A stretch of 64,000 bases of DNA. It comes from Alphaproteobacteria bacterium. Lineage in GTDB: Bacteria > Pseudomonadota > Alphaproteobacteria > Sphingomonadales > Sphingomonadaceae. The translations under genes were made by a program, and so were the position numbers. Location: positions 757 through 64,756 of the forward strand of contig QBLU01000012.1 of assembly GCA_003241875.1 (NCBI GenBank), read 5' to 3'. Every line of letters begins with the position of its first letter. Positions within the stretch are counted from its first letter, which is position 1. The notes under the pieces are model-generated. The model saw only the letters and a program-made list of their open reading frames with translations. It was not told the origin of the DNA and made no database searches. This document shows, piece after piece, positions 1 through 64,000 of this stretch.

Positions 1-311
1 AAGTGGCGCTTGCCGGTGCCATGGTCCTCCTCCAGCAGTTCGGTGCCGAGGATGTCGCTCGGCATCAGGTCGGGGGTGAACTGGACGCGGCGGAATTCGA
101 GCTCCAGCGCCTGGCCGAGCGAGCGGACGAGGAGGGTCTTGCCGAGGCCGGGGACGCCTTCGAGCAGGCAGTGGCCGCCGGCGAGGAGCCCGATCAGCAG
201 TTGTTCGACGACATCCTCCTGCCCGACGATGGCCTGGGCGATGGCGGCGCGCAGGTCGTCGAGCCGGGCGAGCCGGGCCTTGATCTGGGATTCGGTGACG
301 GCGTCGGGCAT
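1..311 (-). CDS. MoxR-family AAA+ ATPase, N-terminal part (runs off window start)
   Basis: Manual translation of the minus strand from ATG at 311: MPDAVTESQIKARLARLDDLRAAIAQAIVGQEDVVEQLLIGLLAGGHCLLEGVPGLGKTLLVRSLGQALELEFRRVQFTPDLMPSDILG. Walker A GVPGLGKT and RVQFTPDLMPSD are MoxR hallmarks. Not in the supplied ORF track. Confidence 0.93.
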   Translation of the reverse strand, partial: MPDAVTESQIKARLARLDDLRAAIAQAIVGQEDVVEQLLIGLLAGGHCLLEGVPGLGKTLLVRSLGQALELEFRRVQFTPDLMPSDILGTELLEEDHGTGKRH

Positions 312-325
312 CGGGGCTCCAGATC

Positions 326-1024
326 TCAGCTATTCAGGGCGTACATGACGATATTGACCGCAAATTTCGTATTGTCTTCGGCGAGGAAGCGCTTGTTGCG
401 CCAATCGTAATCCCATTCGCAGCCGTAATCCTTGTTGCTGTAGAGCACGCCCAGCCGGCCATCGATGGTGATGCCCTTGAGGTAGTCGTGGACAAGGTCG
501 TCGCCCCAGCCGTTCAGCTCGAAGCCGGTGGCGGGCGGCGCGTCGAACTTGAAGAAACTGGTCAGCAGCGGGTGACGGGGCGGCAGTTTCTTCAGCGCAC
601 TGGCGCCGAAGATGCGCGCCATCTCGGCCTCGAACGACTTGGCAAACAGGCCGTCGAGATCGTGGTTGCAGTCGTCGACGAAGACGAAGCCGCCGTTCCT
701 GACATAGCGTTCGAAATTGCGGCGCTCGGCCGCGTCGAATTCGACCAGCTTGTGGCCGGCGAGGTAGCAGAAGGGCGCGGTCAGCACGGCGGGATCGGAC
801 AGGGCGACGACATGTTCGCGCGGGTCGACGCGCAGATTGGTATAGTCGATCAGCGCGGTGATGACGTTCGACGGCATGCGCTGATCGACGTCCCAGTCGC
901 CCGAATTGTAGCGGAGCCGGGTGAAGCGGAAGTCGTAGGGGAGTGCGGGCGCCGCCGCCGGCAGCAATGCCGCGGCGACGGCGGCAGCGCCAAGACGCAG
1001 GAAACGGGCGCGGGAGATCATCAC
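326..1024 (-). CDS. DUF4159-family protein with N-terminal export signal (Tat-like)
   Basis: FRFTRLRYNSGDWD, YVRNGGFVFVDDC and SNKDYGCEWD motifs; hydrophobic N-terminus with SRARFL; typical position between tldD/pmbA and moxR. Confidence 0.8.
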   Translation of the reverse strand: MMISRARFLRLGAAAVAAALLPAAAPALPYDFRFTRLRYNSGDWDVDQRMPSNVITALIDYTNLRVDPREHVVALSDPAVLTAPFCYLAGHKLVEFDAAERRNFERYVRNGGFVFVDDCNHDLDGLFAKSFEAEMARIFGASALKKLPPRHPLLTSFFKFDAPPATGFELNGWGDDLVHDYLKGITIDGRLGVLYSNKDYGCEWDYDWRNKRFLAEDNTKFAVNIVMYALNS

Positions 1025-1040
1025 CGCGCCCGCAGCACCC

Positions 1041-2375
1041 TCAGACCGCGTCCGACAGCGAGGTGAAGGTGAAGTCGCGCAGCTTCATCGGCGGGATCAT
1101 CATCACCATCTCGGCCTCGTCGTCGCCGACGCGGATCGGCTTGCCGAGCTCGTCGATGTTGTTGAGCATGATGATCGGCGATTCGTTGAAGCGGAAGTTC
1201 TTCAGCGGATATTTGATCTGGCCGTTCTCGATGAAGAAGGTGCCATCGCGGGTCAGCCCGGTCAGCAGCACGGTCTGCGGATCGACCATGCGGATGTACC
1301 AGGTGCGGGTGACGAGGATGCCGCGTTCCGTGCTGCGGACGAGATCGGCGGTGGAGCGGGTGCCGCCGGCCATCAGCAGATTGCCGGCCTGGCCGACCGG
1401 GCGCTTGCCCTGTTTCTGGGCCCAGAAGCGCGAATAGTTGAGGTTGGTGATCTTGCCGCCGTCGACCAGCGCCATTTTCTCGCGCGGCACGCCGTCCTCG
1501 TCCCACGGCATCACCGGGGCTTCGGGGTGCCAGGGGTCGGTGGTGAAGCTGACGCGCGGGTCATAGACCTGCTCGCCGATCTTGTTGCCGCCGCCCTTTT
1601 TCGACAGGAAGCTGCGGCCCTCGTCGGCCTGGCGGGCGTCGAAGAAGCGCATCATGAACGAGATCAGCCCGGCCGCCGCGGCGGGTTCGAGGATGACGGT
1701 GTACTTGCCGGGCTCGAGCGCGCGGGCCTCGGCGGAGGCGCTGGCCTTGCGCATCGCGGTGCGGATTTCGGTGCCGGCGTCGAAGCTGGTCGAATCCTGC
1801 AGGTTGCGCGCCACCCAGCCCGAGCCGCGGCCATCGGCGGTGCGGACGGTGCAGGTGTAGTCGAGCGTCGTGCCGGTCTGGTAGCCATAGTTGCCGCGGC
1901 TGTTGGCAAAGGCGACGAAGCGGTTGGTGTCGCTGAGGAAGCCGGCGGCGACGAGCTTTTCGGCCTTGCACGGCGCGATCGAGGCGTTGGCGACCTTGGC
2001 GCGATATTCGGGCGTGATCGCGGCGGTGGCGGCGCTGAAGGTCGGGCTGGCCCGGTAGGTCTGCTTGCCGACGGCGGGGACGAATTCCGGGTTTTCCGGC
2101 GCCAGCTTGGCGAGATCCTCGGCGCGGCGGACGACGCGTTCGAGCGCCGCATCGTCAAAGGCGTTGATCGTCGCGATGCCGACGCGCTTGCCATAGGCGA
2201 CCTGCACCGACAGCTGGGTATCGGTGACGATGCCGCTGGTCGACACGTTGTTGAGGGCAAAGCGGATGTTGCCGGTGGTGGTGCCGGTGATCTGCGCCGT
2301 GCATTCGTCGGCTTTGGACATGGCGACGACCTTCAACAGGATCGCCTTCAGCTCGGCTTCGGTGGGAAAGCTCAT
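1041..2375 (-). CDS. TldE/PmbA-like subunit of the TldD/PmbA peptidase family
   Basis: GNIRFALN, LEPGKYTVILEP, RGILVTRTWYIR, TGLTRDGTFFIENG and NFRFNESP motifs; no HExxxH. Confidence 0.88.
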   Translation of the reverse strand: MSFPTEAELKAILLKVVAMSKADECTAQITGTTTGNIRFALNNVSTSGIVTDTQLSVQVAYGKRVGIATINAFDDAALERVVRRAEDLAKLAPENPEFVPAVGKQTYRASPTFSAATAAITPEYRAKVANASIAPCKAEKLVAAGFLSDTNRFVAFANSRGNYGYQTGTTLDYTCTVRTADGRGSGWVARNLQDSTSFDAGTEIRTAMRKASASAEARALEPGKYTVILEPAAAAGLISFMMRFFDARQADEGRSFLSKKGGGNKIGEQVYDPRVSFTTDPWHPEAPVMPWDEDGVPREKMALVDGGKITNLNYSRFWAQKQGKRPVGQAGNLLMAGGTRSTADLVRSTERGILVTRTWYIRMVDPQTVLLTGLTRDGTFFIENGQIKYPLKNFRFNESPIIMLNNIDELGKPIRVGDDEAEMVMMIPPMKLRDFTFTSLSDAV

Positions 2376-2398
2376 GGGTCTGGTCTCCTGCGCCGCAA

Positions 2399-4033
2399 TC
2401 AGCCGAGCGAGCGGGCGGTGTTGATGACGTTGATGCCGTTGAAACGGGCGGTCGACGAGCCGTGGCTGACCGCCGACGACTGCGAGGGCTGGCCCTTGCC
2501 GTCGAAGAACGAACCGCCGAGACGATAGTCGCTTTCGTCGCAGACGGCGCTGCAGGCGTTCCAGAATTCCGGGGTGCGGATCTGGTAGGCGACATCCTCG
2601 ATCTGGGCGCCGAGCTTGCCGTTCTTGATTTCATAGAACAGCTGGCCGCCGAACTGGGCGTTGTAGCGCTGCTGGTCGATCGAGAACGAGCCGTCGCCGA
2701 CGATGTAGATGCCGTTCTCGACGTCGGCGATCATGTCGGCGACGCTCAGCTTGGCCTTGCCCGGCAGCAGCGAGACATTGGCCATGCGCTGGAACTGCAC
2801 GCTGGCCCAATTGTCGGCGTAGCAGCAGCCATCGGATTCGGTCTTGCCGAGGATATGCGCCTGGTCGCGGATCGACTGGTAATCGACGAGCTTGCCGTCC
2901 CTGATCAGGTCCCAGCGCTTGGTCTTCACGCCTTCGTCGTCATAGCCGACATAGCCGAGGCTGCCGACCTGGACCTTGTCGGCGACGATGTTGACCTTGT
3001 CGCTGCCGTACTGGAAATTGGCGGTGCGCTTGTCGAGCGTCGCAAAGCTGGTGCCGGCGTAGTTCGCCTCATAGCCGAGCACGCGATCGAGCTCGAGCGG
3101 GTGGCCGACCGATTCATGGATGGTCAGCCAGGTGTGCGACGGATCGAGGACGAGGTCGTACTTGCCGGGCTTGACCGACGGCGCCGTCAGCTTGGCGCGG
3201 GCCTGCTTGGCGGCGGCGATGGCGTCGGCCTTCATGTCATAGCTGTTGCCATAGTTGACGACGCCGTTCGGCGACACGAAACGGTCCGCCGGCTTGCCGT
3301 CGAGATATTCGAAGCCGCGGCCCATCGGCGCCGACAGCTCGGCGCGGGTGCGAAACTTGCCGCTGGCCTTGTCGATCGCGGTCACCGTCATCGGCGTCCA
3401 GATGCGGTGCACGTCCTGGTCGATGTACGACCCGTCGGTGCTGGCGAAATACTTCTGTTCGTTGACGAGGAACAGGATCGAATTGACGAAGTCGGCGCCG
3501 GCGGCCATCGCCGCGGCGTTGACCTGCAACAGCATGTCGACCTTGTCCTTGATCGGCACTTCCATCGAATTCTTGACGATCGGCGTCTTCCACGACACCT
3601 CGCCGACGCCCTTGACCGGGGCGAGCTGGACCGGCGCCGTCTGGCTGCCGGCATTGGCCTTGGCGATGGCGGTGGCCTGGCGGGCGGCGGCGGCGACGCC
3701 ATCGCTGCTCATGTCGTTGGTGGCGGCAAAGCCCCAGGCGCCGTTGGCGACGACGCGGACGCCGACACCCGTCGATTCGGTGTTGACGACGTTCTGCACA
3801 TTGGCTTCGCGGGTGACGACGAACTGGCGCAGGTAGCGGCCGATGCGGACGTCGCAATAGGTGGCACCGGCGCCGGTGGCGGCGGCAAGCGCGGCGTCGG
3901 CCAGACGCTTCTTGATGGCGACGTCCATCGTCGATTGCAGCGCTTCGGCGGCGATGACCTTGCCGAAGGCGGCGGGGACCACGAGGCCGCCGCCGACCAG
4001 GCCGGTGATTGCCAGGAAATCACGTCTCAACAA
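2399..4033 (-). CDS. TldD-family metallopeptidase with twin-arginine signal (paralog 1)
   Basis: HESVGH metal motif; LRRDFL Tat motif; start re-picked at TTG 4033 (GGAGA RBS upstream), giving 544 aa, the same length as paralog 2. Confidence 0.88.
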   Translation of the reverse strand: MLRRDFLAITGLVGGGLVVPAAFGKVIAAEALQSTMDVAIKKRLADAALAAATGAGATYCDVRIGRYLRQFVVTREANVQNVVNTESTGVGVRVVANGAWGFAATNDMSSDGVAAAARQATAIAKANAGSQTAPVQLAPVKGVGEVSWKTPIVKNSMEVPIKDKVDMLLQVNAAAMAAGADFVNSILFLVNEQKYFASTDGSYIDQDVHRIWTPMTVTAIDKASGKFRTRAELSAPMGRGFEYLDGKPADRFVSPNGVVNYGNSYDMKADAIAAAKQARAKLTAPSVKPGKYDLVLDPSHTWLTIHESVGHPLELDRVLGYEANYAGTSFATLDKRTANFQYGSDKVNIVADKVQVGSLGYVGYDDEGVKTKRWDLIRDGKLVDYQSIRDQAHILGKTESDGCCYADNWASVQFQRMANVSLLPGKAKLSVADMIADVENGIYIVGDGSFSIDQQRYNAQFGGQLFYEIKNGKLGAQIEDVAYQIRTPEFWNACSAVCDESDYRLGGSFFDGKGQPSQSSAVSHGSSTARFNGINVINTARSLG

Positions 4034-4178
4034 GGCATTTCTCCACCAGCACGAGCCCCGGAGCGGAGCCGGCTGCCCAAGGATTGCAGACAAGCGATGC
4101 CGGCGGCGGCGCGGGCCGACGACGATTTTCGTTGCTGGCGACAGTCATCGCCGACCGACCCGACCGCGTCAATCGCCA

Positions 4179-4446
4179 AGGGTCAGGACCTGCTAAATCC
4201 ATGGCCCGGCACGCTTCGAGGCAGCCCGCCACGAGTGAGTGAGCGCAGTGGCGCACCTTTTGGGTGCGCCCAAGCGAAGCGAGCGCTGTGGCGGGCTGCC
4301 TCGAAGCGCCCTTCGGGTGAGGCAGAGCGGCAAAATGGCGTCGTCGAGCGCGCTTGCCGGGGGCGAAGCCCCGGCTGCGCACGCTCTCCTAGCCATTTTA
4401 CCGCTCTGCCTCATGACGGGCCATGGATTTAGCAGGTCCTGACCCT
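4179..4446. mobile_element. MITE-like non-coding element with 30-bp perfect terminal inverted repeats and nested internal inverted repeats
   Basis: AGGGTCAGGACCTGCTAAATCCATGGCCCG at 4179-4208 is the exact reverse complement of 4417-4446. Internal IRs: 4212-4232/4288-4308 (21 bp perfect) and 4321-4339/4392-4410 (1 mismatch). CA dinucleotide on both flanks. Confidence 0.65.
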
Positions 4447-4453
4447 CATACAG

Positions 4454-6088
4454 TTACCCGAGCGAACGTGCTGTATTTATGACATTGATGCCGTCGAAGC
4501 GCGCCGTGGCGGAGCCGTGGCTGACCGCCGAGGATTGCGACGGCTGGCCCTTGCCGTCGGAAAAGGTGCCGCCGAGACGATAGTCGCTGGCGTCGCAGAT
4601 CGCGGTGCAGGCGTTCCAGAATTCGGGCGTCCGCATCTGGTAGGCGACGTCCTCGATCTGGGCGCCGAGTTTGCCGTTCTTGATCTCGTAGAACAGCTGG
4701 CCGCCGAACTGGGCATTGTAGCGCTGCTGGTCGATCGAATAGGAGCCGCGGCCGAGCATGTAGATGCCGTTTTCGACCTGGCCGATCATGTCGGCGACGC
4801 TCAGCTTGGCCGTGCCGGGTTCGAGGCTGACATTGGCCATGCGCTGGAACTGCACGCTCGACCAACTGTCGGCATAGCAGCAGCCGTCGGACGCGGTCTT
4901 GCCGAGGATATGGGCCTGGTCGCGGACCGACTGGTAGTCGACGAGCTTGCCGTTGCGAATGAGGTCCCACTTCTTGGTCTTCACGCCCTCGTCGTCATAG
5001 CCGACATGGCCCAGGCTGCCGACTTCGGTCTTGTCGGCGGTGAAATTGACCTTGGCGCTGCCGTACTGGAAACCGGCGTCGCGCTTGTCGATGGTGGCAA
5101 AGCTGGTGCCGGCGTAATTGGCCTCATAGCCGAGCACGCGATCGAGCTCGAGGGCGTGGCCGACCGATTCATGGATAGTCAAAAAGGTGTGCGAGGGGTC
5201 GAGCACCAGGTCGTACTTGCCGGGCTTGACCGATGGCGCGGTCAGCTTGGCGCGGGCCTGTTTCGCCGCGGCGATGGCGTCGGCCTTCATGTCGTAGCTG
5301 GTGCCATAGGCGACGACCCCGTTGGGCATCTCGTGGCGGCCGATGGCAGCGCCGTCGAGGAATTCATAGCCCATGCCCATCGGCGCCGCGAGGCTGTTCC
5401 GTGTGCGGAACTTGCCGCTGGCCTTGTCGATGGCGGTGGCGGTGAACGGCGCCCAGATGCGGTGGATGTCCTGGTCGATGTACGAGCCGTCGGTGCTGGC
5501 GAAATATTTCTGCTCGTTGATGAGGAACAGCGTCGAGTTGATGAAGTCGGCGCCCGCCGCCATCGCCGCGGCGTTGACCTGGAGCAGCATCTCGACCTTG
5601 TCCTTCACAGGCACGGCCATGCCGTTCTTGACGATCGGCGTCTGCCAGGCGACCTCGCCGACGCCCTTTTGCGGGGCGAGGCGGACGGGCTCGGTCTGGC
5701 TGGCGGCGTTGGCGCGGGCGATGGCGGTGGCCTGCCGCGCGGCGGTGGCGACGCCGTCGCTGCTCATGTCGTTGGTGGCGGCGAAACCCCAAGCGCCATC
5801 GGCGATGACGCGGATGCCGACGCCCGAGGATTCGGTGTTGACGACGTTTTCGACATTGGCTTCGCGGGTGACGACGAACTGGCGCAGGTAACGGCCGATG
5901 CGGACGTCGCAATAGCTGGCGCCGGCGCCGGTCGCGGCGGCGAGCGCGGCATCGGCCAGGCGCTTCTTGATGGCGACGTCCATCGTCGATTGCAGCGCCT
6001 CGGCGGCGATGACCTTGCCGAAGGCGGCGGGGACCACGAGGCCGCCGCCGAAAAGCCCGGCCACGCCCAGGAAATCACGTCGCAACAC
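4454..6088 (-). CDS. TldD-family metallopeptidase with twin-arginine signal (paralog 2)
   Basis: MLRRDFL Tat motif; HESVGH; collinear and highly similar to 2399-4033. Confidence 0.9.
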   Translation of the reverse strand: MLRRDFLGVAGLFGGGLVVPAAFGKVIAAEALQSTMDVAIKKRLADAALAAATGAGASYCDVRIGRYLRQFVVTREANVENVVNTESSGVGIRVIADGAWGFAATNDMSSDGVATAARQATAIARANAASQTEPVRLAPQKGVGEVAWQTPIVKNGMAVPVKDKVEMLLQVNAAAMAAGADFINSTLFLINEQKYFASTDGSYIDQDIHRIWAPFTATAIDKASGKFRTRNSLAAPMGMGYEFLDGAAIGRHEMPNGVVAYGTSYDMKADAIAAAKQARAKLTAPSVKPGKYDLVLDPSHTFLTIHESVGHALELDRVLGYEANYAGTSFATIDKRDAGFQYGSAKVNFTADKTEVGSLGHVGYDDEGVKTKKWDLIRNGKLVDYQSVRDQAHILGKTASDGCCYADSWSSVQFQRMANVSLEPGTAKLSVADMIGQVENGIYMLGRGSYSIDQQRYNAQFGGQLFYEIKNGKLGAQIEDVAYQMRTPEFWNACTAICDASDYRLGGTFSDGKGQPSQSSAVSHGSATARFDGINVINTARSLG

Positions 6089-6150
6089 TCATCGTCTCCC
6101 ATCGCTTGCGGTAGCGACAAGGGTCGCTTTCAGTTTCGTTGAACCACAAA

Positions 6151-6259
6151 CCCGCTCAGGCTGAGCTTGTCGAAGCCGTGTCGCAGGGCGCCTGAGCTTG
6201 TCGAAGCCGTGTCGCAGGACGGTGCTCGCTGGGGCTTCGACAAGCTCAGCCTGAGCGGG
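6151..6259. repeat. REP/REPIN-like palindromic repeat, family A
   Basis: 27-bp terminal IR CCCGCTCAGGCTGAGCTTGTCGAAGCC / GGCTTCGACAAGCTCAGCCTGAGCGGG with an internal duplicate of CTGAGCTTGTCGAAGCCGTGTCGCAGG; related copies at 49081 and 58252. Confidence 0.85.
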
Positions 6260-6309
6260 TCAATGAGTGCAACCAATCCTAGCGGCACTTCGCCGGTCCC
6301 GCAAACGCG

Positions 6310-6345
6310 CAGATGCCGGCTGCCCGCGCGGGCAGCCGGCATCTG
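6310..6345. terminator. Perfect 16-bp GC-rich hairpin downstream of the TonB-dependent receptor gene
   Basis: CAGATGCCGGCTGCCC-GCGC-GGGCAGCCGGCATCTG; no U-tract, so terminator function is uncertain. Confidence 0.45.
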
Positions 6346-6392
6346 GCCGACATGGTGCCCGGGGACGGCAGGCCGTGCCCCGGGCAGCAGGA

Positions 6393-9300
6393 TCAGAAGC
6401 GCATGATCGCCTGCACCGTGTAGCGGCGACCCAGCGCGTCATAGGTCGACGGGAAGGTGTTGCCGCTGTTGAACAGCGTGCTGCCGACCGACGCGCCGAC
6501 GATCGGCGGCAAGCGGTTGAACAGATTGTTGACCGTGCCGATCAGCGTCAGGTTGGGCAGCACGTTCACCCGGCCGGTCAGGTCGAAATAGTGATAGGCC
6601 TTGATGCGGCGGAACCGCTCGTCGACGACGCAGCCATCGGGATCGGCACCCGTCGGATCGGCGCAACCGGAATCGATGGCGGCGGCGACATCCTCGTTGA
6701 ACTGCTGCGGTTCGAAACGGACCGGATCGATGTAGCGCCACAGCACCGAGACATCGAAGCTGTCGAACCCGAAGGTGGTGCGCAGCGACGACTGGAACTT
6801 GGGCTGGATCGAGCCGGTGAACGAGCAGTTCGGCGAATAATAGCCGACGCAGTCGCGGCCAGGCGAGGACGGCGAGGCCTGGAACGATGAATCGAGGGTC
6901 AGGTTGGCGTTGCCGACGATCGCCAGCTTGGCAAAGCCGACGCTGGTCGAATAGCTGATCGAGCCGTCGATACCGCGGGTGAAGATGCGGCCGGCGTTGG
7001 TGGTCGGCAGCGGCAGGCCCGGCGTGGTGTCCGGCGGACCGTCGAGGCCGCCCGTCGCCGGGTTGCGCCGGATGGCAAGGCAGGCCGGATTGGTAACGCT
7101 GGCAGCGCTGAGGTTGTTGAAGCAGGCGCCGACGACGTCGCCCGGCAGGGCCGAGGTGATCGCTTCGTTGACCCGGATGTCGTAATAGTCGGCGGTGATG
7201 GCGAGGCCGGGCACGAAGCTCGGCTGCCAGACGACGCCGGCCGTCCACGTGTCGGCCTTTTCCGGACGCAGGTTGGTGTTGCCGCTGAACACGGCATTGG
7301 CTTGCGCCGCGGTCGGGTTCTCGATGCCGCCGATGCTCGCCACCGGCGCGCCCTGGGCGAGGCAGACGGCGCCGAGGGCGGCGTTCGTTGCCGGGCCGGA
7401 ACCGGCGCAGGGATCGATGCCGAGGTTGGTCAGGCCGACGGTCGCCGGGGTGAACAGTTCACCGATGTTCGGCGCGCGGACGGCGCGGCTGTAGTTGCCG
7501 CGGACCTTGAGCCCGGCACCGATGCCCCAGCTGCCGCCGGCCTTCCAGGTGAAGGCGTCAAAGCTGGGATTGCCCGGCGCGTCGACATTGTACTGCGAGT
7601 AGCGGGCGCCGGCTTCGAGCGTCAGGTTCTCGAAGAACGGCCGGTCCTGCAGCAGCGGCGCGATGATTTCGCCATAGACTTCCTTGACGGTGTAGGCGCC
7701 GGTGATGTTGGGGGCAGCGCCGCCGGCACCGCCGAGTTCGCCCGGCGTCTGCGACAGCAGGTCGGAGTTCTGTTCGGCGGTGTACTTGCGATATTCACCA
7801 CCGATGGCGAAGCCGATGGCGTCGGATGCGGTCGGCAGCGCAAAGCCGAGGTCGCCGCTGACCAGCCCGCGGACCTGGGCGAGGGTGGTGCGGACGGTCG
7901 AGGTGCTCTGCGCGGTCAGGAAGTTCGCGGCCTCGGGCGAGATCGAGCCGCCGGGGCCGAAGAAGTCGACCGGCACGCAGCCGTTGGTGGGATCGAGGCA
8001 GGTCGTCGGATCGGTCGTTAGCAGCGACTGGCGCACCCGCGACGTCAGCGCATAGCCGCTGATGGTCTGGATGTTCTCGCTTTCGCCATAGCTGCCCGAC
8101 AGGTCCCAGTTGATGGAGTCGGTGACCTTGCCGCGCAGGCCGGCGCGGAAATCGAAGATGGTGGTGCGGAAGTCGCTCTGCCGCGGCCCAAGCTCGGTGG
8201 TGCGGCGCGCGAGGCCGGTTTCCACCGTGCGGTAGTTGGGATCGGTCGGATCAACGGCGGTGGCAGCCGCGGCGCATTCGCCGGGGGTGAACAGCGGCAC
8301 GTAGGTGCCGGCGGCGCCGGTGTTGCGGGCGCAGAGCTGGCTGCGCAGGCCGGCGGGGAGGAACGGGTTCGACAGCGGGATCGTCACGTTGGAGCCGAAC
8401 GAGCCCGACGGCGCGACGATCGTCGACACGGTGTTCCTGGAGAACAGGCCGCGGCTGTAGACCTCGACGGCGTCGCTGATTTCATAGCGGGCCTGGCCGA
8501 ACATGTTGAAGCGTTCGAACGGGGTCTGGAAGGCATTGAAGGGGTTGAAGTTGAACGGCGCGTACAGGTTGCGGCCGAGACCGGTCGCGGGATCGATCTG
8601 CAAGTTGCCGTTGGGGACTGCGGGGTTGGTGGAGGGCAGGCCGGTTGCCGGATCGATCGGGCGCGCGCCGGTGAAGCGCGACGGGATCGCGGTGCCCGAG
8701 CCGCCGGTGACGCCAAGGTAGCTGTCGAGGTTCTCGGCGCTGAAGTCGCGGGCGCCCTGGAAGACTGCATCGCTGCGCTGATAGCCGATCGACAGGGTGG
8801 CATTGCCCTTGCCGTCCTCGAAATTGGCACCGATCGTCGCGTCGGCGCGGAAGCTCTGGCCGTCGCCGGCTTCGGTCAGGCCGTTCGACAGCTGCAGCTC
8901 GACGCCGGTGAAATCCTGGCGGGTGACGAAGTTGACGACACCCGAGATGGCGTCGGCACCATAGGTGGTCACGGCGGCACCGGTGAGCGCATCGACGCGC
9001 TGGATCAGCGCCAGCGGGATGTTGTTGAGATCGACGACGCCGCCGAGGCCGGCGGGCGTGATGCGGTTGCCGTCGAGCAGGACGAGGTTGCGGTTCGACC
9101 CGATGCCGCGAAGATCGACGAACGAGGCGCCGCCGTTGCCGTTGTTGACCGCCGAACCGATATTCGGAACGACACCCGGGATGTCGCGGAGGACTTCTTC
9201 GGCGACGTTGGAGGCGCGCAGCTGGATGGTCTCGGCCGTGGTCACGGTGACCGGCTGCGACGAGATGAGGTTCGGGTTGCGGATCAGCGAGCCGGTGACG

Positions 9301-9485
9301 ACGATGGTGCCTTCGTCATCGGTGGCGCCGACGGCGGCGGCGGTCGTCGGCTGGGCGCCGGCGGTGGCCGGTACGTTTTCCTGCGGCGCGCCCTGGGCCA
9401 GGGCCGGGCCGGCGAGCAGCGCCAGCGCCAGCGTCGCGGCGCTGCACTTCAGCGTCGAACGGAGAGGGGGAGAGTACGCAACCAC
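6393..9485 (-). CDS. TonB-dependent receptor (large, sphingomonad/Caulobacter type)
   Basis: Signal peptide ...ALLAGPALAQ; TIVVTGSLIR TonB-box/plug region; VDLRGIGSNRNLVLLDG; C-terminal YDALGRRYTVQAIMRF. Start re-picked at GTG 9485 (AAAGGA RBS). Confidence 0.92.
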   Translation of the reverse strand: MVAYSPPLRSTLKCSAATLALALLAGPALAQGAPQENVPATAGAQPTTAAAVGATDDEGTIVVTGSLIRNPNLISSQPVTVTTAETIQLRASNVAEEVLRDIPGVVPNIGSAVNNGNGGASFVDLRGIGSNRNLVLLDGNRITPAGLGGVVDLNNIPLALIQRVDALTGAAVTTYGADAISGVVNFVTRQDFTGVELQLSNGLTEAGDGQSFRADATIGANFEDGKGNATLSIGYQRSDAVFQGARDFSAENLDSYLGVTGGSGTAIPSRFTGARPIDPATGLPSTNPAVPNGNLQIDPATGLGRNLYAPFNFNPFNAFQTPFERFNMFGQARYEISDAVEVYSRGLFSRNTVSTIVAPSGSFGSNVTIPLSNPFLPAGLRSQLCARNTGAAGTYVPLFTPGECAAAATAVDPTDPNYRTVETGLARRTTELGPRQSDFRTTIFDFRAGLRGKVTDSINWDLSGSYGESENIQTISGYALTSRVRQSLLTTDPTTCLDPTNGCVPVDFFGPGGSISPEAANFLTAQSTSTVRTTLAQVRGLVSGDLGFALPTASDAIGFAIGGEYRKYTAEQNSDLLSQTPGELGGAGGAAPNITGAYTVKEVYGEIIAPLLQDRPFFENLTLEAGARYSQYNVDAPGNPSFDAFTWKAGGSWGIGAGLKVRGNYSRAVRAPNIGELFTPATVGLTNLGIDPCAGSGPATNAALGAVCLAQGAPVASIGGIENPTAAQANAVFSGNTNLRPEKADTWTAGVVWQPSFVPGLAITADYYDIRVNEAITSALPGDVVGACFNNLSAASVTNPACLAIRRNPATGGLDGPPDTTPGLPLPTTNAGRIFTRGIDGSISYSTSVGFAKLAIVGNANLTLDSSFQASPSSPGRDCVGYYSPNCSFTGSIQPKFQSSLRTTFGFDSFDVSVLWRYIDPVRFEPQQFNEDVAAAIDSGCADPTGADPDGCVVDERFRRIKAYHYFDLTGRVNVLPNLTLIGTVNNLFNRLPPIVGASVGSTLFNSGNTFPSTYDALGRRYTVQAIMRF

Positions 9486-9962
9486 TGGCAATATCCTTTG
9501 CAAAGCAAACCGAAACGCGCACCGCCGGCAACGAAAGGGCCGACGCAGGAGCGCCGGACCAGGCCGTGAAGCTGGGCGCAAAATTCGTCCCAACGGCCAC
9601 GAAGTAAAGTCCCTATTCAGTTTTGAGGAAATATGACGGGCAATGTTGCACGCAAGTCACAGTATTCATCGCGGATATGCAACAATTGCCTTAATGAAAT
9701 GAACTATATTTGTCCTTCGACGACGGCGAGTTTTGCAGTTATTGTCGTTACGGGGTAAAAACACGGCAAGGACAGCGTTTCCCAGCATCGCCACGCCGGG
9801 ATATAGGAATTTGTCTTCGCTGGAAGTCGCGGCGGAATTATATTGCCGCGCAGCCGATATCGTGACTGGGGCGCCCCCGAAAAACCTGCCGATCGATTGA
9901 CAGTCGGCCGGGAATGGCGCCAGATCGCCTTATCCAACGATAGTTGAGGCAGGGGGTCGGCG

Positions 9963-10484
9963 ATGGCACGCGGTGTGAAGTTCTGGCACGGCGACATGGT
10001 CGCCAACACGGTGTTCCCGCTCGAAAACAACTACAGCCAGGCCAACAAGGCCGACCAGGGCATCTGCACGGCCGCGGCGCTGGCCTGGTGTCGCGCCTCG
10101 CTGAAGCTCGGCCGCTTCGTGAACAGCTGGGCGGAGATCGGCACCACCGTCCACAACCTCAACATCGTCATGGCAACGCTGCGGCATCTCGATGCCAATC
10201 CGGTGGCGCAATGCGAGCTTGCCGGGGTCCGGGCGCTGGGGGGTGATCGCACCTGCGCCGGCATCGAGGAGGCGATGACCAACATCAAGCCGTCCGAATA
10301 CGGGATCGGCCTGTTCTGGAACAGCTATCACACGATGGCGTTCGGCTACAGCCACCTGCAGAAGGACTTTTTCGACATGAACTATGGGCTGTTCAGGTCG
10401 AAATACACCGCCGGCATCAAGGCCAAGGTGCAGGAACTCTATGGCGACGACATCATCGGCTACCGCCTCATCGGCAAGCTGTAG
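9963..10484 (+). CDS. Small stand-alone YopT/AvrPphB-like (peptidase C58) papain-fold cysteine protease
   Basis: Predicted triad C35 (QGICTAAALAW), H123 (YHTMAF), D138 (FFDMNYGLF); His-Asp spacing of 15 and the FFDxNxG motif match the C58 signature. Confidence 0.72.
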   Translation: MARGVKFWHGDMVANTVFPLENNYSQANKADQGICTAAALAWCRASLKLGRFVNSWAEIGTTVHNLNIVMATLRHLDANPVAQCELAGVRALGGDRTCAGIEEAMTNIKPSEYGIGLFWNSYHTMAFGYSHLQKDFFDMNYGLFRSKYTAGIKAKVQELYGDDIIGYRLIGKL

Positions 10485-10519
10485 CGCCGCCGGGCGTCTG
10501 CCGCCGGCGGCGCGACGCC

Positions 10520-12469
10520 CTACAGCTGCATCGCCTCCAGGCTGTCGAGCGGAATGAAACGCGGGGCCGCGGGCTCGGCGCCTTCCTGCGGGCGGAACAG
10601 CGGGTCGGCGGCGGCATAGGCCGAAAAATCATGGCCGGTGGCATCGGCGAGGTCGGTCACCGCGATCTGGAAGGTGCGATATTCGCCGAGCACGATGCCC
10701 TCCATCGCCTCGGTGCGGCTGCGGCGTTCAAGCAGGTCGCGGATCAGCTGGCCCTGGCTGAGCAGATAGGCGGTGGCGCGCAATCTGGTGCCGGTCTCGT
10801 CGAGCGTCGCCACCAGCTTCCAGTATTCGAGCGGCACGGTGGCGCCGTCGATGACCGGGTCGTCGGGGCCCAGGATCGGCCCGGTGAACACCGAGGCGAG
10901 GAAGCCGCCGGTGCGGGCATTGTCGAGGATGTAGTTTTCCAGCCCCTGCCACAGCAGCTTGCCCTGGTTGAGCTGCGAATGCTGCGGCGCGGCGTTGACG
11001 TAATGGAAGGTGTCGTCGTTGGCGAGCTGCGCCGATCCGCCCCAATTGGGGTCCTCGCGGCGCACCAGATGGCCGCGGTCGATCTCGGCATCGGCAAAGT
11101 TGGTCGACCCGAGCTGGATGGCGGCGGGGATGCGCAGGTCGGCGAACCACTTGTCGCGGCCGCGCTTGATGCGCACCGTCTTCTGGCCGTCGATGTTGAC
11201 CGCGGTCATCAGCGGCACCTTGGCTTCGGCGGAATATTTGACGCCGAAATGGGTGTAGCGCAGCTCGCCCGGCTCCTTGGGCTTGTCGGACGGCCTGGCA
11301 AGGCCGGTGGCGAGCGCCGGCGCCAGTTTTGGCCACGGCGTCGCGACCTTGCCCTTGCCGAGGAACTTGGTTGCAAAGCCCTTGCGGCCTTTGAAGAAAT
11401 CGGCGGCATGGCTGCCGTCGGCGAGGCTTTCGGTGGTCGCTTCAGCGCGGGCGCCACCGCCCGGCACCGCGACCGCCCTGCCCTTGAGCAACGCCTTCAG
11501 CGTCTCGACGCCGACGGCGCTGTTACCCTGGCCGAAGACGCCGGCGAAATGCAGGCCGACGACCTTGCCCGATTCCAGGCTGATCAGCGGCGATCCCGAA
11601 TTGCCGCCGAGGCTCGTGCAATCGTGCATCAGCAGCGTCTGGCCGGTCAGCGCCTGGGTGACGCGGCCCGGCGCCAGGCGCTTCACGTCATACAGGTCGC
11701 GGAAATATTTCTCCTGGGCGCCGGGATCGTTGCGGGAGTCGCGCGCCGGATAGCCGATCAGCGTCACCAGCTCGTCGAAGCCTGCTTCCTTGTCGGCGAG
11801 CGGCAGCGGCGACGGCTTGACCGGCGCGGTCGTCGCGACGCGCAGCAGCGCGCAATCGGCGGCGAGGTCGTCGGCGAGATATTCGATGGCGACGATCTGC
11901 ACGGTGTGGCTGGCACTGCCGCCGCTGCTGCCGTCTTCCTCGCGGAAATCGATGGCGATGCCTTGCCGGGCGCCGCCGGGGCTGCGCAGGAACACGCCGC
12001 TGCCGTTGGCGGCGCGCTGCGCGACCAGCTTGGCGACGTGGCGATTGGTGATGATGATGTCGCCGGTGGCGCGGCGATCGACGACCCAGCCGGTGCCGCC
12101 CCAGCGCATCGTCGAATTGACGAATTCGACGCGGCCGACCGACGGGATGTATTTCTGCACGCCGATGATCTTGGCATCGGCGCCGGGCAGGTCGGGCAGC
12201 GGCTCGAGCACGACCTGGTCGTTGCGGATCAGCAGCGGCGGCCGCCCGGTCAGCCGCACGATGGCTTCCAGCGCCGGCAGCGGCAGCAGGCTTTCGAGCT
12301 CGGCGGCGTCGCGTCCGGTGGTCGTCTCGATCTCGACCGGCAGCTCGGCGGCGACGGCGGGCGGCACGTTGCCGGCGGCGAGCCGGGCATTCACCGCCTC
12401 CACCATCTTGGGGGTCAACAGCCCGCGCAGGGTTTCGCGGCGTTCGGTGGTGTCGGCGGCGTCAGACAT
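10520..12469 (-). CDS. Trypsin-like serine protease fused to DNA/RNA non-specific (EndoG/NucA-type) endonuclease
   Basis: Protease triad ITNRHVA / ADCALL / GGNSGSP; nuclease DRGHLVRR...ANDDTFHYVNAAPQH..LNQG..WQGLE. Start at ATG 12469 with AGGAG RBS, overlapping the upstream stop; 649 aa. Confidence 0.9.
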   Translation of the reverse strand: MSDAADTTERRETLRGLLTPKMVEAVNARLAAGNVPPAVAAELPVEIETTTGRDAAELESLLPLPALEAIVRLTGRPPLLIRNDQVVLEPLPDLPGADAKIIGVQKYIPSVGRVEFVNSTMRWGGTGWVVDRRATGDIIITNRHVAKLVAQRAANGSGVFLRSPGGARQGIAIDFREEDGSSGGSASHTVQIVAIEYLADDLAADCALLRVATTAPVKPSPLPLADKEAGFDELVTLIGYPARDSRNDPGAQEKYFRDLYDVKRLAPGRVTQALTGQTLLMHDCTSLGGNSGSPLISLESGKVVGLHFAGVFGQGNSAVGVETLKALLKGRAVAVPGGGARAEATTESLADGSHAADFFKGRKGFATKFLGKGKVATPWPKLAPALATGLARPSDKPKEPGELRYTHFGVKYSAEAKVPLMTAVNIDGQKTVRIKRGRDKWFADLRIPAAIQLGSTNFADAEIDRGHLVRREDPNWGGSAQLANDDTFHYVNAAPQHSQLNQGKLLWQGLENYILDNARTGGFLASVFTGPILGPDDPVIDGATVPLEYWKLVATLDETGTRLRATAYLLSQGQLIRDLLERRSRTEAMEGIVLGEYRTFQIAVTDLADATGHDFSAYAAADPLFRPQEGAEPAAPRFIPLDSLEAMQL

Positions 12470-15400
12470 GGGACGTGACTCCTGTGAGGATGGCGAGCGG
12501 GGGGACAAAGGCCGAGGGAATGTCGTGGTCGAGCAGGGCGCCGGCGCGGGCGAGCGGGTCGGGCAGGGCGGCGACGATGCCGAGCACCCGGGTGTGGCGG
12601 CGTTGCAGCCGGGACAGCAGCCCGGGGCCGTCGCCGGCGGGATCCCACAGCGCCAGCTGCCGCATCGCCCAGTCGGCGGGATCGTCGAAATCGGCGAGTT
12701 TCTGGACGCGGCGCCGGATGATGCTGTCGGCGCCGCCGCCGCGCCCGTCCCCGCCCACATCCGGGCCGAGCCAGCCCGGCGGCGGCGTGTCGTACGACCA
12801 GCGGCCGGCGACGGTGCGGCGCCAGCGTTCGGCGGCGGCGGCGAGGGTGCCGAGATCGGGGTCGCGGTGGCGCCAGGCCTCGGCGCCGGCCCATTCGGCG
12901 AACAGGCCGAGCCCGGCGATGCCGGCGATGGGGTTGCCGGCGACCGGGCCGAGCCCGAGCGGCGAGCCCGAAAACAGCCCGCCGGCCTGGGCGAGCCGGG
13001 CGTCGGCGGCGCGCGCCGCGTCGATCAGCCGGTCGTTGCCGCGCAGCACGGCGAGGTTGGCGGCGATGATCGGATAGGGCGACAGCGCCACCAGCATCTG
13101 CGGGTCGTTCCATTCGATCGCCGCCGCGGATACCAGCCCGCGCGCGCCGAGCCGTTCGCGCACGACGCCAAAGGCATGGGCGGTCGCCGGCGCCTGGCTG
13201 CGGCGGCCGTCGGGCGCGGCGATCCAGGTGTCGAGCGCGGCCGCCACCGCGTCGCCGTCCTTCGACGACCACAGCGGCTCCTGGCGATGGCCATTAGCGG
13301 CGAGCACAAAGGCCAGCGCCCCCTGGCGGGCAAGCGGCCCGGCGTTGCGCATCGCCTCGGCGATCAGCCGGTCGATGCCAGGCAGGGCGAACATGCGCAG
13401 CAGCCGCGGCCGGGTGAATTCGGACCGGATCTCCAGCCGGGCGATGGCGAGCTGCAACGGGAGGCCGAAGACTTCGCCATCGTCGCGGACCAGCCGGTCA
13501 CGCTCGGCGAACATGCGCCGGGCGCGGTGCCAGCGGCCCGAGCGCCAGTAGAAGGCGCGGATGGCCATCGCCGCCGGCTGGCGCGGATCGAGGCCGCCGG
13601 CGGCCGCCATCTGGTCGACGACGAACTGGCCCTCGGCCCAATCCTCGCGGTCGATGAGGGTGAGGACCTCGGCCGCCAGCGCGGCGTCGTCGACCGTTGG
13701 TGCGGCGGCTTCGAGGACGCTGTCGCCGCCCTTGCGCAGCTTCGACGACCGGCGCCCGGCGGCGCCGGCAACGAGATCCTGCGCCACCGGCGGCAGCTCG
13801 GCGAGCATTGCCGGCTCGAACTGCTGCGCCACTGCGGTGGGGATCGCCGGGCGGGCCGGGCGAAAGCGCATCAGCTGTAGCCGGTGATAGGCGGCATCGA
13901 CGTCGGAGCGGGGGTCGCTTTGCCGCGCGAACCAGGCGGCGGCGGCGGCATCGACCCTTTCGCACAGCCTCGGCTGGTCGCGGTAGAGCAGGGGCAGCAG
14001 GATGGCGCGCATGTCGCTGCGATGGATGACGAAATCGCGGGCGACGGGATCGCGCTGGACGAGCCACAACTGGCCCGCCAGCGCGTTGAACAGCGCTTCG
14101 GCCCGGCCCGCGGCGAGGCGCGGCATGCCGAGCGCCGGCGCCAGCACATCGCCGAGGAAGCCGGCGCTGATCCGGCGTGCGAGCAGGCCGGGGTGGGCGA
14201 GCCGGCGCAATTCGGGGTCGTCGATCCGCGACAGCAGGATGCGGTAGAGGAACGCCGCCGCCACATCCTTGTCGATCGCGCCCTGCGGCAGTTCGCCGAC
14301 GCCATGGTCGCGGACCACGGTGGCGGCGAGGCGCAGCACCAGCGGGTTGCCGTCGGCGAGGTTGGCGATGGTCGCATGCGCCGCCGCCGGCACCTCGAGC
14401 CGGGTCAGCAACGCCTCGGTCGCCGGCGCATCGAGGCCGTCGAGCGGCACCGCCAGCCCGACCCGGCCGGGAGCGCTGTCGAGCGCGGCGCCGCGACCGG
14501 CGGCGAGCACGGCGAGCGGCCGCAGCCCGGCCGACAGCAGCGTGTCGAGCCAGCGGAACAGCCGCTCGGGATGTTCCTCGCCGCGGGCGCGCAGCACTTC
14601 GACGGTGTCGAGCACCAGCAGCACCGGCCGCCCGGAGGCGCGCACCGCGTCGCCGATCGCCGCGGCGAATTCGGGCGGCACGCTGCCGCGGCTGCTGTTG
14701 CCATAGCTTTCCTCGCCGCGGGTGACGCTGGCGGCGCGCAGCCGGGCGTCGAGCACCGGCTTGCCGGCGTCGCCGAGCCGGTCGGCGACCTGGCGCGCCA
14801 GCTCCATCGTCAGCCCGAGCAGGTCGTTGACGTCGAGGCCGGCACGGTCGAAATCGAGCCGCACGACGATGCACCCGTTGGCATCGGCGACGCTCGCATT
14901 TCCGGCTTCCGCAACACCGGCATCGCCGACGCGGCCGGTGACTTCCTCCAGCAGCGTCGATTTGCCGATGCCGGGGTTGCCGGCGATGTAGGCGGCGCGC
15001 ACCGGCAGCGCGACGAGCGGCTTTTCGAGCCAGGCGATCAGCGCCGCCGTCTCGCCTTCGCGCCCGAAGAAACCGCGCGCCTCGAATCCGCGGCGCCGCG
15101 CCTGGCGGTCATGGCGGGAGAGCGCCTGGCGGGCGTCGACGAGGCGGGCGCCGGCGGGGGCCGGCGGGCCGGCGCGGTCGAGCGCGGCGACGATGCGCTC
15201 GATGAGCGGGCGATCGGGCGTCGGCGCCGCGAGCGCCTGGGCGATGGCCGCGTCGGTGAAGGCGCCGTCCCCGGCCAGCGCCGCCAGCAGGTCGGCGGCG
15301 GGCAGGTCGGGGTCCTGGCTGCGGCGCTCGGCAACGGCGGCGAGCAGCTCGGCGCGGGTCGTCAGCTGCCGGTCGAGCACGAAGCGCCGTTCGCCGCTGC

Positions 15401-15611
15401 GGATCAGCCAGCGGGTGCCCCGGGGGCTGCCGGTGTCGAGATCGGTGTCGCAGGCGGCGGCGAGCGCCGAGGCGACCTGGGTGGTCAACCCCGCCCCACT
15501 GACAGCAGCCGCACGCAGCGCGGCGATCGGCTCGAACGGGCCGGACAGCGCCGCATAGCGTTTGGCGCGGATGACATAGGGGACGACATCTGGATCGAGC
15601 GGGCCGCTCAT
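12462..15611 (-). CDS. STAND-class (AAA_16-like) P-loop NTPase, 1049 aa
   Basis: GFFGREGE pre-Walker motif; Walker A GNPGIGKS; Walker B LLVLDTVEVL; GNPLVLRLAA (GxP); helical, partly TPR-like C-terminal region. Start at ATG 15611 in an ATGA overlap with the upstream stop. Confidence 0.85.
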   Translation of the reverse strand: MSGPLDPDVVPYVIRAKRYAALSGPFEPIAALRAAAVSGAGLTTQVASALAAACDTDLDTGSPRGTRWLIRSGERRFVLDRQLTTRAELLAAVAERRSQDPDLPAADLLAALAGDGAFTDAAIAQALAAPTPDRPLIERIVAALDRAGPPAPAGARLVDARQALSRHDRQARRRGFEARGFFGREGETAALIAWLEKPLVALPVRAAYIAGNPGIGKSTLLEEVTGRVGDAGVAEAGNASVADANGCIVVRLDFDRAGLDVNDLLGLTMELARQVADRLGDAGKPVLDARLRAASVTRGEESYGNSSRGSVPPEFAAAIGDAVRASGRPVLLVLDTVEVLRARGEEHPERLFRWLDTLLSAGLRPLAVLAAGRGAALDSAPGRVGLAVPLDGLDAPATEALLTRLEVPAAAHATIANLADGNPLVLRLAATVVRDHGVGELPQGAIDKDVAAAFLYRILLSRIDDPELRRLAHPGLLARRISAGFLGDVLAPALGMPRLAAGRAEALFNALAGQLWLVQRDPVARDFVIHRSDMRAILLPLLYRDQPRLCERVDAAAAAWFARQSDPRSDVDAAYHRLQLMRFRPARPAIPTAVAQQFEPAMLAELPPVAQDLVAGAAGRRSSKLRKGGDSVLEAAAPTVDDAALAAEVLTLIDREDWAEGQFVVDQMAAAGGLDPRQPAAMAIRAFYWRSGRWHRARRMFAERDRLVRDDGEVFGLPLQLAIARLEIRSEFTRPRLLRMFALPGIDRLIAEAMRNAGPLARQGALAFVLAANGHRQEPLWSSKDGDAVAAALDTWIAAPDGRRSQAPATAHAFGVVRERLGARGLVSAAAIEWNDPQMLVALSPYPIIAANLAVLRGNDRLIDAARAADARLAQAGGLFSGSPLGLGPVAGNPIAGIAGLGLFAEWAGAEAWRHRDPDLGTLAAAAERWRRTVAGRWSYDTPPPGWLGPDVGGDGRGGGADSIIRRRVQKLADFDDPADWAMRQLALWDPAGDGPGLLSRLQRRHTRVLGIVAALPDPLARAGALLDHDIPSAFVPPLAILTGVTSHV

Positions 15612-17380
15612 ATGACGGCCTTGAACATGGCGCGGACGGCCGGGCGCAGGCGCTCGGCGACCTGGCGGGCGGCCCAGGGGCTGTAGATGCCGTTGACTTC
15701 GTCGAGGCCGGCGAGGCCCATCTGCACCAGCTCGGCGACGCGTTCGGCCGAGGGCGACTTGCCCGCCGCCGCCGCCGCATCGGCGAGGAACAGCCGCACG
15801 TCGCTTTCGCCGAAGCCGGTGACATAGTCGGTCATCAGGCCGGGCGCGCCGATGTCGGGCGGGTTGGGCGGCGTCTGGAATTCGAGGCCGGGGATGGCCA
15901 CCGCCTCGAAGCCGGCGACGACGAGGCGCAAATTGGGCAGTTTCAGCGCCTGGTCGATGAAGCCTTCGAGTTCGGCGCGCATGGCATCGCCAAAGGCGAT
16001 CGCCGGATGGTCGATGAACAGCCAGAGCTGGCGGCCGACCGCGGCGGCCGTGGCGTCGAGCGCGGCGGCGGCGCGGCGGCCGCGATCGGCGCCGACGGCT
16101 TCGGGTGCGCTCTGTCCGGCGGCGACGCCCGGGCGATCCTCGATGGCGGCGCATTCGAAGCCGACCGCGGCGGCGCGGCGCAGGATGTCGTTGGCCAGGT
16201 CGGGGATCAGCGTTTCGAAGCTGATGCGGCACTGCCGCGTGTCGGGGCTGCGCGCCGTCATGCGGTCGAGCATGGCGAAGGAAAAGGCGAGGCCGGCGAG
16301 ATTGCCCGCCGCATCGGCGCGCTTGACGCGGATGCCGCGCACCCGGCCGTTGCCGCGGGCCAGCGCAAAGGCCTCGAAAAACGACTGGCGGCCGATGACG
16401 AACTCGCCATCGGGGGTGCCGTCGAGCGACCACATCCGCGGCGGTGCCAGGTCGGTGGTAACGACCGGCAGGATCCTGTCGTAGAATTTCGCCGTCGGCA
16501 CCAGCCGCCCGCCGTCGCGCCAGCCCTTGCCCTGGTGGATGCCGGCAAGGGTCAGCGTCGCATCGAAGCAGCCGCCGCCCGACGAGCCGCCACGGGTTTC
16601 GACGCTGTGGCCCCAGCGGCTGGTCAGGCGCGGGATCTTGGCCAGGCTGCCGATGCCGATGCCCTTGTCCTCGCCGTCGGGATAATGGACGACGATGACG
16701 GCGGCGCGGCGGCTGTAGGCGCCGGGTTTTGTCGGCAGCGGTGCCGATCCCATCAGCGCGCCGGCGGGGCGGGCGAGCCGGATGATGGCATAGTCGTTGT
16801 TGTCGCCGAACAGCGTGTCGTCGCGCGGCAGCCGGCTGGCGGCCTCGTCGGCGGTGGTCGGCGAGGCGACCAGCGGCGGCATCACCGCGTCGATCGAGCG
16901 GCCGTCGGACAGCAGCACGGTGACCTTAGACCAGGGTTCGGCGACCATCGTCGGGGTCGCGGCGAGGACATGGAAGGCGGTCAGCACCGTCGTCGGGCCG
17001 ACCAGCACGCCCGATCCCATGACGACGCCGTCGCGCAGGATGCGGCAGCGAAAGGCGGCGGCGCGGGCGAGGAAGGCGGCGGCCTTGACCGGATCGAGGT
17101 TCGATGCGGCGAGGTCCACCGCGCCGAACGCGGCGCCGCCGAAATCGATGGCGACACCGCGCACGCTGAGCGCCCGGGCAAAGGAATCGACGAGGTTGCG
17201 GCCCTGCAGCTGTTCGACCCAGAAGTCGCCGGGCGGCCGCCCGAACATCTGTGCCGCCGCGGTCAGCCCCGCCGCCTCCAGCCGCGGCCCGGTCGCATCG
17301 AGCATGACGGCGCCGAGCGCATCGGCGGCGACATCGGGGTGCGAATCGATCGCCGCGGCAATGTCGGCGGCCTCCCACAT
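15608..17380 (-). CDS. Trypsin-like serine protease with N-terminal helical domain and C-terminal degenerate (inactive) STAND-like domain
   Basis: GSGVLVG..VLTAFHV / NDYAIIRL / GGSSGGGCF triad intact. The C-terminal FVIGRQSF...LWLFIDHP follows STAND topology but has no GK[ST] Walker A. Confidence 0.78.
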   Translation of the reverse strand: MWEAADIAAAIDSHPDVAADALGAVMLDATGPRLEAAGLTAAAQMFGRPPGDFWVEQLQGRNLVDSFARALSVRGVAIDFGGAAFGAVDLAASNLDPVKAAAFLARAAAFRCRILRDGVVMGSGVLVGPTTVLTAFHVLAATPTMVAEPWSKVTVLLSDGRSIDAVMPPLVASPTTADEAASRLPRDDTLFGDNNDYAIIRLARPAGALMGSAPLPTKPGAYSRRAAVIVVHYPDGEDKGIGIGSLAKIPRLTSRWGHSVETRGGSSGGGCFDATLTLAGIHQGKGWRDGGRLVPTAKFYDRILPVVTTDLAPPRMWSLDGTPDGEFVIGRQSFFEAFALARGNGRVRGIRVKRADAAGNLAGLAFSFAMLDRMTARSPDTRQCRISFETLIPDLANDILRRAAAVGFECAAIEDRPGVAAGQSAPEAVGADRGRRAAAALDATAAAVGRQLWLFIDHPAIAFGDAMRAELEGFIDQALKLPNLRLVVAGFEAVAIPGLEFQTPPNPPDIGAPGLMTDYVTGFGESDVRLFLADAAAAAGKSPSAERVAELVQMGLAGLDEVNGIYSPWAARQVAERLRPAVRAMFKAVI

Positions 17381-17386
17381 CGCCGG

Positions 17387-18628
17387 TCAGGCATTCCAAG
17401 CCAGCGGGAATCGTTCGGGAACGCCGCTGCGCAATTCGACCGGCGCGGTGGGATGCAGGCCGGGCAGCAGCAGCAGTTGCCGGACGATCTCGCCGAGCAT
17501 CGGCCGGGCGATGGCGCGGCCGAGGCATTCGTGGATGCCCTGGCCGAAGGTGAAATTGTCGCCCTGCGCGCGGTGCGGGTCGAAACGGGTCGGATCGGGG
17601 AAGCTCGCCGGGTCGGACATGGCGCTGTGGGTCATCGCCAGCACGGTGGTGCCGGGCGGGATCATCTGCGCGTGCGGCGTACCGCCGGCGACCTGGGTGG
17701 CGCGGTGGCAGGTGCGGAAGAAATAGGGGAAGGCCGGGCGGAAGCGCAGCGCCTCCAGCGCGACGCCGTCGATGGCTTCGGGCGGGGCGGTGCGGGCGAG
17801 GTGCTGCGCCTCGGCGAGGGCTTCGGGGCGCGAGAACAGCTCCGCCATGACATTGTTGACGCAGTGGTTGGTCGTCTCGACGGCACCGATCAGCAGCCCG
17901 CCGGCGTTGAACAGCACCTTCTTGACGCCGAACTTGACGCCATCGGAAAAGGAAATCTGCAGCAGCCGCGTGATCGGATCGTCACCGCCGAGCCCCAGCT
18001 TCACCGCGATCGAGCGGCGCAGCACCAGCCGGCCGATGAACAGGCCAAGCCGGATGCTGCTGCGTTCGCGCCCGGCGGTGATCTCCGCCGATCGTGCCGC
18101 GCTCTGGCCGTCGAACGGCTGGTTGTGGAAGGCGTCCTGCTGGTTCCAGTAGGACCATTCGATAAGGTCGGCGGGGTCCTGGCCGTCGAGGCCGAAGAAC
18201 TGCTGCACCATGTCGACCGGCACCTGGCGGCTGAGCGCGGCGGGCACGTCGATCTGGCCGTTGGCCGCCATCAGCAGATTGGCGGTGCGATCGGCGACCC
18301 AGCTGCGGATTTCGGGAATCTGCTCGAAATCGAGCACCGCCTTCATGATCGATTTTTCGCGCCAGTGGTTGGCGGTATCGTCCTGCGCCATGAAGTAATC
18401 GCCCTGCTTGGGCTTGTAGAGATCGACGCCGAAATCGGCGTGGCGGCGCAGCACCAGGGCGCAATCGGCGTGGCGGAAGACCAGGGTCAGCTCGGGCAGC
18501 ACGATCACCGGCCGCTGTTCGCGGACCTCGGCAAAGAACGGGTGGGGTTCCTGCCGCATCCAGCCGCGCACCAGCGGCCAGCGTTGGGCCGCCGGCGTGG
18601 CGTCGAGCCGTTCGAGATAGCCTGTCAT
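17387..18628 (-). CDS. Cytochrome P450
   Basis: I-helix GLLIGAVETT; ExxR (EALR); FDPHR; heme motif FGQGIHECLG. Confidence 0.93.
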   Translation of the reverse strand: MTGYLERLDATPAAQRWPLVRGWMRQEPHPFFAEVREQRPVIVLPELTLVFRHADCALVLRRHADFGVDLYKPKQGDYFMAQDDTANHWREKSIMKAVLDFEQIPEIRSWVADRTANLLMAANGQIDVPAALSRQVPVDMVQQFFGLDGQDPADLIEWSYWNQQDAFHNQPFDGQSAARSAEITAGRERSSIRLGLFIGRLVLRRSIAVKLGLGGDDPITRLLQISFSDGVKFGVKKVLFNAGGLLIGAVETTNHCVNNVMAELFSRPEALAEAQHLARTAPPEAIDGVALEALRFRPAFPYFFRTCHRATQVAGGTPHAQMIPPGTTVLAMTHSAMSDPASFPDPTRFDPHRAQGDNFTFGQGIHECLGRAIARPMLGEIVRQLLLLPGLHPTAPVELRSGVPERFPLAWNA

Positions 18629-18646
18629 GTCCTGCCCCCGCAGCGT

Positions 18647-20437
18647 CTAGAGCGATTTCAGATATTCGAGCAGCGCCTGGCGCTGGGCTTCGGTGAGCTT
18701 GGCCACCCCGTATTCATGGCCTTCGCTGCCGTTGCCGGGGATCGCGAAGCCGTCGGCGGCCTGGGTGGCAAAGCGGAAGCTGTTGCCGGGCGCCGTGGCT
18801 TCCGTGCGATAGCCGACCTTGACGGGATCGTACTCGCGGGTGCCCATCATGAACGCCTTGGGCCGCTGCGCCGCCGGCAGCAGCAGGTCGTACAGCGTTG
18901 GCACCGAGCCGTTGTGGAGGAAGGGCGCCGTCGCCCAGATGCCGTCCAATGGCCGCGCCTTGTAGGCCATGTGCGGGCTGCCGGACTTGTAGCAGGCGTC
19001 GAGGACCAGCGGCCGCATGTCGGGCGCCTCCTCGATGACGACGCGCGGGGCACCGCCGCCGCCGAAGAACACCTTGGCGGTCTGGCCGATGATCTGGCCC
19101 TTCTTGCCGATCAGCGCGCCCTTGACGGTGGTTTCCAGCATCTCGGCGATCGGAGCTTCGGCGCCGAACTTTTCGCCGCTGCCGATATAGCCCTTGGTGG
19201 TGCCCTGCAGATTGCCGGTGGCGGATTTGTAGGTGATGGCGTTGCACGCCATCCATGGGTCGGTGGCGTTCGGCCCGGGTTTCAGCGGGATCATCGCCGC
19301 CTTCTGGAATTCGCCCGGGTCCTTCTTGTGGCAGCCCTCGCAATCGGCGGCGAACAGCGCCTTGCCGGCGGCGACCTTGGCCGGGTCGAGCGCGCCGAAG
19401 TTGGCCGGCCAGGCCGGCGACTTCAAGGAGACGAGCTGGGTTTCGAGGCGGATGAGATTGTCGGCCTGGACGCTGGATTTGTAGCCGCCGAGCCCGCCGC
19501 CCGGTGTCACCGTGATGTCGCCGAAGACGCCGATGACCTCGCCGGCGTTGCGGCCGAGCGCGCCGTAATCGAGGTAGCGGTTGCCGCCCAGCGACAGCCG
19601 CTGGTTCTGGGCGATGCCGTTCCACTGCAGCTTGTCGAAGCGGTGGATGTCCCAGATGTGCGGATAGCTGACCGGGGCGTCGGCGGGGTTGCGGGTCGGG
19701 CTGGCGGCACCGGTGAACAGCGCCACCTTGTTGAAGATGTGGCCAAAGGCGTCGACGCGGCCATAGCCATAGCGCAGCGGCGTCTTGTTCATGTCCTCGA
19801 CGCGGTCTTCCCAGGCGAGCAGCCTGGCCAGCGCGGCGCGCAGCAGGGTGCGGTTGCCGGGCGCGTCCTTGCTGCCGAGCGCCGCCTTGGCGAAACGGTC
19901 CCATTTTTCGGAGCCGTCGGGGGCGTTGACGGTGGCGCGCACGGCAGCGTCGAGGTCCTCGACAAAGGTCTGATAATCGAACAGCGCCGGGCCGCCGTCG
20001 ACGCGCATCGCCTTGCCCTGGTAGGTCAGCTCGGCGGTGTGGCAGGCCGAACAGTTCATCCCGACCCATTTTTCCTTCGGCCCCTGGCCGGCGAACCAGC
20101 GCAGTTTCGAATTGGCGAGATTGCTGTCGTCACTGTCATCGACGACGAGTCCGATCGGCAGCCGGTCGCTGTTGGGGCGCGGCAGCAGCCGCCACTGGGC
20201 GATGGTATCGGGGCCGAGGAAGGGCTTGGCCGCGTCAGGCTGTTCGAGCGCCAGCATCCAGGCCAGCGGCATCAGCCGGGAGCCCTGCGTCGCCGAATAC
20301 CAGGCCGATTGCTGCTGCGGCGACCAGTTTTGCCAGCCGGCCTGCGGCGCCGCATTGGAATAGGAGGCACAGGCCGCGATGGTCGCAGCTGTCGATAATG
20401 TTGCCAAAGCCTTGAGTATCAAAACGCGGTCGACCAT
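18647..20437 (-). CDS. Di-heme cytochrome c lipoprotein, RoxA/MauG/CcP-like
   Basis: Lipobox TIAAC; two CxxCH motifs (CSACH, CEGCH); YGYGRVDAFGHIFN; YKARPLDGIWATAPFLHNGSVPTLYDLL; GGGGAG RBS. Confidence 0.85.
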   Translation of the reverse strand: MVDRVLILKALATLSTAATIAACASYSNAAPQAGWQNWSPQQQSAWYSATQGSRLMPLAWMLALEQPDAAKPFLGPDTIAQWRLLPRPNSDRLPIGLVVDDSDDSNLANSKLRWFAGQGPKEKWVGMNCSACHTAELTYQGKAMRVDGGPALFDYQTFVEDLDAAVRATVNAPDGSEKWDRFAKAALGSKDAPGNRTLLRAALARLLAWEDRVEDMNKTPLRYGYGRVDAFGHIFNKVALFTGAASPTRNPADAPVSYPHIWDIHRFDKLQWNGIAQNQRLSLGGNRYLDYGALGRNAGEVIGVFGDITVTPGGGLGGYKSSVQADNLIRLETQLVSLKSPAWPANFGALDPAKVAAGKALFAADCEGCHKKDPGEFQKAAMIPLKPGPNATDPWMACNAITYKSATGNLQGTTKGYIGSGEKFGAEAPIAEMLETTVKGALIGKKGQIIGQTAKVFFGGGGAPRVVIEEAPDMRPLVLDACYKSGSPHMAYKARPLDGIWATAPFLHNGSVPTLYDLLLPAAQRPKAFMMGTREYDPVKVGYRTEATAPGNSFRFATQAADGFAIPGNGSEGHEYGVAKLTEAQRQALLEYLKSL

Positions 20438-20536
20438 GACGCTCCCCCGGTGGTGGTTGCAATCTGTTGGCGCGACTCGATCTTGTTTTTCGGGGAGTTT
20501 ACAGGCTTCGTTGCGCTGCGCAACGAGGTTGGCGAA

Positions 20537-20669
20537 CTCCCTCCCCCTTGAGGGGAGGGCGACTCGGCGCCAGCCGAGCGGGGTGGGGGTTTACGAGCGA
20601 CGACGTTGGGGACCCCCACCCCGCTCGCGCGAGCGCGAGTCGCCCTCCCCGCAGGGGGGGGGGAGGGGG
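20537..20669. repeat. Palindromic intergenic repeat, family C (CCCTCCCC...GGGGAGGG type)
   Basis: Hairpins CCCTCCCC-n-GGGGAGGG at both ends, with GGGTGGGGGT/ACCCCCACCC inverted arms; contains a G10 run at 20654-20663; a related hairpin is at 36783. Confidence 0.65.
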
Positions 20670-22427
20670 TTACTTCTTCGCCTTCTCTGCCGCGATGAAC
20701 GCCCGCATCTCGCTTTCCATTACCGGCAGCGGCACCGATCCCATCGCCAGCAGCGCGTCGTGGAACGGGCGCTGGTCGAAGCGCGGGCCGAGTTCGGCCT
20801 CGGCCTCGGCGCGCAGTTTGCGGATGCGCATCTCGCCGAGCTTGTAGGCCAGTGCCTGGCCGGGCCAGCTGATGTAGCGATCGACCTCGATCTCGACATC
20901 GCGCTGCGACAGGGCGGTGTGGCCGGCGAGATAGTCGATGGCGCGTTGGCGGCTCCAGCCCATTGAATGAATGCCGGTGTCGATGACCAGCCGCACGGCG
21001 CGCCACATCTCGAAGGTCTCGCGGCCGAACTCCTCGTAGGGCGTCTCGTACAGGCCGAGTTTGGTGCCGAGCCATTCGGTGTAGAGGCCCCAGCCTTCGC
21101 CATAGCCGGAAAAGTACGTCTCGCGGCGGAAGGCCGGGCGCGGCGGCGCCTCAAGGGCCAGCGCCGCCTGGAAGCTGTGGCCGGGCACGCATTCGTGCAG
21201 CGTCAGCGCGGTCAGCGCATAGAGCGGCCGCGACGGCAGGTCATAGGTGTTCATCAGGCACGCCTCGAGCCCGCCGCGGCCCGAGGTGTAGATCGGCGCG
21301 ATGGCATCGGGGACGGGCAGGATGGTGAAGCGATAGCGGGGCAGGGTGCCGAACACGTCCTTCAGCTTGCCGTCCATGCGCTTGGTCACATAGGCCGAAA
21401 AGCCGAGCAGCTCGCGCGGCGTCTTGGCATAGAATTGCGGGTCCTGGCGCAGGAAGGCGAGGAATTCGGCGAAGCTGCCCTTGAAGCCGGCATCGGCCAT
21501 GGTCTTGCGCATATCGGCGTCGATGCGGGCGACTTCCGACAGGCCGATCTGGTGGATCTGCTCGGACGTCAGGTCGAGCGTCGTGTATTCGCGGATCTGC
21601 GCCTGGTAGAAGGCCTTGCCGTCGGGCAGGTCATGGGCGGCGATCGTCGTCCGCGTTTTCGGCATGTATTCGGTGCGCATGAAGGCGAGCAGCCGGGCAT
21701 AGGCGGGGGCGGCGATGCCGGCGATGACCTGGCGCGCCTCGGCGCGCAGCGCTGCCTGTTCGGCCGCCGGCATGGCGTCGGGCAGGCGCTTGAAGACGTC
21801 GTACAGCGGGTTGCTGTCATCGGTGGCGGTGAACGGCACGATGGTGGCGTCGCGGCCCTCCAGCCCGACGCGCGGCACCGAATAGCCGCGGGCGAGACCG
21901 GCGCGCATGTTGGCGACATTCTCGTCGAACCAGCGCGGCACTTCGCGCAGGCGGTTGAGATAGCGGCGATATTCGGCCGCGGTCGAATAGGCGGCATAGG
22001 GCTTCAACTCCCCCCAGAAGAAGGTGTCGCTGTTGAGCGGCGCCTCATAGGTGCGGAAGCGGATGTTGGCGGTTTCGGCCTGGAGGGCGGTGCGGAAGAC
22101 GGCCAGGTTGATGCGGCCTTCGTTCGACAATTCGGCGGCCGGGATGGCATCGGCGTCGGCGAGCACCTTGCTCCAATAGGCCAGGCGCCGGGCGTAGGCG
22201 GCGGGCGTGGCGGCGGGCAGATGGTCGCCGGGGCGCGAGCGCGGACCCTCCTCGATCTCGGCGAACTCGGCCTTTCGCCATTTCCATTCGGCGGCGTAGA
22301 GCGCGTTGGCGCGGGCCTCCGCCGGTGACGTGGCGACGACGACGGGTGCGTCCGGGGCGGCGGCGGCGGGCGCCGCAATGGCCAGCAGTGCAGCGGCGAT
22401 TGGCGACCATGCCGAATTTTTGGCCAT
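20670..22427 (-). CDS. DUF885-family exported protein (putative metallopeptidase)
   Basis: Signal peptide; LTLHECVPGHSFQ (HExxPGH), GYGEGWGLYTE and EVDRYISWPGQALAYKLG motifs. Start re-picked at ATG 22427. Confidence 0.88.
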   Translation of the reverse strand: MAKNSAWSPIAAALLAIAAPAAAAPDAPVVVATSPAEARANALYAAEWKWRKAEFAEIEEGPRSRPGDHLPAATPAAYARRLAYWSKVLADADAIPAAELSNEGRINLAVFRTALQAETANIRFRTYEAPLNSDTFFWGELKPYAAYSTAAEYRRYLNRLREVPRWFDENVANMRAGLARGYSVPRVGLEGRDATIVPFTATDDSNPLYDVFKRLPDAMPAAEQAALRAEARQVIAGIAAPAYARLLAFMRTEYMPKTRTTIAAHDLPDGKAFYQAQIREYTTLDLTSEQIHQIGLSEVARIDADMRKTMADAGFKGSFAEFLAFLRQDPQFYAKTPRELLGFSAYVTKRMDGKLKDVFGTLPRYRFTILPVPDAIAPIYTSGRGGLEACLMNTYDLPSRPLYALTALTLHECVPGHSFQAALALEAPPRPAFRRETYFSGYGEGWGLYTEWLGTKLGLYETPYEEFGRETFEMWRAVRLVIDTGIHSMGWSRQRAIDYLAGHTALSQRDVEIEVDRYISWPGQALAYKLGEMRIRKLRAEAEAELGPRFDQRPFHDALLAMGSVPLPVMESEMRAFIAAEKAKK

Positions 22428-22549
22428 GCGATGCGACTCCCCCGCCCGGCGGTGTGGCAGGCGCGGCGCCATCGGTATCCGCCGGCGGCGGCGCGTCAAC
22501 CCGGCGACCGCTACGCACATGAAATTTCCGTGGCACACACCGCCGCGGC

Positions 22550-22578
22550 CTTGACCTTGTTCCTGCCCGGTTACATAT
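22550..22578 (+). promoter_or_regulatory. Putative sigma32 (RpoH)-type promoter of groESL
   Basis: CTTGAC-N18-CATAT upstream of the CIRCE. Confidence 0.5.
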
Positions 22579-22590
22579 GCCGCCTTACTG

Positions 22591-22617
22591 CTGGCACTCG
22601 CATCCGTTGAGTGCCAA
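22591..22617. promoter_or_regulatory. CIRCE element (HrcA operator)
   Basis: CTGGCACTC-N9-GAGTGCCAA directly upstream of groES. Confidence 0.92.
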
Positions 22618-22649
22618 CAGTCAGATTCGCAACAAAAGTGAGGGCTACA

Positions 22650-22937
22650 ATGACGTTCCGTCCGCTCCACGACCGCGTGCTCGTGCGCCGTGTCGAAGCC
22701 GAAGAAAAAACCGCCGGCGGGATCATCATCCCCGATACCGCGAAGGAAAAGCCGCAGGAAGGCGAAGTCGTCTCCGTCGGCACCGGTGCGCGCGGCGATG
22801 ATGGCACCGTCCATCCGCTCGAGGTCAAGGCCGGCGACAAGATCCTGTTCGGCAAATGGTCGGGCACCGAGGTCAAGGTCGGCGGCGAAGACCTGATCAT
22901 CATGAAGGAAAGCGACATTCTCGGCATCCTGGGCTGA
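22650..22937 (+). CDS. groES: Co-chaperonin GroES
   Basis: [10 protein letters not shown]...[10 protein letters not shown]...KESDILG. Confidence 0.98.
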
Positions 22938-22966
22938 AGCCCGAAGCCAAGAACGTCAGCAGATAA

Positions 22967-24631
<1,665 letters not shown>

Positions 24632-24656
24632 AGGTCCACGCCGACCAGACGAAAAG

Positions 24657-24689
24657 AAGGGGCCGTGGCGGATGCCACGGCCCCTTTTT
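24657..24689 (+). terminator. Rho-independent (likely bidirectional) terminator after groEL
   Basis: AAGGGGCCGTGGC-GGAT-GCCACGGCCCCTT followed by Ts and preceded by an A-rich run. Confidence 0.85.
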
Positions 24690-24709
24690 CGTTCGGCGTA
24701 TCGAACCGC

Positions 24710-25015
24710 TTACTGCGGCATGGTCGACGACGTCGTCGACGTCGTGCCGTCCGTGCCCATCGTGTCGCTGGGCATGGTGCCATCGGCCGGCATCGTCGTG
24801 GTGTCGGTCGGCGCGGTCGACATCGTGTCCGACGTCATGCCGCCGGTCGCGGGGTCGCCCATCGTCGTGTCGCCGACGGTGCCGGTGCCGGTCATCGCAT
24901 CGGTGGTCGTGCTCGTGGTCGTCGTCGTCGCGCTGTCGTCGCGCTTCTCACCGCAAGCGGCGAGCGGCAGGGCGGCGGCGGCGAACATCAGGGTGGCAAT
25001 CTTGGCAGTGCGCAT
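24710..25015 (-). CDS. Small Thr/Met/Asp-rich low-complexity lipoprotein
   Basis: MRTAKIATLMFAAAALPLAAC lipobox, GGGAG RBS; mature part is almost only T, M, D, G, S, P. Confidence 0.75.
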   Translation of the reverse strand: MRTAKIATLMFAAAALPLAACGEKRDDSATTTTTSTTTDAMTGTGTVGDTTMGDPATGGMTSDTMSTAPTDTTTMPADGTMPSDTMGTDGTTSTTSSTMPQ

Positions 25016-25064
25016 ATCGGGGCTCCCGTTTCTCAGTTTGTATTGCAGCAACGAAGCCCCGACA

Positions 25065-25233
25065 GCGCAATCGGTTCCTTCGCGGCGCCCGGCAGCGCCA
25101 TTCCGCCGCGCTATTGTTCGGCGTCGTTTGCAGGCTGTGATGCCGGCTCGGACACGGGTTCGGGTGCAGGCGCCGACGCTGACTCGGGCACGGCGGCCGG
25201 CGCTGCCGGGCGCCGCGAAGGAACCGATTGCGC
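25065..25233. repeat. Perfect 35-bp inverted repeat with 99-bp spacer
   Basis: GCGCAATCGGTTCCTTCGCGGCGCCCGGCAGCGCC (25065-25099) is the reverse complement of 25199-25233. Confidence 0.85.
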
Positions 25234-25327
25234 GAGGCAGGACAGGAGGCAGAGAGCGGGGATGCGCATCATGCCGGTTCGATAGCGCAGGGTTGCGCCG
25301 CGGGATAGACACCGGCAGGCTGCGCCA

Positions 25328-25951
25328 ATGGGGCTCTACAGCGAACGCATCTTTCCGTGGCTGCTCGACCGGGCGCTCGGCCATCCGCGCATCGAGGCGC
25401 GGCGCGCGGCGCTGGTCGGCCAGGCGCGCGGCGATGTGCTGGAGATCGGCTTCGGCACCGGGGCGACCTTGCCCTTCTACGATCCGGCCGGCGTCACCAG
25501 CCTGACCGTCGTCGAGCCATCGGAGGGCATGAACCGGCGCGCCGCGGCGCGCCTGGCCGCCGCCCGGGTGCCGGTGACCAGCGTGCCGGGCATGGGGGAG
25601 GGGCTGCCCTTTGCCGACGCCCGCTTCGATTGCGTCGTCACCTGCCTGACCTTGTGCAGCGTCACCGATGTGCCGCAGGTGCTCGCCGAGATCCGCCGCG
25701 TGCTGAAGCCTGGCGGGCAGTTCCTGTTCCTGGAACATGTGTTGAGCGACGATCCCGGCCGGGGCCGCTGGCAGCGCCGGCTGACGCCGCTGCAAAAGGT
25801 CGTCGGCGTCGGTTGCCATCTCGATCGCGACACCGCGGCAATGGTGCGGACGGCGGGCTTTGCGCTCGGCGCGGTGCCACAGGAGATCGAGCCGGCGTTC
25901 GGCGGGCTGGCGCCGCTGCTGCCGGTCATTGCGGCGGCGGCGGTGCGCTAG
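25328..25951 (+). CDS. Class I SAM-dependent methyltransferase
   Basis: VLEIGFGTG motif I; LPFADARFDCVV; LKPGGQFLFLEH. Confidence 0.9.
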   Translation: MGLYSERIFPWLLDRALGHPRIEARRAALVGQARGDVLEIGFGTGATLPFYDPAGVTSLTVVEPSEGMNRRAAARLAAARVPVTSVPGMGEGLPFADARFDCVVTCLTLCSVTDVPQVLAEIRRVLKPGGQFLFLEHVLSDDPGRGRWQRRLTPLQKVVGVGCHLDRDTAAMVRTAGFALGAVPQEIEPAFGGLAPLLPVIAAAAVR

Positions 25952-25964
25952 GGGCGGGCGTCCT

Positions 25965-26073
25965 TGTCACGCCAGTGCAGGCGGGGGCCCATGGCCCGCA
26001 AGTTTTGCCGCGGCGGTTGCACGCGTGCGGCGAAGTTCGTGGTTCATGGGCCCCGGCCTTCGCCGGGGTGACA
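25965..26073. repeat. REPIN-like doublet, family B (GTCAC-CCCGGCG.AGGCCGGGGCCCATG)
   Basis: Imperfect inverted arms TGTCACGCCAGTGCAGGCGGGGGCCCATG / CATGGGCCCCGGCCTTCGCCGGGGTGACA between convergent genes. Confidence 0.75.
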
Positions 26074-26074
26074 G

Positions 26075-26914
26075 TTATTGGGGTGGCGGCGGTGCGACGG
26101 GCGCGGGCGTGGCTGCGGGCGCGTCCGCGGGTGCCGGCGCATCGGCCGGCAGTTCCTCGCTGCCGTCCTCCGACGGGTCATAGGGCGCGTTGCCGTCCCA
26201 GATGGCGTTCTTGCGGCTTTGCAGATAGGCTGATTTCACCAGCGTATACTCATCGAGGCTGCCGGCGAGCAGGGCGTCGCCGCCCTGGTCGCTGATGCGG
26301 GCGCGCAGGTTGACGAGGCGCAGCGAGATCTGGCCGGCGCGCCAGAAGATGCTGGGGCTGAACGCCGCGTCGCGCGCGAAATCCGCCGGGTTGAGCACGA
26401 AATCGAAGCCGAGGCCAAAGCTGTCGCGCAGCGTCGACGGGCCGAACAGCGGCAGCATGACATAGGGGCCGGACTTGATGCCCCAGTGCGCAAAGGTCTG
26501 GCCCCAGTCCTCGGGCTCTTCCGGGCGGCCGAGATCGGTGGCGTTGTCGGAAAGCCCGCCGACACCGATGGTGGCGTTGATGAGAAAGCGATCGACCGAG
26601 CGGAAGGCCTTGCTGATCTTGCCCTGCAGCAGGTCGTTGAGGAAGTTCAGCGGCTCGTTGTAGGTATTGTAGACATTGGTGACGCCGTGGCGTGCGGCGA
26701 TCGGCACGACGGTGCGATAGGTTTTCGCCGCCGGCCGCAGCGCATATTTGTCGACGCGCTTGTTGAAGGCATAGACCTTGCGATTGGTCGCTTCCCAGCG
26801 GTCGGCCTCGGCAACCTCCAGCCCGCCGGCGCGGGGTGTCGCGCAGGCACCGAGCGGCAGCAGGGCGAGCAGCGGCAACGCGGCGGCAGGCGCCCGAAAA
26901 CGGAGAAACATCAA
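26075..26914 (-). CDS. mlaA: MlaA/VacJ family lipoprotein
   Basis: Lipobox LGAC; DRWEATNRKVYAFN; RFLINATIGVGG; EDWGQTFAHWG..GPYVMLPLFGPSTLRD. Confidence 0.93.
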   Translation of the reverse strand: MMFLRFRAPAAALPLLALLPLGACATPRAGGLEVAEADRWEATNRKVYAFNKRVDKYALRPAAKTYRTVVPIAARHGVTNVYNTYNEPLNFLNDLLQGKISKAFRSVDRFLINATIGVGGLSDNATDLGRPEEPEDWGQTFAHWGIKSGPYVMLPLFGPSTLRDSFGLGFDFVLNPADFARDAAFSPSIFWRAGQISLRLVNLRARISDQGGDALLAGSLDEYTLVKSAYLQSRKNAIWDGNAPYDPSEDGSEELPADAPAPADAPAATPAPVAPPPPQ

Positions 26915-27011
26915 GACCCTTTCGCACCCGCGTCATAGCGCTCGCACATTTTGGCGGTCCGGGGCAAGCGGCGCGGCCGCGCAGGCCGTCGCATATCGCG
27001 CCATGCGTTGC

Positions 27012-27039
27012 TTGACACATATAAAGATATCTTTATGTC
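27012..27039 (+). promoter_or_regulatory. Sigma70 promoter overlapped by a palindromic operator (SahR/SamR-type site)
   Basis: TTGACA at 27012-27017; perfect palindrome ATAAAGATATCTTTAT at 27021-27036, just upstream of the regulator-metF-metH operon. Confidence 0.75.
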
Positions 27040-27048
27040 CTTTTCGCA

Positions 27049-28014
27049 ATGCAGGCGTTGCTTTCCATTTTCAGGGCGTTGGCGGATCCGAGCCGGGTCC
27101 GCATCCTGCTGCTCGTGCGCCGCATGGAGCTGTCCGTCGGCGAATTGGCCGCGGTGCTGGCGCAAAGCCAGCCGCGGGTGTCGCGCCATATCCGCATCCT
27201 CGCCGACGCCGGGCTGGTGCAGCGCGCCAAGGAAGGCGCCTGGGTGTTCGTTCGGCTCGGCGAGGCGGCGATCTGCGCGCCGGTGCTCGCCGGCATCGAT
27301 GCACTGGCGGCGGACGCCGGGGAGGCCGACCAGGCGCGGCTGGCGGCGGTCCGCGCCGAACGCGCCGCCGCTGCCGATGCCTGGTTCGCCGCCCATGCCG
27401 CCGACTGGGATCGCGAACGCGCGCTGCACATCGCCGAATCGGATGTCGAGGCAGCGATCGCCGCCGCGCTGGCGCCGGGGGACCTCGGTGTTCTCGTCGA
27501 TGTCGGCACCGGCACCGGCCGCATGATCGAACTGCTCGGCCCGCAGGCGCGGACGGCGCTGGGCATCGATCGCAGCCCCGAGATGCTGCGGCTGGCGCGC
27601 GGCCGCATCGAGGCATCGGGCCTGGCCCATGCCGAGGTGCGTCGCGGCGACATGTATGCGCTGCCGCGCGCCGCCGGCAGCGTCGACACCGTGGTGCTGC
27701 ACCAGGTCCTGCATTTCGCCGATGATCCGGTCGCCGCCATCGCCGAATCGGCGCGGGTGCTGGCGCCCGGCGGGCGCTTGCTGGTGGTCGATTTCATGCC
27801 GCACGGCCGCGAGGAGCTGCGCGCCCAGCAGCGCCATGTCCGACTGGGCTTCGGCGATGACCAGGTCTGCGGCTGGATGACCGCGGCCGGGCTGGAGGCG
27901 CAGGTGGCACGGCGCCTGCCGCCGCCCGATGCCGACAATCTGCGGGCGCTGGGCGTCACGCTGTGGCTGGGCCGTCGGCCCGCTGCGACTTCGCTGGAAA
28001 GGAAGGCGGCATGA
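27049..28014 (+). CDS. ArsR-family HTH fused to SAM-methyltransferase-like domain (SahR/SamR-type methionine/SAM regulator)
   Basis: ALADPSRVRIL..SQPRVSRHIRILADAGLV HTH; LVDVGTGTG SAM motif; first gene of the metF-metH operon. Confidence 0.88.
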   Translation: MQALLSIFRALADPSRVRILLLVRRMELSVGELAAVLAQSQPRVSRHIRILADAGLVQRAKEGAWVFVRLGEAAICAPVLAGIDALAADAGEADQARLAAVRAERAAAADAWFAAHAADWDRERALHIAESDVEAAIAAALAPGDLGVLVDVGTGTGRMIELLGPQARTALGIDRSPEMLRLARGRIEASGLAHAEVRRGDMYALPRAAGSVDTVVLHQVLHFADDPVAAIAESARVLAPGGRLLVVDFMPHGREELRAQQRHVRLGFGDDQVCGWMTAAGLEAQVARRLPPPDADNLRALGVTLWLGRRPAATSLERKAA

Positions 28015-28952
28015 CCGCAAATCTCGATACCGTCGCCGAGGCGGCGCGCGCGCTCAACCCGTCGCTCTATGCCGACCTGCCGGGCGACATCGCCGTCAGC
28101 TTCGAATTCTTCCCGCCCAAGACCGCGGCGATGGAGGCGACATTGTGGGAATCGGTGGAAACGCTGAAGCCGCTGGCGCCGCGCTTTGTCTCGGTGACCT
28201 ATGGCGCCGGCGGATCGACCCGCGAACGCACCCATTCGACCGTCGCCCGCATCGCCCGCGAGACGCAGATCCCGGCCGCCGCGCACCTGACCTGCGTCGA
28301 TGCCAGCCGCGCCGAGATCGATGCCGTCGCCGATGCCTATTGGCAGGCCGGGGTTCGCCATATCGTTGCGCTGCGCGGTGATCCGCCGGCCAAGGATGCG
28401 CGCTTTGCGCCGCACCCCGATGGCTATGCCACCGCCGCCGATCTCGTGGCCGGGCTGAAGCGCGTGCATGATTTCGAGGTTTCGGTCAGCGCCTATCCCG
28501 AGGTCCACCCGGAGGCGCGCGACGCCGCCGCCGATCTCGACGCCTTCAAGTCGAAGCTCGACGCCGGGGCGACGCGCGGCATCACGCAGTTCTTCTTCGA
28601 GCCGGAGACTTTCTTCCGCTTTCGCGATCGTGCCGCCGCCGCCGGCATTTCCGCCGAGATCGTGCCGGGCATCCTGCCGGTGACCAACTTTGCCAATCTG
28701 CAGCGCATGGCCGGGCCGTGCGGCACCGCGGTGCCGGCGTGGATGGCGAGGCTGTTCGAAGGGCTCGACGACAAGCCGGCGGCGCGGCAGCTGGTCGCCG
28801 CCAGCGTGGCGGCCGAACAATGCCGGCGGCTTTATGCCGGCGGTGTCCGCCATTTCCACTTCTACACGCTCAACCGGGCCGAACTGGCCTATGCCATCTG
28901 CCACATGCTCGGGGTGCGCCCCGTCGCAGCCCCGCTGGAAATCGCCGCATGA
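28011..28952 (+). CDS. metF: 5,10-methylenetetrahydrofolate reductase
   Basis: SFEFFPPKT; SVTYGAGGSTR; ALRGD; HFYTLNR; ATGA overlap with the upstream gene. Confidence 0.97.
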   Translation: MTANLDTVAEAARALNPSLYADLPGDIAVSFEFFPPKTAAMEATLWESVETLKPLAPRFVSVTYGAGGSTRERTHSTVARIARETQIPAAAHLTCVDASRAEIDAVADAYWQAGVRHIVALRGDPPAKDARFAPHPDGYATAADLVAGLKRVHDFEVSVSAYPEVHPEARDAAADLDAFKSKLDAGATRGITQFFFEPETFFRFRDRAAAAGISAEIVPGILPVTNFANLQRMAGPCGTAVPAWMARLFEGLDDKPAARQLVAASVAAEQCRRLYAGGVRHFHFYTLNRAELAYAICHMLGVRPVAAPLEIAA

Positions 28953-29995
28953 CCATCGCCGAGCGCCTCCGCGCCGAAGCCGCCAAGCGGATCCTCGTCA
29001 AGGACGGGCCCTATGGCACCGCCATCCAGGCGCTCGGCCTGACCGAGGCCGACTACAAGGGTGAGCTGGCGTTGCCGATGGACCAGAAGGGCAACAACGA
29101 CATGCTCAACCTGACCCGGCCCGACGACATCGCCGGCGTCTGCAACGCCTATATCGGTGCCGGTGCCGATGTGCTGGCGACCAACACCTTCAACGCCAAC
29201 CGCATTTCGCAGGCCGATTACGGCGCCGAGCACCTGGTCGGCGACATCAACCGCGCCGCCGCCGGCATCATCCGGCGCTGCGCCGATGCGGCGACCGCCG
29301 CCGATGGCCGGCCGCGCTTTGTCGCCGGCGCGCTGGGGCCGACGAACAAGACGCTGTCGTTGAGCCCGCGGGTTTCCGACCCGGGCTTCCGCGAGGTCGA
29401 TTTCGACGGCGTGAAGGCGGTGTACCGCGAGCAGATCGATGCGCTGGTCGAGGGCGGCGTCGACATCATCCTGATCGAGACGGTGTTCGACACGCTGAAC
29501 GCCAAGGCCGCCGCCTTTGCCGCCGCCGAAGCCGCCGAGGCGCTGGGCCGCGAGCTGCCGGTCATGCTGTCGATGACGCTGACCGACCTGTCGGGCCGCA
29601 ACCTGTCGGGGCAGACGGTCGAGGCCTTCTGGCATTCGATCCGCCACGTGAAGCCGCTGACCGTCGGCCTCAACTGCTCGTTCGGCGCCACCGAACTGCG
29701 CCCGCACGTCGTCGCGCTGGCCAAGGTCGCCGACACGCTGATCCAGGTCTATCCCAACGCCGGGCTGCCCAACGATCTCGGCGAATATGACGAAGAGCCG
29801 GCGACCACCGGGGGGCTTGTCGGTGACTGGGCCGCGACCGGCCTCGTCAATATCGTCGGCGGCTGCTGCGGCACCACGCCGGCGCATATCGCCGCGATGG
29901 CGCGCGAGGTGGCGAAATATCCGCCGCGCCAGGTTCCCGGTGCGTACCCGGCGCTGCGCCTGTCCGGCCTCGAAGCCTTTAGTTTCGCCGCATGA
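28949..29995 (+). CDS. metH: B12-dependent methionine synthase, homocysteine-binding module (split MetH)
   Basis: DGPYGT; ATNTFNAN; GLNCSFG; PNAGLPN; [11 protein letters not shown]. Confidence 0.93.
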
Positions 29996-32724
29996 CCGGT
30001 CCTATCGCCAATGCCGCGCTGCCGGTCGACGACGAAGTCCTCGCCTCGCTGTCGCCGCCGTACGAGCCATCGCCCGAGGACCGCCGCGAGGCCGCCCAGG
30101 TCGCGCAGTTCATCAACATCGGCGAGCGCACCAACGTCACCGGCTCGGCGGCGTTCAAGAAGCTGATCCTCAACGGCGATTATGCCGCCGCGGTCGAGGT
30201 GGCGCGCAGCCAGGTCGAGAACGGCGCCCAGATCATCGACGTCAACATGGACGAAGGGCTGCTCGACAGCGAATTCGCCATGGTGACCTTCCTCAAGCTG
30301 ATCGCCGCCGAGCCCGATATCGCGCGGGTGCCGGTCATGGTCGACAGCTCGAAATGGACCGTCATCGAGGCCGGGCTGAAGTGCATCGCCGGCAAGGGCA
30401 TCGTCAATTCGATCAGCCTGAAGGAAGGCGAGGGCCCGTTCCTCGAACACGCCCGCAAGGTCATGCGCTATGGCGCCGCCGCGGTCGTCATGGCCTTTGA
30501 CGAAAAGGGCCAGGCCGATACGGCGCAGCGCAAGGTCGAGATCTGCGAGCGCGCCTATCGCCTGCTGGTCGGCATCGGCTTCGAGCCCGCCGACATCATC
30601 TTCGACCCCAACATCTTTGCGGTAGCGACGGGCATCGAGGAGCACAACAACTACGGCAACGACTTCATCGCCGCGACCGCCGAGATCCGGCGCCGCTGCC
30701 CGCACGCCCATATCTCGGGCGGCGTGTCGAACCTGTCGTTCAGCTTCCGCGGCAACGAACCGGTGCGCCGCGCCATGCATTCGGTGTTCCTGCTCCACGC
30801 CATCCGCGCCGGCATGGACATGGGCATCGTCAACGCCGGGCAGCTCGACGTCTATGATGCGATTCCGGAGGAACTGCGCGAGGCCTGCGAGGATGTCGTC
30901 CTCAACCGCCGCGACGACAGTACCGACCGGTTGCTGGCCATTGCCGACAAGTACAAGGGCGACGGCAAGGTCGCCGAAAAGGCCACCGACGAATGGCGCC
31001 TGCTGCCGGTCGCCAAGCGGCTCGAGCATGCGCTGGTCAAGGGCCTCGACGCGTTCGTCGTCGAGGATACCGAGGAAGCCCGGCTGCTCGCCTTCAACAG
31101 TGGCGGTCGCCCGATCGATGTCATCGAAGGGCCGTTGATGGACGGCATGAACGTCGTCGGCGACCTGTTCGGCAGCGGCAAGATGTTCCTGCCCCAGGTG
31201 GTGAAATCGGCCCGCGTGATGAAGAAGGCGGTGGCGCACCTGCTGCCGTACATCGAGGCCGAAAAGCTCGCCGGGCCCGAGGGCGCATCGTCGTCGAAGG
31301 GCAAGATCGTCATGGCGACGGTCAAGGGCGACGTCCATGATATCGGCAAGAACATCGTCGGCGTCGTGCTCCAGTGCAACAATTTCGAGGTCATCGACCT
31401 CGGCGTCATGGTGCCGTTCCAGACGATATTGCAGGCCGCCAACGACGAAGGCGCCGACATGATCGGCCTGTCGGGACTGATCACGCCGTCACTCGACGAG
31501 ATGGTCACCGTCGCTGCCGAGATGCAGCGCGCCGGCATGACCATGCCGCTGCTGATCGGCGGCGCCACCACCAGCCGCGTCCACACCGCGCTGCGCATCG
31601 CGCCGGCGTACAAGGGCCCGGTCATCCATGTCCTCGACGCCAGCCGCGCCGTCGGCGTCGCCGGCACGATGGTCAGCGACACGCTGAAGGACGAGCTCGT
31701 CACTGCCACGGCGCGCGAGTACGAGGATATCCGCGTCAAGCGCGCTGCCGGCGGGCAATCGGCGCTGGTCACGATCGACGCGGCGCGGGCCAATGGCTAT
31801 CGCCCCGATTTCGCCACCCGGCCGCCGGTGCGCCCGGCATGGACCGGGGTGCGGACCGTCGATGACGTGACGATCGAGGAGCTGATCCCCTATATCGACT
31901 GGACGCCGTTCTTCCAGGCGTGGGAGCTGGCGGGCAATTTCCCGGCGATCCTGACCGATGACGTGGTCGGGGCCAGCGCGACGGCGCTGTACGACGACGC
32001 CCAGGCGATGCTGGCGCAGATCGTCGGCGAAGCCTGGCTGCGGCCGCGCGGCGTGGTGGCGATCTGGCCGGCCCGGCGTGATGGTGACGATGTCGTGGTC
32101 TTCGAAGGCGACAACAGGGCCGAGGAACTTGGCCGTTTCCCCTTCCTGCGGCAGCAGATCGCCAAGCGCGAAGGCCGGCCGAACTCGTGCCTCGCCGATT
32201 TCGTCTCGCCCGATGGCGACTGGCTCGGCGGCTTTGCAGTGACGGTCGGGGAGGGCATCGACACCCATTCGGCGCGGTTCAAGGCGGCGCACGACGATTA
32301 CCAGGACATCTTGCTGAAGGCGCTGGCCGACCGGCTGGCGGAAGCCTTTGCGGAGCGGCTGCATGAGCGGGTGCGGCGCGAATTCTGGGCCTATGAGACG
32401 GGGCCGCAGCAGTCCAACGAGGACCTGATCAAGGAGAAATACAGCGGGATCCGGCCCGCCCCGGGCTATCCGGCGTGCCCCGAGCACAGCCTGAAGCGGA
32501 CACTTTTCGAGCTGATGGCGACCACCGAGCGCACCGGCATCACGCTGACCGACAGCTTCGCCATGCTGCCGACGGCGGCGGTGTCGGGCTTTTACTTCGC
32601 CCACCCCGAAGCCAGCTATTTCGGCGTGGCGCGCATCGGCAAGGACCAGCTCGGCGATTATGCCGAGCGGCGCGGGATCGACCTGGACACGGCGGAGCGC
32701 TGGCTGCGGCCTAACCTGGATTAG
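29992..32724 (+). CDS. metH: B12-dependent methionine synthase, folate/cobalamin/activation modules (split MetH)
   Basis: [10 protein letters not shown]; GDVHDIGKN cobalamin motif; [12 protein letters not shown]. Confidence 0.96.
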
Positions 32725-32760
32725 GGGTGGGGCGGGCCCCGTGCGCCGGAGCTTCTGGGC

Positions 32761-32788
32761 CATGGGCCCCGGCCTGCGCCGGGGTGAC
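32761..32788. repeat. REP-like unit, family B (single intact arm)
   Basis: CATGGGCCCCGGCCTGCGCCGGGGTGAC, identical to 58802-58829. Confidence 0.75.
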
Positions 32789-32798
32789 TGCCAAGGTC

Positions 32799-33224
32799 TC
32801 AGCCCCCTGTCATCGTCGCGCTCACCCGGGCACTGTCGATCAGCCGGATCGTCGAGATGCCCTTGGCGAGTACCTTGCCGGCGGCATCGAGCAGCCGGCC
32901 TTCGGCGAACAGCGTCCGGCTGCCGCCGCTTTCGATCCAGCCTTCGGCGATGACGAGGCCGGGGTTGGTCGGCGCGAAATAGCTGATCTTCAGGTCGAGC
33001 GAGATCGGCACCCGGTCCATGCCGTGCTTGGCCATGACCGCGTGCGCCATGGCGGCATCGATCCAGCCGGCGACGAAGCCGCCCTGGGCGACGCCGCCGC
33101 TGTGGCACATGTGCAGGCCGCACAGATATTCGATCGCGGCGTCGCCGGGCTCGAAGCGGATGATGCGCTGCTGGCCGAGCGTATCGGGCAGGCTGCCGGA
33201 AACCGGTTCGGCGATGTTGATCAC
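32799..33224 (-). CDS. PaaI-family (hotdog-fold) thioesterase
   Basis: HSGGVAQGGFVAGWIDAAMA; LDLKISYFAP. Confidence 0.85.
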   Translation of the reverse strand: MINIAEPVSGSLPDTLGQQRIIRFEPGDAAIEYLCGLHMCHSGGVAQGGFVAGWIDAAMAHAVMAKHGMDRVPISLDLKISYFAPTNPGLVIAEGWIESGGSRTLFAEGRLLDAAGKVLAKGISTIRLIDSARVSATMTGG

Positions 33225-34087
33225 GAAGCGGGGGCCAGCTTGTCCTGGGTCTTCGTGTCGAAATCGCTGGCGTCGTGGCGTTCGTGGAGCTGGCTCGACG
33301 GCTCGCCCTGGACGCGGTTGACCATGCGGCCGCGCTTCACCGCCGGGCGGGCGGCGATCTGGTCGGTCCAGCGCAGCACGTTGGTGTATTCGTGGACGGC
33401 AAGGAACTCGGCGGCGTCATAGATCACCCCCTTCACCAGCGCGCCATACCAGGGCCAGATGCCCATGTCGGCGATGCTGTATTCGCTGCCGGCCATATAT
33501 TCGTTCTCGGCCAGGTGGCGGTCGAGCACGTCCAGTTGCCGCTTTACCTCCATCGCATAGCGGTCGATCGGATATTCCATCTTCGACGGGGCGTAGGCGT
33601 AGAAATGCCCGAAGCCGCCGCCGAGGAAGGGCGCCGCGCCCATGTGCCAGAACAGCCACGACAGGGCGGCGGTGCGGCTCGCCGGATCGGTCGGCAGGAA
33701 GGCGCCGAACTTTTCCGACAGGTAAAGCAGGATCGCGCCCGATTCGAAGACGCGTTGTGGCGGCGAGACGCTGTGGTCGACCAGCACCGGGATCTTGCTA
33801 TTGGGATTGGCGGCGACATAGCCGCTGCCGAACTGGTCGCCATTGCCGATGTTGATCAGCCAGGCGTCGTACTCGGCGCCGGTATGGCCGGCGGCGAGCA
33901 GCTCCTCGAGCATGACCGTCACCTTCACGCCGTTGGGGGTGCCGAGCGAATAGAGCTGCAGCGGGTGCTTGCCGACCGGCAGTTCCTTGTCATGGGTGGC
34001 GCCGGCGACGGGGCGGTTGATGTTGGCGAAGCGGCCGCCGTTCTCCTTGTTCCAGCTCCAGACCTTGGGGGGGACATATTGGGCCAT
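33221..34087 (-). CDS. yghU: Glutathione-dependent disulfide-bond oxidoreductase YghU (GST family)
   Basis: YVPPKVWSW...FANINRPVAGATH; LYSLGTPNGVKV; HERHDASDF. Start re-picked at ATG 34087. Confidence 0.93.
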   Translation of the reverse strand: MAQYVPPKVWSWNKENGGRFANINRPVAGATHDKELPVGKHPLQLYSLGTPNGVKVTVMLEELLAAGHTGAEYDAWLINIGNGDQFGSGYVAANPNSKIPVLVDHSVSPPQRVFESGAILLYLSEKFGAFLPTDPASRTAALSWLFWHMGAAPFLGGGFGHFYAYAPSKMEYPIDRYAMEVKRQLDVLDRHLAENEYMAGSEYSIADMGIWPWYGALVKGVIYDAAEFLAVHEYTNVLRWTDQIAARPAVKRGRMVNRVQGEPSSQLHERHDASDFDTKTQDKLAPAS

Positions 34088-34158
34088 CGGGAAAACCTTT
34101 CGCGCATGAACGGGGATATGCCCCTTGCTAGCGCGGCACCCGGCGCCGCGACAGCATG

Positions 34159-35406
34159 TTATTCTTGGGAGGCCGCAAGCAACCAGTTGCGCACCGCAGG
34201 GTCGCTGGCGAGGCCGGCGGCGGTGCGGGCGGCGTCGCGCGCGCCTGCGGTATCGCCGGCGCGGCGCAGCACATGGGCGCGGGCCGCCCACCACGGCTGG
34301 TAGCCGGTGCAGCGGGCCGCCAGCGCATCGAGGTCGGCGAGCGCCGCCGCCACGTCGAGCGCCGCCAGCGCCACGGCGCGGCCGACGCGGGCGCCGGTCG
34401 ATGGCGCGGTCGCCAGCAGCAGGTCGTAGAGCGCCAGCAGCGGCCCCGGATTGGCGGTGCCGGTCAGCACGGTCTCGGTGTGGAGCGACTGGATCGCCGC
34501 CTCGATCTGGAAGCGGCCGGGGGTGCGGAACCGCGCCGCCGCGCGCAGCAGCGCCTCGGCCTCGGCCAGCATCGCCGCGTCCCAGCGGCGCGCGTCCTGC
34601 GCCAGCAGCGGCACGAAGCCGCCGGCGGCATCGCGCCGGGCCGGGCGACGGGCCTCGCAGAACAGCATGAGCGCAAGCAGGCCGAGCGCTTCGGGATCGT
34701 CGGGCATCAGCTCGCCGAGCAACCGTGCCAGCCAGATCGCCTCCCCGGCGAGGCCCTGCGCCTCGGCCACCGCCGGCACATCGTCGTGGGCGGTGCCATA
34801 GGCGGCATAGATGGCGGCGAGCACGGCGGCGCGGCGCGGGGCGAGCTGATCGGGCGCAGGGATGGCAAAGGCGATCCCGGCGTCGCGGATGCGGGTCTTG
34901 GCGCGGACCAGCCGCTGGCTCATCGTCGCCGGCGCGACGAGGAAGCTGGCGGCGATGCGCGCGGCGTCGAGGCCCAGCACCGTCTGCAGCATCAGCGGCG
35001 CCTGCACGCCGGCGTCGATGGCGGGGTGGGCGCAGACGAACAGCAGCTGCAGCCGGGCGTCGCCCAGCGGCATCGGGGCTGTGCTGTCGCGTTCGTCCTG
35101 GAGCATGGCCATGGTTTCGGCTCCCGCAGAGGCAGTGGCGCCGCGGGCGCGGGCGTGCCCCAGGTTGCGGCGCGCCGCGGTCAGCAGCCAGGCGTCGGGA
35201 TTGTCGGGGACGCCGCGTTCCGGCCAGGTAGCGAGCGCCGCCGCCAGCGCCTCGGCGAGCGCATCCTCGGCGGCGGCAATGTCGCGGCTGCGGCTGGCGA
35301 GCAGCGCCAGCAGCCGGCCATAGGAGGTGCGCGCCGCCTGTTCCGCCGCCTGCCGCGCCAATGGCGCGGCAGGCGTTTCGGCAGGGCGGCGCGCCGCCCC
35401 GGTCAT
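34159..35406 (-). CDS. ECF sigma factor with C-terminal TPR-like extension (ECF42/DUF6596 type)
   Basis: SYGRLLALL..DIAAAEDALAEA..WPERGVPDNPDAWLLTAARR; LQLLFVCAHPAI; TMSQRLVRAKTRI; GRFQIEAAI; YQPWWAARA. Coupled to a YciI/DGPF gene. Confidence 0.9.
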   Translation of the reverse strand: MTGAARRPAETPAAPLARQAAEQAARTSYGRLLALLASRSRDIAAAEDALAEALAAALATWPERGVPDNPDAWLLTAARRNLGHARARGATASAGAETMAMLQDERDSTAPMPLGDARLQLLFVCAHPAIDAGVQAPLMLQTVLGLDAARIAASFLVAPATMSQRLVRAKTRIRDAGIAFAIPAPDQLAPRRAAVLAAIYAAYGTAHDDVPAVAEAQGLAGEAIWLARLLGELMPDDPEALGLLALMLFCEARRPARRDAAGGFVPLLAQDARRWDAAMLAEAEALLRAAARFRTPGRFQIEAAIQSLHTETVLTGTANPGPLLALYDLLLATAPSTGARVGRAVALAALDVAAALADLDALAARCTGYQPWWAARAHVLRRAGDTAGARDAARTAAGLASDPAVRNWLLAASQE

Positions 35407-35762
35407 GGCCCCGGCGGGTTCGGCATGACCGGGCGGATCTCCACCGAGCCGGCGGTGGCGCAAGGCGCGCGCGCCGCCCATTCCAGCGCCGCGTCGAGGT
35501 CAGGCACGTCGATGATGACATAGCCGCCGAGCTGTTCCTTGGTGTCGGCGAACGGGCCATCCTCGACCGCCCATTTGCCGTCGGTGATCCGCAGCGTCGT
35601 CGCCGTCGCCGGCGGCATCAGCGCATTGCCGCCGCGCATCACGCCAGCTGCCGCCATGGCACCCATATAGGCGGTCCAGGCGCCCCAATAGGCAGGCGCA
35701 TCGGCGGTTTCGCCGCGCGCCATCTCGGCCGGGGTTTCGAGGAAGAGCAGTGTATATTCCAT
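35403..35762 (-). CDS. YciI/DGPF-family protein
   Basis: EDGPFADTKEQLGGYVIIDV.DLDAALEWA; GSVEIRP. Confidence 0.92.
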   Translation of the reverse strand: MEYTLLFLETPAEMARGETADAPAYWGAWTAYMGAMAAAGVMRGGNALMPPATATTLRITDGKWAVEDGPFADTKEQLGGYVIIDVPDLDAALEWAARAPCATAGSVEIRPVMPNPPGP

Positions 35763-35838
35763 CGGTCGCATCCTTTCGGGTTCGCAAGGGGCTGGCAATC
35801 CCCTTCCGGCGCGCGGAAAATGCCGGCGCCTGACAGGA

Positions 35839-35866
35839 TGAGCGGCGGATTTGGCGGATTTCGACA
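35839..35866 (-). promoter_or_regulatory. Candidate ECF42-type autoregulated promoter
   Basis: Minus strand TGTCGA-N16-CGCTC upstream of the yciI-ECF operon; the -35 matches the ECF42 TGTCGA motif, the -10 is imperfect. Confidence 0.45.
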
Positions 35867-35963
35867 ATCCGGGCGGCTGTTTTTCGAATAGGCGCGGAAG
35901 CATGCCGGCATTGAACGCCGGCCGCGGCTGCGTTAAGCTTTCGGCAACCAGGGAGTGGCGAGC

Positions 35964-36773
35964 ATGGCGACCATCCTCGACAATCGTGGCGTCGATCATC
36001 GGGGCTTTACCGGGCGGGGCGACGACGGCTTTTTCCTGCGTGCGGCCTTCGGCATGGCCGCCGTCATCGCCGCCGGCTTTTCGCTGCAGCTGGCGATGGG
36101 GCGATCGAGCTTTGCCTCGCCGCCGCTGGTCCATGCCCATGCCATCGTCTTCATGGGCTGGGTGGCGCTCTACCTCGCGCAGAACTGGTTCGTCGCGACC
36201 GGCAACCGCGCCATGCACCGCCGACTCGGCTGGCTGGCGACCGGCTGGGTCGTCGCCATGGTGGTGCTCGGCTTTGCGGTGACGCTGGCGATCGTCCGGC
36301 GCGGGCAGGTGCCGTTCTTTTTCCAGCCGGTGCAGTTCCTCGTCTTCGATCCGCTGTCGGTGCTGACCTTTGCCGGGCTGACGGCGGCGGCGGTGGCGCT
36401 GCGCCGGCAGACCGACTGGCACCGGCGGCTGCATTTCTGCGGCATGTCGATGCTGCTCGGGCCGGGCTTTGGCCGGCTGCTGCCGATGCCCCTGATCGCG
36501 CCCTGGGCGTTCGAGGCGACGTTCGTGGCGACGCTGATCTTCCCGATCATCGGCGTCGTTGCCGACCGGCGCCGCCGCGGGCGCGTCCATCCGGCCTGGG
36601 GCTGGGGCATCGGCACGATGGTGGCGACGCTGCTGCTGGTGGAGGTTATCAGCTACAGCCCGGCGGGGACGGCAATCTATGACCGGGTGACTGCCGGGAC
36701 GCCGGGCGCCGCGGTGTCGCCGCTGGCGTTTCCGCCGCCGCCGGGGAACGGGCGCGTAACCGGGAGAACATGA
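35964..36773 (+). CDS. Conserved multi-pass membrane protein of unknown function
   Basis: About six hydrophobic segments; HAHAIVFMGW, HRRLGW, WHRRL and HPAW motifs. Confidence 0.75.
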   Translation: MATILDNRGVDHRGFTGRGDDGFFLRAAFGMAAVIAAGFSLQLAMGRSSFASPPLVHAHAIVFMGWVALYLAQNWFVATGNRAMHRRLGWLATGWVVAMVVLGFAVTLAIVRRGQVPFFFQPVQFLVFDPLSVLTFAGLTAAAVALRRQTDWHRRLHFCGMSMLLGPGFGRLLPMPLIAPWAFEATFVATLIFPIIGVVADRRRRGRVHPAWGWGIGTMVATLLLVEVISYSPAGTAIYDRVTAGTPGAAVSPLAFPPPPGNGRVTGRT

Positions 36774-36782
36774 GCCGATTGA

Positions 36783-36807
36783 CTCCCTCCCCGCAAGGGG
36801 GAGGGAG
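36783..36807. terminator. Hairpin between convergent genes (family C repeat core)
   Basis: CTCCCTCCCC-GCAAG-GGGGAGGGAG. Confidence 0.55.
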
Positions 36808-36820
36808 GATGTGTCAGCCG

Positions 36821-38035
36821 CTAATCGTCGAGCGCTGCATAGACCATGGTGCGGACCTCGCGGCGGACCGGATAGGTGCTGCTCGGGATCAGCTGGGTCA
36901 TGAACAGGCCGACGAGGTCCTCGGCGGGGTCGACCCAGAAGAAGGTGCTGGCGGCGCCGCCCCAGAAGGCATCGCCTTCGCTGCCCGGCATCAGCGTGGC
37001 GGCGGCATTCATCGTCGTCGCAAAGCCGAGGCCGAAGCCGATGCCGTCGTACGCGGCCTCGGAAAACAGCGATTTCGACATAGCGGCGATGCTGCTGTTG
37101 CCGGGCAGGTGGTTGGCGGTCATCAGGTCGAGCGTCTTGCGGCCGATGTAACGGTGGCCGTCGGCGGTGCCGCCGTTGAGCAGCATCTGGGCGAACTTCA
37201 TGTAATCGCCGGCGGTCGAAACGAGGCCGCCGCCGCCCGAGATGAAGCCGGGAGGCGCGAGGTAGCTACTGCCCTGGCAATCGTCCTGCAGGTCCATGGT
37301 GCCGGCGCGGTTGGGCTGGTAGCAGCTGGCGAGGCGATGGCCCTGGCCGTCGCGGACGTGAAAGCCGGTGTCGACCATGCCCAATGGCTTGAACAGGCGA
37401 TCGGACAGGAAATCCTCGAACTTCTGGCCCGACACGACCTCCACCAGCCAGCCGCAGACATCGGTCGCGACCGAATAATTCCAGCTGTCGCCGGGCGAGA
37501 ATTCCAGCGGAATCTTGGCCAGCGCGGCGATCATGTCGGGCAGGGTGCCGGCCTTTTCGATCTCGCCGATCTTTTCGCGGCGATAGGCTTCGTCGACATT
37601 GGTGCGCAGCTGGAAACCATAGGTCAGTCCGGCGGTGTGGCGGAGCAAGTCGACGACCTGCATCGGCCGCTTCACCGGGGTGGTCTGGAAGCCCATGCGC
37701 TGGGTGCCGGCGGCGAACACGGCGAGGTTCTTCCATTCCGGAATGTAGCGGTGGACGGGGTCTTCGAGCGCGATCTTCGCCTCTTCGACGAGCATCATCA
37801 GCGCCACCGAGGTGATCGGCTTGGTCATCGAATAGATGCGGAAGATGGTGTCCTCGGCGATGGCGGTGCCGCGCTCGACATCGGCGTGGCCGGTCATCCC
37901 CAGATGGGCGATGTCGCCGTGGCGGGCGAACATGGTCAGCGTGCCGGGCAGCTTGCCGGTAGCGACGTATTTGTCGTTGAGGAAGCGATCGATGCGCGCC
38001 AGGCGCTCCGGCGAGAAGCCGAGTTCATCGGGCAT
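36821..38035 (-). CDS. Serine hydrolase, beta-lactamase class C/esterase family
   Basis: FRIYSMTKP (SxxK); LLRHTAGL; WNYS; GGGGLVSTAGDY; WGGAAST. Confidence 0.92.
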   Translation of the reverse strand: MPDELGFSPERLARIDRFLNDKYVATGKLPGTLTMFARHGDIAHLGMTGHADVERGTAIAEDTIFRIYSMTKPITSVALMMLVEEAKIALEDPVHRYIPEWKNLAVFAAGTQRMGFQTTPVKRPMQVVDLLRHTAGLTYGFQLRTNVDEAYRREKIGEIEKAGTLPDMIAALAKIPLEFSPGDSWNYSVATDVCGWLVEVVSGQKFEDFLSDRLFKPLGMVDTGFHVRDGQGHRLASCYQPNRAGTMDLQDDCQGSSYLAPPGFISGGGGLVSTAGDYMKFAQMLLNGGTADGHRYIGRKTLDLMTANHLPGNSSIAAMSKSLFSEAAYDGIGFGLGFATTMNAAATLMPGSEGDAFWGGAASTFFWVDPAEDLVGLFMTQLIPSSTYPVRREVRTMVYAALDD

Positions 38036-38047
38036 GGGGCGGGGTCC

Positions 38048-38269
38048 TTACAGGGTCGGCTGGTCGAAACGGCGCGGGCTGATCTCGCCGTGCAGTTTCA
38101 GGATGGCGTCGCTGCCGGCGGTCTTGCACAGGCCGGGCACCAGGCCGTGGACGATGCATTTCGCCGCCGCGACCGCCAGCCGCCCGGCGACGCCGAAGGC
38201 CGCGCCCATGTGTTCGAAATAGCTTTCGTTCACGGCGCGGGGGTGATCGACGAACAGGCGGGCGAACAT
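38048..38269 (-). CDS. Small DUF6356-like protein
   Basis: HPRAVNESYFEHM...CIVHGLVP.L..TAGSD pattern. Confidence 0.7.
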   Translation of the reverse strand: MFARLFVDHPRAVNESYFEHMGAAFGVAGRLAVAAAKCIVHGLVPGLCKTAGSDAILKLHGEISPRRFDQPTL

Positions 38270-38314
38270 CGCTGGCAGCCTCCAAGACTTTGCTGCCGCC
38301 TTATTCCCCAGAAA

Positions 38315-39757
38315 TCACGCCGCCGCCAGCCCGGCAAAGCGCGCCCGGCCGCCCATCAGGCGATTGAGCAGCAGCGCGACGGCGATGCAGGCGATGAGGG
38401 TCACCAGCATCAGGTGGATGTAATGGACGGGCGTCCACACCCAGGTGAAGACGGCGTAAAGCCCGACGCCGAAGCCTAGCGCGGCCATCACGGCACCGGC
38501 CTTGACGCCGCGGAACACCAGCCCGACGATGAAGGCCGACAGGATCGGCATCGACAGTAGGCCGTTGAGTTGCTGGACGAGGTTGATGATCGACACGGTG
38601 CCGGCATAGACCGGGACGAGCGCGATCGAGACGATGACGAAACCCACCGAAATCAGCGTGTTCAGCCGCCGCACATCGGGGTTGGCGTCGATATAGCTTT
38701 CGTGGATGTCGCAGACATACAGCGTCGTCGTCGAATTCAGGATCGACGTATAGTGGGTCAGCACCGCCGCGCACATGAAGGCGGCAAAGGCGCCCGACGC
38801 CCAGGCCGGCATGACCGCGGCGACGACCCGCCCATAGGTGGCATCGCCGGTGACGCCGAACAATTTATAGGCGGCGACACCCGGCAGCACGACGATGGCC
38901 GGCACGATCAGGATGCGGATGATGCCGGCGGCGAACACGCCCTTTTGGCCTTCGCGCAGATTGGGTGCCGCCATGGCGCGCTGGGTGATGGTCTGGTTGG
39001 TCGACCAGTAAAACATCTGGATGAAGATCATGCCGGTCAGCAGCGTCGGCCAGGGGATGGGGGAGTCTGGCCCGCCGGCCATGCTCAGGCGCTCGGCGGG
39101 GATGCCGTCGAACGACCAGCCGATCGCCGACATGGCGAGGAACACCACCGCCAGCGCGCTGCCGAGCACGCCGACGCCGGCGATCGTGTCGTAGACGGCA
39201 ACGGCGCGCAGGCCGCCCAATATGGCGTAGAGCGAGCCGACGATGCCGAGCGCCGCGGCCAACGGCAGCAGCGGCAGGTCGACCCCCGAGACGGTGCGCA
39301 GGAACAGCGCGCCGGTATAAAGCGCGATCGGCAGGTAGATGAGGATGTTGCCGGCGAGGAACAGGGCAGAGACCAGCGCGCGCAGATGCTTGGAGCCGTA
39401 TTTCTTCTGCAGCAGCTCGGTCGTCGTCGTGCAGTTGTTGCGATAATAGATCGGCAGGAAGATCAGCGCCAGCATGGCGAGCCCCGCCACCGCTGACAGC
39501 TCCCACCAGGCCAGCAGCAGCATCTGGTTGCCGTTCATGCCGACCAGTTGCTCGGTCGACAGGTTGGTGAGCGTGATCGAGCCGGCGATGAACGGCCAGG
39601 TCAGGCCGCCGCCGGCGAGGAAGAATTCGCGATTGCTGTTGGTGCCGCGGCCGCCGGTCTCGCCCGCCGCGCGCGCCATACGGCGGGTCTGCCACCAAGT
39701 CGCCGCCGCCATCAGCACGGTCAGCGCTGCGAACACACCGATCTGCACGCTATTCAA
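38315..39757 (-). CDS. Sodium:solute symporter (SLC5/SSS) family transporter
   Basis: EFFLAGGGL; SITLTNLSTEQLVG; YWSTNQTITQRAMAA; SILNSTTTL; about 13 TM segments. Confidence 0.9.
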   Translation of the reverse strand: MNSVQIGVFAALTVLMAAATWWQTRRMARAAGETGGRGTNSNREFFLAGGGLTWPFIAGSITLTNLSTEQLVGMNGNQMLLLAWWELSAVAGLAMLALIFLPIYYRNNCTTTTELLQKKYGSKHLRALVSALFLAGNILIYLPIALYTGALFLRTVSGVDLPLLPLAAALGIVGSLYAILGGLRAVAVYDTIAGVGVLGSALAVVFLAMSAIGWSFDGIPAERLSMAGGPDSPIPWPTLLTGMIFIQMFYWSTNQTITQRAMAAPNLREGQKGVFAAGIIRILIVPAIVVLPGVAAYKLFGVTGDATYGRVVAAVMPAWASGAFAAFMCAAVLTHYTSILNSTTTLYVCDIHESYIDANPDVRRLNTLISVGFVIVSIALVPVYAGTVSIINLVQQLNGLLSMPILSAFIVGLVFRGVKAGAVMAALGFGVGLYAVFTWVWTPVHYIHLMLVTLIACIAVALLLNRLMGGRARFAGLAAA

Positions 39758-39845
39758 CTGGCGCCCCCCTGAATTTTGCCCGCCGGCTTTGCCTGCAAAG
39801 TTGCACGCCGGCGGCGGTCGCGCTAGGTGCGGCGACGGCTGGTCG

Positions 39846-39921
39846 GGGCGATTAGCTCAGTTGGTAGAGCGCTTCCTTTACACGGAAGATGTCGGCGGTT
39901 CGAGCCCGTCATCGCCCACCA
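39846..39921 (+). tRNA. tRNA-Val (TAC)
   Basis: GGGCGAT acceptor stem pairs with ATCGCCC; anticodon arm CTTCC-TTTACAC-GGAAG; TTCGAG T-loop; encoded CCA. Confidence 0.97.
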
Positions 39922-40186
39922 GGCGTCCGACCAGAGCGTCGAGGGCCTGTCCGAGAGCCTGTCCCAGAGCCTGTCATAGTGTTGCTGCAGCGCAACAACG
40001 GCCGACCAATTGCAGCCGAAAATGCGCTGCCGCCACCAATGTCACAATCGCATTATGGCGCTGCAACAAATCCGTCATATAGCGCGCCCAAAGGGACCAT
40101 AACGAGTCGGGGCAGACGAGTCCGGTCCAGTTTGCTCGTCACATTTGCTTGTCATCTTGCCATCTTCGAACAGGGGTTTTCCGTCC

Positions 40187-43100
40187 ATGCGTCATCTTCG
40201 TATCGGTTGTGCCATCGCGGCACTGGTCGCCCCGGTTGCAATTCACGCCCAGGAAACCGCCTCGGCGATTCGCGGCCAGGTCAACACCAGCGCCGGCGCG
40301 CCGGTCGCCAATGCGACGGTCGTCATCACCCACACCCCGTCGGGCACCCGCACCACGCAGACGACCGATGCCAGCGGCGGCTTCAATGCCACCGGCCTGC
40401 GTCTCGGCGGCCCGTACAGCGTCGCCGTCACGGCCGATGGCTTTGACCCCGCCGACGAAACCGTGGCCAACCTCGCCGCCGGCACGCCGCAGCGCCTCGA
40501 AGTCATCCTCGCCAACGTCGGTGAGACACTGGTCGTTTCCGCTAGCCGCCAGCGCTCGTCGATCACCATTGCCAGCGGTCCTGCCACGGTGCTGACGGCG
40601 GAGGACATTCGCGGCATTTCCACCGTCAATCGCGATATCCGCAACCTGGCCGTGCGCAATCCGCTGGTCTCGCTGGATCCCAGCAACGGCGGCGCCATCT
40701 CGATTGCCGGCCAGAACAACCGTTTCAACCGCATCACCGTCGATGGCATCCAGTTCGGCGACCCGTTCGGCCTCGAAGCCGGCGGCCTGGCTTCGGCCCG
40801 CGGCCCGGTACCGCTCGATGCCATTGCCGAGTTTTCGGTCGAAGTCGCACCGGTCGATATCCAGCAGGGCGGCTTCCAGGGCGGCGCCATCAATACCCAG
40901 CTGAAATCGGGCGGCAATGATTTCACCGCGCAGGGCTTCTTCACCTATTCGTCGGACAGCCTCGCCGGCTCCAAGACCCGCGGGATCGATCGCCCGCGCG
41001 ACTTTGAATCGAAGATCTTCGGTGCCCAGCTGACCGGTCCGATCATCAAGGACAAGCTATTCTTCGCGGTCACCTGGGAACGGCTGCGTGACGCGACGCC
41101 GTCAGCGGTGCAGGCTATCGACTTGGGTATCAGCCAGACCGAAATCGACCAGATCAACTCGATCGCCGACAGCCGCTATAACTTCGATGCTGGCCAGGTC
41201 GCGGACAATGTCGAAGAGCGCGACGACAAGGTCGTCGCCAAGATCGACTGGAACATCGCCGACGGCCACCGCGCCGCCTTCACCTATATCTACAACGAGG
41301 GCAATCTGCTCGCCGGCCAGACCGGCACGAATGAAATCAGCAACCCTAACCCGACCTTGGCGCTCTTCTCCAACAACTATAACCAGGGCTCCGTCAACCA
41401 TTACGGCGTCTTCCAGCTCAACGACCAGTGGAGCGACAGTTTCTCGACCCAGCTGCGCGTTAGCTACAATGACTACGTCCGTCTGCAGGAGCCGTTCGGC
41501 CAGAAGGATTTCGGCCAGTTCCAGGTCTGCCTGCGTCCGGGGTTGACCACCGGTTCGGCCAACCCGGCCTGCCCGCAGAGCGGCACGGGTGTTGCTGCGG
41601 TTCGTCGCATCCAGTTCGGCCCTGATGCTTCACGCCAAGCCAACGAGCTTTCGGCGCAGACGCTGGGCATCGAGTTTCAGGCGCAGCTGAAGATGAACAA
41701 TCATACCGTCAAGTTCATCGCGGAACGCCGCGGCCAGGATTTCAACAACCTGTTCGCGCAGAACGTCTCGGGGAGCTTCCGCTTCGACTCTATCGACGAC
41801 CTTGCAGCCGGTCGCGCCAACCAGTTGGTGTACTCGGCACCGCTGCGTGGTGATATCGACACCGTGCGCGCGCTGTTCTCCAACAATGTTTACACTTTCG
41901 GCCTGCAGGATGTGTGGGATGCGACCGACACGCTGACCCTGACCGCCGGCTTCCGCTGGGACCTGTACCAGACTCCCGACCGGCCGCTGTTCAACGCCAA
42001 TTTCCTGGCGCGCCAGGGCTTTGCCAACAATGCTTCGCTGAACGGCCGCCAGGTCTTCCAGCCGCGGGTTGCGGCATCCTGGAAAGCCAGCGACAGGCTG
42101 CGCGTCCGTGGTACCGCCGGCCTGTTTGCCGGTGGCAACCCCAACGTCTGGATATCGAACAATTATTCGAATCCTGGCCCAACACTGGGCACGGCCACGG
42201 TGGCGCGCGCCCTCAACGGCACCTTTGCAATCACCGGCGTCAACACCGCCGGCCTGACCCCAGCGCAGATTCAAGCCCTTGGCGCGGCGACGCTGAACGG
42301 TGTCAGCGGTGGCACCGGCGTTCCCGAGGCGCTGCGTGCCCTCATCACCGGCGCCGGCTCGGCGGCGGCGACGACCAACTCGCTCGACCCCAATTTCCAG
42401 ATCCCGTCGCAGTGGCGCGTGTCGGGTACCGTCGATTATGCCGCGAACCTCGGCTTCCTTGGTGACGACTGGAACTTCGGTGCCGATGTCGTCTGGTCGC
42501 GGGTCAAGAATGCATTGACTTATACCGACCTGCGCTCGGTACCGAACACGGTGCAGGGCACGACGCCCGACGGCCGGGCGCGCTACCAGGCCTTCGACAT
42601 CAGCGCCGGCTCCAACACCGACCTGTTCCTGACCAACACCGACCGGGGCTACAGCTGGAATATTGTCGCGCGCGTCGACAAGAGCTGGGAAAACGGCTTC
42701 TTCATGGGCGCTGCCTATACCTTCCAGCGTTCCAAGGACGTGAACTCGGGCACCTCGTCGACGGCGGGCTCCAACTATGGGAACGCCGCGTCAGGCTTCG
42801 ATCCCAACAACGGGGCTTATGGCACGTCCAACTATCAGGTTGATGACGCCTATCGCCTGAACGTCGGTTTCGACAAGGAGCTGTTCGGCGACAACAAGAC
42901 TCGGATCGAGCTGTTCTTCAACAGCCGCGCCGGTCAGCGCTTCAGCTACACTTTTGCCGACAACACCACCAACCCTGCCACGAGCAATCGCTCGGCAGTG
43001 TTCGGAACACAGTCGTTCAACAATCGCTACCTCATCTATGTGCCCAATGTGTCATCACCGACCGCCGATCCGCTGGTTCAGTACCAGGGCGAAATTCGCA

Positions 43101-43564
43101 ATGCGCAAGGCGTCGTCACCACGCCTGCGTTCGACTTCGCCAGCTTCCAGCAGATTGTCCAGAACGGTCCGCTTGCCAAATACCAAGGGCAGATCGCGCC
43201 GAAGAACATTGGCCGTGCGCCGCGGTTCAACAAGCTTGACCTTTCGATCAAGCAGGAGCTGCCTTTCATCATCGGTGGCAAGATGGAAGTTTTCGCCGAC
43301 ATGGAAAACGTGCTGAACTTTATCGACAGCAACTGGGGCTCGCTGCGTCAGGTAGCGTTCCCCTATTATGGCACGCTGGTGAACGTCGGCTGCGTGCCGA
43401 CTGGTGCACTCAACACGGCACCGGTGAACACGGCGCCGAGCCAGGCTTGCGGCCAATATCGGTACAGCAATCGTTCGGGTTCGACGGTGACCGAGCCTGC
43501 GCAAGCGTTGATCCAGAACCCGTCGCTCTGGGGTATCCGGGTCGGCGCTCGGGTGCGGTTCTAA
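40187..43564 (+). CDS. TonB-dependent receptor, Oar-like, with carboxypeptidase-regulatory-like N-terminal domain
   Basis: Signal peptide; IRGQV...GLRLGGPYSV; NRFNRITVDG; GGAINTQLKSGGN; C-terminal GIRVGARVRF. Confidence 0.92.
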   Translation: MRHLRIGCAIAALVAPVAIHAQETASAIRGQVNTSAGAPVANATVVITHTPSGTRTTQTTDASGGFNATGLRLGGPYSVAVTADGFDPADETVANLAAGTPQRLEVILANVGETLVVSASRQRSSITIASGPATVLTAEDIRGISTVNRDIRNLAVRNPLVSLDPSNGGAISIAGQNNRFNRITVDGIQFGDPFGLEAGGLASARGPVPLDAIAEFSVEVAPVDIQQGGFQGGAINTQLKSGGNDFTAQGFFTYSSDSLAGSKTRGIDRPRDFESKIFGAQLTGPIIKDKLFFAVTWERLRDATPSAVQAIDLGISQTEIDQINSIADSRYNFDAGQVADNVEERDDKVVAKIDWNIADGHRAAFTYIYNEGNLLAGQTGTNEISNPNPTLALFSNNYNQGSVNHYGVFQLNDQWSDSFSTQLRVSYNDYVRLQEPFGQKDFGQFQVCLRPGLTTGSANPACPQSGTGVAAVRRIQFGPDASRQANELSAQTLGIEFQAQLKMNNHTVKFIAERRGQDFNNLFAQNVSGSFRFDSIDDLAAGRANQLVYSAPLRGDIDTVRALFSNNVYTFGLQDVWDATDTLTLTAGFRWDLYQTPDRPLFNANFLARQGFANNASLNGRQVFQPRVAASWKASDRLRVRGTAGLFAGGNPNVWISNNYSNPGPTLGTATVARALNGTFAITGVNTAGLTPAQIQALGAATLNGVSGGTGVPEALRALITGAGSAAATTNSLDPNFQIPSQWRVSGTVDYAANLGFLGDDWNFGADVVWSRVKNALTYTDLRSVPNTVQGTTPDGRARYQAFDISAGSNTDLFLTNTDRGYSWNIVARVDKSWENGFFMGAAYTFQRSKDVNSGTSSTAGSNYGNAASGFDPNNGAYGTSNYQVDDAYRLNVGFDKELFGDNKTRIELFFNSRAGQRFSYTFADNTTNPATSNRSAVFGTQSFNNRYLIYVPNVSSPTADPLVQYQGEIRNAQGVVTTPAFDFASFQQIVQNGPLAKYQGQIAPKNIGRAPRFNKLDLSIKQELPFIIGGKMEVFADMENVLNFIDSNWGSLRQVAFPYYGTLVNVGCVPTGALNTAPVNTAPSQACGQYRYSNRSGSTVTEPAQALIQNPSLWGIRVGARVRF

Positions 43565-43963
43565 GCCGAAGCGCGGCCACGCGTAGCGAGACGATTGCGC
43601 AGCAATCGCCTGCTACGCGCGGACTCGCGCAAGGCCGGACGGCGAGCGAAAGAGGGCGCCCCAGCAGGGGCGCCCTTTTTTGACTCGTCCGACGGCGCGG
43701 CCTGGCCGCGTTCTTTCTGGCTTTGTTCACTGAGGCGCCGCGGACTCGGCGGCTCGGCCGCCGGCCGCATCCCCAGCGCTATTTGGAAGTCACGAAGGCA
43801 GGAAGTCACGAAGGCAGGAAGCGCATGGGCAAAGCCCATGCTGGCGTCGGACGGGTTCGGTCGGGGTACCCGACCGCCCCGCCGGCCGGTCTTGCGCGAG
43901 TCCGCGCGCAGCAGCGAATTGCTGCGCAATTCTGCCGCTGCGCGTGGCCGCGCTGCGCCTTAA
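43562..43963. repeat. ~400-bp intergenic element with ~85-bp imperfect inverted arms, internal terminator hairpin and 16-bp tandem repeat
   Basis: Left arm from 43562 (AGCGCGGCCACGCG...GCGCGGACTCGCGCAAG) is mirrored up to 43963; AAAGAGGGCGCCCC...GGGGCGCCCTTTTT hairpin near 43650-43681; GGAAGTCACGAAGGCA x2.3 at 43785-43821. Confidence 0.75.
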
Positions 43964-44436
43964 TCCACCGGCACCCCCGGCCGGCTCAGCGCCGTCCTGA
44001 TCACGAAACTCGTCTTGACGCTCTCGACATTCGGCGCCGGGGTCAGCGCGCTGGTCAGGAACTTTTGGAACTCCTGCAGGTCATGCGCGACGACCTTGAG
44101 GATGAAATCAATCTCGCCGTTGAGCATGTGGCATTCGCGGACCTGGGGCAGGGCGGCGACATGGTCCTCGAAGGCCTTGAGGTCGGCCTCGGCCTGGCTG
44201 CGCAGCGACACCATCGCGAACACGGTGATGCCATAGCCCAGCGCCTGGGCGTCGAGATCGGCGTGATAGCCGTGGATGGTGCCGTTTTCCTCCAGCGCCC
44301 GCACGCGGCGCAGGCAGGGCGGCGCGGTCAGCCCGGCGCGTTCGGCGAGCTCGACATTGGTGATGCGTCCCTCGGCTTGCAGATGGCGGAGAATGACACG
44401 GTCGATATCGTCGATTGGCAACCTTGAACGGTGCAT
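43960..44436 (-). CDS. Lrp/AsnC-family transcriptional regulator
   Basis: IDDIDRVIL.HLQAEGRITNVELA; PCLRRVRALEE; ECHMLNGEIDFILKVV. Confidence 0.95.
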   Translation of the reverse strand: MHRSRLPIDDIDRVILRHLQAEGRITNVELAERAGLTAPPCLRRVRALEENGTIHGYHADLDAQALGYGITVFAMVSLRSQAEADLKAFEDHVAALPQVRECHMLNGEIDFILKVVAHDLQEFQKFLTSALTPAPNVESVKTSFVIRTALSRPGVPVD

Positions 44437-44598
44437 CCGTGAAACTCCACGTCTCTGTAATGACCTTGCTCAATAACAATATTACCGAAACGCGCAAGTC
44501 TGCTTGTCCAATATAAGCTGGGATGCGACCGTCGCGGGGGGTGCAAAATGTTGCGCCAGCGACTAACTACAGGGCTGTCCAACGCAGGAAAATCGACC

Positions 44599-45603
44599 GT
44601 GCCCGAAACCCGTCATGTCCGTGTCTTGATCATCGGCTCCGGCCCCGCCGGCTATACCGCCGCGGTCTATGCCGCCCGTGCGGCGCTTAACCCGGTGCTC
44701 ATCCAGGGGTTGCAGCCCGGCGGCCAGCTGACCATCACCACCGAGGTCGAGAACTGGCCCGGCGACACCAGCGTGCAGGGCCCCAACCTGATGGTGCGTA
44801 TGGCCGAACAGGCGGCGCATGTCGGCACCGAACTGGTCAGCGACATCGTCACCCGCGTCGACACCAGCCGGCGGCCGTTCAGCGTCGAGACCGATTCGGG
44901 CCAGACCTGGCTTGCCGACACGCTGATCATCTGCACCGGCGCCCAGGCGCGCTGGCTCGGCATTCCTTCGGAAACGCGGTTTCGCGGCTTCGGCGTGTCG
45001 GCCTGCGCGACCTGCGACGGTTTCTTCTTCCGCAATCGCACCGTGGTCGTCGTCGGCGGCGGCAACACCGCGGTCGAGGAGGCGATGTTCCTGACCAATT
45101 TCGCGTCGAAGGTGCATCTCGTCCATCGCCGCGACGAACTGCGCGCCGACAAGACCAACCAGGCGCGGCTGTTCGCCAACCCCAAGATCGAGATGCACTG
45201 GAACGCCGAGATCGCCGAGGTCGAGGGCAGCGCCGATCCGCTGACCGTGACGGGCGTCGTGCTGCGCGATACCGGCACCGGCGCCACCCGGCCGCTGGCG
45301 GCGGACGGCCTGTTCATCGCCATCGGTCATGTCCCGGCGACCGAGCTGTTCGTCGGCCAGCTGGCGATGGACGACGAGGGCTATCTGATCACCGCGCCCG
45401 ATTCGACCGCGACATCGGTGCCCGGCGTGTTTGCCGCCGGCGATGTGAAGGACAAGATCTACCGCCAGGCGGTGACGGCGGCGGGCATGGGCTGCATGGC
45501 GGCGCTGGAGGCGGAACGCTTCATGGCGCACGGGCTGCACGGTGCCAACGGCGTCGACGAGGAGGCGCTGGACGCAGCCGATGTGGACGCAGCGGCGGCG
45601 TGA
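44599..45603 (+). CDS. trxB: Thioredoxin-disulfide reductase
   Basis: IIGSGPAG; GGQLTITTEVENWPG; SACATCDG; GGGNTAVEEA; YRQAVTAAGMGC. Start probably GTG 44599. Confidence 0.96.
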   Translation: MPETRHVRVLIIGSGPAGYTAAVYAARAALNPVLIQGLQPGGQLTITTEVENWPGDTSVQGPNLMVRMAEQAAHVGTELVSDIVTRVDTSRRPFSVETDSGQTWLADTLIICTGAQARWLGIPSETRFRGFGVSACATCDGFFFRNRTVVVVGGGNTAVEEAMFLTNFASKVHLVHRRDELRADKTNQARLFANPKIEMHWNAEIAEVEGSADPLTVTGVVLRDTGTGATRPLAADGLFIAIGHVPATELFVGQLAMDDEGYLITAPDSTATSVPGVFAAGDVKDKIYRQAVTAAGMGCMAALEAERFMAHGLHGANGVDEEALDAADVDAAAA

Positions 45604-46520
45604 ACCTCGACTGGGAAAAGCTGCGCCTGTTCGAGCTGGTCGCCGAGGCCGGCAGCTTTACCGAGGCGGCGCGGCGCCTGCACATGAGCCAGCCGGCGCT
45701 GAGCCGCCAGATCGGCGCGCTCGAGGACCAGATCGGCGCCAAGCTGTTCCATCGCCACGCCCGCGGCCTCGCCATGACCCACGAGGGCGAGCAGCTGCGC
45801 GCCGCCACCCACGACATGCAGGACCGGCTGGAGCGGACGCGCCAGGCCATCGATGCCTCGCGCGACCGGCCGACGGGCGAGATCCGGCTGACCACCACGG
45901 TCAGTTTCGGCTCCACATGGCTGGCGCGGCAGCTCGGCGATTTTCTCGACCTTTATCCCGACATCAACGTCAGCCTGCACCTGACCGATCTCGACGTCGA
46001 CCTGGCCAAGCGCGAGGCCGATGTGGCGATCCGGTTCCACCTGCCGTTCCAGGCCGAGCTGGTGCAGAAGCCGCTGCTGCCGATCCGGCATTTCCTGTGC
46101 GCGTCGCCGGACTATCTCTCCCGCCATGGCGTGCCCAAGACCGTTGCCGACCTCGATGCCCATCGCCTGATCGCCTATGGCGACACCGCGCCCGAGTTTC
46201 TGAAGGGCATCAACTGGGCGCTGCAGCTTGGCCATGAAGGCGCCCCGCGCACCGCGGCGCTGACCATCAACAACAGCCATGGCGTGCTGCAGGCGGTGGA
46301 GGCAGGCGCCGGGATCGCCGCGCTGCCGAGCTATCTCATCCGCTTTTCAGGCAGGGTGAAGGTCGTGCTGCCGGAAATCGAAGGCGCGGTGTTCCGCACC
46401 TATTTCACCTATCCGGTCGAGCTGCGGCGATCGCTGCGCGTCGCGGCGCTGCGCGATTTCCTCGTCGAGCGGATGACGCCCGCGAATCTCGATATCGATG
46501 GTCACGCGCTGGGCGCATGA
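45600..46520 (+). CDS. LysR-family regulator, LsrB/VtlR-like by sequence and trxB linkage
   Basis: LDWEKLRLF..VAEAGSFT.AA...SQPA.SRQI HTH; LFHRHARGL; GTGA overlap with trxB. Confidence 0.92.
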   Translation: MNLDWEKLRLFELVAEAGSFTEAARRLHMSQPALSRQIGALEDQIGAKLFHRHARGLAMTHEGEQLRAATHDMQDRLERTRQAIDASRDRPTGEIRLTTTVSFGSTWLARQLGDFLDLYPDINVSLHLTDLDVDLAKREADVAIRFHLPFQAELVQKPLLPIRHFLCASPDYLSRHGVPKTVADLDAHRLIAYGDTAPEFLKGINWALQLGHEGAPRTAALTINNSHGVLQAVEAGAGIAALPSYLIRFSGRVKVVLPEIEGAVFRTYFTYPVELRRSLRVAALRDFLVERMTPANLDIDGHALGA

Positions 46521-46562
46521 GCACGCCATGCGGCCGCGAGCCCCATGCGCTGGACGGCCGTT

Positions 46563-46577
46563 ATGCGCTGGGCGCAT
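46563..46577. promoter_or_regulatory. LysR-type T-N11-A palindromic box about 65 bp upstream of the predicted sRNA start
   Basis: ATGCGC-TGG-GCGCAT, with partial copies near 46504 and 46545; promoter-like TGCACA-N17-TAATTA at 46601-46629. Confidence 0.6.
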
Positions 46578-46634
46578 GGCTGGGCTGCATTATTGTGCGG
46601 TGCACAATCATGAACCGAAAGCCTAATTAAACCG

Positions 46635-46826
46635 TGTGGCCGTCACCGACGGCGCTACATCCGGCAATGTCCTCCCCGACATGCGGATGCATGGTTACCG
46701 CGGCCGCCCTCCCCTGATTGGCCCCGGTGACCGACCCGCGCGCCGGCACCCCTTCCCCCCTCGGGTCAGGCGCCGCGGGTCACATATTCGGGCCGGGCCT
46801 GCCATGCGCAGGCCCGGCCCTTTTTT
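46635..46826 (+). ncRNA. Candidate trans-acting sRNA with three C-rich anti-Shine-Dalgarno loops (AbcR/alpha-r15- or cuckoo-like)
   Basis: Hairpins with loops CTCCCC (46672-77), CCCTCCCC (46707-14) and CTTCCCCCC (46752-60); strong terminator 46790-46826 with T6. Confidence 0.65.
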
Positions 46827-46910
46827 GTGTCCGGCCCCGATCGGGGTGATCGGTCGAAAGCTATGGTTGCCCCGTCACCGCTTGATGCGCTACGCCGTCG
46901 CGGCCGGGCC

Positions 46911-46984
46911 GGGCCTGTAGCTCAACGGTAGAGCCGGCCGCTCATAACGGCTAGGTTGGGGGTTCGAATCCCTCCGGGCCCACC
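46911..46984 (+). tRNA. tRNA with CAT anticodon (probably Ile2/lysidine type, alternatively elongator Met)
   Basis: GGGCCTG/CGGGCCC acceptor stem; GGCCG-CTCATAA-CGGCT anticodon arm; TTCGAAT T-loop; ends ACCG, so CCA is not fully encoded. Confidence 0.9.
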
Positions 46985-46986
46985 GG

Positions 46987-48018
46987 TTGTTGCTGAAGGA
47001 GTGGCCCCTGTCCGACCTGCCGCCAACTGCCCCGCCGGTGGCCGATGCCCTGCGCGGTGATGCGGCGCCGCCGCGGGCCAATCTGAAGCAATGGCTGGGG
47101 GCGCTGCTCGGCCTGGTCGTGCTCGGCCTGGCGATCTGGGGCCTCAACATGATCGCCGGGCAGGTGACGCTCGAGGAGATCATGGCCGATGTCCGCGCGA
47201 CGCCGAGCCACCTGATCGTCGCCGCGGCGCTGTCGGCGGCGGCGTCCTATGTCGTCCTCGTCGGCTATGACTGGCTGGCGACGCGGCATCTCGGCTATGA
47301 ACTGCCCTGGTCGACGCTGGCGGCGGCGAGTTTCGCCAGCTTCACGATGAGCCACACGCTGGGGGTGACGGTGCTGACCGGCGGCACCGTCCGCTATCGC
47401 ATCTATACCCGCGCCGGGGTGCGCGCCGCCGATATCGCCATGATCATCCTGTTGTGCGGCTGGACCTTCTGGCTCGGCATCGTCGCCGTCGCCGGGCTGG
47501 GGCTGGTCATCTCGCCCGACCTGGCGACGCCGTTCAAGGACCTGGCGCCGAGCGCCGAGCGCTGGGCGGGCGCCATCCTGCTCGCCGGCACGCTCGGCTA
47601 CCTGGCGCTGGCGGCGCTGTGGCGGCGCGAATTCCGGGTGTGGCGGTACACATTCTATATCCCCGATGGCCGCGAGACGGTGCTGCAGATCGTCGTCGGC
47701 GCCATCGACCTGGCCTTTGCCGGCGGTGCGCTCTATCTCCTGCTGCCCGACACCGGGGCGCCGGGGCTGCTGACCTTCCTGACCATCTATGCCGTCGCCA
47801 TGGTCGTCGGCGCGCTCAGCCACTCGCCGGGCGGGCTCGGCGTGTTCGAAGGCGTCATCCTGCTGCTGATGCCCGAGGCACCCAAGGCCGGAGTGCTGGC
47901 GGCGCTGGTGATGTTCCGGCTGATCTACACCTATATCCCGTTCCTGCTCGGCCTGCTGGTTATTGCCGTCACCGAATGGCAGGCGCTGCGGGCGCGTCGC
48001 CGAAATGCGATGACCTGA
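46987..48018 (+). CDS. MprF flippase-like / lysylphosphatidylglycerol synthase TM-domain protein (start uncertain)
   Basis: GYDWLA; LTGGTVRYRIY; SHSPGGLGVFE; FRLIYTYIP; no cytoplasmic aminoacyl-transferase domain. Confidence 0.8.
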   Translation: MLLKEWPLSDLPPTAPPVADALRGDAAPPRANLKQWLGALLGLVVLGLAIWGLNMIAGQVTLEEIMADVRATPSHLIVAAALSAAASYVVLVGYDWLATRHLGYELPWSTLAAASFASFTMSHTLGVTVLTGGTVRYRIYTRAGVRAADIAMIILLCGWTFWLGIVAVAGLGLVISPDLATPFKDLAPSAERWAGAILLAGTLGYLALAALWRREFRVWRYTFYIPDGRETVLQIVVGAIDLAFAGGALYLLLPDTGAPGLLTFLTIYAVAMVVGALSHSPGGLGVFEGVILLLMPEAPKAGVLAALVMFRLIYTYIPFLLGLLVIAVTEWQALRARRRNAMT

Positions 48019-48102
48019 GTGAAGCCTATCTATTCATTGGGTTAGTACGGGTATAAGCGGATGCCGGCATGTCGCGGGGGCGGCGACGTGGTGGGGGCGA
48101 CC

Positions 48103-49053
48103 ATGGGCATGAAGCTGAAGCTGGACGACGAGCATGGCCGCCTGGCGGCGCTCGGCCGCTATGACATTCTCGACACCGCGATCGAGGAGGAATTCGAACA
48201 GATCGTCCAGCTGGTGCAGCAGGTATTCGGCATGCCGATGGCCGCGGTGACGCTGGTCGATGCCGACCGGCAATGGTTCAAGGCGCGGCGCGGGCTCGGC
48301 GTGGCCGAAACGCCGCGCAGCATGGCATTTTGCCACCACACCATCGCGGCGGCCGATGGCCTGGCCGTCGAGGATGCGGCGAACGACCCGCGCTTTGCCG
48401 ATTCGCCGCTGGTCGTCGGCGACCCCAATATCCGCAGCTATCTCGGTGCACCGCTGCGCACCCCCGACGGCTATCAGGTCGGCGCGCTGTGCATCATCGG
48501 CAAGGAAAGCCGGCGGTTCTCGATCACCGACCGCGAGATCTTGCAGCGTTTCTCGGATGTCGTCGTTTCGCAGATGGAACTGCGGCAGATGGCGAGCACC
48601 GACAGCCTGACCGGGCTGTTGACGCGCCGCGCCTTTGACCAGGCGATGTTCGATGCGCTGGCGCGCGGCACCAGTTCCGCCGTGCTGCTGATCGACATCG
48701 ACCATTTCAAGCAGATCAACGACCGCCTTGGCCATGCCGTCGGCGACGAGGTGCTGCGGGCGGTGACGGCGACGATCGAGGCGGCGGGGCCGTTCGGCGC
48801 CGTCGGCCGGGTCGGCGGCGAGGAATTCGGCGTGCTGCTGCCCGGTGGCGACGGCGCGCCGGCGATTGCCGAGGCGGTCCGCCAGGCGGTGGCGGCGATG
48901 GCGGTGCCGGGGCAGCCGGGGCTGGCGGTCACCGTCAGCATCGGGCTGTCGATGGCCGGCGCCGGCGAGACGACGGAATGCTGGATGAAGCGCGCCGACG
49001 ATGCGCTGTATGCGGCAAAGCGTGGTGGCCGGGATCGCGTCTGCGCAGGCTAG
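48103..49053 (+). CDS. GAF-GGDEF diguanylate cyclase
   Basis: RLAALGRYDILDT...FCHHTI GAF domain; DIDHFKQINDRLGHAVGDEVL; RVGGEEF. Confidence 0.93.
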   Translation: MGMKLKLDDEHGRLAALGRYDILDTAIEEEFEQIVQLVQQVFGMPMAAVTLVDADRQWFKARRGLGVAETPRSMAFCHHTIAAADGLAVEDAANDPRFADSPLVVGDPNIRSYLGAPLRTPDGYQVGALCIIGKESRRFSITDREILQRFSDVVVSQMELRQMASTDSLTGLLTRRAFDQAMFDALARGTSSAVLLIDIDHFKQINDRLGHAVGDEVLRAVTATIEAAGPFGAVGRVGGEEFGVLLPGGDGAPAIAEAVRQAVAAMAVPGQPGLAVTVSIGLSMAGAGETTECWMKRADDALYAAKRGGRDRVCAG

Positions 49054-49080
49054 CCGGGGCGGCTGCGTTGAATCGTGGAT

Positions 49081-49188
49081 CCCGCTCAGGCTGAGCTTGT
49101 CGAAGCCGTGACGCAGGGCGCCTGAGCTTGTCGAAGCCGTGTCGCAGGGCGGCGCTCGCCGGGGCTTCGACATGCTCGGCCTGAGCGG
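49081..49188. repeat. REP/REPIN-like palindromic repeat, family A
   Basis: Near-identical to 6151-6259, including the internal duplication. Confidence 0.85.
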
Positions 49189-49210
49189 ATCAGTTCGAAT
49201 GCAGTCAACG

Positions 49211-49894
49211 CTAGAGCAGCCGCGCCTGCTGCGTCGCCAGGGCATTGGCGGCGTGTGCCTGCCACGCCGGGGTCAGGCCCGGCAGCGTGACCAGTTCGGC
49301 GAGCGCCTCGGCGGCTTCGGCCTTGCCGCCGATGACGTGAACGAAGCGGGCCACCGTCCAGCCGGGATTGTGCCGTTCGACGACATCGTGGGAATCGCCG
49401 GCGGCGACGATGCCGGGTTCGAGCACGCGATAATACCAGCCGCAGCGCGCCGACCGGGTCATCGCCCGCGCCAGCTTTGCCGTGCCGTGGACGGCGGTGA
49501 AGGTCGCGCAGGGTTCACGATGCTGGGCGACCTGCAGCAGCGCCGTGCCGGCCCGAATCATGTCACCGATGCAGACGCTGGCTTCGTCGAGGCCGAGGAT
49601 CACCAGGTTCTCGCCCATGGCGCCCGGGACGAACTGTTCGGCACGATCGGCAAATTCGGCGCGCCAGCCGTCATAGCCCGACGCCGGATAGCCATAGACT
49701 GCCTTTTCAAGGCCGCCGTGCCAGCGCCGGTTGACCTGGGTGTCACCATCGAGCCCGAGCGGACGCACCGCCACCGGGCCATCGACCGGCGTCTTGAAAT
49801 AGGCGGTGACGAGATCGGCGCCGCGGCGACCGGCGCCGGGCAGCGGGGCGGGGCGGCCGACACGGACGGCGGCGATGGTGCCGGATGCGATCAT
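49211..49894 (-). CDS. MOSC-domain protein (YiiM-like)
   Basis: HGGLEKAVYGY; GAMGENL; LQVAQHREPC; CGWYYRVLEPG. Start probably ATG 49894. Confidence 0.9.
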   Translation of the reverse strand: MIASGTIAAVRVGRPAPLPGAGRRGADLVTAYFKTPVDGPVAVRPLGLDGDTQVNRRWHGGLEKAVYGYPASGYDGWRAEFADRAEQFVPGAMGENLVILGLDEASVCIGDMIRAGTALLQVAQHREPCATFTAVHGTAKLARAMTRSARCGWYYRVLEPGIVAAGDSHDVVERHNPGWTVARFVHVIGGKAEAAEALAELVTLPGLTPAWQAHAANALATQQARLL

Positions 49895-49968
49895 CTTGCC
49901 TCTTGCATTTCCCGGCGACGTCTCTGACATTGCTGGCTGTGTTCAACAATACGAAAGGAGGTGATCGG

Positions 49969-50034
49969 ATGTCTCATTGTCACACGTTACGGTCCGGTGC
50001 GTTGGTGGTTGCGGTGGGAATCGCAACGGTCTGA
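49969..50034 (+). CDS. Candidate 21-aa small protein MSHCHTLRSGALVVAVGIATV
   Basis: Preceded by AAAGGAGGTGATC (49954-49966), fully complementary to the 16S 3' end; followed by two hairpins including a terminator. Confidence 0.45.
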   Translation: MSHCHTLRSGALVVAVGIATV

Positions 50035-50070
50035 ACTCAGCGCCATCTCCGGTTCGTAAACCGGCAATGT

Positions 50071-50102
50071 GAAGGCCGTCGGGGCAACCCGGCGGCCTTC
50101 TT
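50071..50102 (+). terminator. Rho-independent terminator (probably bidirectional)
   Basis: GAAGGCCGTCGGG-GCAA-CCCGGCGGCCTTC-TT. Confidence 0.75.
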
Positions 50103-50133
50103 GCATGGTCGGTCCGGCGTGGTCCGAACGAGG

Positions 50134-50910
50134 CTATCGCCCCTTCCACTCGGGCTTGCGCTTCTGGGCAAAGGCCAGTGGGCCTTCCTTCAGATCCTCG
50201 CTGCGCCACAGCGCGGCCACCGCCGGGTGCTTCATCTGGCCCTCATAGGCTTCCTGCAGCGATGCGGTGTCGAGGCTGCGGGCGACGACCTGTTTCGAGG
50301 CGCGAATCGACATCGGCGACAGCGCGCAGATCTGCGCCGCCAGTGCCCGTGCCGCATCGAGCAATTCCGCCTGCGGCACCACGGCATGGACGAAGCCGAG
50401 CGCGACGCCTTCCTCCGCGGGGACGCTGCGCCCGGTCAGGATCATGCCCATGGCGCGCTTGACGCCGATGGTGCGTGGCAACCGGTGCAGGCCGCCGGCC
50501 AGCGCAGCCAGGCCGACCTTGGGCTCGGGCAGGGCAAAGGTCGCGTTGTCGGACGCGATGATGATGTCGCAGGCCAGCGCGATTTCGAAGCCGCCGCCCA
50601 TCGCGACGCCGTTGACCGCGGCGATCACCGGCTTGTCGAGGTCCCAGCGCGAGGTCAGCCCGGCAAAGCCCGTCGGCGGCACCGTCACGGCATTGCCCTC
50701 CGCCTGCCAGCGCAGGTCGTTGCCGGCGGAAAAGGCCCGCTCGCCGGCGCCGGTGATGATCGCCACCCAGAGCTCGGGATCGGCGGCGAAATCGTCGAAG
50801 ATCTGCGCCAGCTCGGCATTGGCCGGCGGGTGCAGCGCGTTCATGCGATCCGGGCGGTTGATGGTGACGATCAGCGTGTGACCCTCACGCGTGGCGGTGG
50901 CATGTTCCAT
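50134..50910 (-). CDS. Enoyl-CoA hydratase/isomerase (crotonase) family protein
   Basis: INRPDRMNAL; AFSAGNDL; KPVIAAVNGVAMGGGFEIALACD; FALPEPKVG; EGPLAFAQKRKPEWKG. Confidence 0.95.
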   Translation of the reverse strand: MEHATATREGHTLIVTINRPDRMNALHPPANAELAQIFDDFAADPELWVAIITGAGERAFSAGNDLRWQAEGNAVTVPPTGFAGLTSRWDLDKPVIAAVNGVAMGGGFEIALACDIIIASDNATFALPEPKVGLAALAGGLHRLPRTIGVKRAMGMILTGRSVPAEEGVALGFVHAVVPQAELLDAARALAAQICALSPMSIRASKQVVARSLDTASLQEAYEGQMKHPAVAALWRSEDLKEGPLAFAQKRKPEWKGR

Positions 50911-51014
50911 GGCGATGTTCCCCGTTGCTGTGCCGGCCGTGTCTGGCAGCGGCGGCGGGGCGGCGCCATGCACGAAAAGGCGAGGGGGCGGGCAGCACAC
51001 CGGCACCAGACGCG

Positions 51015-51250
51015 AAAATGCCCGGGTGCGGCAGCGCACCCGGGCATTCCCGTGACGAGACCTCTTATCCTGGAAACCACTTCACCGGAGTGGACAAAGC
51101 CCCCAATCCCCATCCGGCGAGCGCTACCCCTTGCGGGGCGCAGCATGGTTTCAGGCCGTAAGGCCGTTCTCCGTGAAGACCGGCTTTCGCCTTGTCTTGG
51201 TGATTCTGTTAGGCCGTTCCGCGTCCCAAGTCACTGACTTACGGCAGTGA
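51015..51250 (-). ncRNA. Unidentified structured RNA candidate ending in a terminator
   Basis: On the minus strand: GGC-GAAA-GCC and GCGCCCC-GCAA-GGGGTAGCGC tetraloop hairpins, further stems, and a 14-bp terminator hairpin plus U4 at 51015-51048. Confidence 0.45.
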
Positions 51251-51390
51251 ACGTGTCGCTTCATTGCACTTCCCTGCCGACTGTGGCGGCGTTGCAACAG
51301 CCCCTGCGGTGGCGCCGCTGATTGCACCGGGCCGTGGCCATGCTACACGCGCCCGGCAGCGGCCGCTTGCCGCCATCGAAAGACCAGACA

Positions 51391-52704
51391 TTGCGCCTCT
51401 CCCGCTATTTCCTGCCGGTCCTCAAGGAAACCCCCGGCGACGCCCAGGTCGTCTCGCACCAGTTGATGCTGCGCGCCGGCATGATTCGGCAGACCGCCGC
51501 CGGCATCTATGCCTGGCTGCCGCTCGGGCTGCGCGTGCTGAAAAAGATCGAGCAGATCGTCCGCGAGGAGCAGGATCGCGCCGGCGCCATCGAGGTGCTG
51601 ATGCCGACGATCCAGTCCGCCGAGCTGTGGAAGCAGTCGGGCCGGTATGAAGCCTATGGCCCCGAGATGCTGCGTATCATCGACCGACACGACCGCGAGA
51701 TGCTGTTCAGCCCGACCGCCGAGGAGCTGTTCACCGTCATTTTCCAGAATGGCGCCAAAAGCTATCGCGACCTGCCGCGCAACCTCTACCAGATCCAGTG
51801 GAAATTCCGCGACGAGGTCCGCCCGCGCTTTGGCGTGCTGCGCGGCCGCGAGTTCCTGATGAAGGACGCCTATAGCTTCGATGCGGATTTCGCCGGGGCG
51901 CGGCACAGCTATAATCGCATGTTCATCGCCTATATGCGTACGTTCGCCCGCATGGGCCTTCACGCCATCCCGATGCAGGCGGACACCGGCCCGATCGGCG
52001 GCGACCTGAGCCACGAGTTCATCGTGCTGGCACCGACCGGCGAGAGCGATGTGTTCTACCACGAAAATTGGGAAAAGGGCCGCGATACCGACCATATCGA
52101 TGCCGACGATGCCGGCGCGCTCGAGGCCTATATCGATGGCCTCAACGCCGATTATGCCGCCACCGATGAAAAGCGCGATGCCGCCGCCGAGGCTGTGGCC
52201 GGGGCGGCACTGAAGCAGTCGAAGGGCATCGAGGTCGGCCAGGTCTTCTATTTCGGCGACAAGTACACCAAGGCCATGGGCGTGACGGTGCAGGGCCCCG
52301 ACGGCCAGCCGGTGACGCCGCTGATGGGCAGCTATGGCATCGGCGTGTCCCGCCTGATGGGCGCCATCATCGAGGCCTGCCACGACAAGGACGGCATCAT
52401 CTGGCCCGAGGCCGTGGCGCCGTACAAGGTCGCGCTGATCAACCTGCGCGCCGATGATGCCGCCTGTGCGGCGGCGGCCGATGGCCTGTATGCCCGGCTG
52501 ACCGCGGCGGGTGTCGAGGTGCTCTATGACGATCGCGACGAGCGTGGCGGCGCCAAGTTCGCCACCGCCGACCTGATCGGGCTCCCATGGCAGCTGGTCG
52601 TCGGGCCCAAGGGCATCGCCAATGGCGTCGTCGAGCTGAAGCGCCGCGGCGGCGACAAGACCGAAGTCGGCATCGACGCGGCGGTGGAGCAGCTGACCGC
52701 GTGA
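51391..52704 (+). CDS. proS: Proline--tRNA ligase (short alphaproteobacterial type)
   Basis: [14 protein letters not shown]; [13 protein letters not shown]; [13 protein letters not shown]; GIEVGQVF; [12 protein letters not shown] start at 51391. Confidence 0.97.
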
Positions 52705-53948
52705 TCACCCGCTATGAACGCATGATCGCGCGGCGGTATCTGCTGCCCGGGCGCGGCGAGGGGTTCATCTTCCTCGTCGCGTCGATCAGCCTGATCGCCG
52801 TGGCGCTGGGCGTCGCGGCGCTGATCGCGGTCATGTCGGTGATGAACGGTTTTCGCGCCGAATTGTTCGATCGCATCCTGGGGCTCAACGGCCATGCCGT
52901 CGTCCAGGGCTATGGCGGGCGCATCGAGGCGTGGCAGCCGCTGCAGGCGCGGTTGAAGGCGCTGCCCGGCGTCACCAGCGCGACGCCGCTGATCGAACAG
53001 CCGCTGATGGGCAGTTTCGGCGGCCGCGTCGAGGGTGTGCTGGTGCGCGGCATGACGCTTGCCGACATCAACGGCACGCCCGTCATTGCCGACAATGTCG
53101 TCGCCGGCACGTTGCGGAACCTGCAGCCCGGCAGCAACACCGTCGCCATCGGCGCGCGGCTGGCGGAAGCGCTCGGCGCCCGCATCGGCGACCAGATATC
53201 GCTGATCAATCCGCAGGGCGAGTCGACGCCGTTCGGCACCGTGCCGCGCATCGTCGCCTATCGCATCGTCGCGGTCTTCGAGGTCGGCATCTTCGATTAT
53301 GACAAGGCCTTTGTCGTCATGCCGATGAGCGACGCGCAGACGCTGCTAAGGCTCGGCGACGCCGTCGGCATGGTCGAGGTGATGACCGTCGATCCCGACC
53401 GCGTCGGGCAGATCCTGGCGCCGATCGGGCCGAGCATCGCCGGCCAGGCCATCGTCAGCGACTGGAAATCGACCAATTCGGCGTTGTTCTCGGCGCTGGT
53501 CGTCGAGCGCACGGTGATGTTCTGGGTGCTGTCGATCATCATCCTCGTCGCCGTCTTCAATATCTTGTCGTCGCTGATCATGCTGGTCCGCGCCAAGACC
53601 CGCGACATCGCCATCCTGCGCACCATGGGCGCCAGCCGCATTGCGCTGATGCGGGTGTTCATGACCGTCGGCACGCTGATCGGCGGGCTCGGCATCGCGC
53701 TCGGCTGCGTGCTCGGCTTTGCACTGCTGGCGTTCCGCGGCCCGATCGTGTCGGGGGTGTCGGCGATGACCGGCACCAATATCTGGGACCCGTCGGTCCG
53801 CTATTTGACCGAGCTGCCGGCCAAGACCGACCCGATCGAGGTTGTCGGCATCGTCCTGCTGGCGCTGCTGCTGTCGTTCCTGGCGACGCTGTATCCGGCG
53901 TGGAAGGCGGCGAGCACCGATCCCGTGCAGGTGCTGCGCTATGAATAG
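52701..53948 (+). CDS. lolE: Lipoprotein-releasing ABC transporter permease LolC/LolE
   Basis: SVMNGF; [28 protein letters not shown]; [10 protein letters not shown]. Confidence 0.92.
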
Positions 53949-54621
53949 CCCGGTGCTGCAGGTCGAGGGCCTGCGCCGCAGCTTCACGCAAGGCTCGACG
54001 ACGATCGAAGTGCTGAAGGGCGTCGACCTTGGCGTCAACGCCGGCGAGATCGTCGCGCTGCTGGGGCCGTCGGGATCGGGCAAGTCGACGATGCTGCAAG
54101 CGGTGGGACTGCTCGAGGGCGGCTTCCAGGGCGCCATCAGCATCGCCGGGGAGCGGGTCGAGGCGCTCGACAATGCGGGCCGCACGCGGGTGCGGCGCGA
54201 CCGGCTGGGGTTTGTCTACCAGTTTCACCACCTGCTGCCGGATTTCAGCGCCCGCGAGAATGTCATGCTGGCGGGGCTGGTCGCCGGGCGGTCCGAAGTG
54301 GCCGCGTCGGCGCGTGCCGACGAGCTGCTGACCGCGCTCGGCCTCGGTGACCGGCTGAGCCATCGGCCGTCGCAGCTGTCGGGTGGCGAGCAGCAGCGCG
54401 TCGCCGTGGCGCGGGCGCTGGCCAACAAGCCGGTGCTGGTGCTCGCCGACGAACCGACCGGCAACCTCGACGAGGCGACCGCGGCCAAGGTGCTGGCGGA
54501 GTTCCTGGCGCTGGTGCGCGGGCAGGGCAGCGCCGCGCTGGTGGCGACCCACAATCTCGCGCTGGCGAAGCAGATGGACCGGGTGGTGACGTTGCACGAG
54601 GGGCGGCTGGCGACCATTTGA
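53941..54621 (+). CDS. lolD: Lipoprotein-releasing ABC transporter ATPase LolD
   Basis: GPSGSGKS; [13 protein letters not shown]; [10 protein letters not shown]; ADEPTGNLD. Confidence 0.93.
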
Positions 54622-54686
54622 CTTTGCCGTGGATAACTCCGCCGCCGGGCCTTCCCGGAATCGCCCGAAAGCCCCATCATCCGACC

Positions 54687-57600
54687 ATGCGATCGCCGAA
54701 GCCTTTTTCGACCAGCGCCCATGCCGGCTTTGTCCATCTGCGCCTGCAATCGGCCTATTCGATGCTGGAGGGCGCGATCCAGCCCGAGGACCTGGCGAAG
54801 GCGTGCCGGCGCGGATTGTTCCCGGCGGCGGGGCTGGCCGATCGCGGCAACATGTTCGCGGCGATGGATTTTTCCTATGCCGCCAAGGATGCCGGGGTCC
54901 AGCCGATCATCGGCGCCATGGTCGCTGTCGAGCGGCCGGGATCGCGGACCGCGCTGACCCGGCCGGTCAACGACTGGCTGGTGCTGCATGCCCAGGACAG
55001 CACCGGCTATGACAATCTGATTTCGCTGGTCAGCCAGGCGCATCTTGGCGTCGATCCGACCGAGGAGCCGCATCTGCTGCTGGCCGACCTCGAAGGGCGG
55101 ACCGACGGCCTGATCTGCCTGACCGGCGGTGCCGATGGCGCGCTGGCGCGATTGCTCGCCGATGGGCAGCCGCATGAGGACTATGCCGCGGCGCTGATGC
55201 GGCTGTTTCCGGGGCGGCTGTATGTCGAGATCAGCCGTTCGGGCGAGCCGATCGAGCAGCGGTCGGAGGCCGGGTTGCTGCGGCTGGCGACGGCGCACGA
55301 CCTGCCGATCGTTGCCACCAACCCGGTAAAATTCCTCGATGAACGCGTCCATATCGCGCATGACGCGCTGCTCTGCATCGCCGATTCGGCCTATGTCGAG
55401 GCCGAGGAGCGGCGCCGGTCCAACCCGCAGCACCGGCTGAAATCCGCCGACGAGATGCGCAAGGCCTTTGCCGACTTGCCCGAGGCCATCGCCAACACCG
55501 TCGTCGTCGCCCAGCGCTGCGCGGTCGCGGCGCCGTCGCGCAAGCCCATCCTGCCGCGCATGGCCACCGATGGCATGAGCGAGGACCCGGCGCTGGTCGC
55601 CGCCGCCGAGGCCGGGCTGGCCAAGCGGCTGGCGACGCTCGGGATCGATGGCGAGGCGGCGACACCCTATCGCGAGCGGCTGGCGTTCGAGCTCGGCGTC
55701 ATCAACGCCATGGGCTTTCCGGGCTATTTCCTCATCGTTGCCGACTTCATCGCCTGGGCCAAGGAACATGGCATCCCGGTCGGGCCGGGCCGTGGTTCGG
55801 GTGCCGGCTCGGTCGTCGCCTGGGCGCTGACCATCACAGACCTCGATCCGCTCGAACACGGCCTACTGTTCGAACGCTTCCTCAATCCCGACCGCGTGTC
55901 GATGCCCGACTTCGATATCGATTTCTGCGAAACGCGGCGCGTCGAGGTAATCAAATACGTCCAGCAGCGCTATGGCCGCGACCAGGTCGCGCAGATCATC
56001 ACCTTCGGGAAGATGAAGGCGCGCGCCGTGCTCAAGGACGTCGGCCGCGTGCTGCAGATGCCCTATGGCCAGATCGACCGGCTGGCCAAGATGGTGCCGA
56101 GCCACCCGACCGACCCGTGGACGCTGGCGCGGACGTTGGGGCAGGGCAAGGACAAGGACGGCAAGCGCTATCCTGGCCTGCCCGAGTTCATCGCCGAGCG
56201 CGACCGCGATCCCAAGGTCAAGCGGCTGATCGAGATCGCATTGCAGCTGGAAGGCTTGCCGCGGCACAGTTCCACCCATGCCGCCGGCGTCGTCATCGGC
56301 GACCGGCCGCTCAGCCAGCTGGTGCCGCTGTACCGCGATCCGCGATCGGACATGCCGGTCACCCAGTTCGAAATGAAGGCGGTCGAAAAGGCCGGGCTGG
56401 TCAAGTTCGACTTCCTCGGGCTGAAGACGCTGTCGGTGCTCGACCGCGCCGCCAAGCTGCTGGCCAACCGCGGCATCACCGTCGACTGGAACACGCTGCC
56501 GCTCGATGATCCCGCGGTGTTCGCGCTGCTGGCGCGGGCCGATACGGTCGGGGTGTTCCAGTTCGAATCGGAAGGCATGCGACGGGCGCTCGGCCAGGTC
56601 CGGCCCGATTGCTTCGGCGACATCGTCGCGCTCGGCGCGCTCTACCGGCCGGGCCCGATGGACAATATCCCGAGCTTTGCGGCGCGCAAGCATCGCCGCG
56701 AGGCGGTGGCGCTGCTGCATCCGTTGATGGAGCCGATCCTGCGCGAGACCTACGGCATCATCGTCTACCAAGAGCAGGTGATGCAGATCGCCAGGACGCT
56801 GGCCGGCTACAGCCTCGGTGAAGCCGATCTGCTGCGCCGCGCCATGGGCAAGAAGATCCACGCCGAGATGGTGGCGCAGAAGGAGCGCTTTGCCGAAGGC
56901 GCCGCCACCAACGGCATCGAGAAGGACACCGCGTCGGCGATCTTCGACCTGGTGCTGAAGTTCGCCAACTATGGCTTCAACAAGTCGCACGCCGCCGCCT
57001 ATGCGCTGGTCAGCTACCAGACCGCTTGGTTGAAGGCGCATTACCCCCAGGAATTCTATGCCGCGTCGATGGCCTATGACATCGACAATACCGACCGGCT
57101 GGCGGCATTTTCGGAGGATGCGCGGCGCAGCGGCGTGACCGTCCTGCCGCCATGCATCAACGCCTCGCAGGCCGATTTCACCGTGGAGCAGCAGGGCGAG
57201 AAATTCGTCGTCCGCTATGCGCTGGCGGCGCTGAAGAATGTCGGCGAGCGGGCGATGGAGGTCGTCGTCACCGGGCGCGGTCCCGGCTATGCCTCGCTGC
57301 CCGAATTCTCGAAGCGGGTGGACCCCAAGCTGCTCAACAAGCGGCAGCTGGAGAGCCTGATCGCCGCCGGCTGCTTCGACGGGATCGAGCCCAATCGCGC
57401 CGGGGTGCACATGCTGGCGGAGGCGATCCTCGGCACCGCGCAGGCGGCGGCGGCGGCGCGCGAATCGGCACAGACGGCGCTGTTCGGGGAGAGCACGGAC
57501 CAGGGGCTGGCGATGCTGGTGCCCAACGCAAGCTGGACGCTGGCCGAGACGATGGCGCAGGAAAAGGAGGCGTTCGGCTTCTACTTCTCCGGCCATCCGG

Positions 57601-58232
57601 TCGAGGCGTGGCGGCCGGTGCTCGATGCGCAGGGCGCGCTGAGCTTTGCCGAGGTGGCGGCGCTGCCGACCCTCGGCGGCGGCGGCAAGCGCGGCGTCGT
57701 CATGGCCGGGCTGATCGAGGAGATCCGCTGGCGGACGCCGCAGAACGGCGGCTCCGGGCGGGGCAGCAACCGCTATCTGCTGATCACCCTGTCGGACCGG
57801 TCGGGCCAATATGTCGCCAGCTGTTTCGACGAGGACACCCAGGCGCGGCTGGAGGCGGTGGCCGGGGATTCGCCATCGGTGCTGGTCCAGGCCGAACTGA
57901 TGTGGCGGGAGGGCGAGGACGTGCCGCGGGTGACGCTGCGCGGTCTTACCTTGCTCTCGGACATGGCGAAACGCGCCCGCGGGCGGCTGGTCGTCGGCAT
58001 CGGCGACGCCGGCGAGGTGCCGCAGCTGGCGGCGCTGGTGACCGATGCGCGCGGCAAGGGTCGCGGCGAACTGGTTGCCGAAGTGCCGACGGCGGCCGGG
58101 GTGGCGCGGGTCTGGCTGGGCCGCGACTATCTGCTCGATGCCGAATTGATGGCGCGGGTGGCACGGGCGTTCGGCGCGGAGCGGGTGGCTTCGGAGGTGC
58201 TCGATCCGCCGCGACTGGCGCTGGTCGGCTAG
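54687..58232 (+). CDS. dnaE: DNA polymerase III alpha subunit
   Basis: FVHLRLQSAYS PHP domain; GPGRGSGAGS; PDFDIDF; KFDFLGL; YGFNKSHAAAY. Start uncertain (54618 or 54687). Confidence 0.97.
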   Translation: MRSPKPFSTSAHAGFVHLRLQSAYSMLEGAIQPEDLAKACRRGLFPAAGLADRGNMFAAMDFSYAAKDAGVQPIIGAMVAVERPGSRTALTRPVNDWLVLHAQDSTGYDNLISLVSQAHLGVDPTEEPHLLLADLEGRTDGLICLTGGADGALARLLADGQPHEDYAAALMRLFPGRLYVEISRSGEPIEQRSEAGLLRLATAHDLPIVATNPVKFLDERVHIAHDALLCIADSAYVEAEERRRSNPQHRLKSADEMRKAFADLPEAIANTVVVAQRCAVAAPSRKPILPRMATDGMSEDPALVAAAEAGLAKRLATLGIDGEAATPYRERLAFELGVINAMGFPGYFLIVADFIAWAKEHGIPVGPGRGSGAGSVVAWALTITDLDPLEHGLLFERFLNPDRVSMPDFDIDFCETRRVEVIKYVQQRYGRDQVAQIITFGKMKARAVLKDVGRVLQMPYGQIDRLAKMVPSHPTDPWTLARTLGQGKDKDGKRYPGLPEFIAERDRDPKVKRLIEIALQLEGLPRHSSTHAAGVVIGDRPLSQLVPLYRDPRSDMPVTQFEMKAVEKAGLVKFDFLGLKTLSVLDRAAKLLANRGITVDWNTLPLDDPAVFALLARADTVGVFQFESEGMRRALGQVRPDCFGDIVALGALYRPGPMDNIPSFAARKHRREAVALLHPLMEPILRETYGIIVYQEQVMQIARTLAGYSLGEADLLRRAMGKKIHAEMVAQKERFAEGAATNGIEKDTASAIFDLVLKFANYGFNKSHAAAYALVSYQTAWLKAHYPQEFYAASMAYDIDNTDRLAAFSEDARRSGVTVLPPCINASQADFTVEQQGEKFVVRYALAALKNVGERAMEVVVTGRGPGYASLPEFSKRVDPKLLNKRQLESLIAAGCFDGIEPNRAGVHMLAEAILGTAQAAAAARESAQTALFGESTDQGLAMLVPNASWTLAETMAQEKEAFGFYFSGHPVEAWRPVLDAQGALSFAEVAALPTLGGGGKRGVVMAGLIEEIRWRTPQNGGSGRGSNRYLLITLSDRSGQYVASCFDEDTQARLEAVAGDSPSVLVQAELMWREGEDVPRVTLRGLTLLSDMAKRARGRLVVGIGDAGEVPQLAALVTDARGKGRGELVAEVPTAAGVARVWLGRDYLLDAELMARVARAFGAERVASEVLDPPRLALVG

Positions 58233-58251
58233 CGCCATTGCAAGGATCGGA

Positions 58252-58340
58252 CCGCTGAGGCTGAGCTTGTCGAAGCCCGGCCGTGATGCGTCCCCCGAAC
58301 CGTCCCCCGAACCGGCTTCGACAAGCTCAGCCTGAGCGGG
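58252..58340. repeat. REP/REPIN-like repeat, family A
   Basis: CTGAGCTTGTCGAAGCC...GGCTTCGACAAGCTCAGCCTGAGCGG arms; spacer carries CGTCCCCCGAAC x2. Confidence 0.8.
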
Positions 58341-58352
58341 TTCCTGGTGCCT

Positions 58353-58519
58353 TCACGGCATTTGTACCTGCAACTGCGGTTCGCTGCGCAGGATCTTCGC
58401 CATCGGCCTTTGGCGAGTTCGTCGACTTCGGCGCGGCAGCGGCCTTTCTTCCCGGCCTTCGCGACACAGGCGGGGTACACGGCGGCGACGCTCAAGGCGT
58501 AGATGCGGCGGCTGGGCAT
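58353..58519 (-). pseudogene. DUF2200-family pseudogene with large internal deletion and frameshift
   Basis: MPSRRIYALSVAAVYPACVAKAGKKGRCRAEVDE is joined directly to LAKG, then a frameshift gives MAKILRS; GGAG RBS upstream. Confidence 0.7.
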
Positions 58520-58722
58520 GAGGGCGCTCCCGGTTGGTGGGGCATCATGGCATGTGGCGGCAGTGCCGAAATCCATCAAAAGTCGCGAAAGTCACCGTGT
58601 CAGGATGGCGTGCAGCCAAGATATATCTTGGGCCGCGAGGGGTTGTCGTTGCTGGCAATGTCAAAGAGCGGATTGCTATCCCGCATAACCAAATGGGAGA
58701 TAATGTCAACGTGGGTTTGCCT

Positions 58723-58831
58723 CTGTCAACCCGGCGCAGGCCGGGGCCCATGGCCCACACTCTTCGGCGCGGGCGGTGCTTAACTCCCGCAGCCTGTGGT
58801 TCATGGGCCCCGGCCTGCGCCGGGGTGACAG
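58723..58831. repeat. REPIN-like doublet, family B
   Basis: CTGTCAACCCGGCGCAGGCCGGGGCCCATG / CATGGGCCCCGGCCTGCGCCGGGGTGACAG inverted arms. Confidence 0.8.
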
Positions 58832-58899
58832 GGAGGGGTGCGCTGCCGGTTCAGCGATACGGTGACAGGGTGGGGTGCGCTGCTGGTTCAGCGATACGG
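58824..58899. repeat. 37-bp tandem duplication covering the 3' end of the ABC1 gene and the REPIN end
   Basis: GGTGACAGGG[A/T]GGGGTGCGCTGC[C/T]GGTTCAGCGATAC at 58824-58860 and 58861-58897. Confidence 0.85.
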
Positions 58900-60234
58900 C
58901 GCCAGCAGGGCTGCCATGTCGATGTTGGCCTGCAGGCGGTTGCCGAGCAGGTAGATGCCGCCGAACTTCCTCTGCAGGAACAGCGTGTCGATCGGCGGGA
59001 TGTGCCAGAAATCCCGGTCTTTCGCGATATCGAGGCCGCGGTCGCGCATGTCGCCGAGCATGTCGCCCATGACGAAATCGAAGCGGCCGGTGGCGCGCAG
59101 CGGCTGCATGCCCTGTTCGAACATGGTGATGATGCTGTCCTGGTGGCGTGCCGGCGTGTCGGGGCCGAAGAAGCCGATGTCCTGCATCGCCGCCTGCAGC
59201 ATAGGCCGGGCGGTGGCCTGGTCCGCGGCGAGGCCGGCGATCATCAGCCGGCGATAGCGGTCGGCGATCTCCGGACCGAAGCGGCGGGTGGCGCCGAAAT
59301 CGAGCAGCACCAGCCGGTCGGCCTCGTGATCGTAGCGGTAGTTGGCGAAATTCGGGTCGGTCTGCATGACCTGCCAGTCGAACAATTCGCGCAGCAGCAG
59401 CCCGATCAGCAGCGTCATGATGCGGTCGCGGGTGGCCTGCGGGGCGTCGTCGAGGCTCTCCACCGCGACACCGCGGACATAGGACATCGCCAGCACGTCG
59501 CGGGTCGTCAGGTCGGCGTGCAGCGCCGGCACGGTGAAATCGGCGGAATCGGCGAGCAGCGCGCCGAATTCGGCGAGGCAGCCGGCCTCGCGCTGGTAAT
59601 CGGCTTCCTCGTGAAGCTGGCGCTTGGCCTCCGACAACATCGGCGCCAGGTCGATGGCGGCGGGGACGAGGCCCGACAGGCGGATCAGCGTGGCGACATT
59701 GTCGACGTCGCTGTCGATGCTCTGCCGCACGCCGGGATACTGGATCTTGATGGCGAGGTCGCGGCCGTCGCGGGTCTGGGCGCGGTGGACCTGGCCGATC
59801 GAGGCGGCGGCGATCGGCCGGACGTCGAAGCGGGCGAAGCGTGCCCGCCAGCCCCGGCCCCAACTGGCATCGAGCACCGATTCGAGCTGTTTCGGCGGCA
59901 TGTGCTGGGCATCGGCGCGCAGCCGGCCGAGGATGTCGCCGAGTTCGGGCGGCAGGAACTCGGCGCCGCCCATCGACATCAGCTGGCCCATCTTCATCGC
60001 GGCACCGCGCAGATTGGCGAGCTGGCTGGTGATGCGGGTGGCGTTGGCGGGGGTGAGCAGCAGGCCGGCGACCGTCGGGCGCTTGCCCTGCGCCAGTTGG
60101 CGGGCACCGCCGCTGATCAGGCTGCCGGCGACACCGGCGCCCATGCTGCCGAAGGCGGCGAGGCGTGACAGCCGGCCACGGGGGACGGCGCGACCCCGGG
60201 ACTTGGCAGGGTTGGGGGGCAGGGGAGGCGCCAT
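58888..60234 (-). CDS. ABC1/AarF/UbiB-family atypical kinase
   Basis: LRGAAMKMGQ; IAAASIGQVH; AIKIQYPG; EADYQREA; QTDPNFANY; LLDFGA. Confidence 0.93.
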   Translation of the reverse strand: MAPPLPPNPAKSRGRAVPRGRLSRLAAFGSMGAGVAGSLISGGARQLAQGKRPTVAGLLLTPANATRITSQLANLRGAAMKMGQLMSMGGAEFLPPELGDILGRLRADAQHMPPKQLESVLDASWGRGWRARFARFDVRPIAAASIGQVHRAQTRDGRDLAIKIQYPGVRQSIDSDVDNVATLIRLSGLVPAAIDLAPMLSEAKRQLHEEADYQREAGCLAEFGALLADSADFTVPALHADLTTRDVLAMSYVRGVAVESLDDAPQATRDRIMTLLIGLLLRELFDWQVMQTDPNFANYRYDHEADRLVLLDFGATRRFGPEIADRYRRLMIAGLAADQATARPMLQAAMQDIGFFGPDTPARHQDSIITMFEQGMQPLRATGRFDFVMGDMLGDMRDRGLDIAKDRDFWHIPPIDTLFLQRKFGGIYLLGNRLQANIDMAALLAPYR

Positions 60235-60291
60235 TGGTCGCACTTAGGCCATCGCGGCGCGGCGGCAATGTGTCACGATGACCGCCGGCGT

Positions 60292-61230
60292 TCAGACATC
60301 GGGGTTGAACACGCTCCAGCCCATCGCCTGGGCGAGGTGCTCGAGCGCCTCGGTGCCGCGCAGGCTGTTGCCCTGTGGCGACAGGCCGGGCGACCAGACG
60401 GCGATGCTGGCGCGGCCCGGGGCAATGGCGAGGATGCCGCCGCCGACGCCGGATTTGGCCGGCAGCCCGACGCGAAAGGCGAATTCGCCCGAGGCGTCAT
60501 AGTGGCCGCAGGTCAGCATCAGGGCATTGATGCGGCGGGCGCGTTCCGGCGGGACGATGGTCTGGCCGCTCGCCGGATCGACGCCGCCATGGGCGAGGAA
60601 GCGCCCGGCGCGGGCCAGTTGCCGGCACGACATGGCGATGGCGCATTGGTGGAAATAGACGTCGAGCGTCGCCGCCACCGGGCCGGTGATGGTGCCGAAG
60701 GCGCGCATGTAGTTGGCGAGCGCGGCGTTGCGGAAACCGGTGGCGGCCTCCGAACCGGCGACGGCGCCGTCGACGGCGATGTTGTCGTCGCCGGCGAGGC
60801 GGCGGACCAGCCGCAGGATGTCGCCGATCCCGGCGCCGTCGCTGTCGGCGCGATTGGCGATGAGATCGGTGACGGCGAGGGCGCCGGCGTTGATGAACGG
60901 GTTGCGCGGCCGGCCCTGTTCGAGCTCGAGCTGGATGATCGAATTGAAGGCGCTGCCCGATGGCTCGCGACCGACGCGATCCCAGACCCGGTTGCCGCAG
61001 CTGCCGAGTGCCTCCACCAGTGCGAAGACCTTGCTGACCGACTGGATCGAAAAACACTGGTCGGCATCGCCGGCGACATGTTCGGTTCCATCGGCCGTTA
61101 TCACCGCCAGGCCGAAGTGATCGGCGGAGACCTTGGCGAGTTCCGGAATATAGTCGGCGACGCGGCCGCGTTCGGGCTGCGCCGCCATGCGGGCGGCGAT
61201 TTCGACGACCAAGGCTCCGATGTCGGTCAT
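60292..61230 (-). CDS. glsA: Glutaminase
   Basis: VADYIPELA; [10 protein letters not shown]; [10 protein letters not shown]; NPFINAGA; [22 protein letters not shown]. Confidence 0.96.
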
Positions 61231-61375
61231 TCTGCGCCCCCTGTCGCCCTACCATGCCGCATCGGCGGGGCACTCGACAATCGCCGTCCTTTCGGCAAAA
61301 TATGAGTGGCACTTGAAACGTGCGTAGTGTAGGACCGCACTTAAGAAGCGCCGAGGGCGTCAGTGGGAGAGTGAT

Positions 61376-62707
61376 ATGGCGAGCCAGCATACCCTGTCGC
61401 GTGAAGAAGCGCCGCCGCAGTGGCCGCTGCCGCCGCGGATCCGCCCGGCGCTCGCCGATCACCAGCCGGGCACGCTGACCGCCTATCTGCAGGCGGCGCC
61501 GCTGGACGAAGTCGATATCGCCGATCCGCTGTGGTGGGAAACCGATACGCACTGGACGTTCTTCAAGCGGCTGCGCGACGAGGCGCCGATCCATTTCACG
61601 GCGCTCAACAAGGAACGCCACCGCGGCTATTGGTCGGTGACGCGCTGGGCCGACATCATGGCGGTCGACACCAACCACCAGGTGTTTTCGTCGGATGCGC
61701 ATCTGGGCGGCATCACGCTGTTCGACATGGACAGCGATTTCATCATGCCGATGTTCATCGCCATGGACCAGCCGAAGCATGACGTGCAGAGGAAGGCCGT
61801 CAACCCGATCGTATCGGGCCAGAATCTCGCCGATTTCGAGGGGCTGATCCGCAGCCGCACGCAGGAGGTCCTCGACGGCCTGCCGCGCGGCGAGGTGTTC
61901 GACTGGGTCGACAAGGTTTCGATCGAGCTGACCAGCCGGATGCTGGCGACGCTGTTCGATTTCCCGCAGGAACATCGCCGCAAGCTGACCTATTGGTCCG
62001 ACATTGCCACCGCCGATCCCGAAGTGCCCGGCAATCTGCAGAAGGAGGAGCGCCAGGCGGTGCTGCTCGGCATGCTGCAGGAATTCATGGGCCTGTGGAA
62101 CGAACGGGTGAACGATCCGGAGCCCAAGGGCGACTTGATCTCCATGCTCGCGCACAATCCGGCGACGCGGAACATGCCGCCGATGGAGTTCATGGGCAAT
62201 CTCGTGCTGCTGATCGTCGGCGGCAACGACACGACCCGCAACTCGATCACCGGCGGGCTGTATTTCCTCAACAAGAACCCGGCCGAATACGCCAAGCTGC
62301 GCGCCAATCCCGAGCTGATCGAGCCGATGGTGTCGGAGATCATCCGCTACCAGACGCCGCTGGCGCACATGCGGCGCACGGCGCTGGAGGACACCATCCT
62401 CGGCGGCCAGCACATCCGCAAAGGCGACAAGGTCATCATGTGGTACGTCTCGGGCAACCGCGACGAACGGGCGATCGAGAACCCCGATGCCTTCATCATC
62501 GACCGGCCGCGCGCCCGCCAGCATATGTCGTTCGGTTTCGGCATCCACCGCTGCGTCGGCAATCGCCTGGCCGAGCTGCAGCTGAAGATCCTGTGGGAAG
62601 AGATCGTCAAGCGCTTCGACACGATCGAGGTGGTGGCGGAGCCGGAACGGGTGCCGTCGGCTTTCGTCAAGGGCTACAAGTCGCTGATGGTCCGTATCCC
62701 GGCCTGA
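61376..62707 (+). CDS. Cytochrome P450, CYP153-like (alkane/terminal hydroxylase type)
   Basis: MFIAMDQPKHDVQR; LLIVGGNDTTRNS; EIIRYQTPLAHMRR; HMSFGFGIHRCVG. Confidence 0.92.
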   Translation: MASQHTLSREEAPPQWPLPPRIRPALADHQPGTLTAYLQAAPLDEVDIADPLWWETDTHWTFFKRLRDEAPIHFTALNKERHRGYWSVTRWADIMAVDTNHQVFSSDAHLGGITLFDMDSDFIMPMFIAMDQPKHDVQRKAVNPIVSGQNLADFEGLIRSRTQEVLDGLPRGEVFDWVDKVSIELTSRMLATLFDFPQEHRRKLTYWSDIATADPEVPGNLQKEERQAVLLGMLQEFMGLWNERVNDPEPKGDLISMLAHNPATRNMPPMEFMGNLVLLIVGGNDTTRNSITGGLYFLNKNPAEYAKLRANPELIEPMVSEIIRYQTPLAHMRRTALEDTILGGQHIRKGDKVIMWYVSGNRDERAIENPDAFIIDRPRARQHMSFGFGIHRCVGNRLAELQLKILWEEIVKRFDTIEVVAEPERVPSAFVKGYKSLMVRIPA

Positions 62708-62735
62708 TTTCAACGCATTATCTGCAGGACCAGCA

Positions 62736-63056
62736 ATGGCAACGATCACCTATGTCGAATTCAACGGCACCGAGCACGCCGTGCAGGTCGCCGACGGCGT
62801 CTCGCTGATGGAGGGCGCGCTGGGCAATGGCGTGCCCGGCATCGACGGCGATTGCGGCGGCAATGCCGCCTGCGCGACCTGCCACGTCTATATCGACCCG
62901 GCGTGGGAAGCGAAGACCGGCGAAAAGTCGGAGCTGGAATGCGACATGCTCGACCTGGCGGACGGGCTGCAGGACAACAGCCGGCTGGCGTGCCAGATCA
63001 AGGCTTCGGCGGATCTCGACGGGTTGATCGTGCGGATGCCGGCGACGCAGCACTAG
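62736..63056 (+). CDS. Putidaredoxin/adrenodoxin-type 2Fe-2S ferredoxin
   Basis: DCGGNAACATCH; SRLACQI. Confidence 0.95.
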   Translation: MATITYVEFNGTEHAVQVADGVSLMEGALGNGVPGIDGDCGGNAACATCHVYIDPAWEAKTGEKSELECDMLDLADGLQDNSRLACQIKASADLDGLIVRMPATQH

Positions 63057-63308
63057 CGCAGCGCCGCGCGCGCGCGGGCCGCGCGCCGACAGGCGCAAGC
63101 TCGGCCAGCGGGGCGGGTGGCTGGGCCGCCCGACCCCGTCTGACGTCACGGCGCGGTTTTGCCGCGACGCTTTTCCCCTGTCGGCGCGCTGCATTGCACG
63201 CCGGGCGCTCGCGGCAGGGCACCGCGACCGATTGTCGTTGTTCATCCGAATGGACAGTTCATGCGTTGCGACATTAACTCGTTGTCATCTGCAAAAGGAA
63301 CACGTCGC

Positions 63309-64000
63309 GTGCGCACCCTGTTTTTTGCCCTGCTAACCTCCGCATCCCTGATCTCCACCTCCGCCTGTGCCGCGCCGGTGGCGCAGGGCGCGCCCAATGT
63401 TCCGGACTTCAAGCCGGCCTTTGCCGGGCAGACCCGCGCGACCAAGGTCGCCAGCAGGACGGCGCCGGCGGTAACGGAGATCGCGACGGGGCTGAACAAG
63501 CCCTGGGGGCTGGCGTTCCTGCCCGACGGGCGCATGCTGGTCAGTGAAAAGGCGGCGGGCTCGCTGCTGATCATCGACAAGGACGGCAAGAAGTCAGCAC
63601 CGGTTTCGGGCCTGCCGCCGGTCGTGGCGCGCGACCAGGTCGGCATGATGGGCGTCGCGGTACCGGGCGACGGCCATGTCTATTGGACCTATGCCGAGCC
63701 GCGCGGCGACGGCCTGGGCCTGGCGGTGGCGCGCGGCAAGCTCGGCGGCAGCGCCGCGGCGCCGGCGATGACCGATATCCAGGTGCTGTTCCGCATGCAG
63801 CCGACGATCACCTCGACGAAGCATATCGGCGGCCGGCTGGTGTTCCCCGCCGATGGCACGATGTTCGTGACGCTGGGTGAGCGGTCGGTGATGGAAGGCC
63901 GCGTGCAGGCGCAGAACCTCGACAGCCATTTCGGCAAGATCGTGCGGATCAATCGCGACGGCTCGTTGCCCAAGGACAACCCCTGGGCGGGCGACAAGAC
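63309..64000 (+). CDS. PQQ-dependent aldose/sugar dehydrogenase (GSDH/YliI-like), N-terminal part
   Basis: Manual translation from GTG 63309: MRTLFFALLTSASLISTSACAAPV...GLNKPWGLAFLPDGRMLVSEK...HIGGRLVF..DG.MFVTLGER...AQNLDSHFGKIVRIN.DGS.PKDNP; runs off the window end. Confidence 0.9.
   Translation, partial: MRTLFFALLTSASLISTSACAAPVAQGAPNVPDFKPAFAGQTRATKVASRTAPAVTEIATGLNKPWGLAFLPDGRMLVSEKAAGSLLIIDKDGKKSAPVSGLPPVVARDQVGMMGVAVPGDGHVYWTYAEPRGDGLGLAVARGKLGGSAAAPAMTDIQVLFRMQPTITSTKHIGGRLVFPADGTMFVTLGERSVMEGRVQAQNLDSHFGKIVRINRDGSLPKDNPWAGDK

Follow-up and report, generated by a model that had tools for sequence, protein, structure and literature searches.

We found that a five-gene locus of a bacterium of the Sphingomonadaceae joins two haem-enzyme genes (A and B) to a gene trio (C, D and E) that, by analogy with published systems, very probably represents an NLR-like cell-death or defence system of the CARD-NLR/LypABC type. 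The locus lies in a window of 64,000 nucleotides, the whole stretch of contig QBLU01000012.1 that was analysed. As far as sequence comparison can tell, A-B is probably coupled to the trio in function, and a trio of this type together with an evolutionarily coupled haem module appeared to us a fairly likely explanation of the locus as a whole. The C-D-E part has already been described, and the new element looks like the haem pair. That it has been joined repeatedly both to this trio and to other sets of protease genes points to an oxidative accessory arm not described so far.

Organisation of the locus

Five open reading frames, all on the minus strand and spanning 10520–20437, were read directly off the sequence. 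These are A (18647–20437, 596 aa), an exported di-haem c-type lipoprotein with a RoxA-like fold; B (17387–18628, 413 aa), a cytoplasmic cytochrome P450; C (15608–17380, 590 aa), a LypA-like adaptor protease; D (12462–15611, 1049 aa), a LypB-like STAND/NLR-like NTPase; and E (10520–12469, 649 aa), in which a trypsin domain is joined to a NucA-type non-specific endonuclease as in LypC. A and B are separated by 18 bp, and B and C by 6 bp (TGA-ccggcg-ATG). C and D overlap by 4 bp (ATGA) and D and E by 8 bp (ATGTCTGA), with an aggag Shine-Dalgarno sequence upstream of the latter junction. These gaps and overlaps agreed with those given in an earlier note on this DNA. The locus was also confirmed to lie between ordinary genes, one for a TonB-dependent receptor and the other for a DUF885 protein. 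The GC content was 72–74% in C-D as against 67–70% in A-B. When the locus was scanned for promoters and terminators, such sites were no more frequent than in shuffled sequence.

The earlier note had further counted a convergent C58 protease as part of the system. The corresponding ORF, F (9963–10484, plus strand), showed a genuine coding signature (GC3 0.89), and its match to Pfam C58 was below threshold (E 0.0035, 17.5 bits against a cut-off of 23). Since a homologue of F was absent from all related loci, F was rejected as a member of the system.

Haem proteins A and B

A matched the di-haem cytochrome c peroxidase family NF040606 of NCBIfam with 566 bits (cut-off 150) and also the RoxA-like_Cyt-c domain of Pfam. 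Its haem motifs, C129xxC132H133 (20039–20053) and C366xxC369H370 (19328–19342), were both invariant in an alignment of 31 orthologues. A lipobox (IAAC) was observed at residues 20–23, with the Cys23 codon region at approximately 20369–20380, and a lipobox or a signal peptide was found in most orthologues. When the AF2 model of A (pLDDT 80.7) was compared with the PDB using Foldseek, RoxA (4b2n) was the sole significant match, covering the full length with an E-value of 5e-11, a probability of 1.0 and a TM score of 0.45, although the sequence identity to RoxA was only about 18%. RoxA is the rubber (poly-cis-isoprene) oxygenase of Xanthomonas sp. 35Y; like A, it is exported and carries two CxxCH haems on the same fold. 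Together with the fatty-acid di-haem dioxygenases PA2077 and PA2078 (PMC4496055), it belongs to the nearest known relatives of the A type. Unlike RoxA, A is an NF040606 lipoprotein that is always paired with a P450, and its scores against the RoxA, RoxB and RoxC equivalogs of NCBIfam (47–53 bits) were far under the cut-offs of 900–1000, which does not amount to orthology.

B matched Pfam PF00067 with 64.9 bits (cut-off 22.8) and contains the Cys-ligand loop FGQGIHECLG at 17519–17548. The ExxR residues E292 and R295, the I-helix pair E251-T252 and Cys368 were invariant in 12 orthologues. Its nearest relatives in the PDB were the generic class I P450s EryK and PikC, at only 1e-22. More than 1,000 homologues of B were obtained at E ≤ 1e-10, and the best 120 of them shared at least 57% identity. 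None of the plasmids searched carries B, and a redox partner gene (ferredoxin or reductase) was not found within the cluster. Through its link to the trio, A-B would provide an initial clue to the function of a large uncharacterised pair, the NF040606 di-haem lipoproteins and the P450 dedicated to them.

Domain structure of C, D and E

C, which matched Trypsin_2 of Pfam, was modelled by AF2 as a three-domain protein (pLDDT 88, pTM 0.84). A five-helix bundle at the N-terminus (aa 4–73, approximately 17156–17380; block pLDDT 81–95) is followed by a disordered linker, and then by the trypsin domain (aa 97–311, approximately 16448–17092), the catalytic triad of which (H137, D196, S266) was invariant in 34 homologues. 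The C-terminal domain (aa 332–590, approximately 15611–16387) appears to be a degenerate P-loop or STAND-like domain. Its predicted topology is of the ASCE type and comprises beta1, a loop, alpha1, beta3 (LWLFID), beta4, beta5 and a helical lid. The Walker A position reads GNLAGLAFS and lacks GK[ST], and the S-F pair in it corresponds to the mutated LypA residues S360/F361. When the C family was aligned with the D family using hhalign, aa 327–481 of C fell into the Walker A/B register, but weakly and without significance (E 0.23). The predicted topology and the published description of LypA support the view of the earlier note that in C a trypsin is joined to a degenerate STAND/ATPase domain, and the absence of the Walker A lysine from this domain is as in the CARD-NLR/LypABC type. 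In a Foldseek search with the full C model, the top 50 matches were all of the trypsin fold, so that the flanking domains were unclassifiable by fold among those listed. Pfam gave no match for the N-termini of C, D and E or for the C-terminus of C when these were taken in isolation, and the family profile of C retrieved only trypsins from the PDB sequences. The helical bundle predicted at the N-terminus of C may be CARD-like, and the sequences of the CARD-NLR structures 8SRZ and 8SS1 were not among the matches.

D matched AAA_16 (1.2e-9) and, weakly, nSTAND1 of Pfam. In its NTPase core (aa 178–374, approximately 14490–15080) the Walker A residues G211, G214, G216, K217 and S218 and the Walker B residue D335 are present, and G211, G214, G216, K217 and D335 were invariant in 16 homologues from Proteobacteria, Actinomycetota and Chloroflexota. 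The C-terminal region of about 650 aa was conserved over its entire length. An intact Walker A/B combined with a long C-terminal region characterises the STAND-class sensor of CARD-NLR/LypABC systems. The earlier note had compared the locus with Avs1; this identity was dropped because PADLOC-DB v2 (E ≤ 0.01) returned no Avs or other match for D, nor any for A or B. C gave only a weak LmuA match in the same search (0.0035).

E matched Trypsin_2 (2.3e-16; approximately 11519–12097) and Endonuclease_NS (4.7e-43; approximately 10616–11266) of Pfam. The residues H144, S291, H467 (in DRGH) and N501 are present, and the spacing of 34 residues between the H and the N of the nuclease equals that between H471 and N505, the residues mutated in LypC. 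The trypsin part also matched a 'nacht'-associated PADLOC model (PDLC03010) at 4e-13, and fusions of D and E of about 1,700 aa occur among relatives. Hence all the catalytic motifs that the earlier note had regarded as intact are present, their residues being invariant in family alignments.

Relation of the trio to known systems

Wein et al. (2023; PMC10312443) described three-gene operons in which a CARD-protease and an ATPase with repeats are accompanied by an effector fused to a trypsin, and C-D-E has the same order of protease, STAND ATPase and trypsin-fused effector. In these operons (Azospirillum type; PDB 8SRZ and 8SS1) the effector is modular, being a gasdermin, a phospholipase or an endonuclease; replacement of the effector by an LCAT-like lipase in two relatives of the trio (L019 and L021) parallels this modularity. 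An oxidoreductase accessory has not been described for them, unlike in the window locus.

LypABC of Caulobacter (Banks et al., Nat Microbiol 2026; PMC13236601), classed as CARD-NLR by DefenseFinder, also has the same gene order. LypA begins with a helical CARD-like N-terminus and continues with a trypsin and an ATPase domain in which Walker A/B are missing. LypB resembles D: its Orc1-like AAA+ domain, in which Walker A/B are intact, is preceded by an N-terminal domain and followed by a long repeat region. LypC resembles E in combining a trypsin with a NucA-type endonuclease. The sizes are 65, 112 and 73 kDa for LypA, LypB and LypC, as compared with 590, 1049 and 649 aa for C, D and E. Both trios are rare and patchy within a genus. 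According to the text of the paper, LypABC has no adjacent haem genes, whereas in the window locus A and B precede the trio within one predicted operon. The likeness to LypABC is one of architecture, domain content and sizes. A homology search via a Caulobacter member of the D family did not retrieve C. crescentus LypB among the top 120 relatives. The trio was assigned to the CARD-NLR/LypABC type from its gene order, domain set and similar sizes.

Kaur, Burroughs, Iyer and Aravind (eLife 2020; PMC7159879) predicted computationally a NucA-trypsin 'System 3', in which peptidase domains are coupled to NucA-like endonucleases. It shares with the window locus the NucA and trypsin core, several trypsin paralogues per operon and a mostly alphaproteobacterial distribution. 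Some of its operons contain a STAND NTPase, and a proteolytic cascade deploying NucA was predicted. The System 3 core was found in C-D-E by Pfam, but the exact fusion pattern differs: the STAND of System 3 is fused to trypsin and a Death-like domain, whereas in the window locus the active STAND is encoded separately and an inactive one is joined to the trypsin. P450 and cytochrome c are not mentioned in that paper.

The reading of the trio in the earlier note as a STAND sensor, protease and nuclease pathway thus holds, by domain content and by the match to a published family, whereas its proposal that the system is undescribed does not. The note had named a match to an existing model as grounds for refutation, and the architectures published by Wein et al., Banks et al. 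and Kaur et al. match three of the five genes. CARD-NLR and LypABC are among the clearest bacterial parallels to the logic of the animal inflammasome. The order C-D-E was strictly kept in about 60 species genomes of four phyla, including Alpha-, Beta- and Gammaproteobacteria, Actinomycetota and Chloroflexia. The occurrence of the trio was sporadic (3 of 41 relatives; 1 of 401 Sphingomonadales genomes), and a plasmid search placed relatives of D on two megaplasmids.

Linkage of A-B to the trio and to other protease genes

A and B form a tight pair of their own in several gene orders. The pair is rare, orthologues of B having been found in 3 of 401 Sphingomonadales genomes, so that chance adjacency to the trio is negligible. 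When gene neighbourhoods were examined for co-conservation, as the earlier note had proposed, the five-gene block recurred in at least six further genomes or MAGs and in at least four distinct flanking contexts, a recurrence which places the arrangement far beyond chance. All five ORFs remained intact across these contexts, the identity of D ranging from 92% down to 49%. The alternative order C-D-E-A-B was observed in two loci (L011 and L087). In the E tree, the C-D-E-A-B trios lay outside the clade of A-B-C-D-E trios, which had 99% support, and in the B tree all trio-linked P450s formed a single clade with 96% support. By these trees, one A-B lineage has become attached to two divergent trio lineages. 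In two other loci (L076 and L077), this A-B lineage was accompanied by a LypC-like gene alone with gaps of 3–4 bp. The gaps were 6–18 bp in the window and 3–21 bp in the other arrangements, leaving no room for a separate promoter or terminator. Furthermore, a small membrane-protein gene (3–4 TM) terminates the cluster in both gene orders of the sister loci, and among 150 loci it was exclusive to the clusters combining the pair and the trio.

After dereplication, 16 A-B loci had 6 kb or more of flanking sequence, and 9 of these had protease neighbours. L078 and L085 have the order astacin > C14 > hyp380 > B in one orientation, L089 has A > B > Amidase_2-astacin with a 4-bp overlap, and other A-B pairs adjoin astacin, caspase or trypsin genes. 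About 7 of the 16 A-B loci had no protease neighbour and about 53 of 61 trio loci had no A-B, which indicates that neither part needs the other. Because some of the protease neighbours are exported and not cytoplasmic, the protease link may be heterogeneous. The trio-linked A-B pairs were all in Sphingomonadales or in unclassified metagenome contigs. The earlier note had pointed to the haem pair as unusual within the locus, and this was borne out by the comparative genomics linking A-B to the trio and to other protease sets. A literature search on P450 or di-haem enzymes in defence systems gave nothing relevant and no mention of a link between A-B and the trio. The NifU-like gene that follows B in some loci was taken to be incidental, as were nearby TonB receptors.

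Proposed role of the haem pair and alternative explanations

By analogy with the known systems, D would be the sensor, its long C-terminal region recognising the trigger, and ATP at the intact P-loop would drive its oligomerisation. The N-terminal domain of D would then recruit C via the helical, CARD-like bundle of C, and this recruitment would switch on the trypsin domain. The degenerate ATPase domain of C probably still binds nucleotide. C may then act with or on E, so that the infected or triggered cell dies or lyses. A-B, in our reading, is a distinct two-gene haem module, coupled to the protease machinery physically and evolutionarily and predicted to be co-transcribed with it, in which A is exported, lipid-anchored and of the RoxA dioxygenase fold and B is a cytoplasmic P450.

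For this module we infer, and only infer, the role of an oxidative output arm under protease control that would attack an unsaturated or isoprenoid envelope lipid. If A-B is coupled to the trio, we lean towards placing it on the output rather than the input side. More specifically, but only as a tentative proposal, A-B might be the protease-controlled oxidative killing or lysis arm of the NLR-like system, acting with the small membrane protein in the sister loci; the P450 and the RoxA-like dioxygenase would jointly destroy an isoprenoid or unsaturated envelope lipid after the STAND sensor has fired. A direct step from the protease to A is hard to picture, since A is periplasmic and B, C, D and E are cytoplasmic. 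If the proposal is correct, the module would be a bacterial counterpart of oxidases activated by protease cascades, such as arthropod prophenoloxidase, and systems based on caspases or astacins would make use of it too. The immune effectors and signals known so far are nucleases, lipases, pores and NADases, and the module would extend them to oxidative enzymes, a new chemical class. A-B would also be a candidate class for the step that kills or lyses the cell in LypABC-type systems, where the downstream lytic effector is described as unknown. We know of no haem enzyme that is a protease-gated effector. Those described include the trypsin-MBL nuclease in Hachiman and AVAST and the caspase-nuclease 'canu' (Tuck et al., Science 2025; PMC12799240; PMC12642450). 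In these, a sensor-linked protease unlocks a latent effector, and one cassette has been taken up repeatedly by unrelated systems, much as A-B has been paired time and again with trypsin, caspase and astacin genes. These effectors are, however, hydrolases with a gating segment, and none was identified in A or B.

Alternatively, A-B may be an independent metabolic operon that oxidises or cleaves a sphingomonad lipid, carotenoid, isoprenoid or xenobiotic. The CARD-NLR-type trio would then have been inserted downstream by chance, the block would have spread as a unit and read-through would have no functional meaning; with such a merely positional link, the locus would be an ordinary new member of a known family. 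This would be in keeping with the difference in base composition, with the many trio loci lacking A-B, with the occurrence of A-B alone in housekeeping-like contexts (L075, L148, L151 and L084) and with that of B without A in several loci (L010, L081, L106 and L110–112). In addition, A and B are of normal length without an adaptor domain (CARD or EAD) and reside in different compartments, A also being apart from the proteases. We nevertheless consider independence unlikely: trio and pair are both rare and yet lie side by side in three arrangements, two divergent trio lineages share one A-B lineage, the ORFs have stayed intact with short gaps through considerable divergence of D, the sixth, small membrane gene is restricted to the combined clusters, and A-B lies within single operons with other protease genes in L078, L085 and L089. 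A coupled pair could also act on the input side, making or sensing an oxidised lipid, peroxide or haem signal that licenses the proteases. Such a signal might arise from envelope or redox damage, the exported A reporting on the periplasm via a diffusible product handled by B, and the split of A and B across the membrane would suit this relay. The minimal clusters, in which A-B is combined with a LypC-like protein or with Amidase_2-astacin, have no NTPase sensor and hence require some other control of the protease-effector fusion. An effector is also already there, the E nuclease being intact in all haem-linked systems. However, the full STAND sensor of the window locus makes a second input unneeded, no receptor-type or ligand-binding domain connects a product of B to C, D or E, and no precedent was found in the literature searched. 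An input-side role seems doubtful to us, and an output role of A-B is slightly preferred.

The locus might, finally, not be antiviral, and serve instead as a lysis or release device of the host or a mobile element, or in programmed death related to kin or development. The exact trio architecture has been the subject of one genetic study, which found a role of LypABC in lysis and release of GTA, in which the nuclease residues were dispensable and the downstream lytic effector was left unidentified, and no defence-island context (PMC13236601). The ordinary genes flanking the window locus and the absence of D relatives from the viral contigs searched point in the same direction. On the other hand, relatives of the trio occur in Actinomycetota, Pseudomonas and Burkholderia, which to our knowledge are without RcGTA-type agents. 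We regard a non-antiviral function as quite improbable, since CARD-NLR operons are enriched beside defence systems and related systems have been validated against phage (Wein et al.; PMC10312443), and some relatives of the trio studied here adjoin GmrSD, BrxR and IS elements.

Organization of the five-gene cluster

The cluster consists of five open reading frames on the minus strand of the window: A (18647-20437), B (17387-18628), C (15608-17380), D (12462-15611), and E (10520-12469). We observed an 18-bp gap between A and B, the 6-bp junction TGA-ccggcg-ATG between B and C, an ATGA overlap between C and D, and the junction ATGTCTGA, with aggag directly before it, between D and E; all four agreed exactly with the description in the earlier note. 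Its statement that the catalytic motifs are intact was also borne out, every catalytic residue being present and invariant across the family alignments, and the cluster indeed lies between ordinary genes, which encode a TonB-dependent receptor and a DUF885 protein. Judging from the nearest named homologue, the window comes from a Sandarakinorhabdus-like sphingomonad. Neither a lipobox nor a signal peptide was detected in B, C, D, or E. The GC content was 72-74% in C and D (window 12000-17000), 67-70% in A, B, and E, and 65-68% in the flanks; the most GC-rich genes, C and D, are also the fastest-evolving pair in the cluster.

An ORF of 173 aa (window 9963-10484, plus strand) is convergent with E and showed a genuine coding signature (GC1/2/3 = 0.55/0.41/0.89). 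Its Cys...His...Asp layout resembles that of YopT/C58 peptidases, with a sub-threshold Pfam match (E 0.0035). No homologue was found among about 150 related loci, and L014, the closest relative, has an empty gap of 509 bp at this position.

The trio C-D-E and published systems

C contains a trypsin domain and about 370 residues without a family in Pfam, NCBIfam, or PADLOC. Its AF2 model was confident (pLDDT 88, pTM 0.84) and comprised a five-helix N-terminal bundle, the trypsin domain, and an alpha/beta domain with the strand order of P-loop NTPases, in which the Walker A position reads GNLAGLAFS. In Pfam, D matched AAA_16 and, weakly, nSTAND1, and E matched trypsin and Endonuclease_NS. The comparison with Avs systems made in the earlier note was not supported, as no PADLOC Avs model matched; for D, PADLOC v2 offers no model at all.

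Three published systems have this architecture. System 3 contains NucA and multiple trypsin peptidases, with STAND optional (Kaur et al. 2020, PMC7159879), and the three-gene operons of the CARD-NLR study encode a CARD-protease, a repeat-bearing ATPase, and a trypsin-fused effector (Wein et al., PMC10312443). In Caulobacter crescentus, LypA combines a CARD with a trypsin and an ATPase domain that lacks Walker motifs, LypB is an AAA+ protein of the Orc1-like type with TPR-like repeats, and LypC is a trypsin plus endonuclease (PMC13236601); the C model shows a three-part layout like that of LypA, with the helical bundle as a putative CARD. C-D-E is thus most likely a new member of this known family. 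The assignment is based on the architecture, the spacing of motifs, and the topology of the fold, because sequence homology to the validated CARD-NLR/LypABC proteins was looked for and not found. Hence, the proposal that the cluster is an undescribed system is not supported for C-D-E, and what appears new is its link to A-B.

We surveyed the trio by a pattern scan with the D-family alignment, using one genome per species, and obtained 61 loci, in essentially all of which tblastn gave the gene order C, D, E. The hosts included Sphingomonadales, Caulobacterales, Rhodobacterales, Acetobacteraceae, Xanthobacter, Burkholderia, and Pseudomonas among proteobacteria, as well as many Actinomycetota and Chloroflexia. 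The distribution was patchy (3 of 41 relatives, the window's own genome included, and 1 of 401 Sphingomonadales genomes). Two megaplasmids carry the system, and the Paraburkholderia trio adjoins GmrSD, BrxR, and IS elements. D and E are fused into single polypeptides of about 1,660-1,740 aa in P0012, P0019, P0024, P0062, P0068, P0079, and P0245, for example in Agromyces, which supports a putative direct functional link between the two. In L019 (6804-8174) and L021, from Sphingomonas sp. Leaf67 and Sphingobium terrigena, C-D occurs without E, and the gene directly upstream of C encodes an LCAT/PGAP1-like lipase; effector swaps of this kind, here a lipase in place of the trypsin-nuclease, are typical of modular CARD-NLR systems.

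The haem pair A-B

A belongs to the NF040606 family of di-haem c-type proteins (566 bits) and also contains a RoxA-like Cyt-c segment. Its residues 20-23 form a lipobox (IAAC), and a lipobox or signal peptide was likewise seen in most orthologues. The sole significant PDB neighbour of its model (pLDDT 80.7) was the rubber oxygenase RoxA, a full-length match (E 5e-11, TM 0.45); A scored far under the equivalog cut-offs of RoxA, RoxB, and RoxC. B is a P450 of normal length with the acid-alcohol pair, to which class I P450s are only distantly related (1e-22), and no redox partner is encoded nearby.

In 72 metagenome loci and several genomes, all reached by way of B, A adjoined B wherever room allowed, in the arrangements A>B, B>A, convergent, or split by three genes, and A-B without protease neighbours was also found in ordinary contexts. 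A and B are a pair of their own. At one A-B-only locus, a low-GC gene for a ParB-like N6/N4 DNA methyltransferase (L084:11638-12975) lies directly downstream of the P450 gene, an insertion suggesting a site targeted by mobile elements. Genes for patatin-like phospholipases were observed directly upstream of A in Sphingobium sufflavum (L007:3482-5002) and, in L012 (15323-16477), some 4 kb away from A-B; the sister locus L017 does not share the patatin gene.

Linkage of the pair to the trio

The earlier note had read the haem pair and the trio as one unit. Indeed, the A-B-C-D-E block recurs in Sandarakinorhabdus sp. DWP1-3-1, two MAGs, S. sufflavum, Sphingomonas sp. GB1N7, and GCA_942642805, with D identity down to 49%, B/C gaps of 6-12 bp, and at least four different flanking contexts. 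Furthermore, the order is C-D-E-A-B in L011 and L087 (gaps of 16, 21, and 7 bp), and in L076 and L077 the only trio-type gene after A-B is a LypC-like one (gaps of 4 and 3 bp), in a setting of housekeeping genes. All trio-linked A-B pairs came from Sphingomonadales or unclassified metagenome contigs.

In the E tree, the C-D-E-A-B trios formed their own branch (100% support) outside a 99% clade of A-B-C-D-E, Caulobacter, Pseudomonas, and actinobacterial trios, whereas in the B tree all trio-linked P450s fell into one clade (96%), whose sister group comprised the loci with A-B plus a LypC-like gene and some of those with A-B only. The identities between the window and L011 were 55% (A), 65% (B), 32% (C), 35% (D), and 51% (E), and those between the window and a trio-only Caulobacter locus were 42% (C), 45% (D), and 58% (E). 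The discord between the trees, together with these identities, therefore indicates that one A-B lineage was combined with two divergent trios. Given the rarity of both modules (B orthologues in only 3 and D in 1 of 401 Sphingomonadales genomes), chance adjacency is negligible. A link of a RoxA-like protein and a P450 to the trio is mentioned neither in the Kaur 2020, CARD-NLR, or LypABC papers nor in anything retrieved by full-text literature search, in line with the earlier view that the haem pair lies outside known conflict systems. The new element appears to be this putatively operonic, repeatedly re-formed link.

A gene for a small, predicted membrane protein (145-155 aa, 3-4 predicted TM helices, 50-76% identical; MSLRI...WSTRIAKLIPAEALGLYG...LLWGTxVPYFY) ends the cluster in both orders, after E in L007 (15192-15635), L017 (14968-15399), and L149 (15976-16443) and after B in L011 (11263-11715) and L087 (~11251-11700). 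It was found in no trio-only or A-B-only locus, nor in the window's own clade. The product, which has no match in Pfam, may serve as a membrane effector or as a bridge.

The pair beside other proteases

Neighbours were counted in 19 dereplicated loci that had been sampled through B and had flanks of at least 6 kb on either side; 16 of them had A adjacent. A LypC-like gene accompanied A-B in 3 of the 16 (the full trio in 2 of these), an astacin in 5 (2 of them also with a C14 caspase and an M64 peptidase), and a C14 caspase plus trypsin in 1; the remaining 7 had no such protease neighbour. In L089, A and B precede a gene for an N-acetylmuramoyl-L-alanine amidase (Amidase_2)-astacin fusion (2485-3903), which overlaps the P450 stop by 4 bp. 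Astacin, trypsin, and C14 are divergent from A-B in L150. The astacins of A-B loci had neither signal peptide nor propeptide, the caspases matched the PADLOC caspase model, and in L012 both the trypsin and the caspase are exported.

One recurrent cluster, present in L074 (G261:C1:892000-911900), L099, L078, and L085, combines an astacin that lacks a signal peptide with a C14 caspase and a 380-aa protein without known family; A-B lies beside or within it. L078 and L085 have astacin, C14, the 380-aa protein, and B in this order and in one orientation, with A divergent; L074 and L099 additionally encode a protein of 1185 aa whose tail is rich in Gly/Ser, a 323-aa protein without known family, and an M64 peptidase. 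This looks like another uncharacterised protease-based system.

Possible role of the pair

Gene content, intact motifs, operon-like spacing, and the co-inheritance and recombination of modules are established. By analogy with characterised relatives, D would sense a trigger, oligomerise with ATP, and engage C through their N-terminal domains; both trypsin domains would then act, with death or lysis via the E nuclease or other targets. We favour A-B as an output that would oxidatively attack an envelope lipid of unsaturated or isoprenoid type, with the small membrane protein of the sister loci as a possible bridge, because a module that teams up again and again with several classes of protease bears the signature of protease-gated effectors. 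An input or signalling role of A-B is a serious rival, since the E nuclease remains intact and minimal clusters of A-B plus protease lack a sensor. The export of A, with the rest cytoplasmic, argues against direct proteolytic activation of A.

Follow-up and report, generated by a model that had tools for sequence, protein, structure and literature searches.

The LypABC system of Caulobacter crescentus (Banks et al., Nat Microbiol 2026, PMC13236601) has the same three genes, in the same order, as the locus described here. LypA contains a CARD-like domain, a trypsin and an ATPase-like domain already reported to be without Walker A/B motifs. LypB has an N-terminal domain (NTD), an Orc1-like AAA+ domain with Walker A/B motifs and helical repeats, and LypC is a trypsin joined to an endonuclease. 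[quoted passage not shown] The system depends on the active sites of its two proteases and on the Walker A/B motifs of LypB, is toxic when overexpressed, and is required for lysis mediated by the gene transfer agent (GTA). The nuclease catalytic residues of LypC are dispensable for Caulobacter lysis; therefore, the nuclease is possibly not the lethal effector.

The CARD-NLR anti-phage systems (Lysobacter enzymogenes gasdermin operon, Pedobacter, Azospirillum; Wein et al., PMC10312443) resemble this locus in having two proteases, one of them trypsin-like with an N-terminal domain that is CARD-like in those systems, together with an NLR-like STAND ATPase and a death effector that is exchangeable and can be an endonuclease. 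However, the locus here has three genes rather than four, no gasdermin, and a nuclease fused to the second protease. The Lysobacter CARD-protease also has an ATPase-like domain, with an RMSD of 1.22 A to LypA (PMC13236601, Extended Data Fig. 3). The CARD-NLR anti-phage systems show defence, whereas no phage-defence phenotype is reported for the LypABC-type sub-family.

Three further types of system resemble parts of the locus. The NucA-trypsin conflict system (System 3; Kaur, Burroughs, Iyer, Aravind 2020, PMC7159879, section 32) is described there as mostly alphaproteobacterial, with a NucA/Endonuclease_NS nuclease and several trypsin-like peptidases, as here. According to that section it includes a protein in which a STAND, a Death-like domain and a trypsin are joined, which fits gene A, and a proteolytic cascade releasing the nuclease is predicted. 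The likeness is one of description; the passage does not call the fused STAND inactive, and it treats the STAND as an accessory and not as the core sensor. The Avs2-trypsin-MBL system and other protease-nuclease pairs (bioRxiv 10.64898/2026.08.25.746987; PMC12799240) share the logic of STAND oligomerisation acting on a trypsin-like protease and then on a latent nuclease. In those systems the protease is fused to an active STAND and the nuclease has an MBL fold, whereas here a protein separate from the active STAND carries the protease together with a dead AAA+ domain, and a nuclease of the NucA/HNH type is used. The iSTAND of the MoxR-vWA ternary systems (PMC7159879, section 20) is an inactive STAND-type domain with an N-terminal trypsin-like, caspase-like, TIR or Death-like domain (EAD) and is in this respect similar to gene A. 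An iSTAND ternary system was rejected since there are no MoxR/vWA genes beside the cassette, there is no iSTAND Pfam match and the partner is an active STAND.

Cassette layout and relation to LypABC

The cassette and its two upstream genes are on the reverse strand of the window, which is the whole stretch of DNA analysed (64,000 nucleotides).

10520-12469, minus strand: gene C (LypC-like, 649 aa), trypsin-like protease behind an N-terminal region, and an Endonuclease_NS/NucA nuclease after a linker
12462-15611, minus strand: gene B (LypB-like, 1049 aa), helical N-terminus, active STAND/Orc1-like AAA+ NOD and long helical C-terminal region
15608-17380, minus strand: gene A (LypA-like, 590 aa), Walker-less AAA+ domain preceded by a trypsin-like protease and, at the N-terminus, a helical domain
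15611-16447, minus strand: degenerate AAA+/STAND-type NTPase domain of gene A, residues 312-590 (AF2, Foldseek, hhalign, column counts)
16466-17053, minus strand: trypsin-like serine protease of gene A, residues ~110-305 (Pfam, conserved triad)
17147-17380, minus strand: N-terminal helical domain of gene A (AF2 model)
17387-18628, minus strand: cytochrome P450, directly upstream, 6 bp from the gene A start (Pfam)
18647-20437, minus strand: RoxA-like di-heme cytochrome c, upstream of gene A beyond the P450 (Pfam)

Genes A, B and C are co-oriented and translationally coupled. The start of gene B overlaps the stop of gene A (ATGA), the end of gene B overlaps the start of gene C by 8 nt, and AGGAG is found upstream of the gene C start. 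The coordinates, lengths and motifs that a preliminary description quoted for the 590-aa and 1049-aa proteins are all present, and the conservation of the motif residues in the two families shows that the motifs did not arise by chance. That description covered 12462-17380 and saw no obvious enzymatic effector for the STAND protein, which overlooks gene C, a trypsin and NucA nuclease that some genomes encode as one protein with the STAND. Since gene C is coupled to A and B, the system extends beyond this interval and the STAND has an enzymatic effector partner.

The three genes show full-length homology to those of C. vibrioides DSM 9893 (locus L041), and the gene order is identical. The identity is 38 % for A (578 aligned), 40 % for B (985) and 56 % for C (642), with HMM E-values of 3e-79, 5e-238 and 4e-200, respectively. 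The loci of C. zeae and C. radicis were also recovered among the STAND-homologue loci. The C. vibrioides system is named LypABC and placed in the CARD-NLR family, and the species listed as lypABC carriers include these Caulobacter hits (PMC13236601). Every catalytic residue that was mutated in that study is also conserved in this locus. The locus differs from LypABC in that it is from Sphingomonadales, has 38-56 % identity and has the P450/di-heme pair attached upstream. The locus is very probably a CARD-NLR cassette of the LypABC type and a bacterial equivalent of the apoptosome/inflammasome. Since it matches the published Caulobacter LypABC and CARD-NLR systems, it is a real system of an already described kind, and the homology also supports the inflammasome/apoptosome-like logic that had been proposed before. 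AVAST/Avs types 1-5 were rejected; the PADLOC 2023 models recognized neither gene A nor gene B, with no Avs match and 0 families for gene B at E <= 0.1.

Among 72 genome loci with a gene for a STAND homologue, about 60 have the A-B-C order; these belong to Alpha-, Beta- and Gammaproteobacteria, Actinobacteria and Chloroflexia. The exceptions are mostly contig ends or broken frames; two of the 72 are without gene C. The cassette is common in Actinobacteria, Chloroflexia, Pseudomonas and Burkholderia. B-C fusion proteins of ~1700 aa exist, loci L025, L054 and L072 have B-C fusions, and A-B and A-B-C fusion proteins were also found; in one case an A-B fusion gene is followed by gene C on a 43-kb contig. 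The protease and the STAND clearly work together, as seen from the gene order across phyla, the translational coupling, the A-B and A-B-C fusions and the LypABC work (PMC13236601). The A-B fusion proteins also point indirectly to a complex of the two.

Within the genus, 3 of 25 genomes have the cassette; among genomes from other genera of the order, 0 of 16 do. The G+C content of the cassette is 72-74 %, compared with about 66 % in the flanks. The patchy distribution and the higher G+C content fit an accessory, horizontally moving conflict system. The P450/di-heme pair is syntenic with A-B-C in 5 of the 72 loci, all Sphingomonadales, and of the 25 genus genomes, the three with gene A are also the only ones with the di-heme orthologue. 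The pair is a lineage-specific companion of the cassette and not a general part of the system. In one Sphingomonadales sub-clade the cassette moves together with the pair as a five-gene block; that the P450 and the RoxA-like protein provide a redox-linked trigger or an extra effector is conceivable but quite improbable.

The neighbours of the cassette are the P450, the di-heme cytochrome c, a TonB-dependent receptor and a DUF885 gene (Pfam). This setting consists of metabolic-looking genes and is not a defence island, which counts against the reading as a LypABC-type CARD-NLR cassette.

Domains of the three proteins

The protease of gene A matches Trypsin_2 (Pfam, residues 122-281, E = 1e-12). 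Its catalytic triad is H137 (TAFHV), D196 (NDYAII) and S267 (GGSSGG, S266/S267), and the three residues are 100 % conserved in 63 A-family sequences, in agreement with the intact triad noted previously. The N-terminal domain is modelled as five helices (4-13, 15-28, 36-45, 50-60 and 64-73; AF2 pLDDT 93-98). Although the model is confident, a Foldseek search of the PDB gave no match below E = 4, and a sequence-profile comparison with the PDB returned nothing but spurious hits to polyubiquitin. When the N-terminal domains of the three proteins are compared with each other by hhalign, no similarity is seen. The label CARD would apply to the gene A N-terminus solely by homology to LypA (PMC13236601).

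Gene B has an N-terminal helical region (~1-175), a NOD and a long helical C-terminal region. The Pfam match is to AAA_16 (E = 1e-9), with weak matches to nSTAND1 and NACHT. The motifs GFFGREGE, GNPGIGKST, LLVLDT and GNPL are present, and the NOD has a Walker A (G211-K217-S218), a Walker B (D335), R373 and a GxP (G421-P423). The complete Walker A/B and GxP motifs that had been claimed for this 1049-aa protein hold across the family; K217, D335 and E338 are 100 % conserved in 49 B-family sequences, R373 is found in 47 of them, and P423 and L424 of the GxP are invariant. Gene C matches Trypsin_2 and Endonuclease_NS. Its catalytic residues (protease H144, D205 and S291; nuclease DRGH 464-467 and N501) are conserved in 60 of 60 sequences.

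The C-terminal ~280 aa of gene A is, in the predicted structure, a P-loop AAA+/STAND-type fold without the Walker A lysine. Residues 312-590 are modelled as a beta-alpha-beta core and a helical lid (AF2 pLDDT 89, pTM 0.87). The Foldseek comparison that had been suggested for this region, run against the PDB, gave AAA+/STAND-type ATPases as every top match; these include 2qen (best), Vps4 and RuvBL, as well as ORC, RFC, an NLR resistosome and MalT (E = 1e-4 to 1e-2, TM 0.3-0.43). There is no Pfam match for the domain even at E = 10, iSTAND included. A search of 1.84 billion representatives found the domain in 134 proteins; all full-length hits have it at residues ~300-600, either behind a trypsin or as part of an A-B fusion protein, and the other hits are short fragments.

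Three motifs mark the degenerate site: FVIGRQSF (327-334), AAGNLAGLAFS (357-367) and LWLFIDHP (452-459). The P-loop remnant is G363-L-A-F366-S367, and the Walker B remnant is D457-H458, followed by a three-helix lid. In the A family, R331 of VIGR (the hhGR motif) is 100 % conserved (63/63) and the last P-loop Gly is retained in 58 of 63 sequences. The absence of a Walker A GK[ST] is family-wide, since the Lys position is F in 61, Y in 2 and K in 0 of the 63 sequences (F366 here), and the next residue is S/T in 60. The Walker B-like character of LWLFIDHP is also borne out (D/E in 61/63), with N, H or another residue after it. The position aligned to the gene B sensor-1 Arg is F/L/Y.

The preliminary description regarded this domain as a degenerate STAND copy in which FVIGRQSF parallels GFFGREGE of gene B. 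The AAA+ P-loop fold and the retained hhGR motif agree with this, and with diverse alignments hhalign pairs the motifs exactly in register (FVIGRQ with GFFGRE, GLAFS with GIGKS, LWLFIDHP with VLLVLDT). However, the support for the NOD match is weak (P = 0.0017, probability 15 %), shallower alignments gave no match, and neither the model nor the family consensus showed a GxP motif or winged-helix module. Since the similarity is marginal, a recent duplication of gene B is excluded as the origin of the domain.

Possible roles of the degenerate domain and of the cassette

Gene B would be an NLR-like STAND sensor or switch that is autoinhibited at rest. A trigger, which may be a phage or GTA component or a perturbation of the cell, would lead to ATP binding and oligomerisation. 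Gene A would be the initiator protease, tethered by its CARD-like N-terminal domain to the N-terminal domain of gene B, and its clustering on the gene B oligomer may activate the trypsin domain. Gene C, which joins a further trypsin-like protease to a non-specific nuclease of the NucA type, is the putative downstream executioner. In the presumed order of the cascade, a proteolytic step would unleash gene C, leading to DNA degradation and/or lysis, and the outcome may be abortive infection, or particle release as in Caulobacter. The C-terminal domain of gene A would be a catalytically dead AAA+/STAND-type module, essential and non-hydrolytic, in which the Walker A Lys is replaced by Phe and the second Walker B acid and the sensor-1 Arg are lost. 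Its role would most likely be to control the conformation or self-association of gene A, or to pack beside the gene B NOD after recruitment.

The LypABC authors suggest that the LypA C-terminal domain is a nucleotide-binding sensor (PMC13236601), and in gene A a divergent sensor of this kind, with bound ATP or another nucleotide gating the protease, is conceivable but rather doubtful. AlphaFold3 put ATP-Mg in the LypA pocket (predicted ipTM 0.96) and the LypA T356A/S360A/F361A mutant is inactive (PMC13236601). The family also keeps the last P-loop Gly, the Mg-type S/T and the Walker B D/E. However, the Walker A Lys is absent throughout, the sensor-1 Arg is replaced, and N/H rather than an acid follows the Walker B Asp. 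At the position of LypA T356 the family has T, L, P, S, E or other residues (L361 here), and at that of S360 it has any of several small residues (G/A/S/P; A365 here). Since these two positions are unconserved, the phenotype of the LypA mutant may reflect the invariant Phe alone, through folding or packing.

It is unlikely that the dead STAND domain is a docking module that co-polymerises with the active gene B NOD by heterotypic NOD-NOD stacking, although inactive subunits in ORC or RFC provide a parallel. The AAA+/STAND fold and the in-register alignment with the gene B NOD are consistent with docking, as are the strict conservation of the domain together with the protease in the 134-protein set, the strong selection on the P-loop remnant (G-L-x-F-[ST]) and the Walker B D/E, and the 1:1 stoichiometry implied by the A-B fusions. 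The LypA pocket triple mutant is also stably produced yet non-functional (PMC13236601). However, docking, as proposed in the preliminary description, is unsupported by the LypABC work, in which the LypA-LypB contact is made by the CARD and the NTD, a LypB variant without this NTD is inactive (PMC13236601, section 9) and no interaction of the pseudo-ATPase domain is reported. The similarity to the gene B NOD is marginal, and the core of the domain is followed only by a short helical lid, without the GxP/winged-helix module used by STAND oligomers.

A further reading, and quite an improbable one, is that the invariant Phe plugs the Walker A Lys site and makes the domain a nucleotide-independent, pre-set protomer, which would intercalate with or cap the gene B NOD ring on activation to give a hetero-oligomeric protease-NLR 'resistosome'. 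We know of no NLR, bacterial or eukaryotic, for which assembly as a hetero-oligomer with a pre-set dead protomer is described. The published two-hybrid analysis used isolated domains and would therefore have missed an assembly of the dead domain with the NOD ring.

There is little likelihood that the cassette in this organism serves GTA release, its role in Caulobacter, and not phage defence. LypABC is needed for GTA-mediated lysis in C. crescentus (PMC13236601), and an RcGTA-like tail gene cluster (Rcc01698_C with Phage-tail_3, DUF2460, PF09931 with BR0599, tail tube and tail completion protein) is present on another contig of the same genome. However, the cassette is in just 3 of the 25 genus genomes, PF13547 (GTA_TIM) was not found in this genome, and there is no CdxB-like XRE repressor gene beside the operon. 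We also know of no RcGTA-type agents from Actinobacteria, Chloroflexia, Pseudomonas or Burkholderia, in which the cassette is common.

Work on the LypABC/CARD-NLR cassette has so far been confined to Caulobacter and a few hosts of defence systems. The locus shows that this three-gene unit is widespread and varies very little from Proteobacteria to Actinobacteria and Chloroflexia, and that all five catalytic centres and one systematically killed ATPase site are under selection. The family-wide pattern (Phe in place of the Walker A Lys, no sensor-1 Arg, and variation at two of the three positions mutated in LypA) sharpens the question of whether the domain binds a nucleotide or is a structural element of the assembly. 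The A-B and A-B-C fusions are natural single-chain versions of the system and could ease structural work. The value of these results is in the correct annotation of an accessory cell-death system, including its third gene, C.

The three-gene cassette and its relation to LypABC

The trypsin protein with a Walker-less C-terminal domain (A) and the STAND NTPase (B) form a cassette with a third gene, C, which encodes a trypsin-nuclease at 10520..12469 and was left out of the system in the preliminary description.

Genes of the cassette and its surroundings (window coordinates)
17380..15608, minus strand: gene A, 590 aa
15611..12462, minus strand: gene B, 1049 aa
12469..10520, minus strand: gene C, 649 aa
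17387-20437, minus strand: cytochrome P450 and RoxA-like di-heme cytochrome c, directly upstream of A
9963-10484, plus strand: C58-like ORF, 173 aa, convergent on gene C
6393-9593 and 20670-22814: flanking genes, TonB-dependent receptor and DUF885

All three genes are co-oriented on the minus strand. The stop of A and the start of B share an ATGA overlap, and the last 8 nt of B overlap the start of C, which is preceded by AGGAG. The G+C content is 72-74 % in A, B and C, compared to about 66 % in the flanks. A scan for promoters and terminators gave counts equal to the shuffle expectation. Pfam assigns Trypsin_2 to residues 122-281 of A, AAA_16 with weak nSTAND1 and NACHT matches to B, and Trypsin_2 plus Endonuclease_NS to C. 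At E <= 10 there is no useful Pfam match in A before residue 118 or after residue 312, in the first 180 or last 570 aa of B, or in the first 118 aa of C, and NCBIfam has no match for the cassette proteins. The sole PADLOC match in A is a weak one to LmuA, located in the trypsin part, and a model labelled 'nacht' matches the trypsin part of C. PADLOC is silent on the cassette itself because it (2023) is older than the LypABC and CARD-NLR models.

The cassette belongs to a known, recently published kind of system. The 'NucA-trypsin' system, described as mostly alphaproteobacterial in section 32 of Kaur et al. 2020 (PMC7159879), fits gene A. CARD-NLR anti-phage systems consist of a CARD-bearing trypsin-like protease, an NLR-like STAND protein, a second protease and an exchangeable effector, which is a gasdermin in Lysobacter and an endonuclease or phospholipase elsewhere (Wein et al., PMC10312443). 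LypABC of Caulobacter crescentus was characterised by Banks et al. 2026 (PMC13236601); LypB has an N-terminal domain, an Orc1-like AAA+ domain with Walker A and B motifs and TPR-like repeats, while LypC joins a trypsin to an endonuclease. The three descriptions appear to concern the same thing. C. vibrioides, C. zeae and C. radicis are named as lypABC carriers (PMC13236601), and all three are represented among the loci fetched here, C. vibrioides by strain DSM 9893. The DSM 9893 locus is assumed to be lypABC on the basis of its species, gene order and domain architecture, all of which agree. In full-length alignments with the DSM 9893 proteins, identity is 38 % for the window's A, 40 % for B and 56 % for C; therefore, the cassette is LypABC-type, and each of its three proteins has the LypABC architecture. 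An iSTAND/MoxR-vWA ternary system is ruled out by the absence of the MoxR and vWA partners.

The C-terminal domain of A

The homologues gathered comprise 59 protein clusters for A and more than 214 for B. The 72 genome loci fetched via the B family yielded 63 A, 49 B and 60 C sequences. The motifs quoted in the preliminary description were all found in place in the translations of A and B. The trypsin triad of A, which it had called intact, is present in 63/63 sequences (H137, D196 and S267), as is R331 of the 'VIGR' motif. It had also reported that A lacks the GK[ST] of a Walker A motif, and the lysine position is indeed Phe in 61 sequences, Tyr in two and Lys in none (n=63). The glycine ahead of this position (G363) is kept in 58/63 and the residue after it is Ser or Thr in 60/63. 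The Walker B position holds Asp or Glu in 61/63, followed by Asn, His or another residue in place of an acid, and the column matching the sensor-1 arginine of B contains Phe, Leu or Tyr. In B, K217, D335 and E338 are found in 49/49 sequences and R373 in 47/49, and the GxP motif (G421, P423, L424) is invariant or nearly so. The conserved set of C consists of the protease triad, the DRGH motif and N501, with H144, D205, S291, R465, G466, H467 and N501 in 60/60 and D464 in 59/60. Therefore, the original observation is real and family-wide, and is not peculiar to one sequence.

The preliminary description had taken the C-terminal region of A for a degenerate STAND fold, and modelling agrees with this. 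AlphaFold2 predicts residues 312-590 with a pLDDT of 89 and a pTM of 0.87 (21-sequence alignment) as a five-stranded beta-alpha-beta core followed by three helices. In the model 'VIGR' lies ahead of helix 1, 'RVRGIRVK' forms strand 1 and 'QLWLFIDHP' is the Walker B strand, while the loop 'RADAAGNLAG' and the helix from 'LAFSFAML' fill the site of the P-loop and P-loop helix. The top Foldseek matches in the PDB are exclusively AAA+/STAND-type ATPases, including the Pyrococcus Walker-type ATPase 2qen, Vps4, RuvBL1/2, ORC subunits and RFC, along with a wheat NLR resistosome at rank 10 and MalT at rank 31. Their E-values are 1e-4 to 1e-2 and their probabilities 0.9-1.0, with low TM-scores of 0.3-0.43.

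Likeness at the sequence level is faint. Searching PDB sequences with a profile of the domain gave no real match, BLASTP of A against B gave no match, and hhalign of A against the whole of B with shallow alignments (21 vs 32 sequences) found nothing (probability 0.15 %). Deeper alignments cut to the domains (56 vs about 48 sequences) gave a single, weak alignment of A 327-490 with B 180-372 (P 0.0017, probability 15 %). It pairs FVIGRQ with GFFGRE, GLAFS with GIGKS, CRISFE with VRLDFD, LWLFIDHP with VLLVLDT and LRLVVAG with LAVLAAG, and its register agrees exactly with the structural model. HMMER with the B profile also hit the A portion of one fusion protein in register; that hit is insignificant (score -3.5) and was not used. 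From the profiles and the model it is concluded that the domain is most likely a STAND/Orc1-like AAA+ module without catalytic activity. It would have diverged anciently from the active STAND/Orc1-like AAA+ domain of B and would not be a recent copy.

A HMMER profile of this domain, run exhaustively against 1.84 billion representative proteins, returned only 134 matches. All full-length matches carry the domain at residues ~300-600 after a trypsin domain or within an A-B fusion, and the remainder are short fragments. There is no canonical ATPase among the 134; therefore, the dead domain is restricted to the A protein family.

Protease docking and the pocket of the dead domain

The preliminary description had proposed that the dead ATPase domain docks the protease onto the active STAND protein. 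The logic of that proposal, an inflammasome- or apoptosome-like recruitment of a protease in trans, is backed by the LypABC data and, by analogy, would apply to the window's proteins. The docking module was probably chosen wrongly, and the third gene was missed. In LypABC the adaptor is the N-terminal helical domain, and LypB without its protease-contacting N-terminal domain is stable yet inactive (PMC13236601). The N-terminal 78 residues of A form five helices with a confident fold. Neither Foldseek nor a PDB profile search with this domain gave a CARD or death-domain match, and hhalign among the N-terminal domains of A, B and C found no mutual similarity. The putative CARD label for the N-terminus of A comes solely from homology to LypA.

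It has been suggested that the dead domain of LypA may still bind ATP, based on a pose from AlphaFold3 and on the inactivity of a T356A/S360A/F361A mutant (PMC13236601). These residues align to L361, A365 and F366 of the window's A. The T356 column is variable across the A family (T, L, P, S, E and others) and the S360 column shares no more than small size (G/A/S/P). F361 is the sole invariant one of the three and occupies the site of the Walker A lysine. Since two of the three mutated columns are not conserved, the ATP-contact reading of the mutant is weakened. A structural pseudo-ATPase and an unusual ligand pocket are both live options for the domain.

Distribution and role of the system

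The A-B-C order is kept in about 60 of the 72 loci; the rest are accounted for by contig ends, broken frames and the lack of C at two loci. The hosts include Alphaproteobacteria (Sphingomonadales, Caulobacterales, Rhodobacterales, Acetobacteraceae and Xanthobacter), Burkholderia, Pseudomonas, Chloroflexia and many Actinobacteria (Kribbella, Agromyces, Microbacterium, Blastococcus, Nocardioides and Pseudarthrobacter). The loci with A and B but without C are L007 (Sphingomonas sp. Leaf67) and L009 (Sphingobium terrigena). In L007 (10030-15250), B is followed by an unannotated ORF on the opposite strand and a gene pair for an AAA ATPase and an S8 subtilase, which may be an alternative effector set.

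B-C fusions occur as proteins of ~1700 aa in which AAA_16 is joined to Trypsin_2 and Endonuclease_NS, and also at loci L025, L054 and L072. A-B fusions of 1661, 1702 and 1408 aa and an A-B-C fusion of 2277 aa come from metagenome assemblies (P0222, P0228, P0223 and P0267). The 1408-aa protein has an internal deletion within its B part, and one A-B fusion gene (L075 3001-7986) is followed by a separate C on a 43-kb contig. The A-B and A-B-C fusions may be assembly or frameshift artefacts. That fusions occur in every combination strongly indicates that the three products work together as a single machine, and natural single-chain A-B or A-B-C versions might ease structural work.

The P450 gene ends 6 bp before the start of A. 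The P450 and di-heme genes are syntenic with A-B-C in 5/72 loci, all in Sphingomonadales and from at least three genera: Sandarakinorhabdus, Sphingomonas sp. GB1N7, Sphingobium sufflavum and two MAGs, one labelled Sphingomonadales and one Alphaproteobacteria. A occurs in 3/25 genomes of the window's genus and in 0/16 from other genera of the order, and among the 25 genomes of the genus the di-heme orthologue is confined to the three with A. In a Sphingomonadales sub-clade the five genes thus move together as a single accessory block. The P450 and di-heme genes are missing from the other 67 loci and are therefore no part of the general system. The match of the 173-aa ORF to Peptidase_C58 lies below threshold (E = 0.0035, 17.5 bits vs a cut-off of 23). 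The ORF is ruled out as a member, since none of the 72 loci has a counterpart of it, and in an 89 %-identical Sandarakinorhabdus locus other sequence replaces the 0.8-kb stretch that contains it. The flanking TonB-receptor and DUF885 genes are found in most genomes of the genus. In members without the block they lie far apart or on different contigs, with no simple empty site or definable insertion boundary. The patchy spread is typical of an accessory, horizontally moving system.

The LypC nuclease is dispensable for lysis in Caulobacter (PMC13236601). The nuclease active site of C is fully conserved in the sequences compared, which suggests that the nuclease matters in most hosts.

The cassette may serve the release of a gene transfer agent (GTA) here, as in Caulobacter. 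The window's genome has a tail gene cluster, RcGTA-like or siphovirus-like, on another contig (C34:78000-97900, L074).

Genes of the tail cluster
Rcc01698_C with Phage-tail_3; tail tube; tail completion protein; head-tail connector
Non-contractile tail sheath TIM barrel with DUF2460 in one protein; PF09931 with BR0599

PF13547 (GTA_TIM), the GTA marker looked for first, is missing from this genome, and other RcGTA-type genes are present despite its absence. As a general role, however, GTA release is argued against by the patchy spread of the cassette and by its occurrence in phyla that are not known to carry RcGTA-type agents. The patchy spread and those phyla point to a function in regulated cell death or defence.

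Follow-up and report, generated by a model that had tools for sequence, protein, structure and literature searches.

The LypC-like gene is supported as the last of three translationally coupled genes (trypsin / STAND / trypsin-nuclease) that form a cassette on the reverse strand of the window, that is, of the whole stretch of 64,000 nucleotides that was analysed (Table 1). The stop of the LypB-like gene and the start of the LypC-like gene share 8 nt (ATGTCTGA), and this overlap is accompanied by an AGGAG Shine-Dalgarno sequence. The G+C content of the cassette (0.72-0.74) is above that of its flanks. The GC-rich inverted repeat beyond the last stop codon (GCGCCGCCGG...CCGGCGGCGC) probably ends the transcription unit; it was missed by a scan with the terminator consensus because it carries no T-run.

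The convergent 173-aa open reading frame (9963-10484) was considered as an inhibitor or partner of the LypC-like protein and rejected, being missing from all related loci and replaced by different DNA in a 91%-identical relative. A search of the host genome for the NuiA inhibitor (PF07924) gave no match, which is a weak negative since the control genomes likewise all lacked one.

Table 1. Features of the LypABC-like cassette and of the LypC-like protein; residue numbers are those of the LypC-like protein.
Feature	Position in window	Strand	Description and basis
LypA-like protein, 590 aa	15608..17380	-	Five-helix bundle N-terminus, Trypsin_2, C-terminal region without Pfam match
LypB-like STAND/NLR-like NTPase, about 1,058 aa	12462..15638	-	Pfam AAA_16; Walker A GNPGIGKS, Walker B LLVLD
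LypC-like gene	10520..12469	-	649 aa + stop; ATG 12469..12467, stop 10522..10520; ORF/translation
Variable helical N-terminal region, residues 1-60	12290..12469	-	Helices 2-17 and 20-32, then length-variable loop; AF2, alignments
Conserved pre-trypsin segment, residues 61-120	12110..12289	-	LEAIVxxxGRPPLL, SVGRVEF; pLDDT 80-95 (AF2)
Chymotrypsin-fold serine peptidase, residues 121-328	11486..12109	-	H144 12038-12040, D205 11855-11857, S291 11597-11599
Flexible interdomain linker, residues 329-350	11420..11485	-	pLDDT <50 at 336-347; dN/dS ~1
Nuclease module, residues 351-620	10610..11419	-	Pre-nuclease segment 351-401 and beta-beta-alpha-metal Endonuclease_NS
Nuclease catalytic residues	H467 11069-11071; N501 10967-10969; E511 10937-10939	-	Motifs, conservation
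Clade-specific insertion ERRSRTEAMEG, residues 581-591	10697..10729	-	In nuclease domain; invariant R583, E587, E590, G591
GC-rich inverted repeat	10485..10519	.	Right after LypC-like stop, between convergent genes

Based on Pfam matches and an AF2 model, the LypC-like protein consists of an N-terminal helical region, Trypsin_2 (residues 125-306, E 2.3e-16), a flexible linker of ~20 aa and Endonuclease_NS (residues 402-618, E 4.7e-43). The open reading frame, the order of trypsin and nuclease and every motif quoted in the first-pass annotation were found again by ORF, Pfam and motif checks. The trypsin motifs are NRHVA at 142 (H144), DCALL at 205 (D205) and GNSGSP at 289 (S291), which give the H, D, S order of the S1 triad and the GxSGxP motif of that class; V8-type glutamyl endopeptidases are weak PDB sequence matches of this domain. 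In the nuclease, DRGH (464-467), NQG at 501 (N501) and LENY at 510 (E511) correspond to the general-base His, the Asn metal ligand and the Glu on the next helix of the Endonuclease_NS family (PF01223), and the PDB sequence matches of the module are EndoG (6m3f) and Anabaena NucA (1zm8/2o3b). Stand-alone nuclease relatives start at a position equivalent to residue 352-362. When the whole AF2 model was compared with the PDB by Foldseek, the only matches were the autotaxin nuclease-like domain and HtrA1, which restate the two domains and are uninformative on the N-terminus.

The part of the protein that precedes the trypsin domain had been put at about 60 residues; it actually comprises about 110-120, of which residues 61-120 are highly conserved, with E68, I70, G75, R76, P77, S110, G112, R113, E115, F116 and N118 invariant. 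Residues 1-60 are poorly conserved (dN/dS 0.5) and are closed by a near-conserved L58-E59-S60, as seen in the alignment and per-position table. The linker that had been described between trypsin and nuclease is real; its length is 17-28 aa among relatives, and it carries one conserved Glu (91% of relatives), which is E343 here. The third flexible segment lies around loop 581-591 (pLDDT <50 at residues 586-594). This loop is shared by 174 close relatives, a clade to which every LypA/LypB-linked cassette belongs; divergent fusions of trypsin and nuclease and most nucleases that stand alone are without it, and it has no counterpart in NucA in a phmmer alignment. It may be a regulatory or cleavage loop.

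Neither a signal peptide nor a membrane segment was detected in the LypC-like protein by Kyte-Doolittle hydropathy (maximum 0.96 for 15 residues within the first 70 aa, and 1.16 for 19 residues over the whole protein), and 116 homologues likewise lacked both, in agreement with the cytoplasmic location that had been proposed. No Pfam match at E up to 10 was obtained for the N-terminal 120 aa of the LypC-like protein, its linker region or the N-termini of the LypA-like and LypB-like proteins. In the AF2 model, residues 1-85 of the LypA-like protein form five helices (pLDDT 87.9), for which the best Foldseek PDB match was vFLIP, a death-effector-domain protein (E 8.6, TM 0.29); no sequence match was found between this N-terminus and the solved bacterial CARDs. 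The trypsin domains of the LypA-like and LypC-like proteins showed no significant similarity by BLASTP and are therefore not recent paralogues.

The LypC-like protein is very probably the LypC-type third component of a LypABC-type CARD-NLR-like cassette. The assignment is based on synteny and collinearity, C. crescentus LypC having been compared through its published description. That protein (CCNA_00579, ACL94044.1) has a trypsin domain at 1-335, a nuclease at 354-662 and active-site residues S296, H471 and N505, and it is encoded with LypA (592 aa; AGJ94600.2) and LypB (ACL94045.1), an ATPase with TPR repeats (Banks et al., Nat Microbiol 2026, PMC13236601). Both proteins have about 650-660 aa, consist of a trypsin-like peptidase, a flexible linker and Endonuclease_NS and lack a signal peptide, and in both cassettes the gene is third, preceded by that of a helical-bundle-trypsin-degenerate-ATPase protein (about 590 aa) and that of an NLR-like ATPase; the three products in the window are of 590, 1,058 and 649 aa. 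The catalytic residues are collinear (S291/H467/N501 here), with an H-to-N spacing of 34 in both proteins and an S-to-H spacing of 176 here versus 175. The cassettes differ in their host, here a Sandarakinorhabdus-type sphingomonad, and in the P450 and RoxA-like di-haem genes that lie upstream of the cassette in the window and are predicted to be co-transcribed with it. Neither the 120 best relatives of the LypC-like protein nor those of a Caulobacter sp. homologue included C. crescentus LypC, so that the latter is probably a more distant member. The top structural homologues of C. crescentus LypC include a nuclease of Roseibium aggregatum IAM 12614 (PMC13236601), which is 49% identical to the LypC-like protein and is preceded by LypA/LypB-like genes (locus L021).

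Three-gene operons of a CARD-protease, a repeat-containing ATPase and effectors that are often trypsin-fused, e.g. in Azospirillum sp. TSO35-2, have been described as enriched near defence systems, and related CARD-NLR operons act in defence (Wein et al., bioRxiv 2023 / Nature 2025). In the Lysobacter and Pedobacter CARD systems tested in phage defence, the effectors are of the gasdermin or phospholipase-endonuclease kind rather than a trypsin-nuclease fusion. The first protein of CARD-NLR operons has a CARD; that of the present cassette begins with a helical bundle that matches a death-fold protein weakly, which does not confirm a CARD fold. The architecture is thus already published as LypC / CARD-NLR, and the gene is a sphingomonad addition to that family, which by itself is no discovery. 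The family is of interest in that its nuclease is universally conserved, yet dispensable for lysis in C. crescentus, the sole tested system.

More than 1,600 full-length homologues were identified across Proteobacteria and Actinobacteria, and the LypA/LypB/LypC gene order is repeated in at least 20 loci of Alpha-, Beta- and Gammaproteobacteria and Actinobacteria. Identity across cassettes is 52-59% for LypC versus 35-43% for LypA/LypB, which fits the expectation of a fixed effector under fast-evolving sensors. The distribution of the cassette is accessory and patchy: the full-length gene was present in 3 of 37 genomes of the host genus and in none of 24 genomes from 22 other genera of the order. 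Relatives occur in 82 plasmid records; on Paraburkholderia pSYMBR3459 the cassette lies between IS elements and a CBASS operon, with the same gene order in the annotated plasmid. No relative was found in the phage genomes searched. In two Streptomyces loci (L059 and L061) nuclease, STAND and trypsin are separate genes.

Catalytic invariance, the lowest dN/dS and the exchange of C-terminal domains give the nuclease the appearance of a functional warhead under selection. H467, N501 and R470 are conserved in 216/216 relatives and E511 in 215/216, and the trypsin triad is kept in 182-183 of the 183 relatives having that domain. Two comparisons place the dN/dS minimum within the gene in the nuclease domain, at 0.125 and 0.257. 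A search with residues 1-335, the trypsin module, found 2,642 representatives, 56 of which were scanned for domains; their C-terminal domains were Endonuclease_NS (26), PLDc_2 (9), Amidase_2 (3), Peptidase_S8 (2) and HNH (1). AAA_16 was present in 5/56, with a TPR-S match as well in 2/56, and in one protein of 1,712 aa (P0153) AAA_16, Trypsin_2 and Endonuclease_NS follow each other, i.e. an NLR is fused before the trypsin-nuclease. Such warhead swapping and NLR-LypC fusions also bear on the role of the LypC nuclease and on how it is silenced in the cytoplasm.

Mutants of C. crescentus weigh differently. Lysis and ghost-cell formation were wild type in the LypC nuclease mutants H471A, N505A and the double mutant and abolished in the protease mutant S296A, and active sites of LypA, LypB and LypC are genetically required (PMC13236601). 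These mutants do not establish the nuclease as the terminal effector, and they make the protease more than a release device. Of the earlier proposal of a terminal nuclease effector, the position as last cassette gene and a nuclease under selection stand; the Caulobacter results, in which nuclease-dead LypC still lyses cells and the protease serine is essential, speak against it.

From the same data an output through the protease only can be derived, in which LypC would proteolyse a lytic or cell-envelope target in a cascade with LypA and the nuclease would be a stabilising, DNA-binding or secondary module. Besides the opposite effects of the S296A and nuclease mutations, this agrees with the destabilisation of C. 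crescentus LypC by deletion of its nuclease domain, with a C. endophyticus LypC that is without the domain and with the dependence of overexpression lysis on lypC (PMC13236601), as well as with numerous stand-alone relatives of the trypsin module of about 310-350 aa. However, nuclease residues invariant in 216 relatives and a domain that is the most constrained of the gene would be unexpected in a mere scaffold, and other toxic domains occupy the same position in relatives. Moreover, the Caulobacter assay scored ghost cells (lysis) only, neither DNA integrity nor phage defence, in cells whose genome the gene transfer agent (GTA) already digests (PMC13236601). We regard a protease-only output as rather unlikely.

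It is distinctly improbable that the cassette is a GTA release module in this host, as in C. crescentus, and not an anti-phage system. In Caulobacter, GTA release depends on LypABC, and an RcGTA-like structural cluster (tail tube, DUF2460, DUF2163/BR0599 and an Rcc01698-like protein) lies on contig C34 of the host genome. Against this, the gene occurs in only 3 of 37 genomes of its genus, and close homologues in Actinobacteria, Burkholderia and Pseudomonas, or next to CBASS on plasmids, are in settings where alphaproteobacterial GTAs are impossible as partners. GTA_TIM (PF13547) had no match in the host genome, but since other GTA genes are present its absence cannot dismiss the GTA reading.

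Export is usual for Endonuclease_NS proteins, as in Serratia nuclease, EndA and Anabaena NucA; beyond this family precedent nothing speaks for an exported or scavenging protease-nuclease in a coincidental operon context, which is extremely improbable given the lack of a signal peptide or hydrophobic segment in the protein and its homologues, the 8-nt overlap with the STAND gene, synteny kept across phyla and the existence of NLR-trypsin-nuclease fusion proteins.

The explanation that we favour, and consider probable on balance, is that the protein is the LypC-type member of a three-gene CARD-NLR-like cell-death or defence cassette and acts as a cytoplasmic two-enzyme effector. Its conserved N-terminal trypsin module would be a receiver or relay and itself an essential protease, and its C-terminal EndoG/NucA-type non-specific nuclease would be an exchangeable warhead. 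The LypB-like STAND NTPase would sense a trigger, oligomerise and recruit the LypA-like helical-bundle-trypsin protein, whereupon the activated protease or proteases would switch LypC on, most probably by cleavage in a flexible Glu-marked segment (the N-terminal loop, the linker or loop 581-591) or by forced proximity. The nuclease would then degrade nucleic acid while the LypC protease cuts further targets, and the cell would be killed or lysed. Nuclease latency and the order of these events are inferred. Taken on its own, activation of the nuclease by cleavage is put forward tentatively, at somewhat less than an even chance; a cleavage product or cleavage-based activation has been reported for no LypC-type protein, and bacterial two-hybrid assays gave no LypC-LypA or LypC-LypB interaction (PMC13236601).

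Protease-gated pro-nucleases exist in HamM-HamA and Avs1 (Tuck et al., Science 2025, PMC12799240). As in the cassette studied here, a protease of the trypsin type and an enzyme that degrades DNA are combined there in an NTPase-controlled immunity. Conserved residues in disordered insertions are the cleavage sites in those systems; the linker and loop 581-591 here similarly hold conserved residues in low-confidence segments. In the HamM type, however, the nuclease has a metallo-beta-lactamase fold and its own gene, upstream of the protease fusion, whereas Endonuclease_NS is fused in cis here, and cleavage in HamM-HamA and Avs1 follows Ile, the candidate sites here being Glu. By analogy, the LypC-like protein possibly works like that pair, though it is not a HamM-type member.

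The nearest solved relatives by sequence of the LypA and LypC proteases are Glu-specific S1B enzymes. A more specific reading, which is quite unlikely, is that LypC-type proteins are zymogen-like pro-effectors opened after conserved Glu residues in the three flexible segments (L58-E59, E343 and E587/E590) by the LypA and/or LypC proteases. If true, it would make LypC an EndoG/NucA-fold counterpart of the HamM gated pro-nuclease, independently evolved and fused in cis, and would account for the tolerance of a non-specific nuclease in the cytoplasm when no inhibitor gene is present. The residues to mutate are named by the comparative data: the invariant active sites, the clade-specific loop and the conserved Glu in the flexible segments.

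Anabaena NucA (with its inhibitor NuiA), EndoG and Serratia nuclease (PF01223) share with the LypC-like protein the DRGH catalytic His, the Asn Mg2+ ligand and the Glu. They are either exported or kept in a compartment and restrained by a separate inhibitor; the LypC-like protein, in contrast, is predicted to be cytoplasmic, shares its chain with a protease and carries an additional conserved loop. Kaur, Burroughs, Iyer and Aravind reportedly delineated ternary STAND-peptidase-effector conflict systems with effector-associated domains (EADs) in 2020, and the present cassette resembles these systems in its STAND NTPase, trypsin-like peptidase and swappable effector. No EAD domain was matched by Pfam in the LypC-like protein or its two partners. 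At a Bradyrhizobium locus (L024), genes for an EAD1 protein and an nSTAND1-pentapeptide protein come after that of a relative.

The trypsin-nuclease gene is the third and last of three translationally coupled genes (table), and its product is, judging by sequence, very probably an added member of the already published LypC family, known from the LypABC system of Caulobacter crescentus (Banks et al.) and from the three-gene CARD-NLR operons of Wein et al. In C. crescentus, LypA (592 aa) comprises a CARD-like bundle (1-80), a trypsin domain (85-305) and a degenerate ATPase, LypB an N-terminal domain, an ATPase and TPR-like repeats, and LypC a trypsin domain (1-335), a linker and an endonuclease (354-662) (PMC13236601). 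Compared through the published residue numbers, S296, H471 and N505, which were mutated in C. crescentus LypC (PMC13236601), are matched by S291, H467 and N501 of the window protein; the His-to-Asn spacing is 34 residues in both, while Ser-to-His is off by one. The nuclease of Roseibium aggregatum IAM 12614, among the best full-length structural homologues of LypC (source data, PMC13236601), was recovered as locus L021; it shares 49% identity with the window protein, and its gene follows LypA-like and LypB-like genes. Residues 1-85 of the LypA-like protein were modelled confidently as a five-helix bundle (pLDDT 87.9), for which the best Foldseek match was a non-significant one (E 8.6) to a death-effector-domain protein. 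Genes for a P450 and a RoxA-like di-haem protein adjoin the cassette upstream on the same strand; among 69 loci this arrangement was seen only in the same-genus relative L001.

Features of the cassette, its neighbours and the LypC-like protein (nucleotide positions in the window; residues of the LypC-like product)
Feature	Position	Strand	Details
P450 and RoxA-like di-haem genes	17387-20437	-	
LypA-like trypsin protein	17380..15608	-	590 aa
LypB-like AAA_16/STAND NTPase	15638..12462	-	~1,058 aa; Walker A GNPGIGKS, Walker B LLVLD
LypC-like trypsin-nuclease	12469..10520	-	649 aa; ATG at 12469, stop 10522-10520
Convergent ORF	9963-10484	+	173 aa
Helices	residues 2-17, 20-32		AlphaFold2 model; then a poorly defined loop
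L58-E59-S60	residues 58-60		end of length-variable N-terminal loop; Glu in 85% of relatives
Conserved segment	residues 61-120		AlphaFold2 model, confident
Trypsin_2	residues 125-306		Pfam, E 2.3e-16
Peptidase triad	H144, D205, S291		Ser in GNSGSP
Two trypsin barrels	end at residue 328		AlphaFold2 model
Predicted disordered linker	residues 336-347		AlphaFold2 model, pLDDT <50
Linker Glu	E343		Glu in 91% of relatives, rest of linker unconstrained; ~8 residues before invariant D351-G-x-H354
Nuclease module	residues ~350 to 620		AlphaFold2 model, confident
Endonuclease_NS	residues 402-618		Pfam, E 4.7e-43
Nuclease motif residues	DRGH 464-467, N501, E511		
Loop ERRSRTEAMEG	residues 581-591		R583, E587, E590, G591 conserved in 98-99%

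The first-pass annotation had described this gene as a trypsin-nuclease fusion lacking a signal peptide. Its ORF boundaries were exact, both domains were found by Pfam and all quoted motifs are present. The absence of a signal peptide was borne out, no hydrophobic segment, N-terminal or internal, being found in the window protein or 116 homologues. The linker between the two domains is predicted to be disordered in an AlphaFold2 model built with 50 homologues as input (mean pLDDT 81.6). The region ahead of the protease barrels, put at ~60 residues, is actually about 110-120 residues long. An AGGAG lies 9 nt 5' of the ATG, and between this ATG and the STAND stop the two genes share 8 nt (ATGTCTGA). 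An upstream ATG at 12760, giving a longer ORF, was rejected, as none of the homologues uses it and all start near MSD/MTD...ERL. By PDB sequence search the nuclease part matched EndoG (6m3f) and Anabaena NucA (1zm8, 2o3b), and the catalytic-serine region matched V8-type glutamyl endopeptidases with weak E-values. The gene is the only one encoding Endonuclease_NS in its genome.

Three lines of sequence evidence, namely invariant residues, dN/dS and domain exchange, say that the nuclease is likely a working, selected enzyme. In the alignment H467, N501 and R470 occur in 216/216 relatives and E511 in 215/216; of the 183 relatives with a trypsin domain, 182-183 keep the catalytic triad. Against the two closest relatives, dN/dS is 0.125 and 0.257 for the nuclease domain, the minimum within the gene, compared with about 1 for the linker and about 0.5 for residues 1-60. 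With residues 1-335 alone as query, an exhaustive search returned 2,642 representatives. Pfam scanning of 56 of these, picked for length diversity, revealed Endonuclease_NS (26), PLDc_2 (9), Amidase_2 (3), Peptidase_S8 (2) or HNH (1) after the trypsin module, with AAA_16 matches in five and TPR-S in two. This pattern, which more distant lineages repeat, is that of a conserved, NLR-controlled adaptor/protease whose toxic domain can be exchanged.

One representative, P0153 (1,712 aa), carries AAA_16, Trypsin_2 and Endonuclease_NS in one polypeptide and is, by predicted domain order, a natural LypB-LypC fusion with the NLR ahead of the trypsin-nuclease. P0156, P0157, P0163, P0164 and P0167 (1,637-2,277 aa), in which the LypC-type trypsin match falls at about residue 1,030-1,950, probably resemble it. 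Trypsin-nuclease fusions with a diverged protease were found in Pirellulales, Ignavibacteria, Bacillota and Kocuria. Two Streptomyces loci (L059, L061) are split into a stand-alone ~300-aa nuclease, a LypB-like STAND protein and, several kb downstream, a LypC-type trypsin. Bradyrhizobium sp. CSS354 (L024, 9725-15026) encodes a divergent fusion without the nuclease-domain loop 581-591, followed by an EAD1-domain protein and then an nSTAND1 and pentapeptide-repeat protein; the same effector therefore serves a different STAND system there. An orphan trypsin-Endonuclease_NS gene of P. aeruginosa (NZ_CP133752.1, 58094-60022; 40% identity), which we take to be PA1327, lacks LypA/LypB partners; its neighbours are ilvA and a LysR regulator, with cyoBCDE nearby, and this setting looks core-genome.

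The homology search identified 1,615 relatives among scored candidates, and all of the best 120 contain both Pfam domains. Identities of 55-65% were found in Sphingomonadales, Caulobacter, Burkholderia/Paraburkholderia, Cupriavidus, Pseudomonas, Kribbella and others. The order LypA-like, LypB-like, LypC-like occurs in at least 20 of 69 genome loci, in four classes, with LypC better conserved across cassettes (52-59% identity) than LypA (35-42%) or LypB (36-43%). The LypC-like gene is accessory: 3/37 same-genus genomes carry the full-length form, and all 24 genomes examined from 22 further genera of the order lack it. Relatives were found in 82 plasmid records and in no phage record. On Paraburkholderia phenoliruptrix pSYMBR3459, a trio annotated as trypsin-like peptidase, ATP-binding protein and DNA/RNA non-specific endonuclease has IS elements on one side and a CBASS operon on the other. 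G+C is 0.72-0.74 in the cassette (LypA/LypB-like genes, 12001-18000) versus 0.65-0.68 in the flanks; combined with the patchy occurrence across the genus, this suggests horizontal acquisition.

The cassette could conceivably, though with low probability, serve as a GTA-release module in this host, as in Caulobacter, and an RcGTA-like structural cluster is indeed present in the same genome (contig C34, about 86,000-95,900). Its genes encode a tail tube protein, a tail completion protein, DUF2460, DUF2163/BR0599 and an Rcc01698-like Phage-tail_3 protein; the GTA_TIM domain (PF13547) was not detected in this genome. GTA release is not the general role of the family, however, as is shown by its extension to Actinobacteria, Beta- and Gammaproteobacteria and plasmids. 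The convergent ORF downstream, with a weak Peptidase_C58 hint (E 0.0035), is lineage-specific and was rejected as part of the system: no related locus contains it, not even the 91%-identical L001, in which the DNA separating the lypC-like stop from the TonB-receptor promoter region is unrelated. A search for a NuiA-type inhibitor, run without a positive control, detected none.

Of the earlier effector proposal, an effector-like, cytoplasmic, NLR-controlled protein stands, while the nuclease as terminal output is challenged by the Caulobacter data. There, LypC S296A yielded no ghost cells, H471A and N505A, singly or combined, behaved as wild type, and C. endophyticus LypC has no nuclease domain; Banks et al. 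conclude that death in Caulobacter is not brought about by the nuclease and place an unknown lytic effector further downstream (PMC13236601). Lysis was the sole readout, and GTA-producing cells without LypABC still die and lose their genome (PMC13236601), so any nuclease share in killing or defence would be unmeasurable in that assay. In our reading the protease domain clearly does more than release the nuclease. Because of these mutants, a two-hybrid analysis giving no LypC-LypA or LypC-LypB interaction (PMC13236601) and the lack of reported LypC processing in the literature, a terminal effector released by cleavage is plausible but unproven. A trypsin-gated pro-nuclease has precedent in Tuck et al., although that nuclease has a metallo-beta-lactamase fold and a separate gene (PMC12799240), whereas the present one is a fused Endonuclease_NS.

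What the analysis yields for an activation mechanism is specific candidate sites: L58-E59-S60, the linker Glu and loop 581-591 lie in segments that are modelled with low confidence yet carry single acidic residues of high conservation. By sequence, the nearest solved relatives of both cassette trypsins are Glu-specific S1B enzymes (V8 protease for one trypsin, exfoliative toxins for the other; weak E-values). Activation by cleavage after a conserved Glu of these flexible segments is nevertheless considered rather improbable. Loop 581-591 has no counterpart in NucA; this insertion occurs in 174 close relatives, the clade holding every LypA/LypB-linked cassette, and is missing from divergent trypsin-nuclease fusions and most stand-alone nucleases.

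Follow-up and report, generated by a model that had tools for sequence, protein, structure and literature searches.

A conserved pair of a di-heme lipoprotein and a cytochrome P450, encoded with a putative LypABC-type protease trio in a member of the Sphingomonadaceae

A di-heme c-type lipoprotein and a cytochrome P450 are encoded side by side, directly upstream of protease, NTPase and nuclease genes, on a 64,000-nucleotide stretch of DNA (contig QBLU01000012.1; referred to as the window) from a member of the Sphingomonadaceae. This locus raises the questions of whether the two heme proteins act together, on what substrate, and whether the genes that follow belong to the same system. Both reading frames were present on the minus strand with the features read in the original prediction, namely a lipobox, two CxxCH motifs and HNGSVP in the first product and an ETT-containing I-helix in a second product without a signal peptide. 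Positions are those of the window:

20438-20669, minus strand: intergenic region upstream of the gene cassette, with GC-rich palindromic repeats followed by a ribosome-binding site
18647-20437, minus strand: di-heme c-type lipoprotein, 596 aa, of the NF040606 family, with a RoxA fold and FadCcp-like in size and heme spacing
20369-20380, minus strand: lipobox I-A-A-C, residues 20-23, with predicted lipidation at Cys23
20039-20053, minus strand: heme motif 1, CSACH, residues 129-133, invariant and aligned with RoxA C191-x-x-C194-H195
19328-19342, minus strand: heme motif 2, CEGCH, residues 366-370, 237 residues past motif 1, invariant
18899-18916, minus strand: HNGSVP, residues 508-513, inside the MauG/CcP-type block YKARPLDGIWATAPFLHNGSVPTL (PF21419, E 2.4e-19)
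17387-18628, minus strand: cytoplasmic cytochrome P450 of class-I bacterial type, 413 aa
17870-17878, minus strand: I-helix acid-alcohol pair E251-T252-T253; E251 and T252 invariant and T253 conserved in at least 90% of 48 orthologues
17525-17527, minus strand: invariant heme-thiolate ligand Cys368 in FGQGIHECLG

On motif reading, the N-terminus of the di-heme protein (MVDRVLILKALATLSTAATIAAC, i.e. K9...TIAAC23) fits the bacterial lipoprotein pattern [LVI][ASTVI][GAS]C, and Cys23 was conserved in at least 90% of 113 homologues. The model NF040606 (an uncharacterised subfamily named 'di-heme-cytochrome C peroxidase') scored 566.1 bits against a cut-off of 150 (E 1.1e-169), covering residues 38-595 and model positions 1-524 of 524. 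This full-length score, together with >1000 homologues for each of the two heme proteins, indicates that both are real genes and not chance open reading frames. The family is large: a 50%-identity representative library contained about 2,000 clusters of it (E<=1e-30). No di-heme relatives were found on viral contigs, indicating that the protein is not phage-borne, and PADLOC models gave zero matches for either the di-heme protein or the P450.

An AF2 model of the di-heme protein (pLDDT 88) was searched against PDB structures with Foldseek. RoxA (4b2n) was the sole significant match and extended over the whole length (E 1.3e-10, probability 1.0, 697 aligned columns), with 17% identity and a TM of 0.43-0.47. 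In an HMM alignment to RoxA, CSACH, GNxNxGHDY and APYxHNGSVP all lined up, the last of these lying around LHNGSVPTL at residues 507-515. Fold length, the heme-1 CxxCH, the C-terminal distal histidine of heme 2 (H574, equivalent to RoxA H641) and the MauG-type block thus place the protein in the RoxA-fold superfamily. Membership of RoxA, RoxB or RoxC themselves was rejected, as the equivalog models scored 46.7-53.3 bits against cut-offs of 900-1000 and matched only the C-terminal block of ~40 residues; the label 'RoxA/MauG-like' used in the original prediction was consequently too loose. The protein also differs from RoxA in its heme spacing (237 versus 199 residues), in being lipid-anchored and not secreted, and in having no rubber-degradation context; PMC4496055 gives the RoxA spacing and assigns C191-x-x-C194-H195 to the active-site heme. 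Classical di-heme peroxidases and MauG share the two c-type hemes and a C-terminal HNGS block. Identity as a classical bCcP or MauG (~320-380 aa) was rejected, those proteins being about half the size and giving weak or non-significant matches (3o5c, E 0.0029; 6e1c, Foldseek E 2.7).

The published descriptors of FadCcp were all present (i.e. 596 aa or ~65 kDa, heme spacing of 237 and LHNGSVP). The published account (PMC4496055) presents Pseudomonas PA2077 and PA2078 as RoxA-like fatty-acid dioxygenases of ~65 kDa with heme motifs 235-245 residues apart and a PYLHNGSV block, and by these descriptors the protein resembles them as a periplasmic RoxA-like di-heme enzyme of similar mass and spacing. 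By analogy with these enzymes, the lipid or oxylipin-type substrate that had been put forward for the pair would be plausible.

Neither a signal peptide nor a Tat motif was found at the N-terminus of the P450, and the predicted separation of the two enzymes into different compartments was upheld. The class-I hallmarks were all present, comprising FxxGxHxCxG, an ExxR motif (EALR, E292xxR295) and the acid-alcohol pair in an I-helix reading GGLLIGAVETT. Identity to any solved P450 was at most 25%, and its sequence makes a new CYP family likely. The sequence and fold neighbours were EryK, PikC, CYP109, CYP125 and CYP153, all ferredoxin-dependent class-I enzymes, with CYP109, EryK, CYP125 and PikC as the nearest folds. 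Mean column identity among orthologues was 68%; strong conservation of both heme proteins is equally compatible with a fixed metabolic substrate and with an effector.

As originally observed, the operon encodes neither a ferredoxin nor a reductase, and inspection of the window and of two further loci (L031 and L048) found none adjoining the pair. This absence would fit a P450 that needs neither O2 nor reductant and acts on a fatty-acid hydroperoxide by isomerisation or dehydration, in the manner of CYP74 allene oxide synthases or of the P450 domains of fungal diol synthases; fungal linoleate diol synthases carry a hydroperoxide isomerase of the P450 type next to their dioxygenase (PMC4496055). 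These DOX-CYP fusions likewise couple a heme dioxygenase to a product-processing P450; they differ in having an unrelated dioxygenase fold, in being fused within one compartment and in a partner-independent P450 domain, whereas the proton-relay pair E251-T252 is intact and invariant here. Membership of the CYP74/CYP152 type was rejected on this invariance and on the absence of such families among the listed sequence and fold neighbours. An adjacent ferredoxin was also missing at 5 of the 6 P450 genes of this genome, so that its absence from the operon is uninformative; 2Fe-2S ferredoxins are encoded in trans, as shown by 12 Fer2 matches across the genome, among them small ferredoxin frames on contigs C15 and C11. 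Neighbour clustering across loci took open reading frames of >=90 aa, which a smaller ferredoxin could escape. Independence from a redox partner, as first proposed, is therefore quite unlikely, the class-I neighbours weighing against it as well.

Pairing was examined in a census of 80 species-level di-heme loci, in which genes were defined by stop-to-stop ORF clustering and HMMs; shadow-frame clusters (unk7, 14, 26, 27 and 42) were ignored, and nothing was drawn from five long-branch rows of odd composition (L025, L035, L037, L065 and L077), which are probably extraction artefacts. In 37 of the 80 loci the P450 adjoined the di-heme gene, either preceding or following it. Among 401 sampled genomes of the order, 8 (2%) had the di-heme gene and 3 had a P450 orthologue; in each of these 3 the di-heme gene lay directly adjacent, and the P450 was present in 0/393 genomes without a di-heme gene. 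The chance of the P450 falling within the di-heme genomes is C(8,3)/C(401,3), or ~5e-6. The dependence runs one way, since 37 of the 43 genomes with a P450-less di-heme locus had no P450 orthologue anywhere. The di-heme gene stood alone in 27/80 loci and without the P450 in 43/80, indicating that it is not intrinsically lethal. The functional pair first suggested from one locus is thus a conserved two-gene oxidative module, consisting of a lipid-anchored periplasmic di-heme enzyme and a dedicated cytoplasmic class-I P450.

Three further genes follow the pair:

15608-17380, minus strand: LypA-like protein, 590 aa, with a helical N-terminal domain and a trypsin-like protease (H137/D196/S267)
12462-15611, minus strand: LypB-like STAND/NLR-like NTPase, 1049 aa from MSGPLDP, with AAA_16, nSTAND1 and Walker A GNPGIGKST
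10520-12469, minus strand: LypC-like fusion of a trypsin protease and a DNA/RNA non-specific endonuclease, 649 aa from MSDAADTT

The di-heme ATG is preceded by the ribosome-binding site GGGGAG at 4 nt, the di-heme stop and P450 start are separated by 18 nt, and the P450 stop and LypA-like start by 6 nt; the LypA-like and LypB-like genes then overlap by 4 nt, and the LypB-like and LypC-like genes by 8 nt. A promoter and terminator scan stayed at chance level, and its sole promoter-consensus match lay inside the di-heme ORF. The C-terminal region of the LypA-like protein lacked a Walker A motif, and the LypC-like domains matched Endonuclease_NS (6.2e-43) and Trypsin_2 (3e-16). Gene order and domains agreed with the published description of LypABC/CARD-NLR systems (PMC13236601), i.e. 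helical-trypsin-degenerate ATPase, Walker A/B STAND with repeats, and trypsin with or without an effector domain, and the sizes (590/1049/649 aa) were close to those given for LypA (592 aa) and LypC (662 aa). By these sequence features the last three genes of the operon form a putative CARD-NLR trio of the LypABC type, and the heme pair its first two genes. The locus is unlike LypABC in having a longer LypB-like protein and heme enzymes, which feature in no described CARD-NLR system. LypABC-like trios (39-52% LypA identity) lacked the heme pair at 8/8 loci with enough upstream sequence, and a control genome of Caulobacter vibrioides had no NF040606 match, indicating that such a trio works without the heme pair.

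Linkage of the pair to proteases extended beyond this operon. Protease genes adjoined the di-heme gene in 38/80 loci with at least five architectures. Besides the Lyp type these include caspase with astacin; secreted astacin with trypsin; a PG-binding trypsin; and, as a further independent architecture, three secreted proteases (metzincin, subtilase and trypsin) with a patatin lipoprotein or a tyrosinase. A 46-row clade of the di-heme tree (SH-aLRT 99) contained 34 protease-linked loci, and almost all loci outside it were unlinked; one di-heme clade is repeatedly tied to protease-centred modules. Run against the entire 3.8-Mb genome, the protease HMMs of the census had only 1 match that did not belong to the cassette. 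The original prediction would have regarded the linkage as incidental if homologous pairs mostly lacked the trypsin/STAND genes and had a known catabolic substrate. The first part held, with trypsin/STAND genes specifically at 7/37 pairs, although some protease module was present at 22/37; the second did not, as no catabolic substrate is known. The five-gene cassette was also kept in several genera behind different upstream genes (i.e. DUF885, patatin or an RND pump), and with the clade-wide ties to other protease modules this argues that the downstream link is not incidental. Two congeneric loci with the orthologous DUF885 gene and no cassette (L111 and L112) showed neither far-side synteny nor a clean insertion boundary.

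These counts bear on whether the heme pair is instead an autonomous metabolic module, i.e. a short pathway, either catabolic or for oxylipin signalling, that acts on a lipid or isoprenoid from outside the cell or from the envelope, comparable to the uptake and degradation of RoxA products or to the Pseudomonas oleate-diol synthase, with the protease/NLR genes adjacent through shared residence on mobile accessory DNA and not functionally coupled. Loci without proteases were frequent (42/80, and 15/37 of the pairs), linkage was concentrated in the one clade, both heme proteins are highly conserved, genes for an SDR, an enoyl-CoA hydratase or a TonB receptor occasionally adjoin, and the trio occurs without the pair. 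Against these observations stand the 6-nt gap between the P450 and LypA-like genes and the five-gene unit behind three upstream genes, which point to co-transcription and co-inheritance; an association of at least five non-homologous protease architectures with one rare family (2% of the order's genomes), which is hard to attribute to chance; and the lack of relatives on viral contigs. An autonomous module is accordingly somewhat unlikely.

The constant companions of the di-heme gene being protein-processing enzymes, chemistry of the MauG kind was also considered, in which the di-heme enzyme would oxidise or cross-link protein residues, e.g. in a component or target of the protease system, and not lipid. 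Its C-terminal block places the protein in the CcP/MauG superfamily, and MauG and MbnH modify proteins (PMC6405878). The whole-length fold match to RoxA and the non-significant match to MauG-like 6e1c make this very unlikely; no conserved candidate substrate protein accompanied the di-heme gene across architectures, and a dedicated cytoplasmic P450 would be left without a role.

The pair, the five-gene operon with a LypABC-type trio and the protease-linked clade are, as a description, held with high confidence. The best explanation as a whole, held tentatively, is a two-step oxidation of an envelope lipid that protease-based conflict systems have recruited as an accessory arm, in which it probably serves as their output. 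The di-heme enzyme would use O2, with dioxygenase chemistry of the RoxA/FadCcp type, on an unsaturated lipophilic envelope component, for which isoprenoids and the fatty acyl chains of the membrane are candidates, and its lipophilic product would be a hydroperoxide or a cleaved carbonyl. This product would pass to the cytoplasm, where the P450 would oxidise or consume it with electrons from a ferredoxin encoded elsewhere. An output or amplifier role, exerted through oxidative membrane damage with the P450 as a product-consuming safety, is the favoured role, though at low confidence, and draws on the Pseudomonas enzymes: over-expressed PA2077 is lytic and PA2078 removes the toxicity (PMC4496055). 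The proposed logic of a hydroperoxide maker, lytic alone in Pseudomonas, and a consumer would be common to both systems. Here, unlike PA2077/PA2078, the second enzyme is a cytoplasmic P450 and not a di-heme paralogue, the first is a lipoprotein, and the context is an immune/cell-death operon instead of a two-gene oxylipin operon. Against the explanation as a whole, signal peptides are absent from the Lyp-type, caspase and astacin proteases found in architectures A and B, and these proteases cannot cleave a mature periplasmic lipoprotein.

The heme module has been given less weight as an input signal. On this reading, the second one offered by the original prediction, the di-heme protein would respond to envelope damage or peroxide by producing a small molecule from lipid, which the P450 would mature into a ligand licensing the NLR-like ATPase. 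Within the operon the heme genes do precede those of the NLR, the compartment split requires a diffusible intermediate, and the LypB-type ATPases have a relative in MalT, a STAND protein controlled by a small molecule (PMC13236601). Such a relay is unlikely: architectures C, D and E encode no NTPase and exported proteases only, leaving no cytoplasmic receiver; the cues sensed by known CARD-NLR, Avs and bNACHT systems are phage proteins (PMC10312443 and other papers); and in Caulobacter the trio works in the absence of the pair.

A stronger form of the output reading would make the di-heme lipoprotein a protease-licensed oxidative death effector that peroxidises membrane lipids and causes ferroptosis-like killing or lysis once the proteases are activated. 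A patatin may first free fatty acids in some cassettes, and the P450 would be a cytoplasmic safety, consuming the peroxide until it is itself removed, possibly through cleavage by the Lyp proteases. The arthropod prophenoloxidase system is a protease-cascade-activated oxidase, and in one sister operon a tyrosinase occupies the patatin slot. This death-effector role is judged improbable.

CARD-NLR/LypABC systems, which include those of Caulobacter crescentus (PMC13236601) and the Lysobacter gasdermin system (PMC10312443), have recently been described as the bacterial equivalent of inflammasomes. Their extra effector gene (gasdermin, phospholipase or nuclease) is known to be exchanged among members. 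Lysis in Caulobacter does not require the LypC nuclease, and which effector acts downstream of LypABC to lyse the cell is not known (PMC13236601). In the literature searched there was no report of heme oxygenases as parts of CARD-NLR/LypABC systems, nor of a di-heme/P450 link to protease-based cell-death or defence modules. If true, the death-effector role would put forward a type of lytic effector for systems like LypABC, and would be a bacterial equivalent of oxidases that are activated by protease cascades, such as prophenoloxidase. Independently of any conflict role, a large uncharacterised di-heme family gains a functional context and, in the 401-genome sample, a strictly co-occurring and likely new P450 family. 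The association of this rare pair with at least five protease modules suggests that bacterial conflict systems have an oxidative arm, probably directed at lipids, that has gone unrecognised, and the five-gene cassette offers a tractable system in which this idea may be tested.

Five tightly packed ORFs were found on the minus strand of the window:

18647-20437, minus strand: di-heme gene, 596 aa, first of the five ORFs
17387-18628, minus strand: P450 gene, 413 aa, second of the five ORFs
Next, minus strand: LypA-like gene, 590 aa, a helical N-terminal domain followed by trypsin (H137/D196/S267) and a C-terminal region that lacks a Walker motif
Next, minus strand: LypB-like gene, 1049 aa, a STAND NTPase with Walker A GNPGIGKST
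Last, minus strand: LypC-like gene, 649 aa, a trypsin domain fused to Endonuclease_NS

A GGGGAG ribosome-binding site lies 4 nt ahead of the di-heme ATG, gaps of 18 and 6 nt separate the di-heme stop from the P450 ATG and the P450 stop from the next ATG, and the two junctions after the P450/LypA-like one are overlaps of 4 and 8 nt. Judged by sequence, the heme pair is co-operonic with a CARD-NLR trio. In agreement with the original observation, no ferredoxin or reductase gene is encoded within the five-gene operon. A GC-rich palindromic repeat, which may be a REP-like element, lies between the DUF885 gene and the cassette (window 20536-20668) and matches, in both orientations, an unrelated site in a congener genome (L111:13780-13909).

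The first gene had been described as encoding a lipoprotein with an IAAC lipobox, two CxxCH motifs and HNGSVP, and the ORF at 18647-20437 bears this out. The protein has the N-terminus MVDRVLILKALATLSTAATIAAC, both CxxCH motifs are invariant and the lipobox cysteine at least 90% conserved among di-heme homologues, and the motifs are placed as follows:

Residues 129-133: heme motif CSACH
Residues 366-370: heme motif CEGCH
Residues 507-515: LHNGSVPTL

The whole protein is covered by a match to NF040606 (i.e. the NCBIfam 'di-heme-cytochrome C peroxidase' family; 566 bits, cut-off 150), whilst the only parts recognised by Pfam were a RoxA-like block of 39 residues at the C-terminus and the second heme site. 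A profile of 113 homologues found one solved relative, the rubber oxygenase RoxA (PDB 4b2n), with an alignment spanning the heme-1 CSACH, the APYxHNGSVP block and GNxNxGHDY, in which H574 aligns with H641, the distal heme-2 ligand of RoxA. RoxA was also the only significant fold match of an AlphaFold model (pLDDT 88.1, pTM 0.88), over the whole length (E 1.3e-10, TM 0.47/0.43, 17% identity); MauG-like and cytochrome c1 fold matches of the model were below significance. The product is a periplasmic, lipid-anchored di-heme enzyme of the RoxA fold. Membership of the RoxA, RoxB or RoxC equivalogs was rejected, as scores of 47-53 bits fell far short of the 900-1000 required. The published account of PA2077 and PA2078, two Pseudomonas fatty-acid di-heme peroxidases, gives them sizes of 65-66.5 kDa, heme motifs 235-245 residues apart and a PYLHNGSV motif, with a heme-motif spacing of 199 in RoxA (PMC4496055). 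The spacing of 237 in the window protein lies within the former range and differs from that of RoxA, and by such published descriptors the protein resembles PA2077/PA2078 more than it does RoxA. The wider family is large, a library of 50%-identity representatives containing 2,025 of its clusters (E<=1e-30), and no relatives were found on viral contigs. The sole disordered stretch of the model (residues 453-471, window ~19025-19081, pLDDT <50) falls in a loop whose length varies across the family and which, from the model, could be an exposed protease-sensitive site.

The second gene encodes a P450 that, as originally noted, has no export signal and keeps the ETT motif (GGLLIGAVETT), accompanied by EALR and FGQGIHECLG. 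It is a divergent class-I bacterial type, with EryK and PikC as its best solved relatives (E about 1e-22) and CYP109, EryK, CYP125, PikC and CYP153 as its best folds at identities of <=25%. CYP families are usually bounded at 40% identity, and by this rule the protein is assigned, on its sequence, to a new family. E251, T252, C368 and ExxR are invariant in 48 orthologues, as is an unusual block, Y160-W-N-Q-x-D-A-F-x-N-Q-x-F172, and this pattern is the one expected of a monooxygenase that activates O2 and depends on a reductant. A CYP74/CYP152-type enzyme was rejected, as the signature of these types is lacking and E251-T252 is invariant. The proposal that this P450 dispenses with a redox partner was therefore not sustained: the class-I signature is intact, and a missing local ferredoxin is the norm for this genome, in which one of six P450 genes has an adjacent 2Fe-2S ferredoxin and 12 Fer2 matches occur overall. 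As five of the six have no adjoining ferredoxin, absence of a partner from the operon says little. The one P450 gene that does have such a neighbour also lies in this window (~62123-63005, plus strand), with a small 2Fe-2S ferredoxin frame immediately after it, and might supply electrons in trans to the other P450s of the genome.

Many contigs were common to the homologue lists of the two heme proteins. In a census of 80 species-representative di-heme loci, whose neighbours were defined by clustering ORFs and not from curated annotation, a P450 orthologue (52-93% identity) directly adjoined the di-heme gene at 37, in both gene orders. Among 401 genomes evenly drawn from the order, the di-heme gene was present in eight (2%) and the P450 orthologue in three, all three having an adjacent di-heme gene, and no orthologue was found in the 393 genomes lacking the di-heme gene; the chance of this coincidence is C(8,3)/C(401,3), or about 5e-6. 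For 43 genomes with a P450-less di-heme locus, an orthologue was present elsewhere in six, one adjoining a second di-heme gene, and absent in 37. As the P450 is confined in this sample to di-heme genomes and the di-heme gene often occurs without the P450, dependence is one-way (i.e. the P450 needs the di-heme enzyme), which is what a downstream pathway step looks like. In Hansschlegelia zhihuaiae, the two genes lie on separate contigs of one genome (L005, L038), indicating that co-occurrence can outlast lost adjacency.

Protease genes are recurrent neighbours of the di-heme gene, and patatin phospholipase genes occasional ones. An identical five-gene unit was found in a Sandarakinorhabdus isolate (93% identity) and several MAGs, in Sphingobium sufflavum and in Sphingomonas sp. 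GB1N7, preceded by a DUF885, patatin or RND pump gene, respectively. In three further species, including Sphingomonas sp. Leaf339 and S. mollis, a related Lyp-like arrangement is convergent with the di-heme gene, in the order trypsin-nuclease, EAD1-trypsin, one gene of no named family, nSTAND1 and small 3-4-TM protein. Other protease neighbourhoods were as follows:

Arrangement B, divergent from the di-heme gene: two small TM proteins, astacin, caspase (C14) and TPR-like protein
Arrangement C, co-directional, 7 loci in Rhodobacterales and one Parvibaculaceae MAG: secreted astacin-like metallopeptidase, secreted trypsin and secreted beta-propeller with PG-binding domain
Arrangement D, 5 loci: PG-binding trypsin
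Arrangement E, 3 loci: secreted metzincin, subtilase and trypsin, then patatin lipoprotein or tyrosinase

The three soluble proteins of arrangement B lack signal peptides; astacin and caspase occur together at nine loci and astacin only at four more. An example that Sandarakinorhabdus glacialis shares with eight further species (L031:5761-9938, minus strand, divergent from the di-heme/P450 pair) has an astacin without a signal peptide, which is unusual for astacins, and looks like an undescribed conflict module. In arrangement E, the di-heme lipoprotein, metzincin, subtilase and trypsin are followed by a tyrosinase+DUF7868 protein at L062:11830-17768 and by a patatin lipoprotein at L067:11788-17339. 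Every protein inspected at the latter has an export signal, and its patatin is homologous (E 5e-74) to that directly upstream of the Sphingobium sufflavum cassette (L016).

Overall, a protease neighbour was present at 38 of the 80 loci, in 22 cases together with the P450, whilst 27 loci had neither. At the same threshold, the protease HMMs gave one match outside the cassette in the 3.8-Mb genome, with the caveat that they were built from the neighbour proteases themselves. In the di-heme tree, one 46-row clade (SH-aLRT 99) holds 34 linked loci, and within the caspase/astacin-linked rows is nested a clade (99) made up of the nine Lyp-linked rows; the arrangement E rows fall outside the larger clade, indicating an independent protease association. 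An incidental metabolic module, adjoining proteases with no functional coupling, is rather unlikely. The linkage to the protease-NTPase-nuclease module is not incidental: the five-gene unit recurs behind differing upstream genes, a related set is convergent with the di-heme gene, and unrelated protease sets occur elsewhere.

The trio shares gene order and domain content, as compared by published description, with LypABC, a CARD-NLR relative (LypA 592 aa, LypC 662 aa) whose nuclease is dispensable for lysis and whose lytic effector is yet to be named (PMC13236601). The LypA-like gene is rare (1/401 genomes). No heme pair was present at any of 12 metagenomic LypABC-like loci (39-52% LypA identity), eight of which extend 2.9 kb or more upstream, and a Caulobacter vibrioides control genome had no NF040606 match. 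As such trios occur without it, the heme pair is an addition, gained within a single sub-lineage, to a trio that is self-sufficient. Each part is of a known kind (RoxA/FadCcp superfamily, class-I P450s, LypABC/CARD-NLR); their combination was not found in the conflict-system, CARD-NLR or protease-effector papers searched or in broader searching, and appears new. A conserved 143-153-aa protein with 3-4 TM helices (MSLRIV...WSTRIAKLIPAEALGLYG), a candidate membrane effector of CARD-NLR-like systems, closes Lyp-like cassettes in two genera; in three species its gene has nSTAND1 on one side and the di-heme gene on the other. Its loci are:

L003:20048-20491: small 3-4-TM gene
L004:19863-20294: small 3-4-TM gene
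L007:11802-12263, minus strand: small 3-4-TM gene
Also at L013-L015

It is absent from the window, where a 173-aa ORF (9963-10484, plus strand), convergent with the nuclease gene, occupies its slot but is unrelated to it.

By analogy with RoxA and PA2077, the di-heme enzyme would oxygenate an unsaturated lipophilic envelope molecule, the product would pass across the membrane, and the cytoplasmic P450 would oxidise it with a ferredoxin encoded elsewhere. Coupling of this two-step lipid oxidation to the conflict system is plausible, though held tentatively. Against an output role, the di-heme enzyme does not share the cytoplasm with the Lyp, caspase and astacin proteases, its gene is often solitary, LypC already has a nuclease, and both heme proteins are unusually conserved. 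An input or relay role for the pair seems improbable. A role as output or amplifier of the cassette is favoured, if still doubtful. In the Pseudomonas account, over-expression of PA2077 by itself lyses cells as hydroperoxide builds up, and PA2078 abolishes that toxicity (PMC4496055), an analogy that would suit such a role. CARD-NLR systems also exchange effectors, as when bacterial gasdermin systems with CARD-like domains swap an extra gasdermin, phospholipase or nuclease gene (PMC10312443). Further, one constant enzyme joins many unrelated protease families, a pattern shown by protease-controlled effectors (PMC12642450, PMC12799240), and an output of lipid or oxidative type would suit the patatin and tyrosinase genes seen in sister operons, so that the heme pair may serve these bacteria as the output or amplifier of a CARD-NLR cassette.
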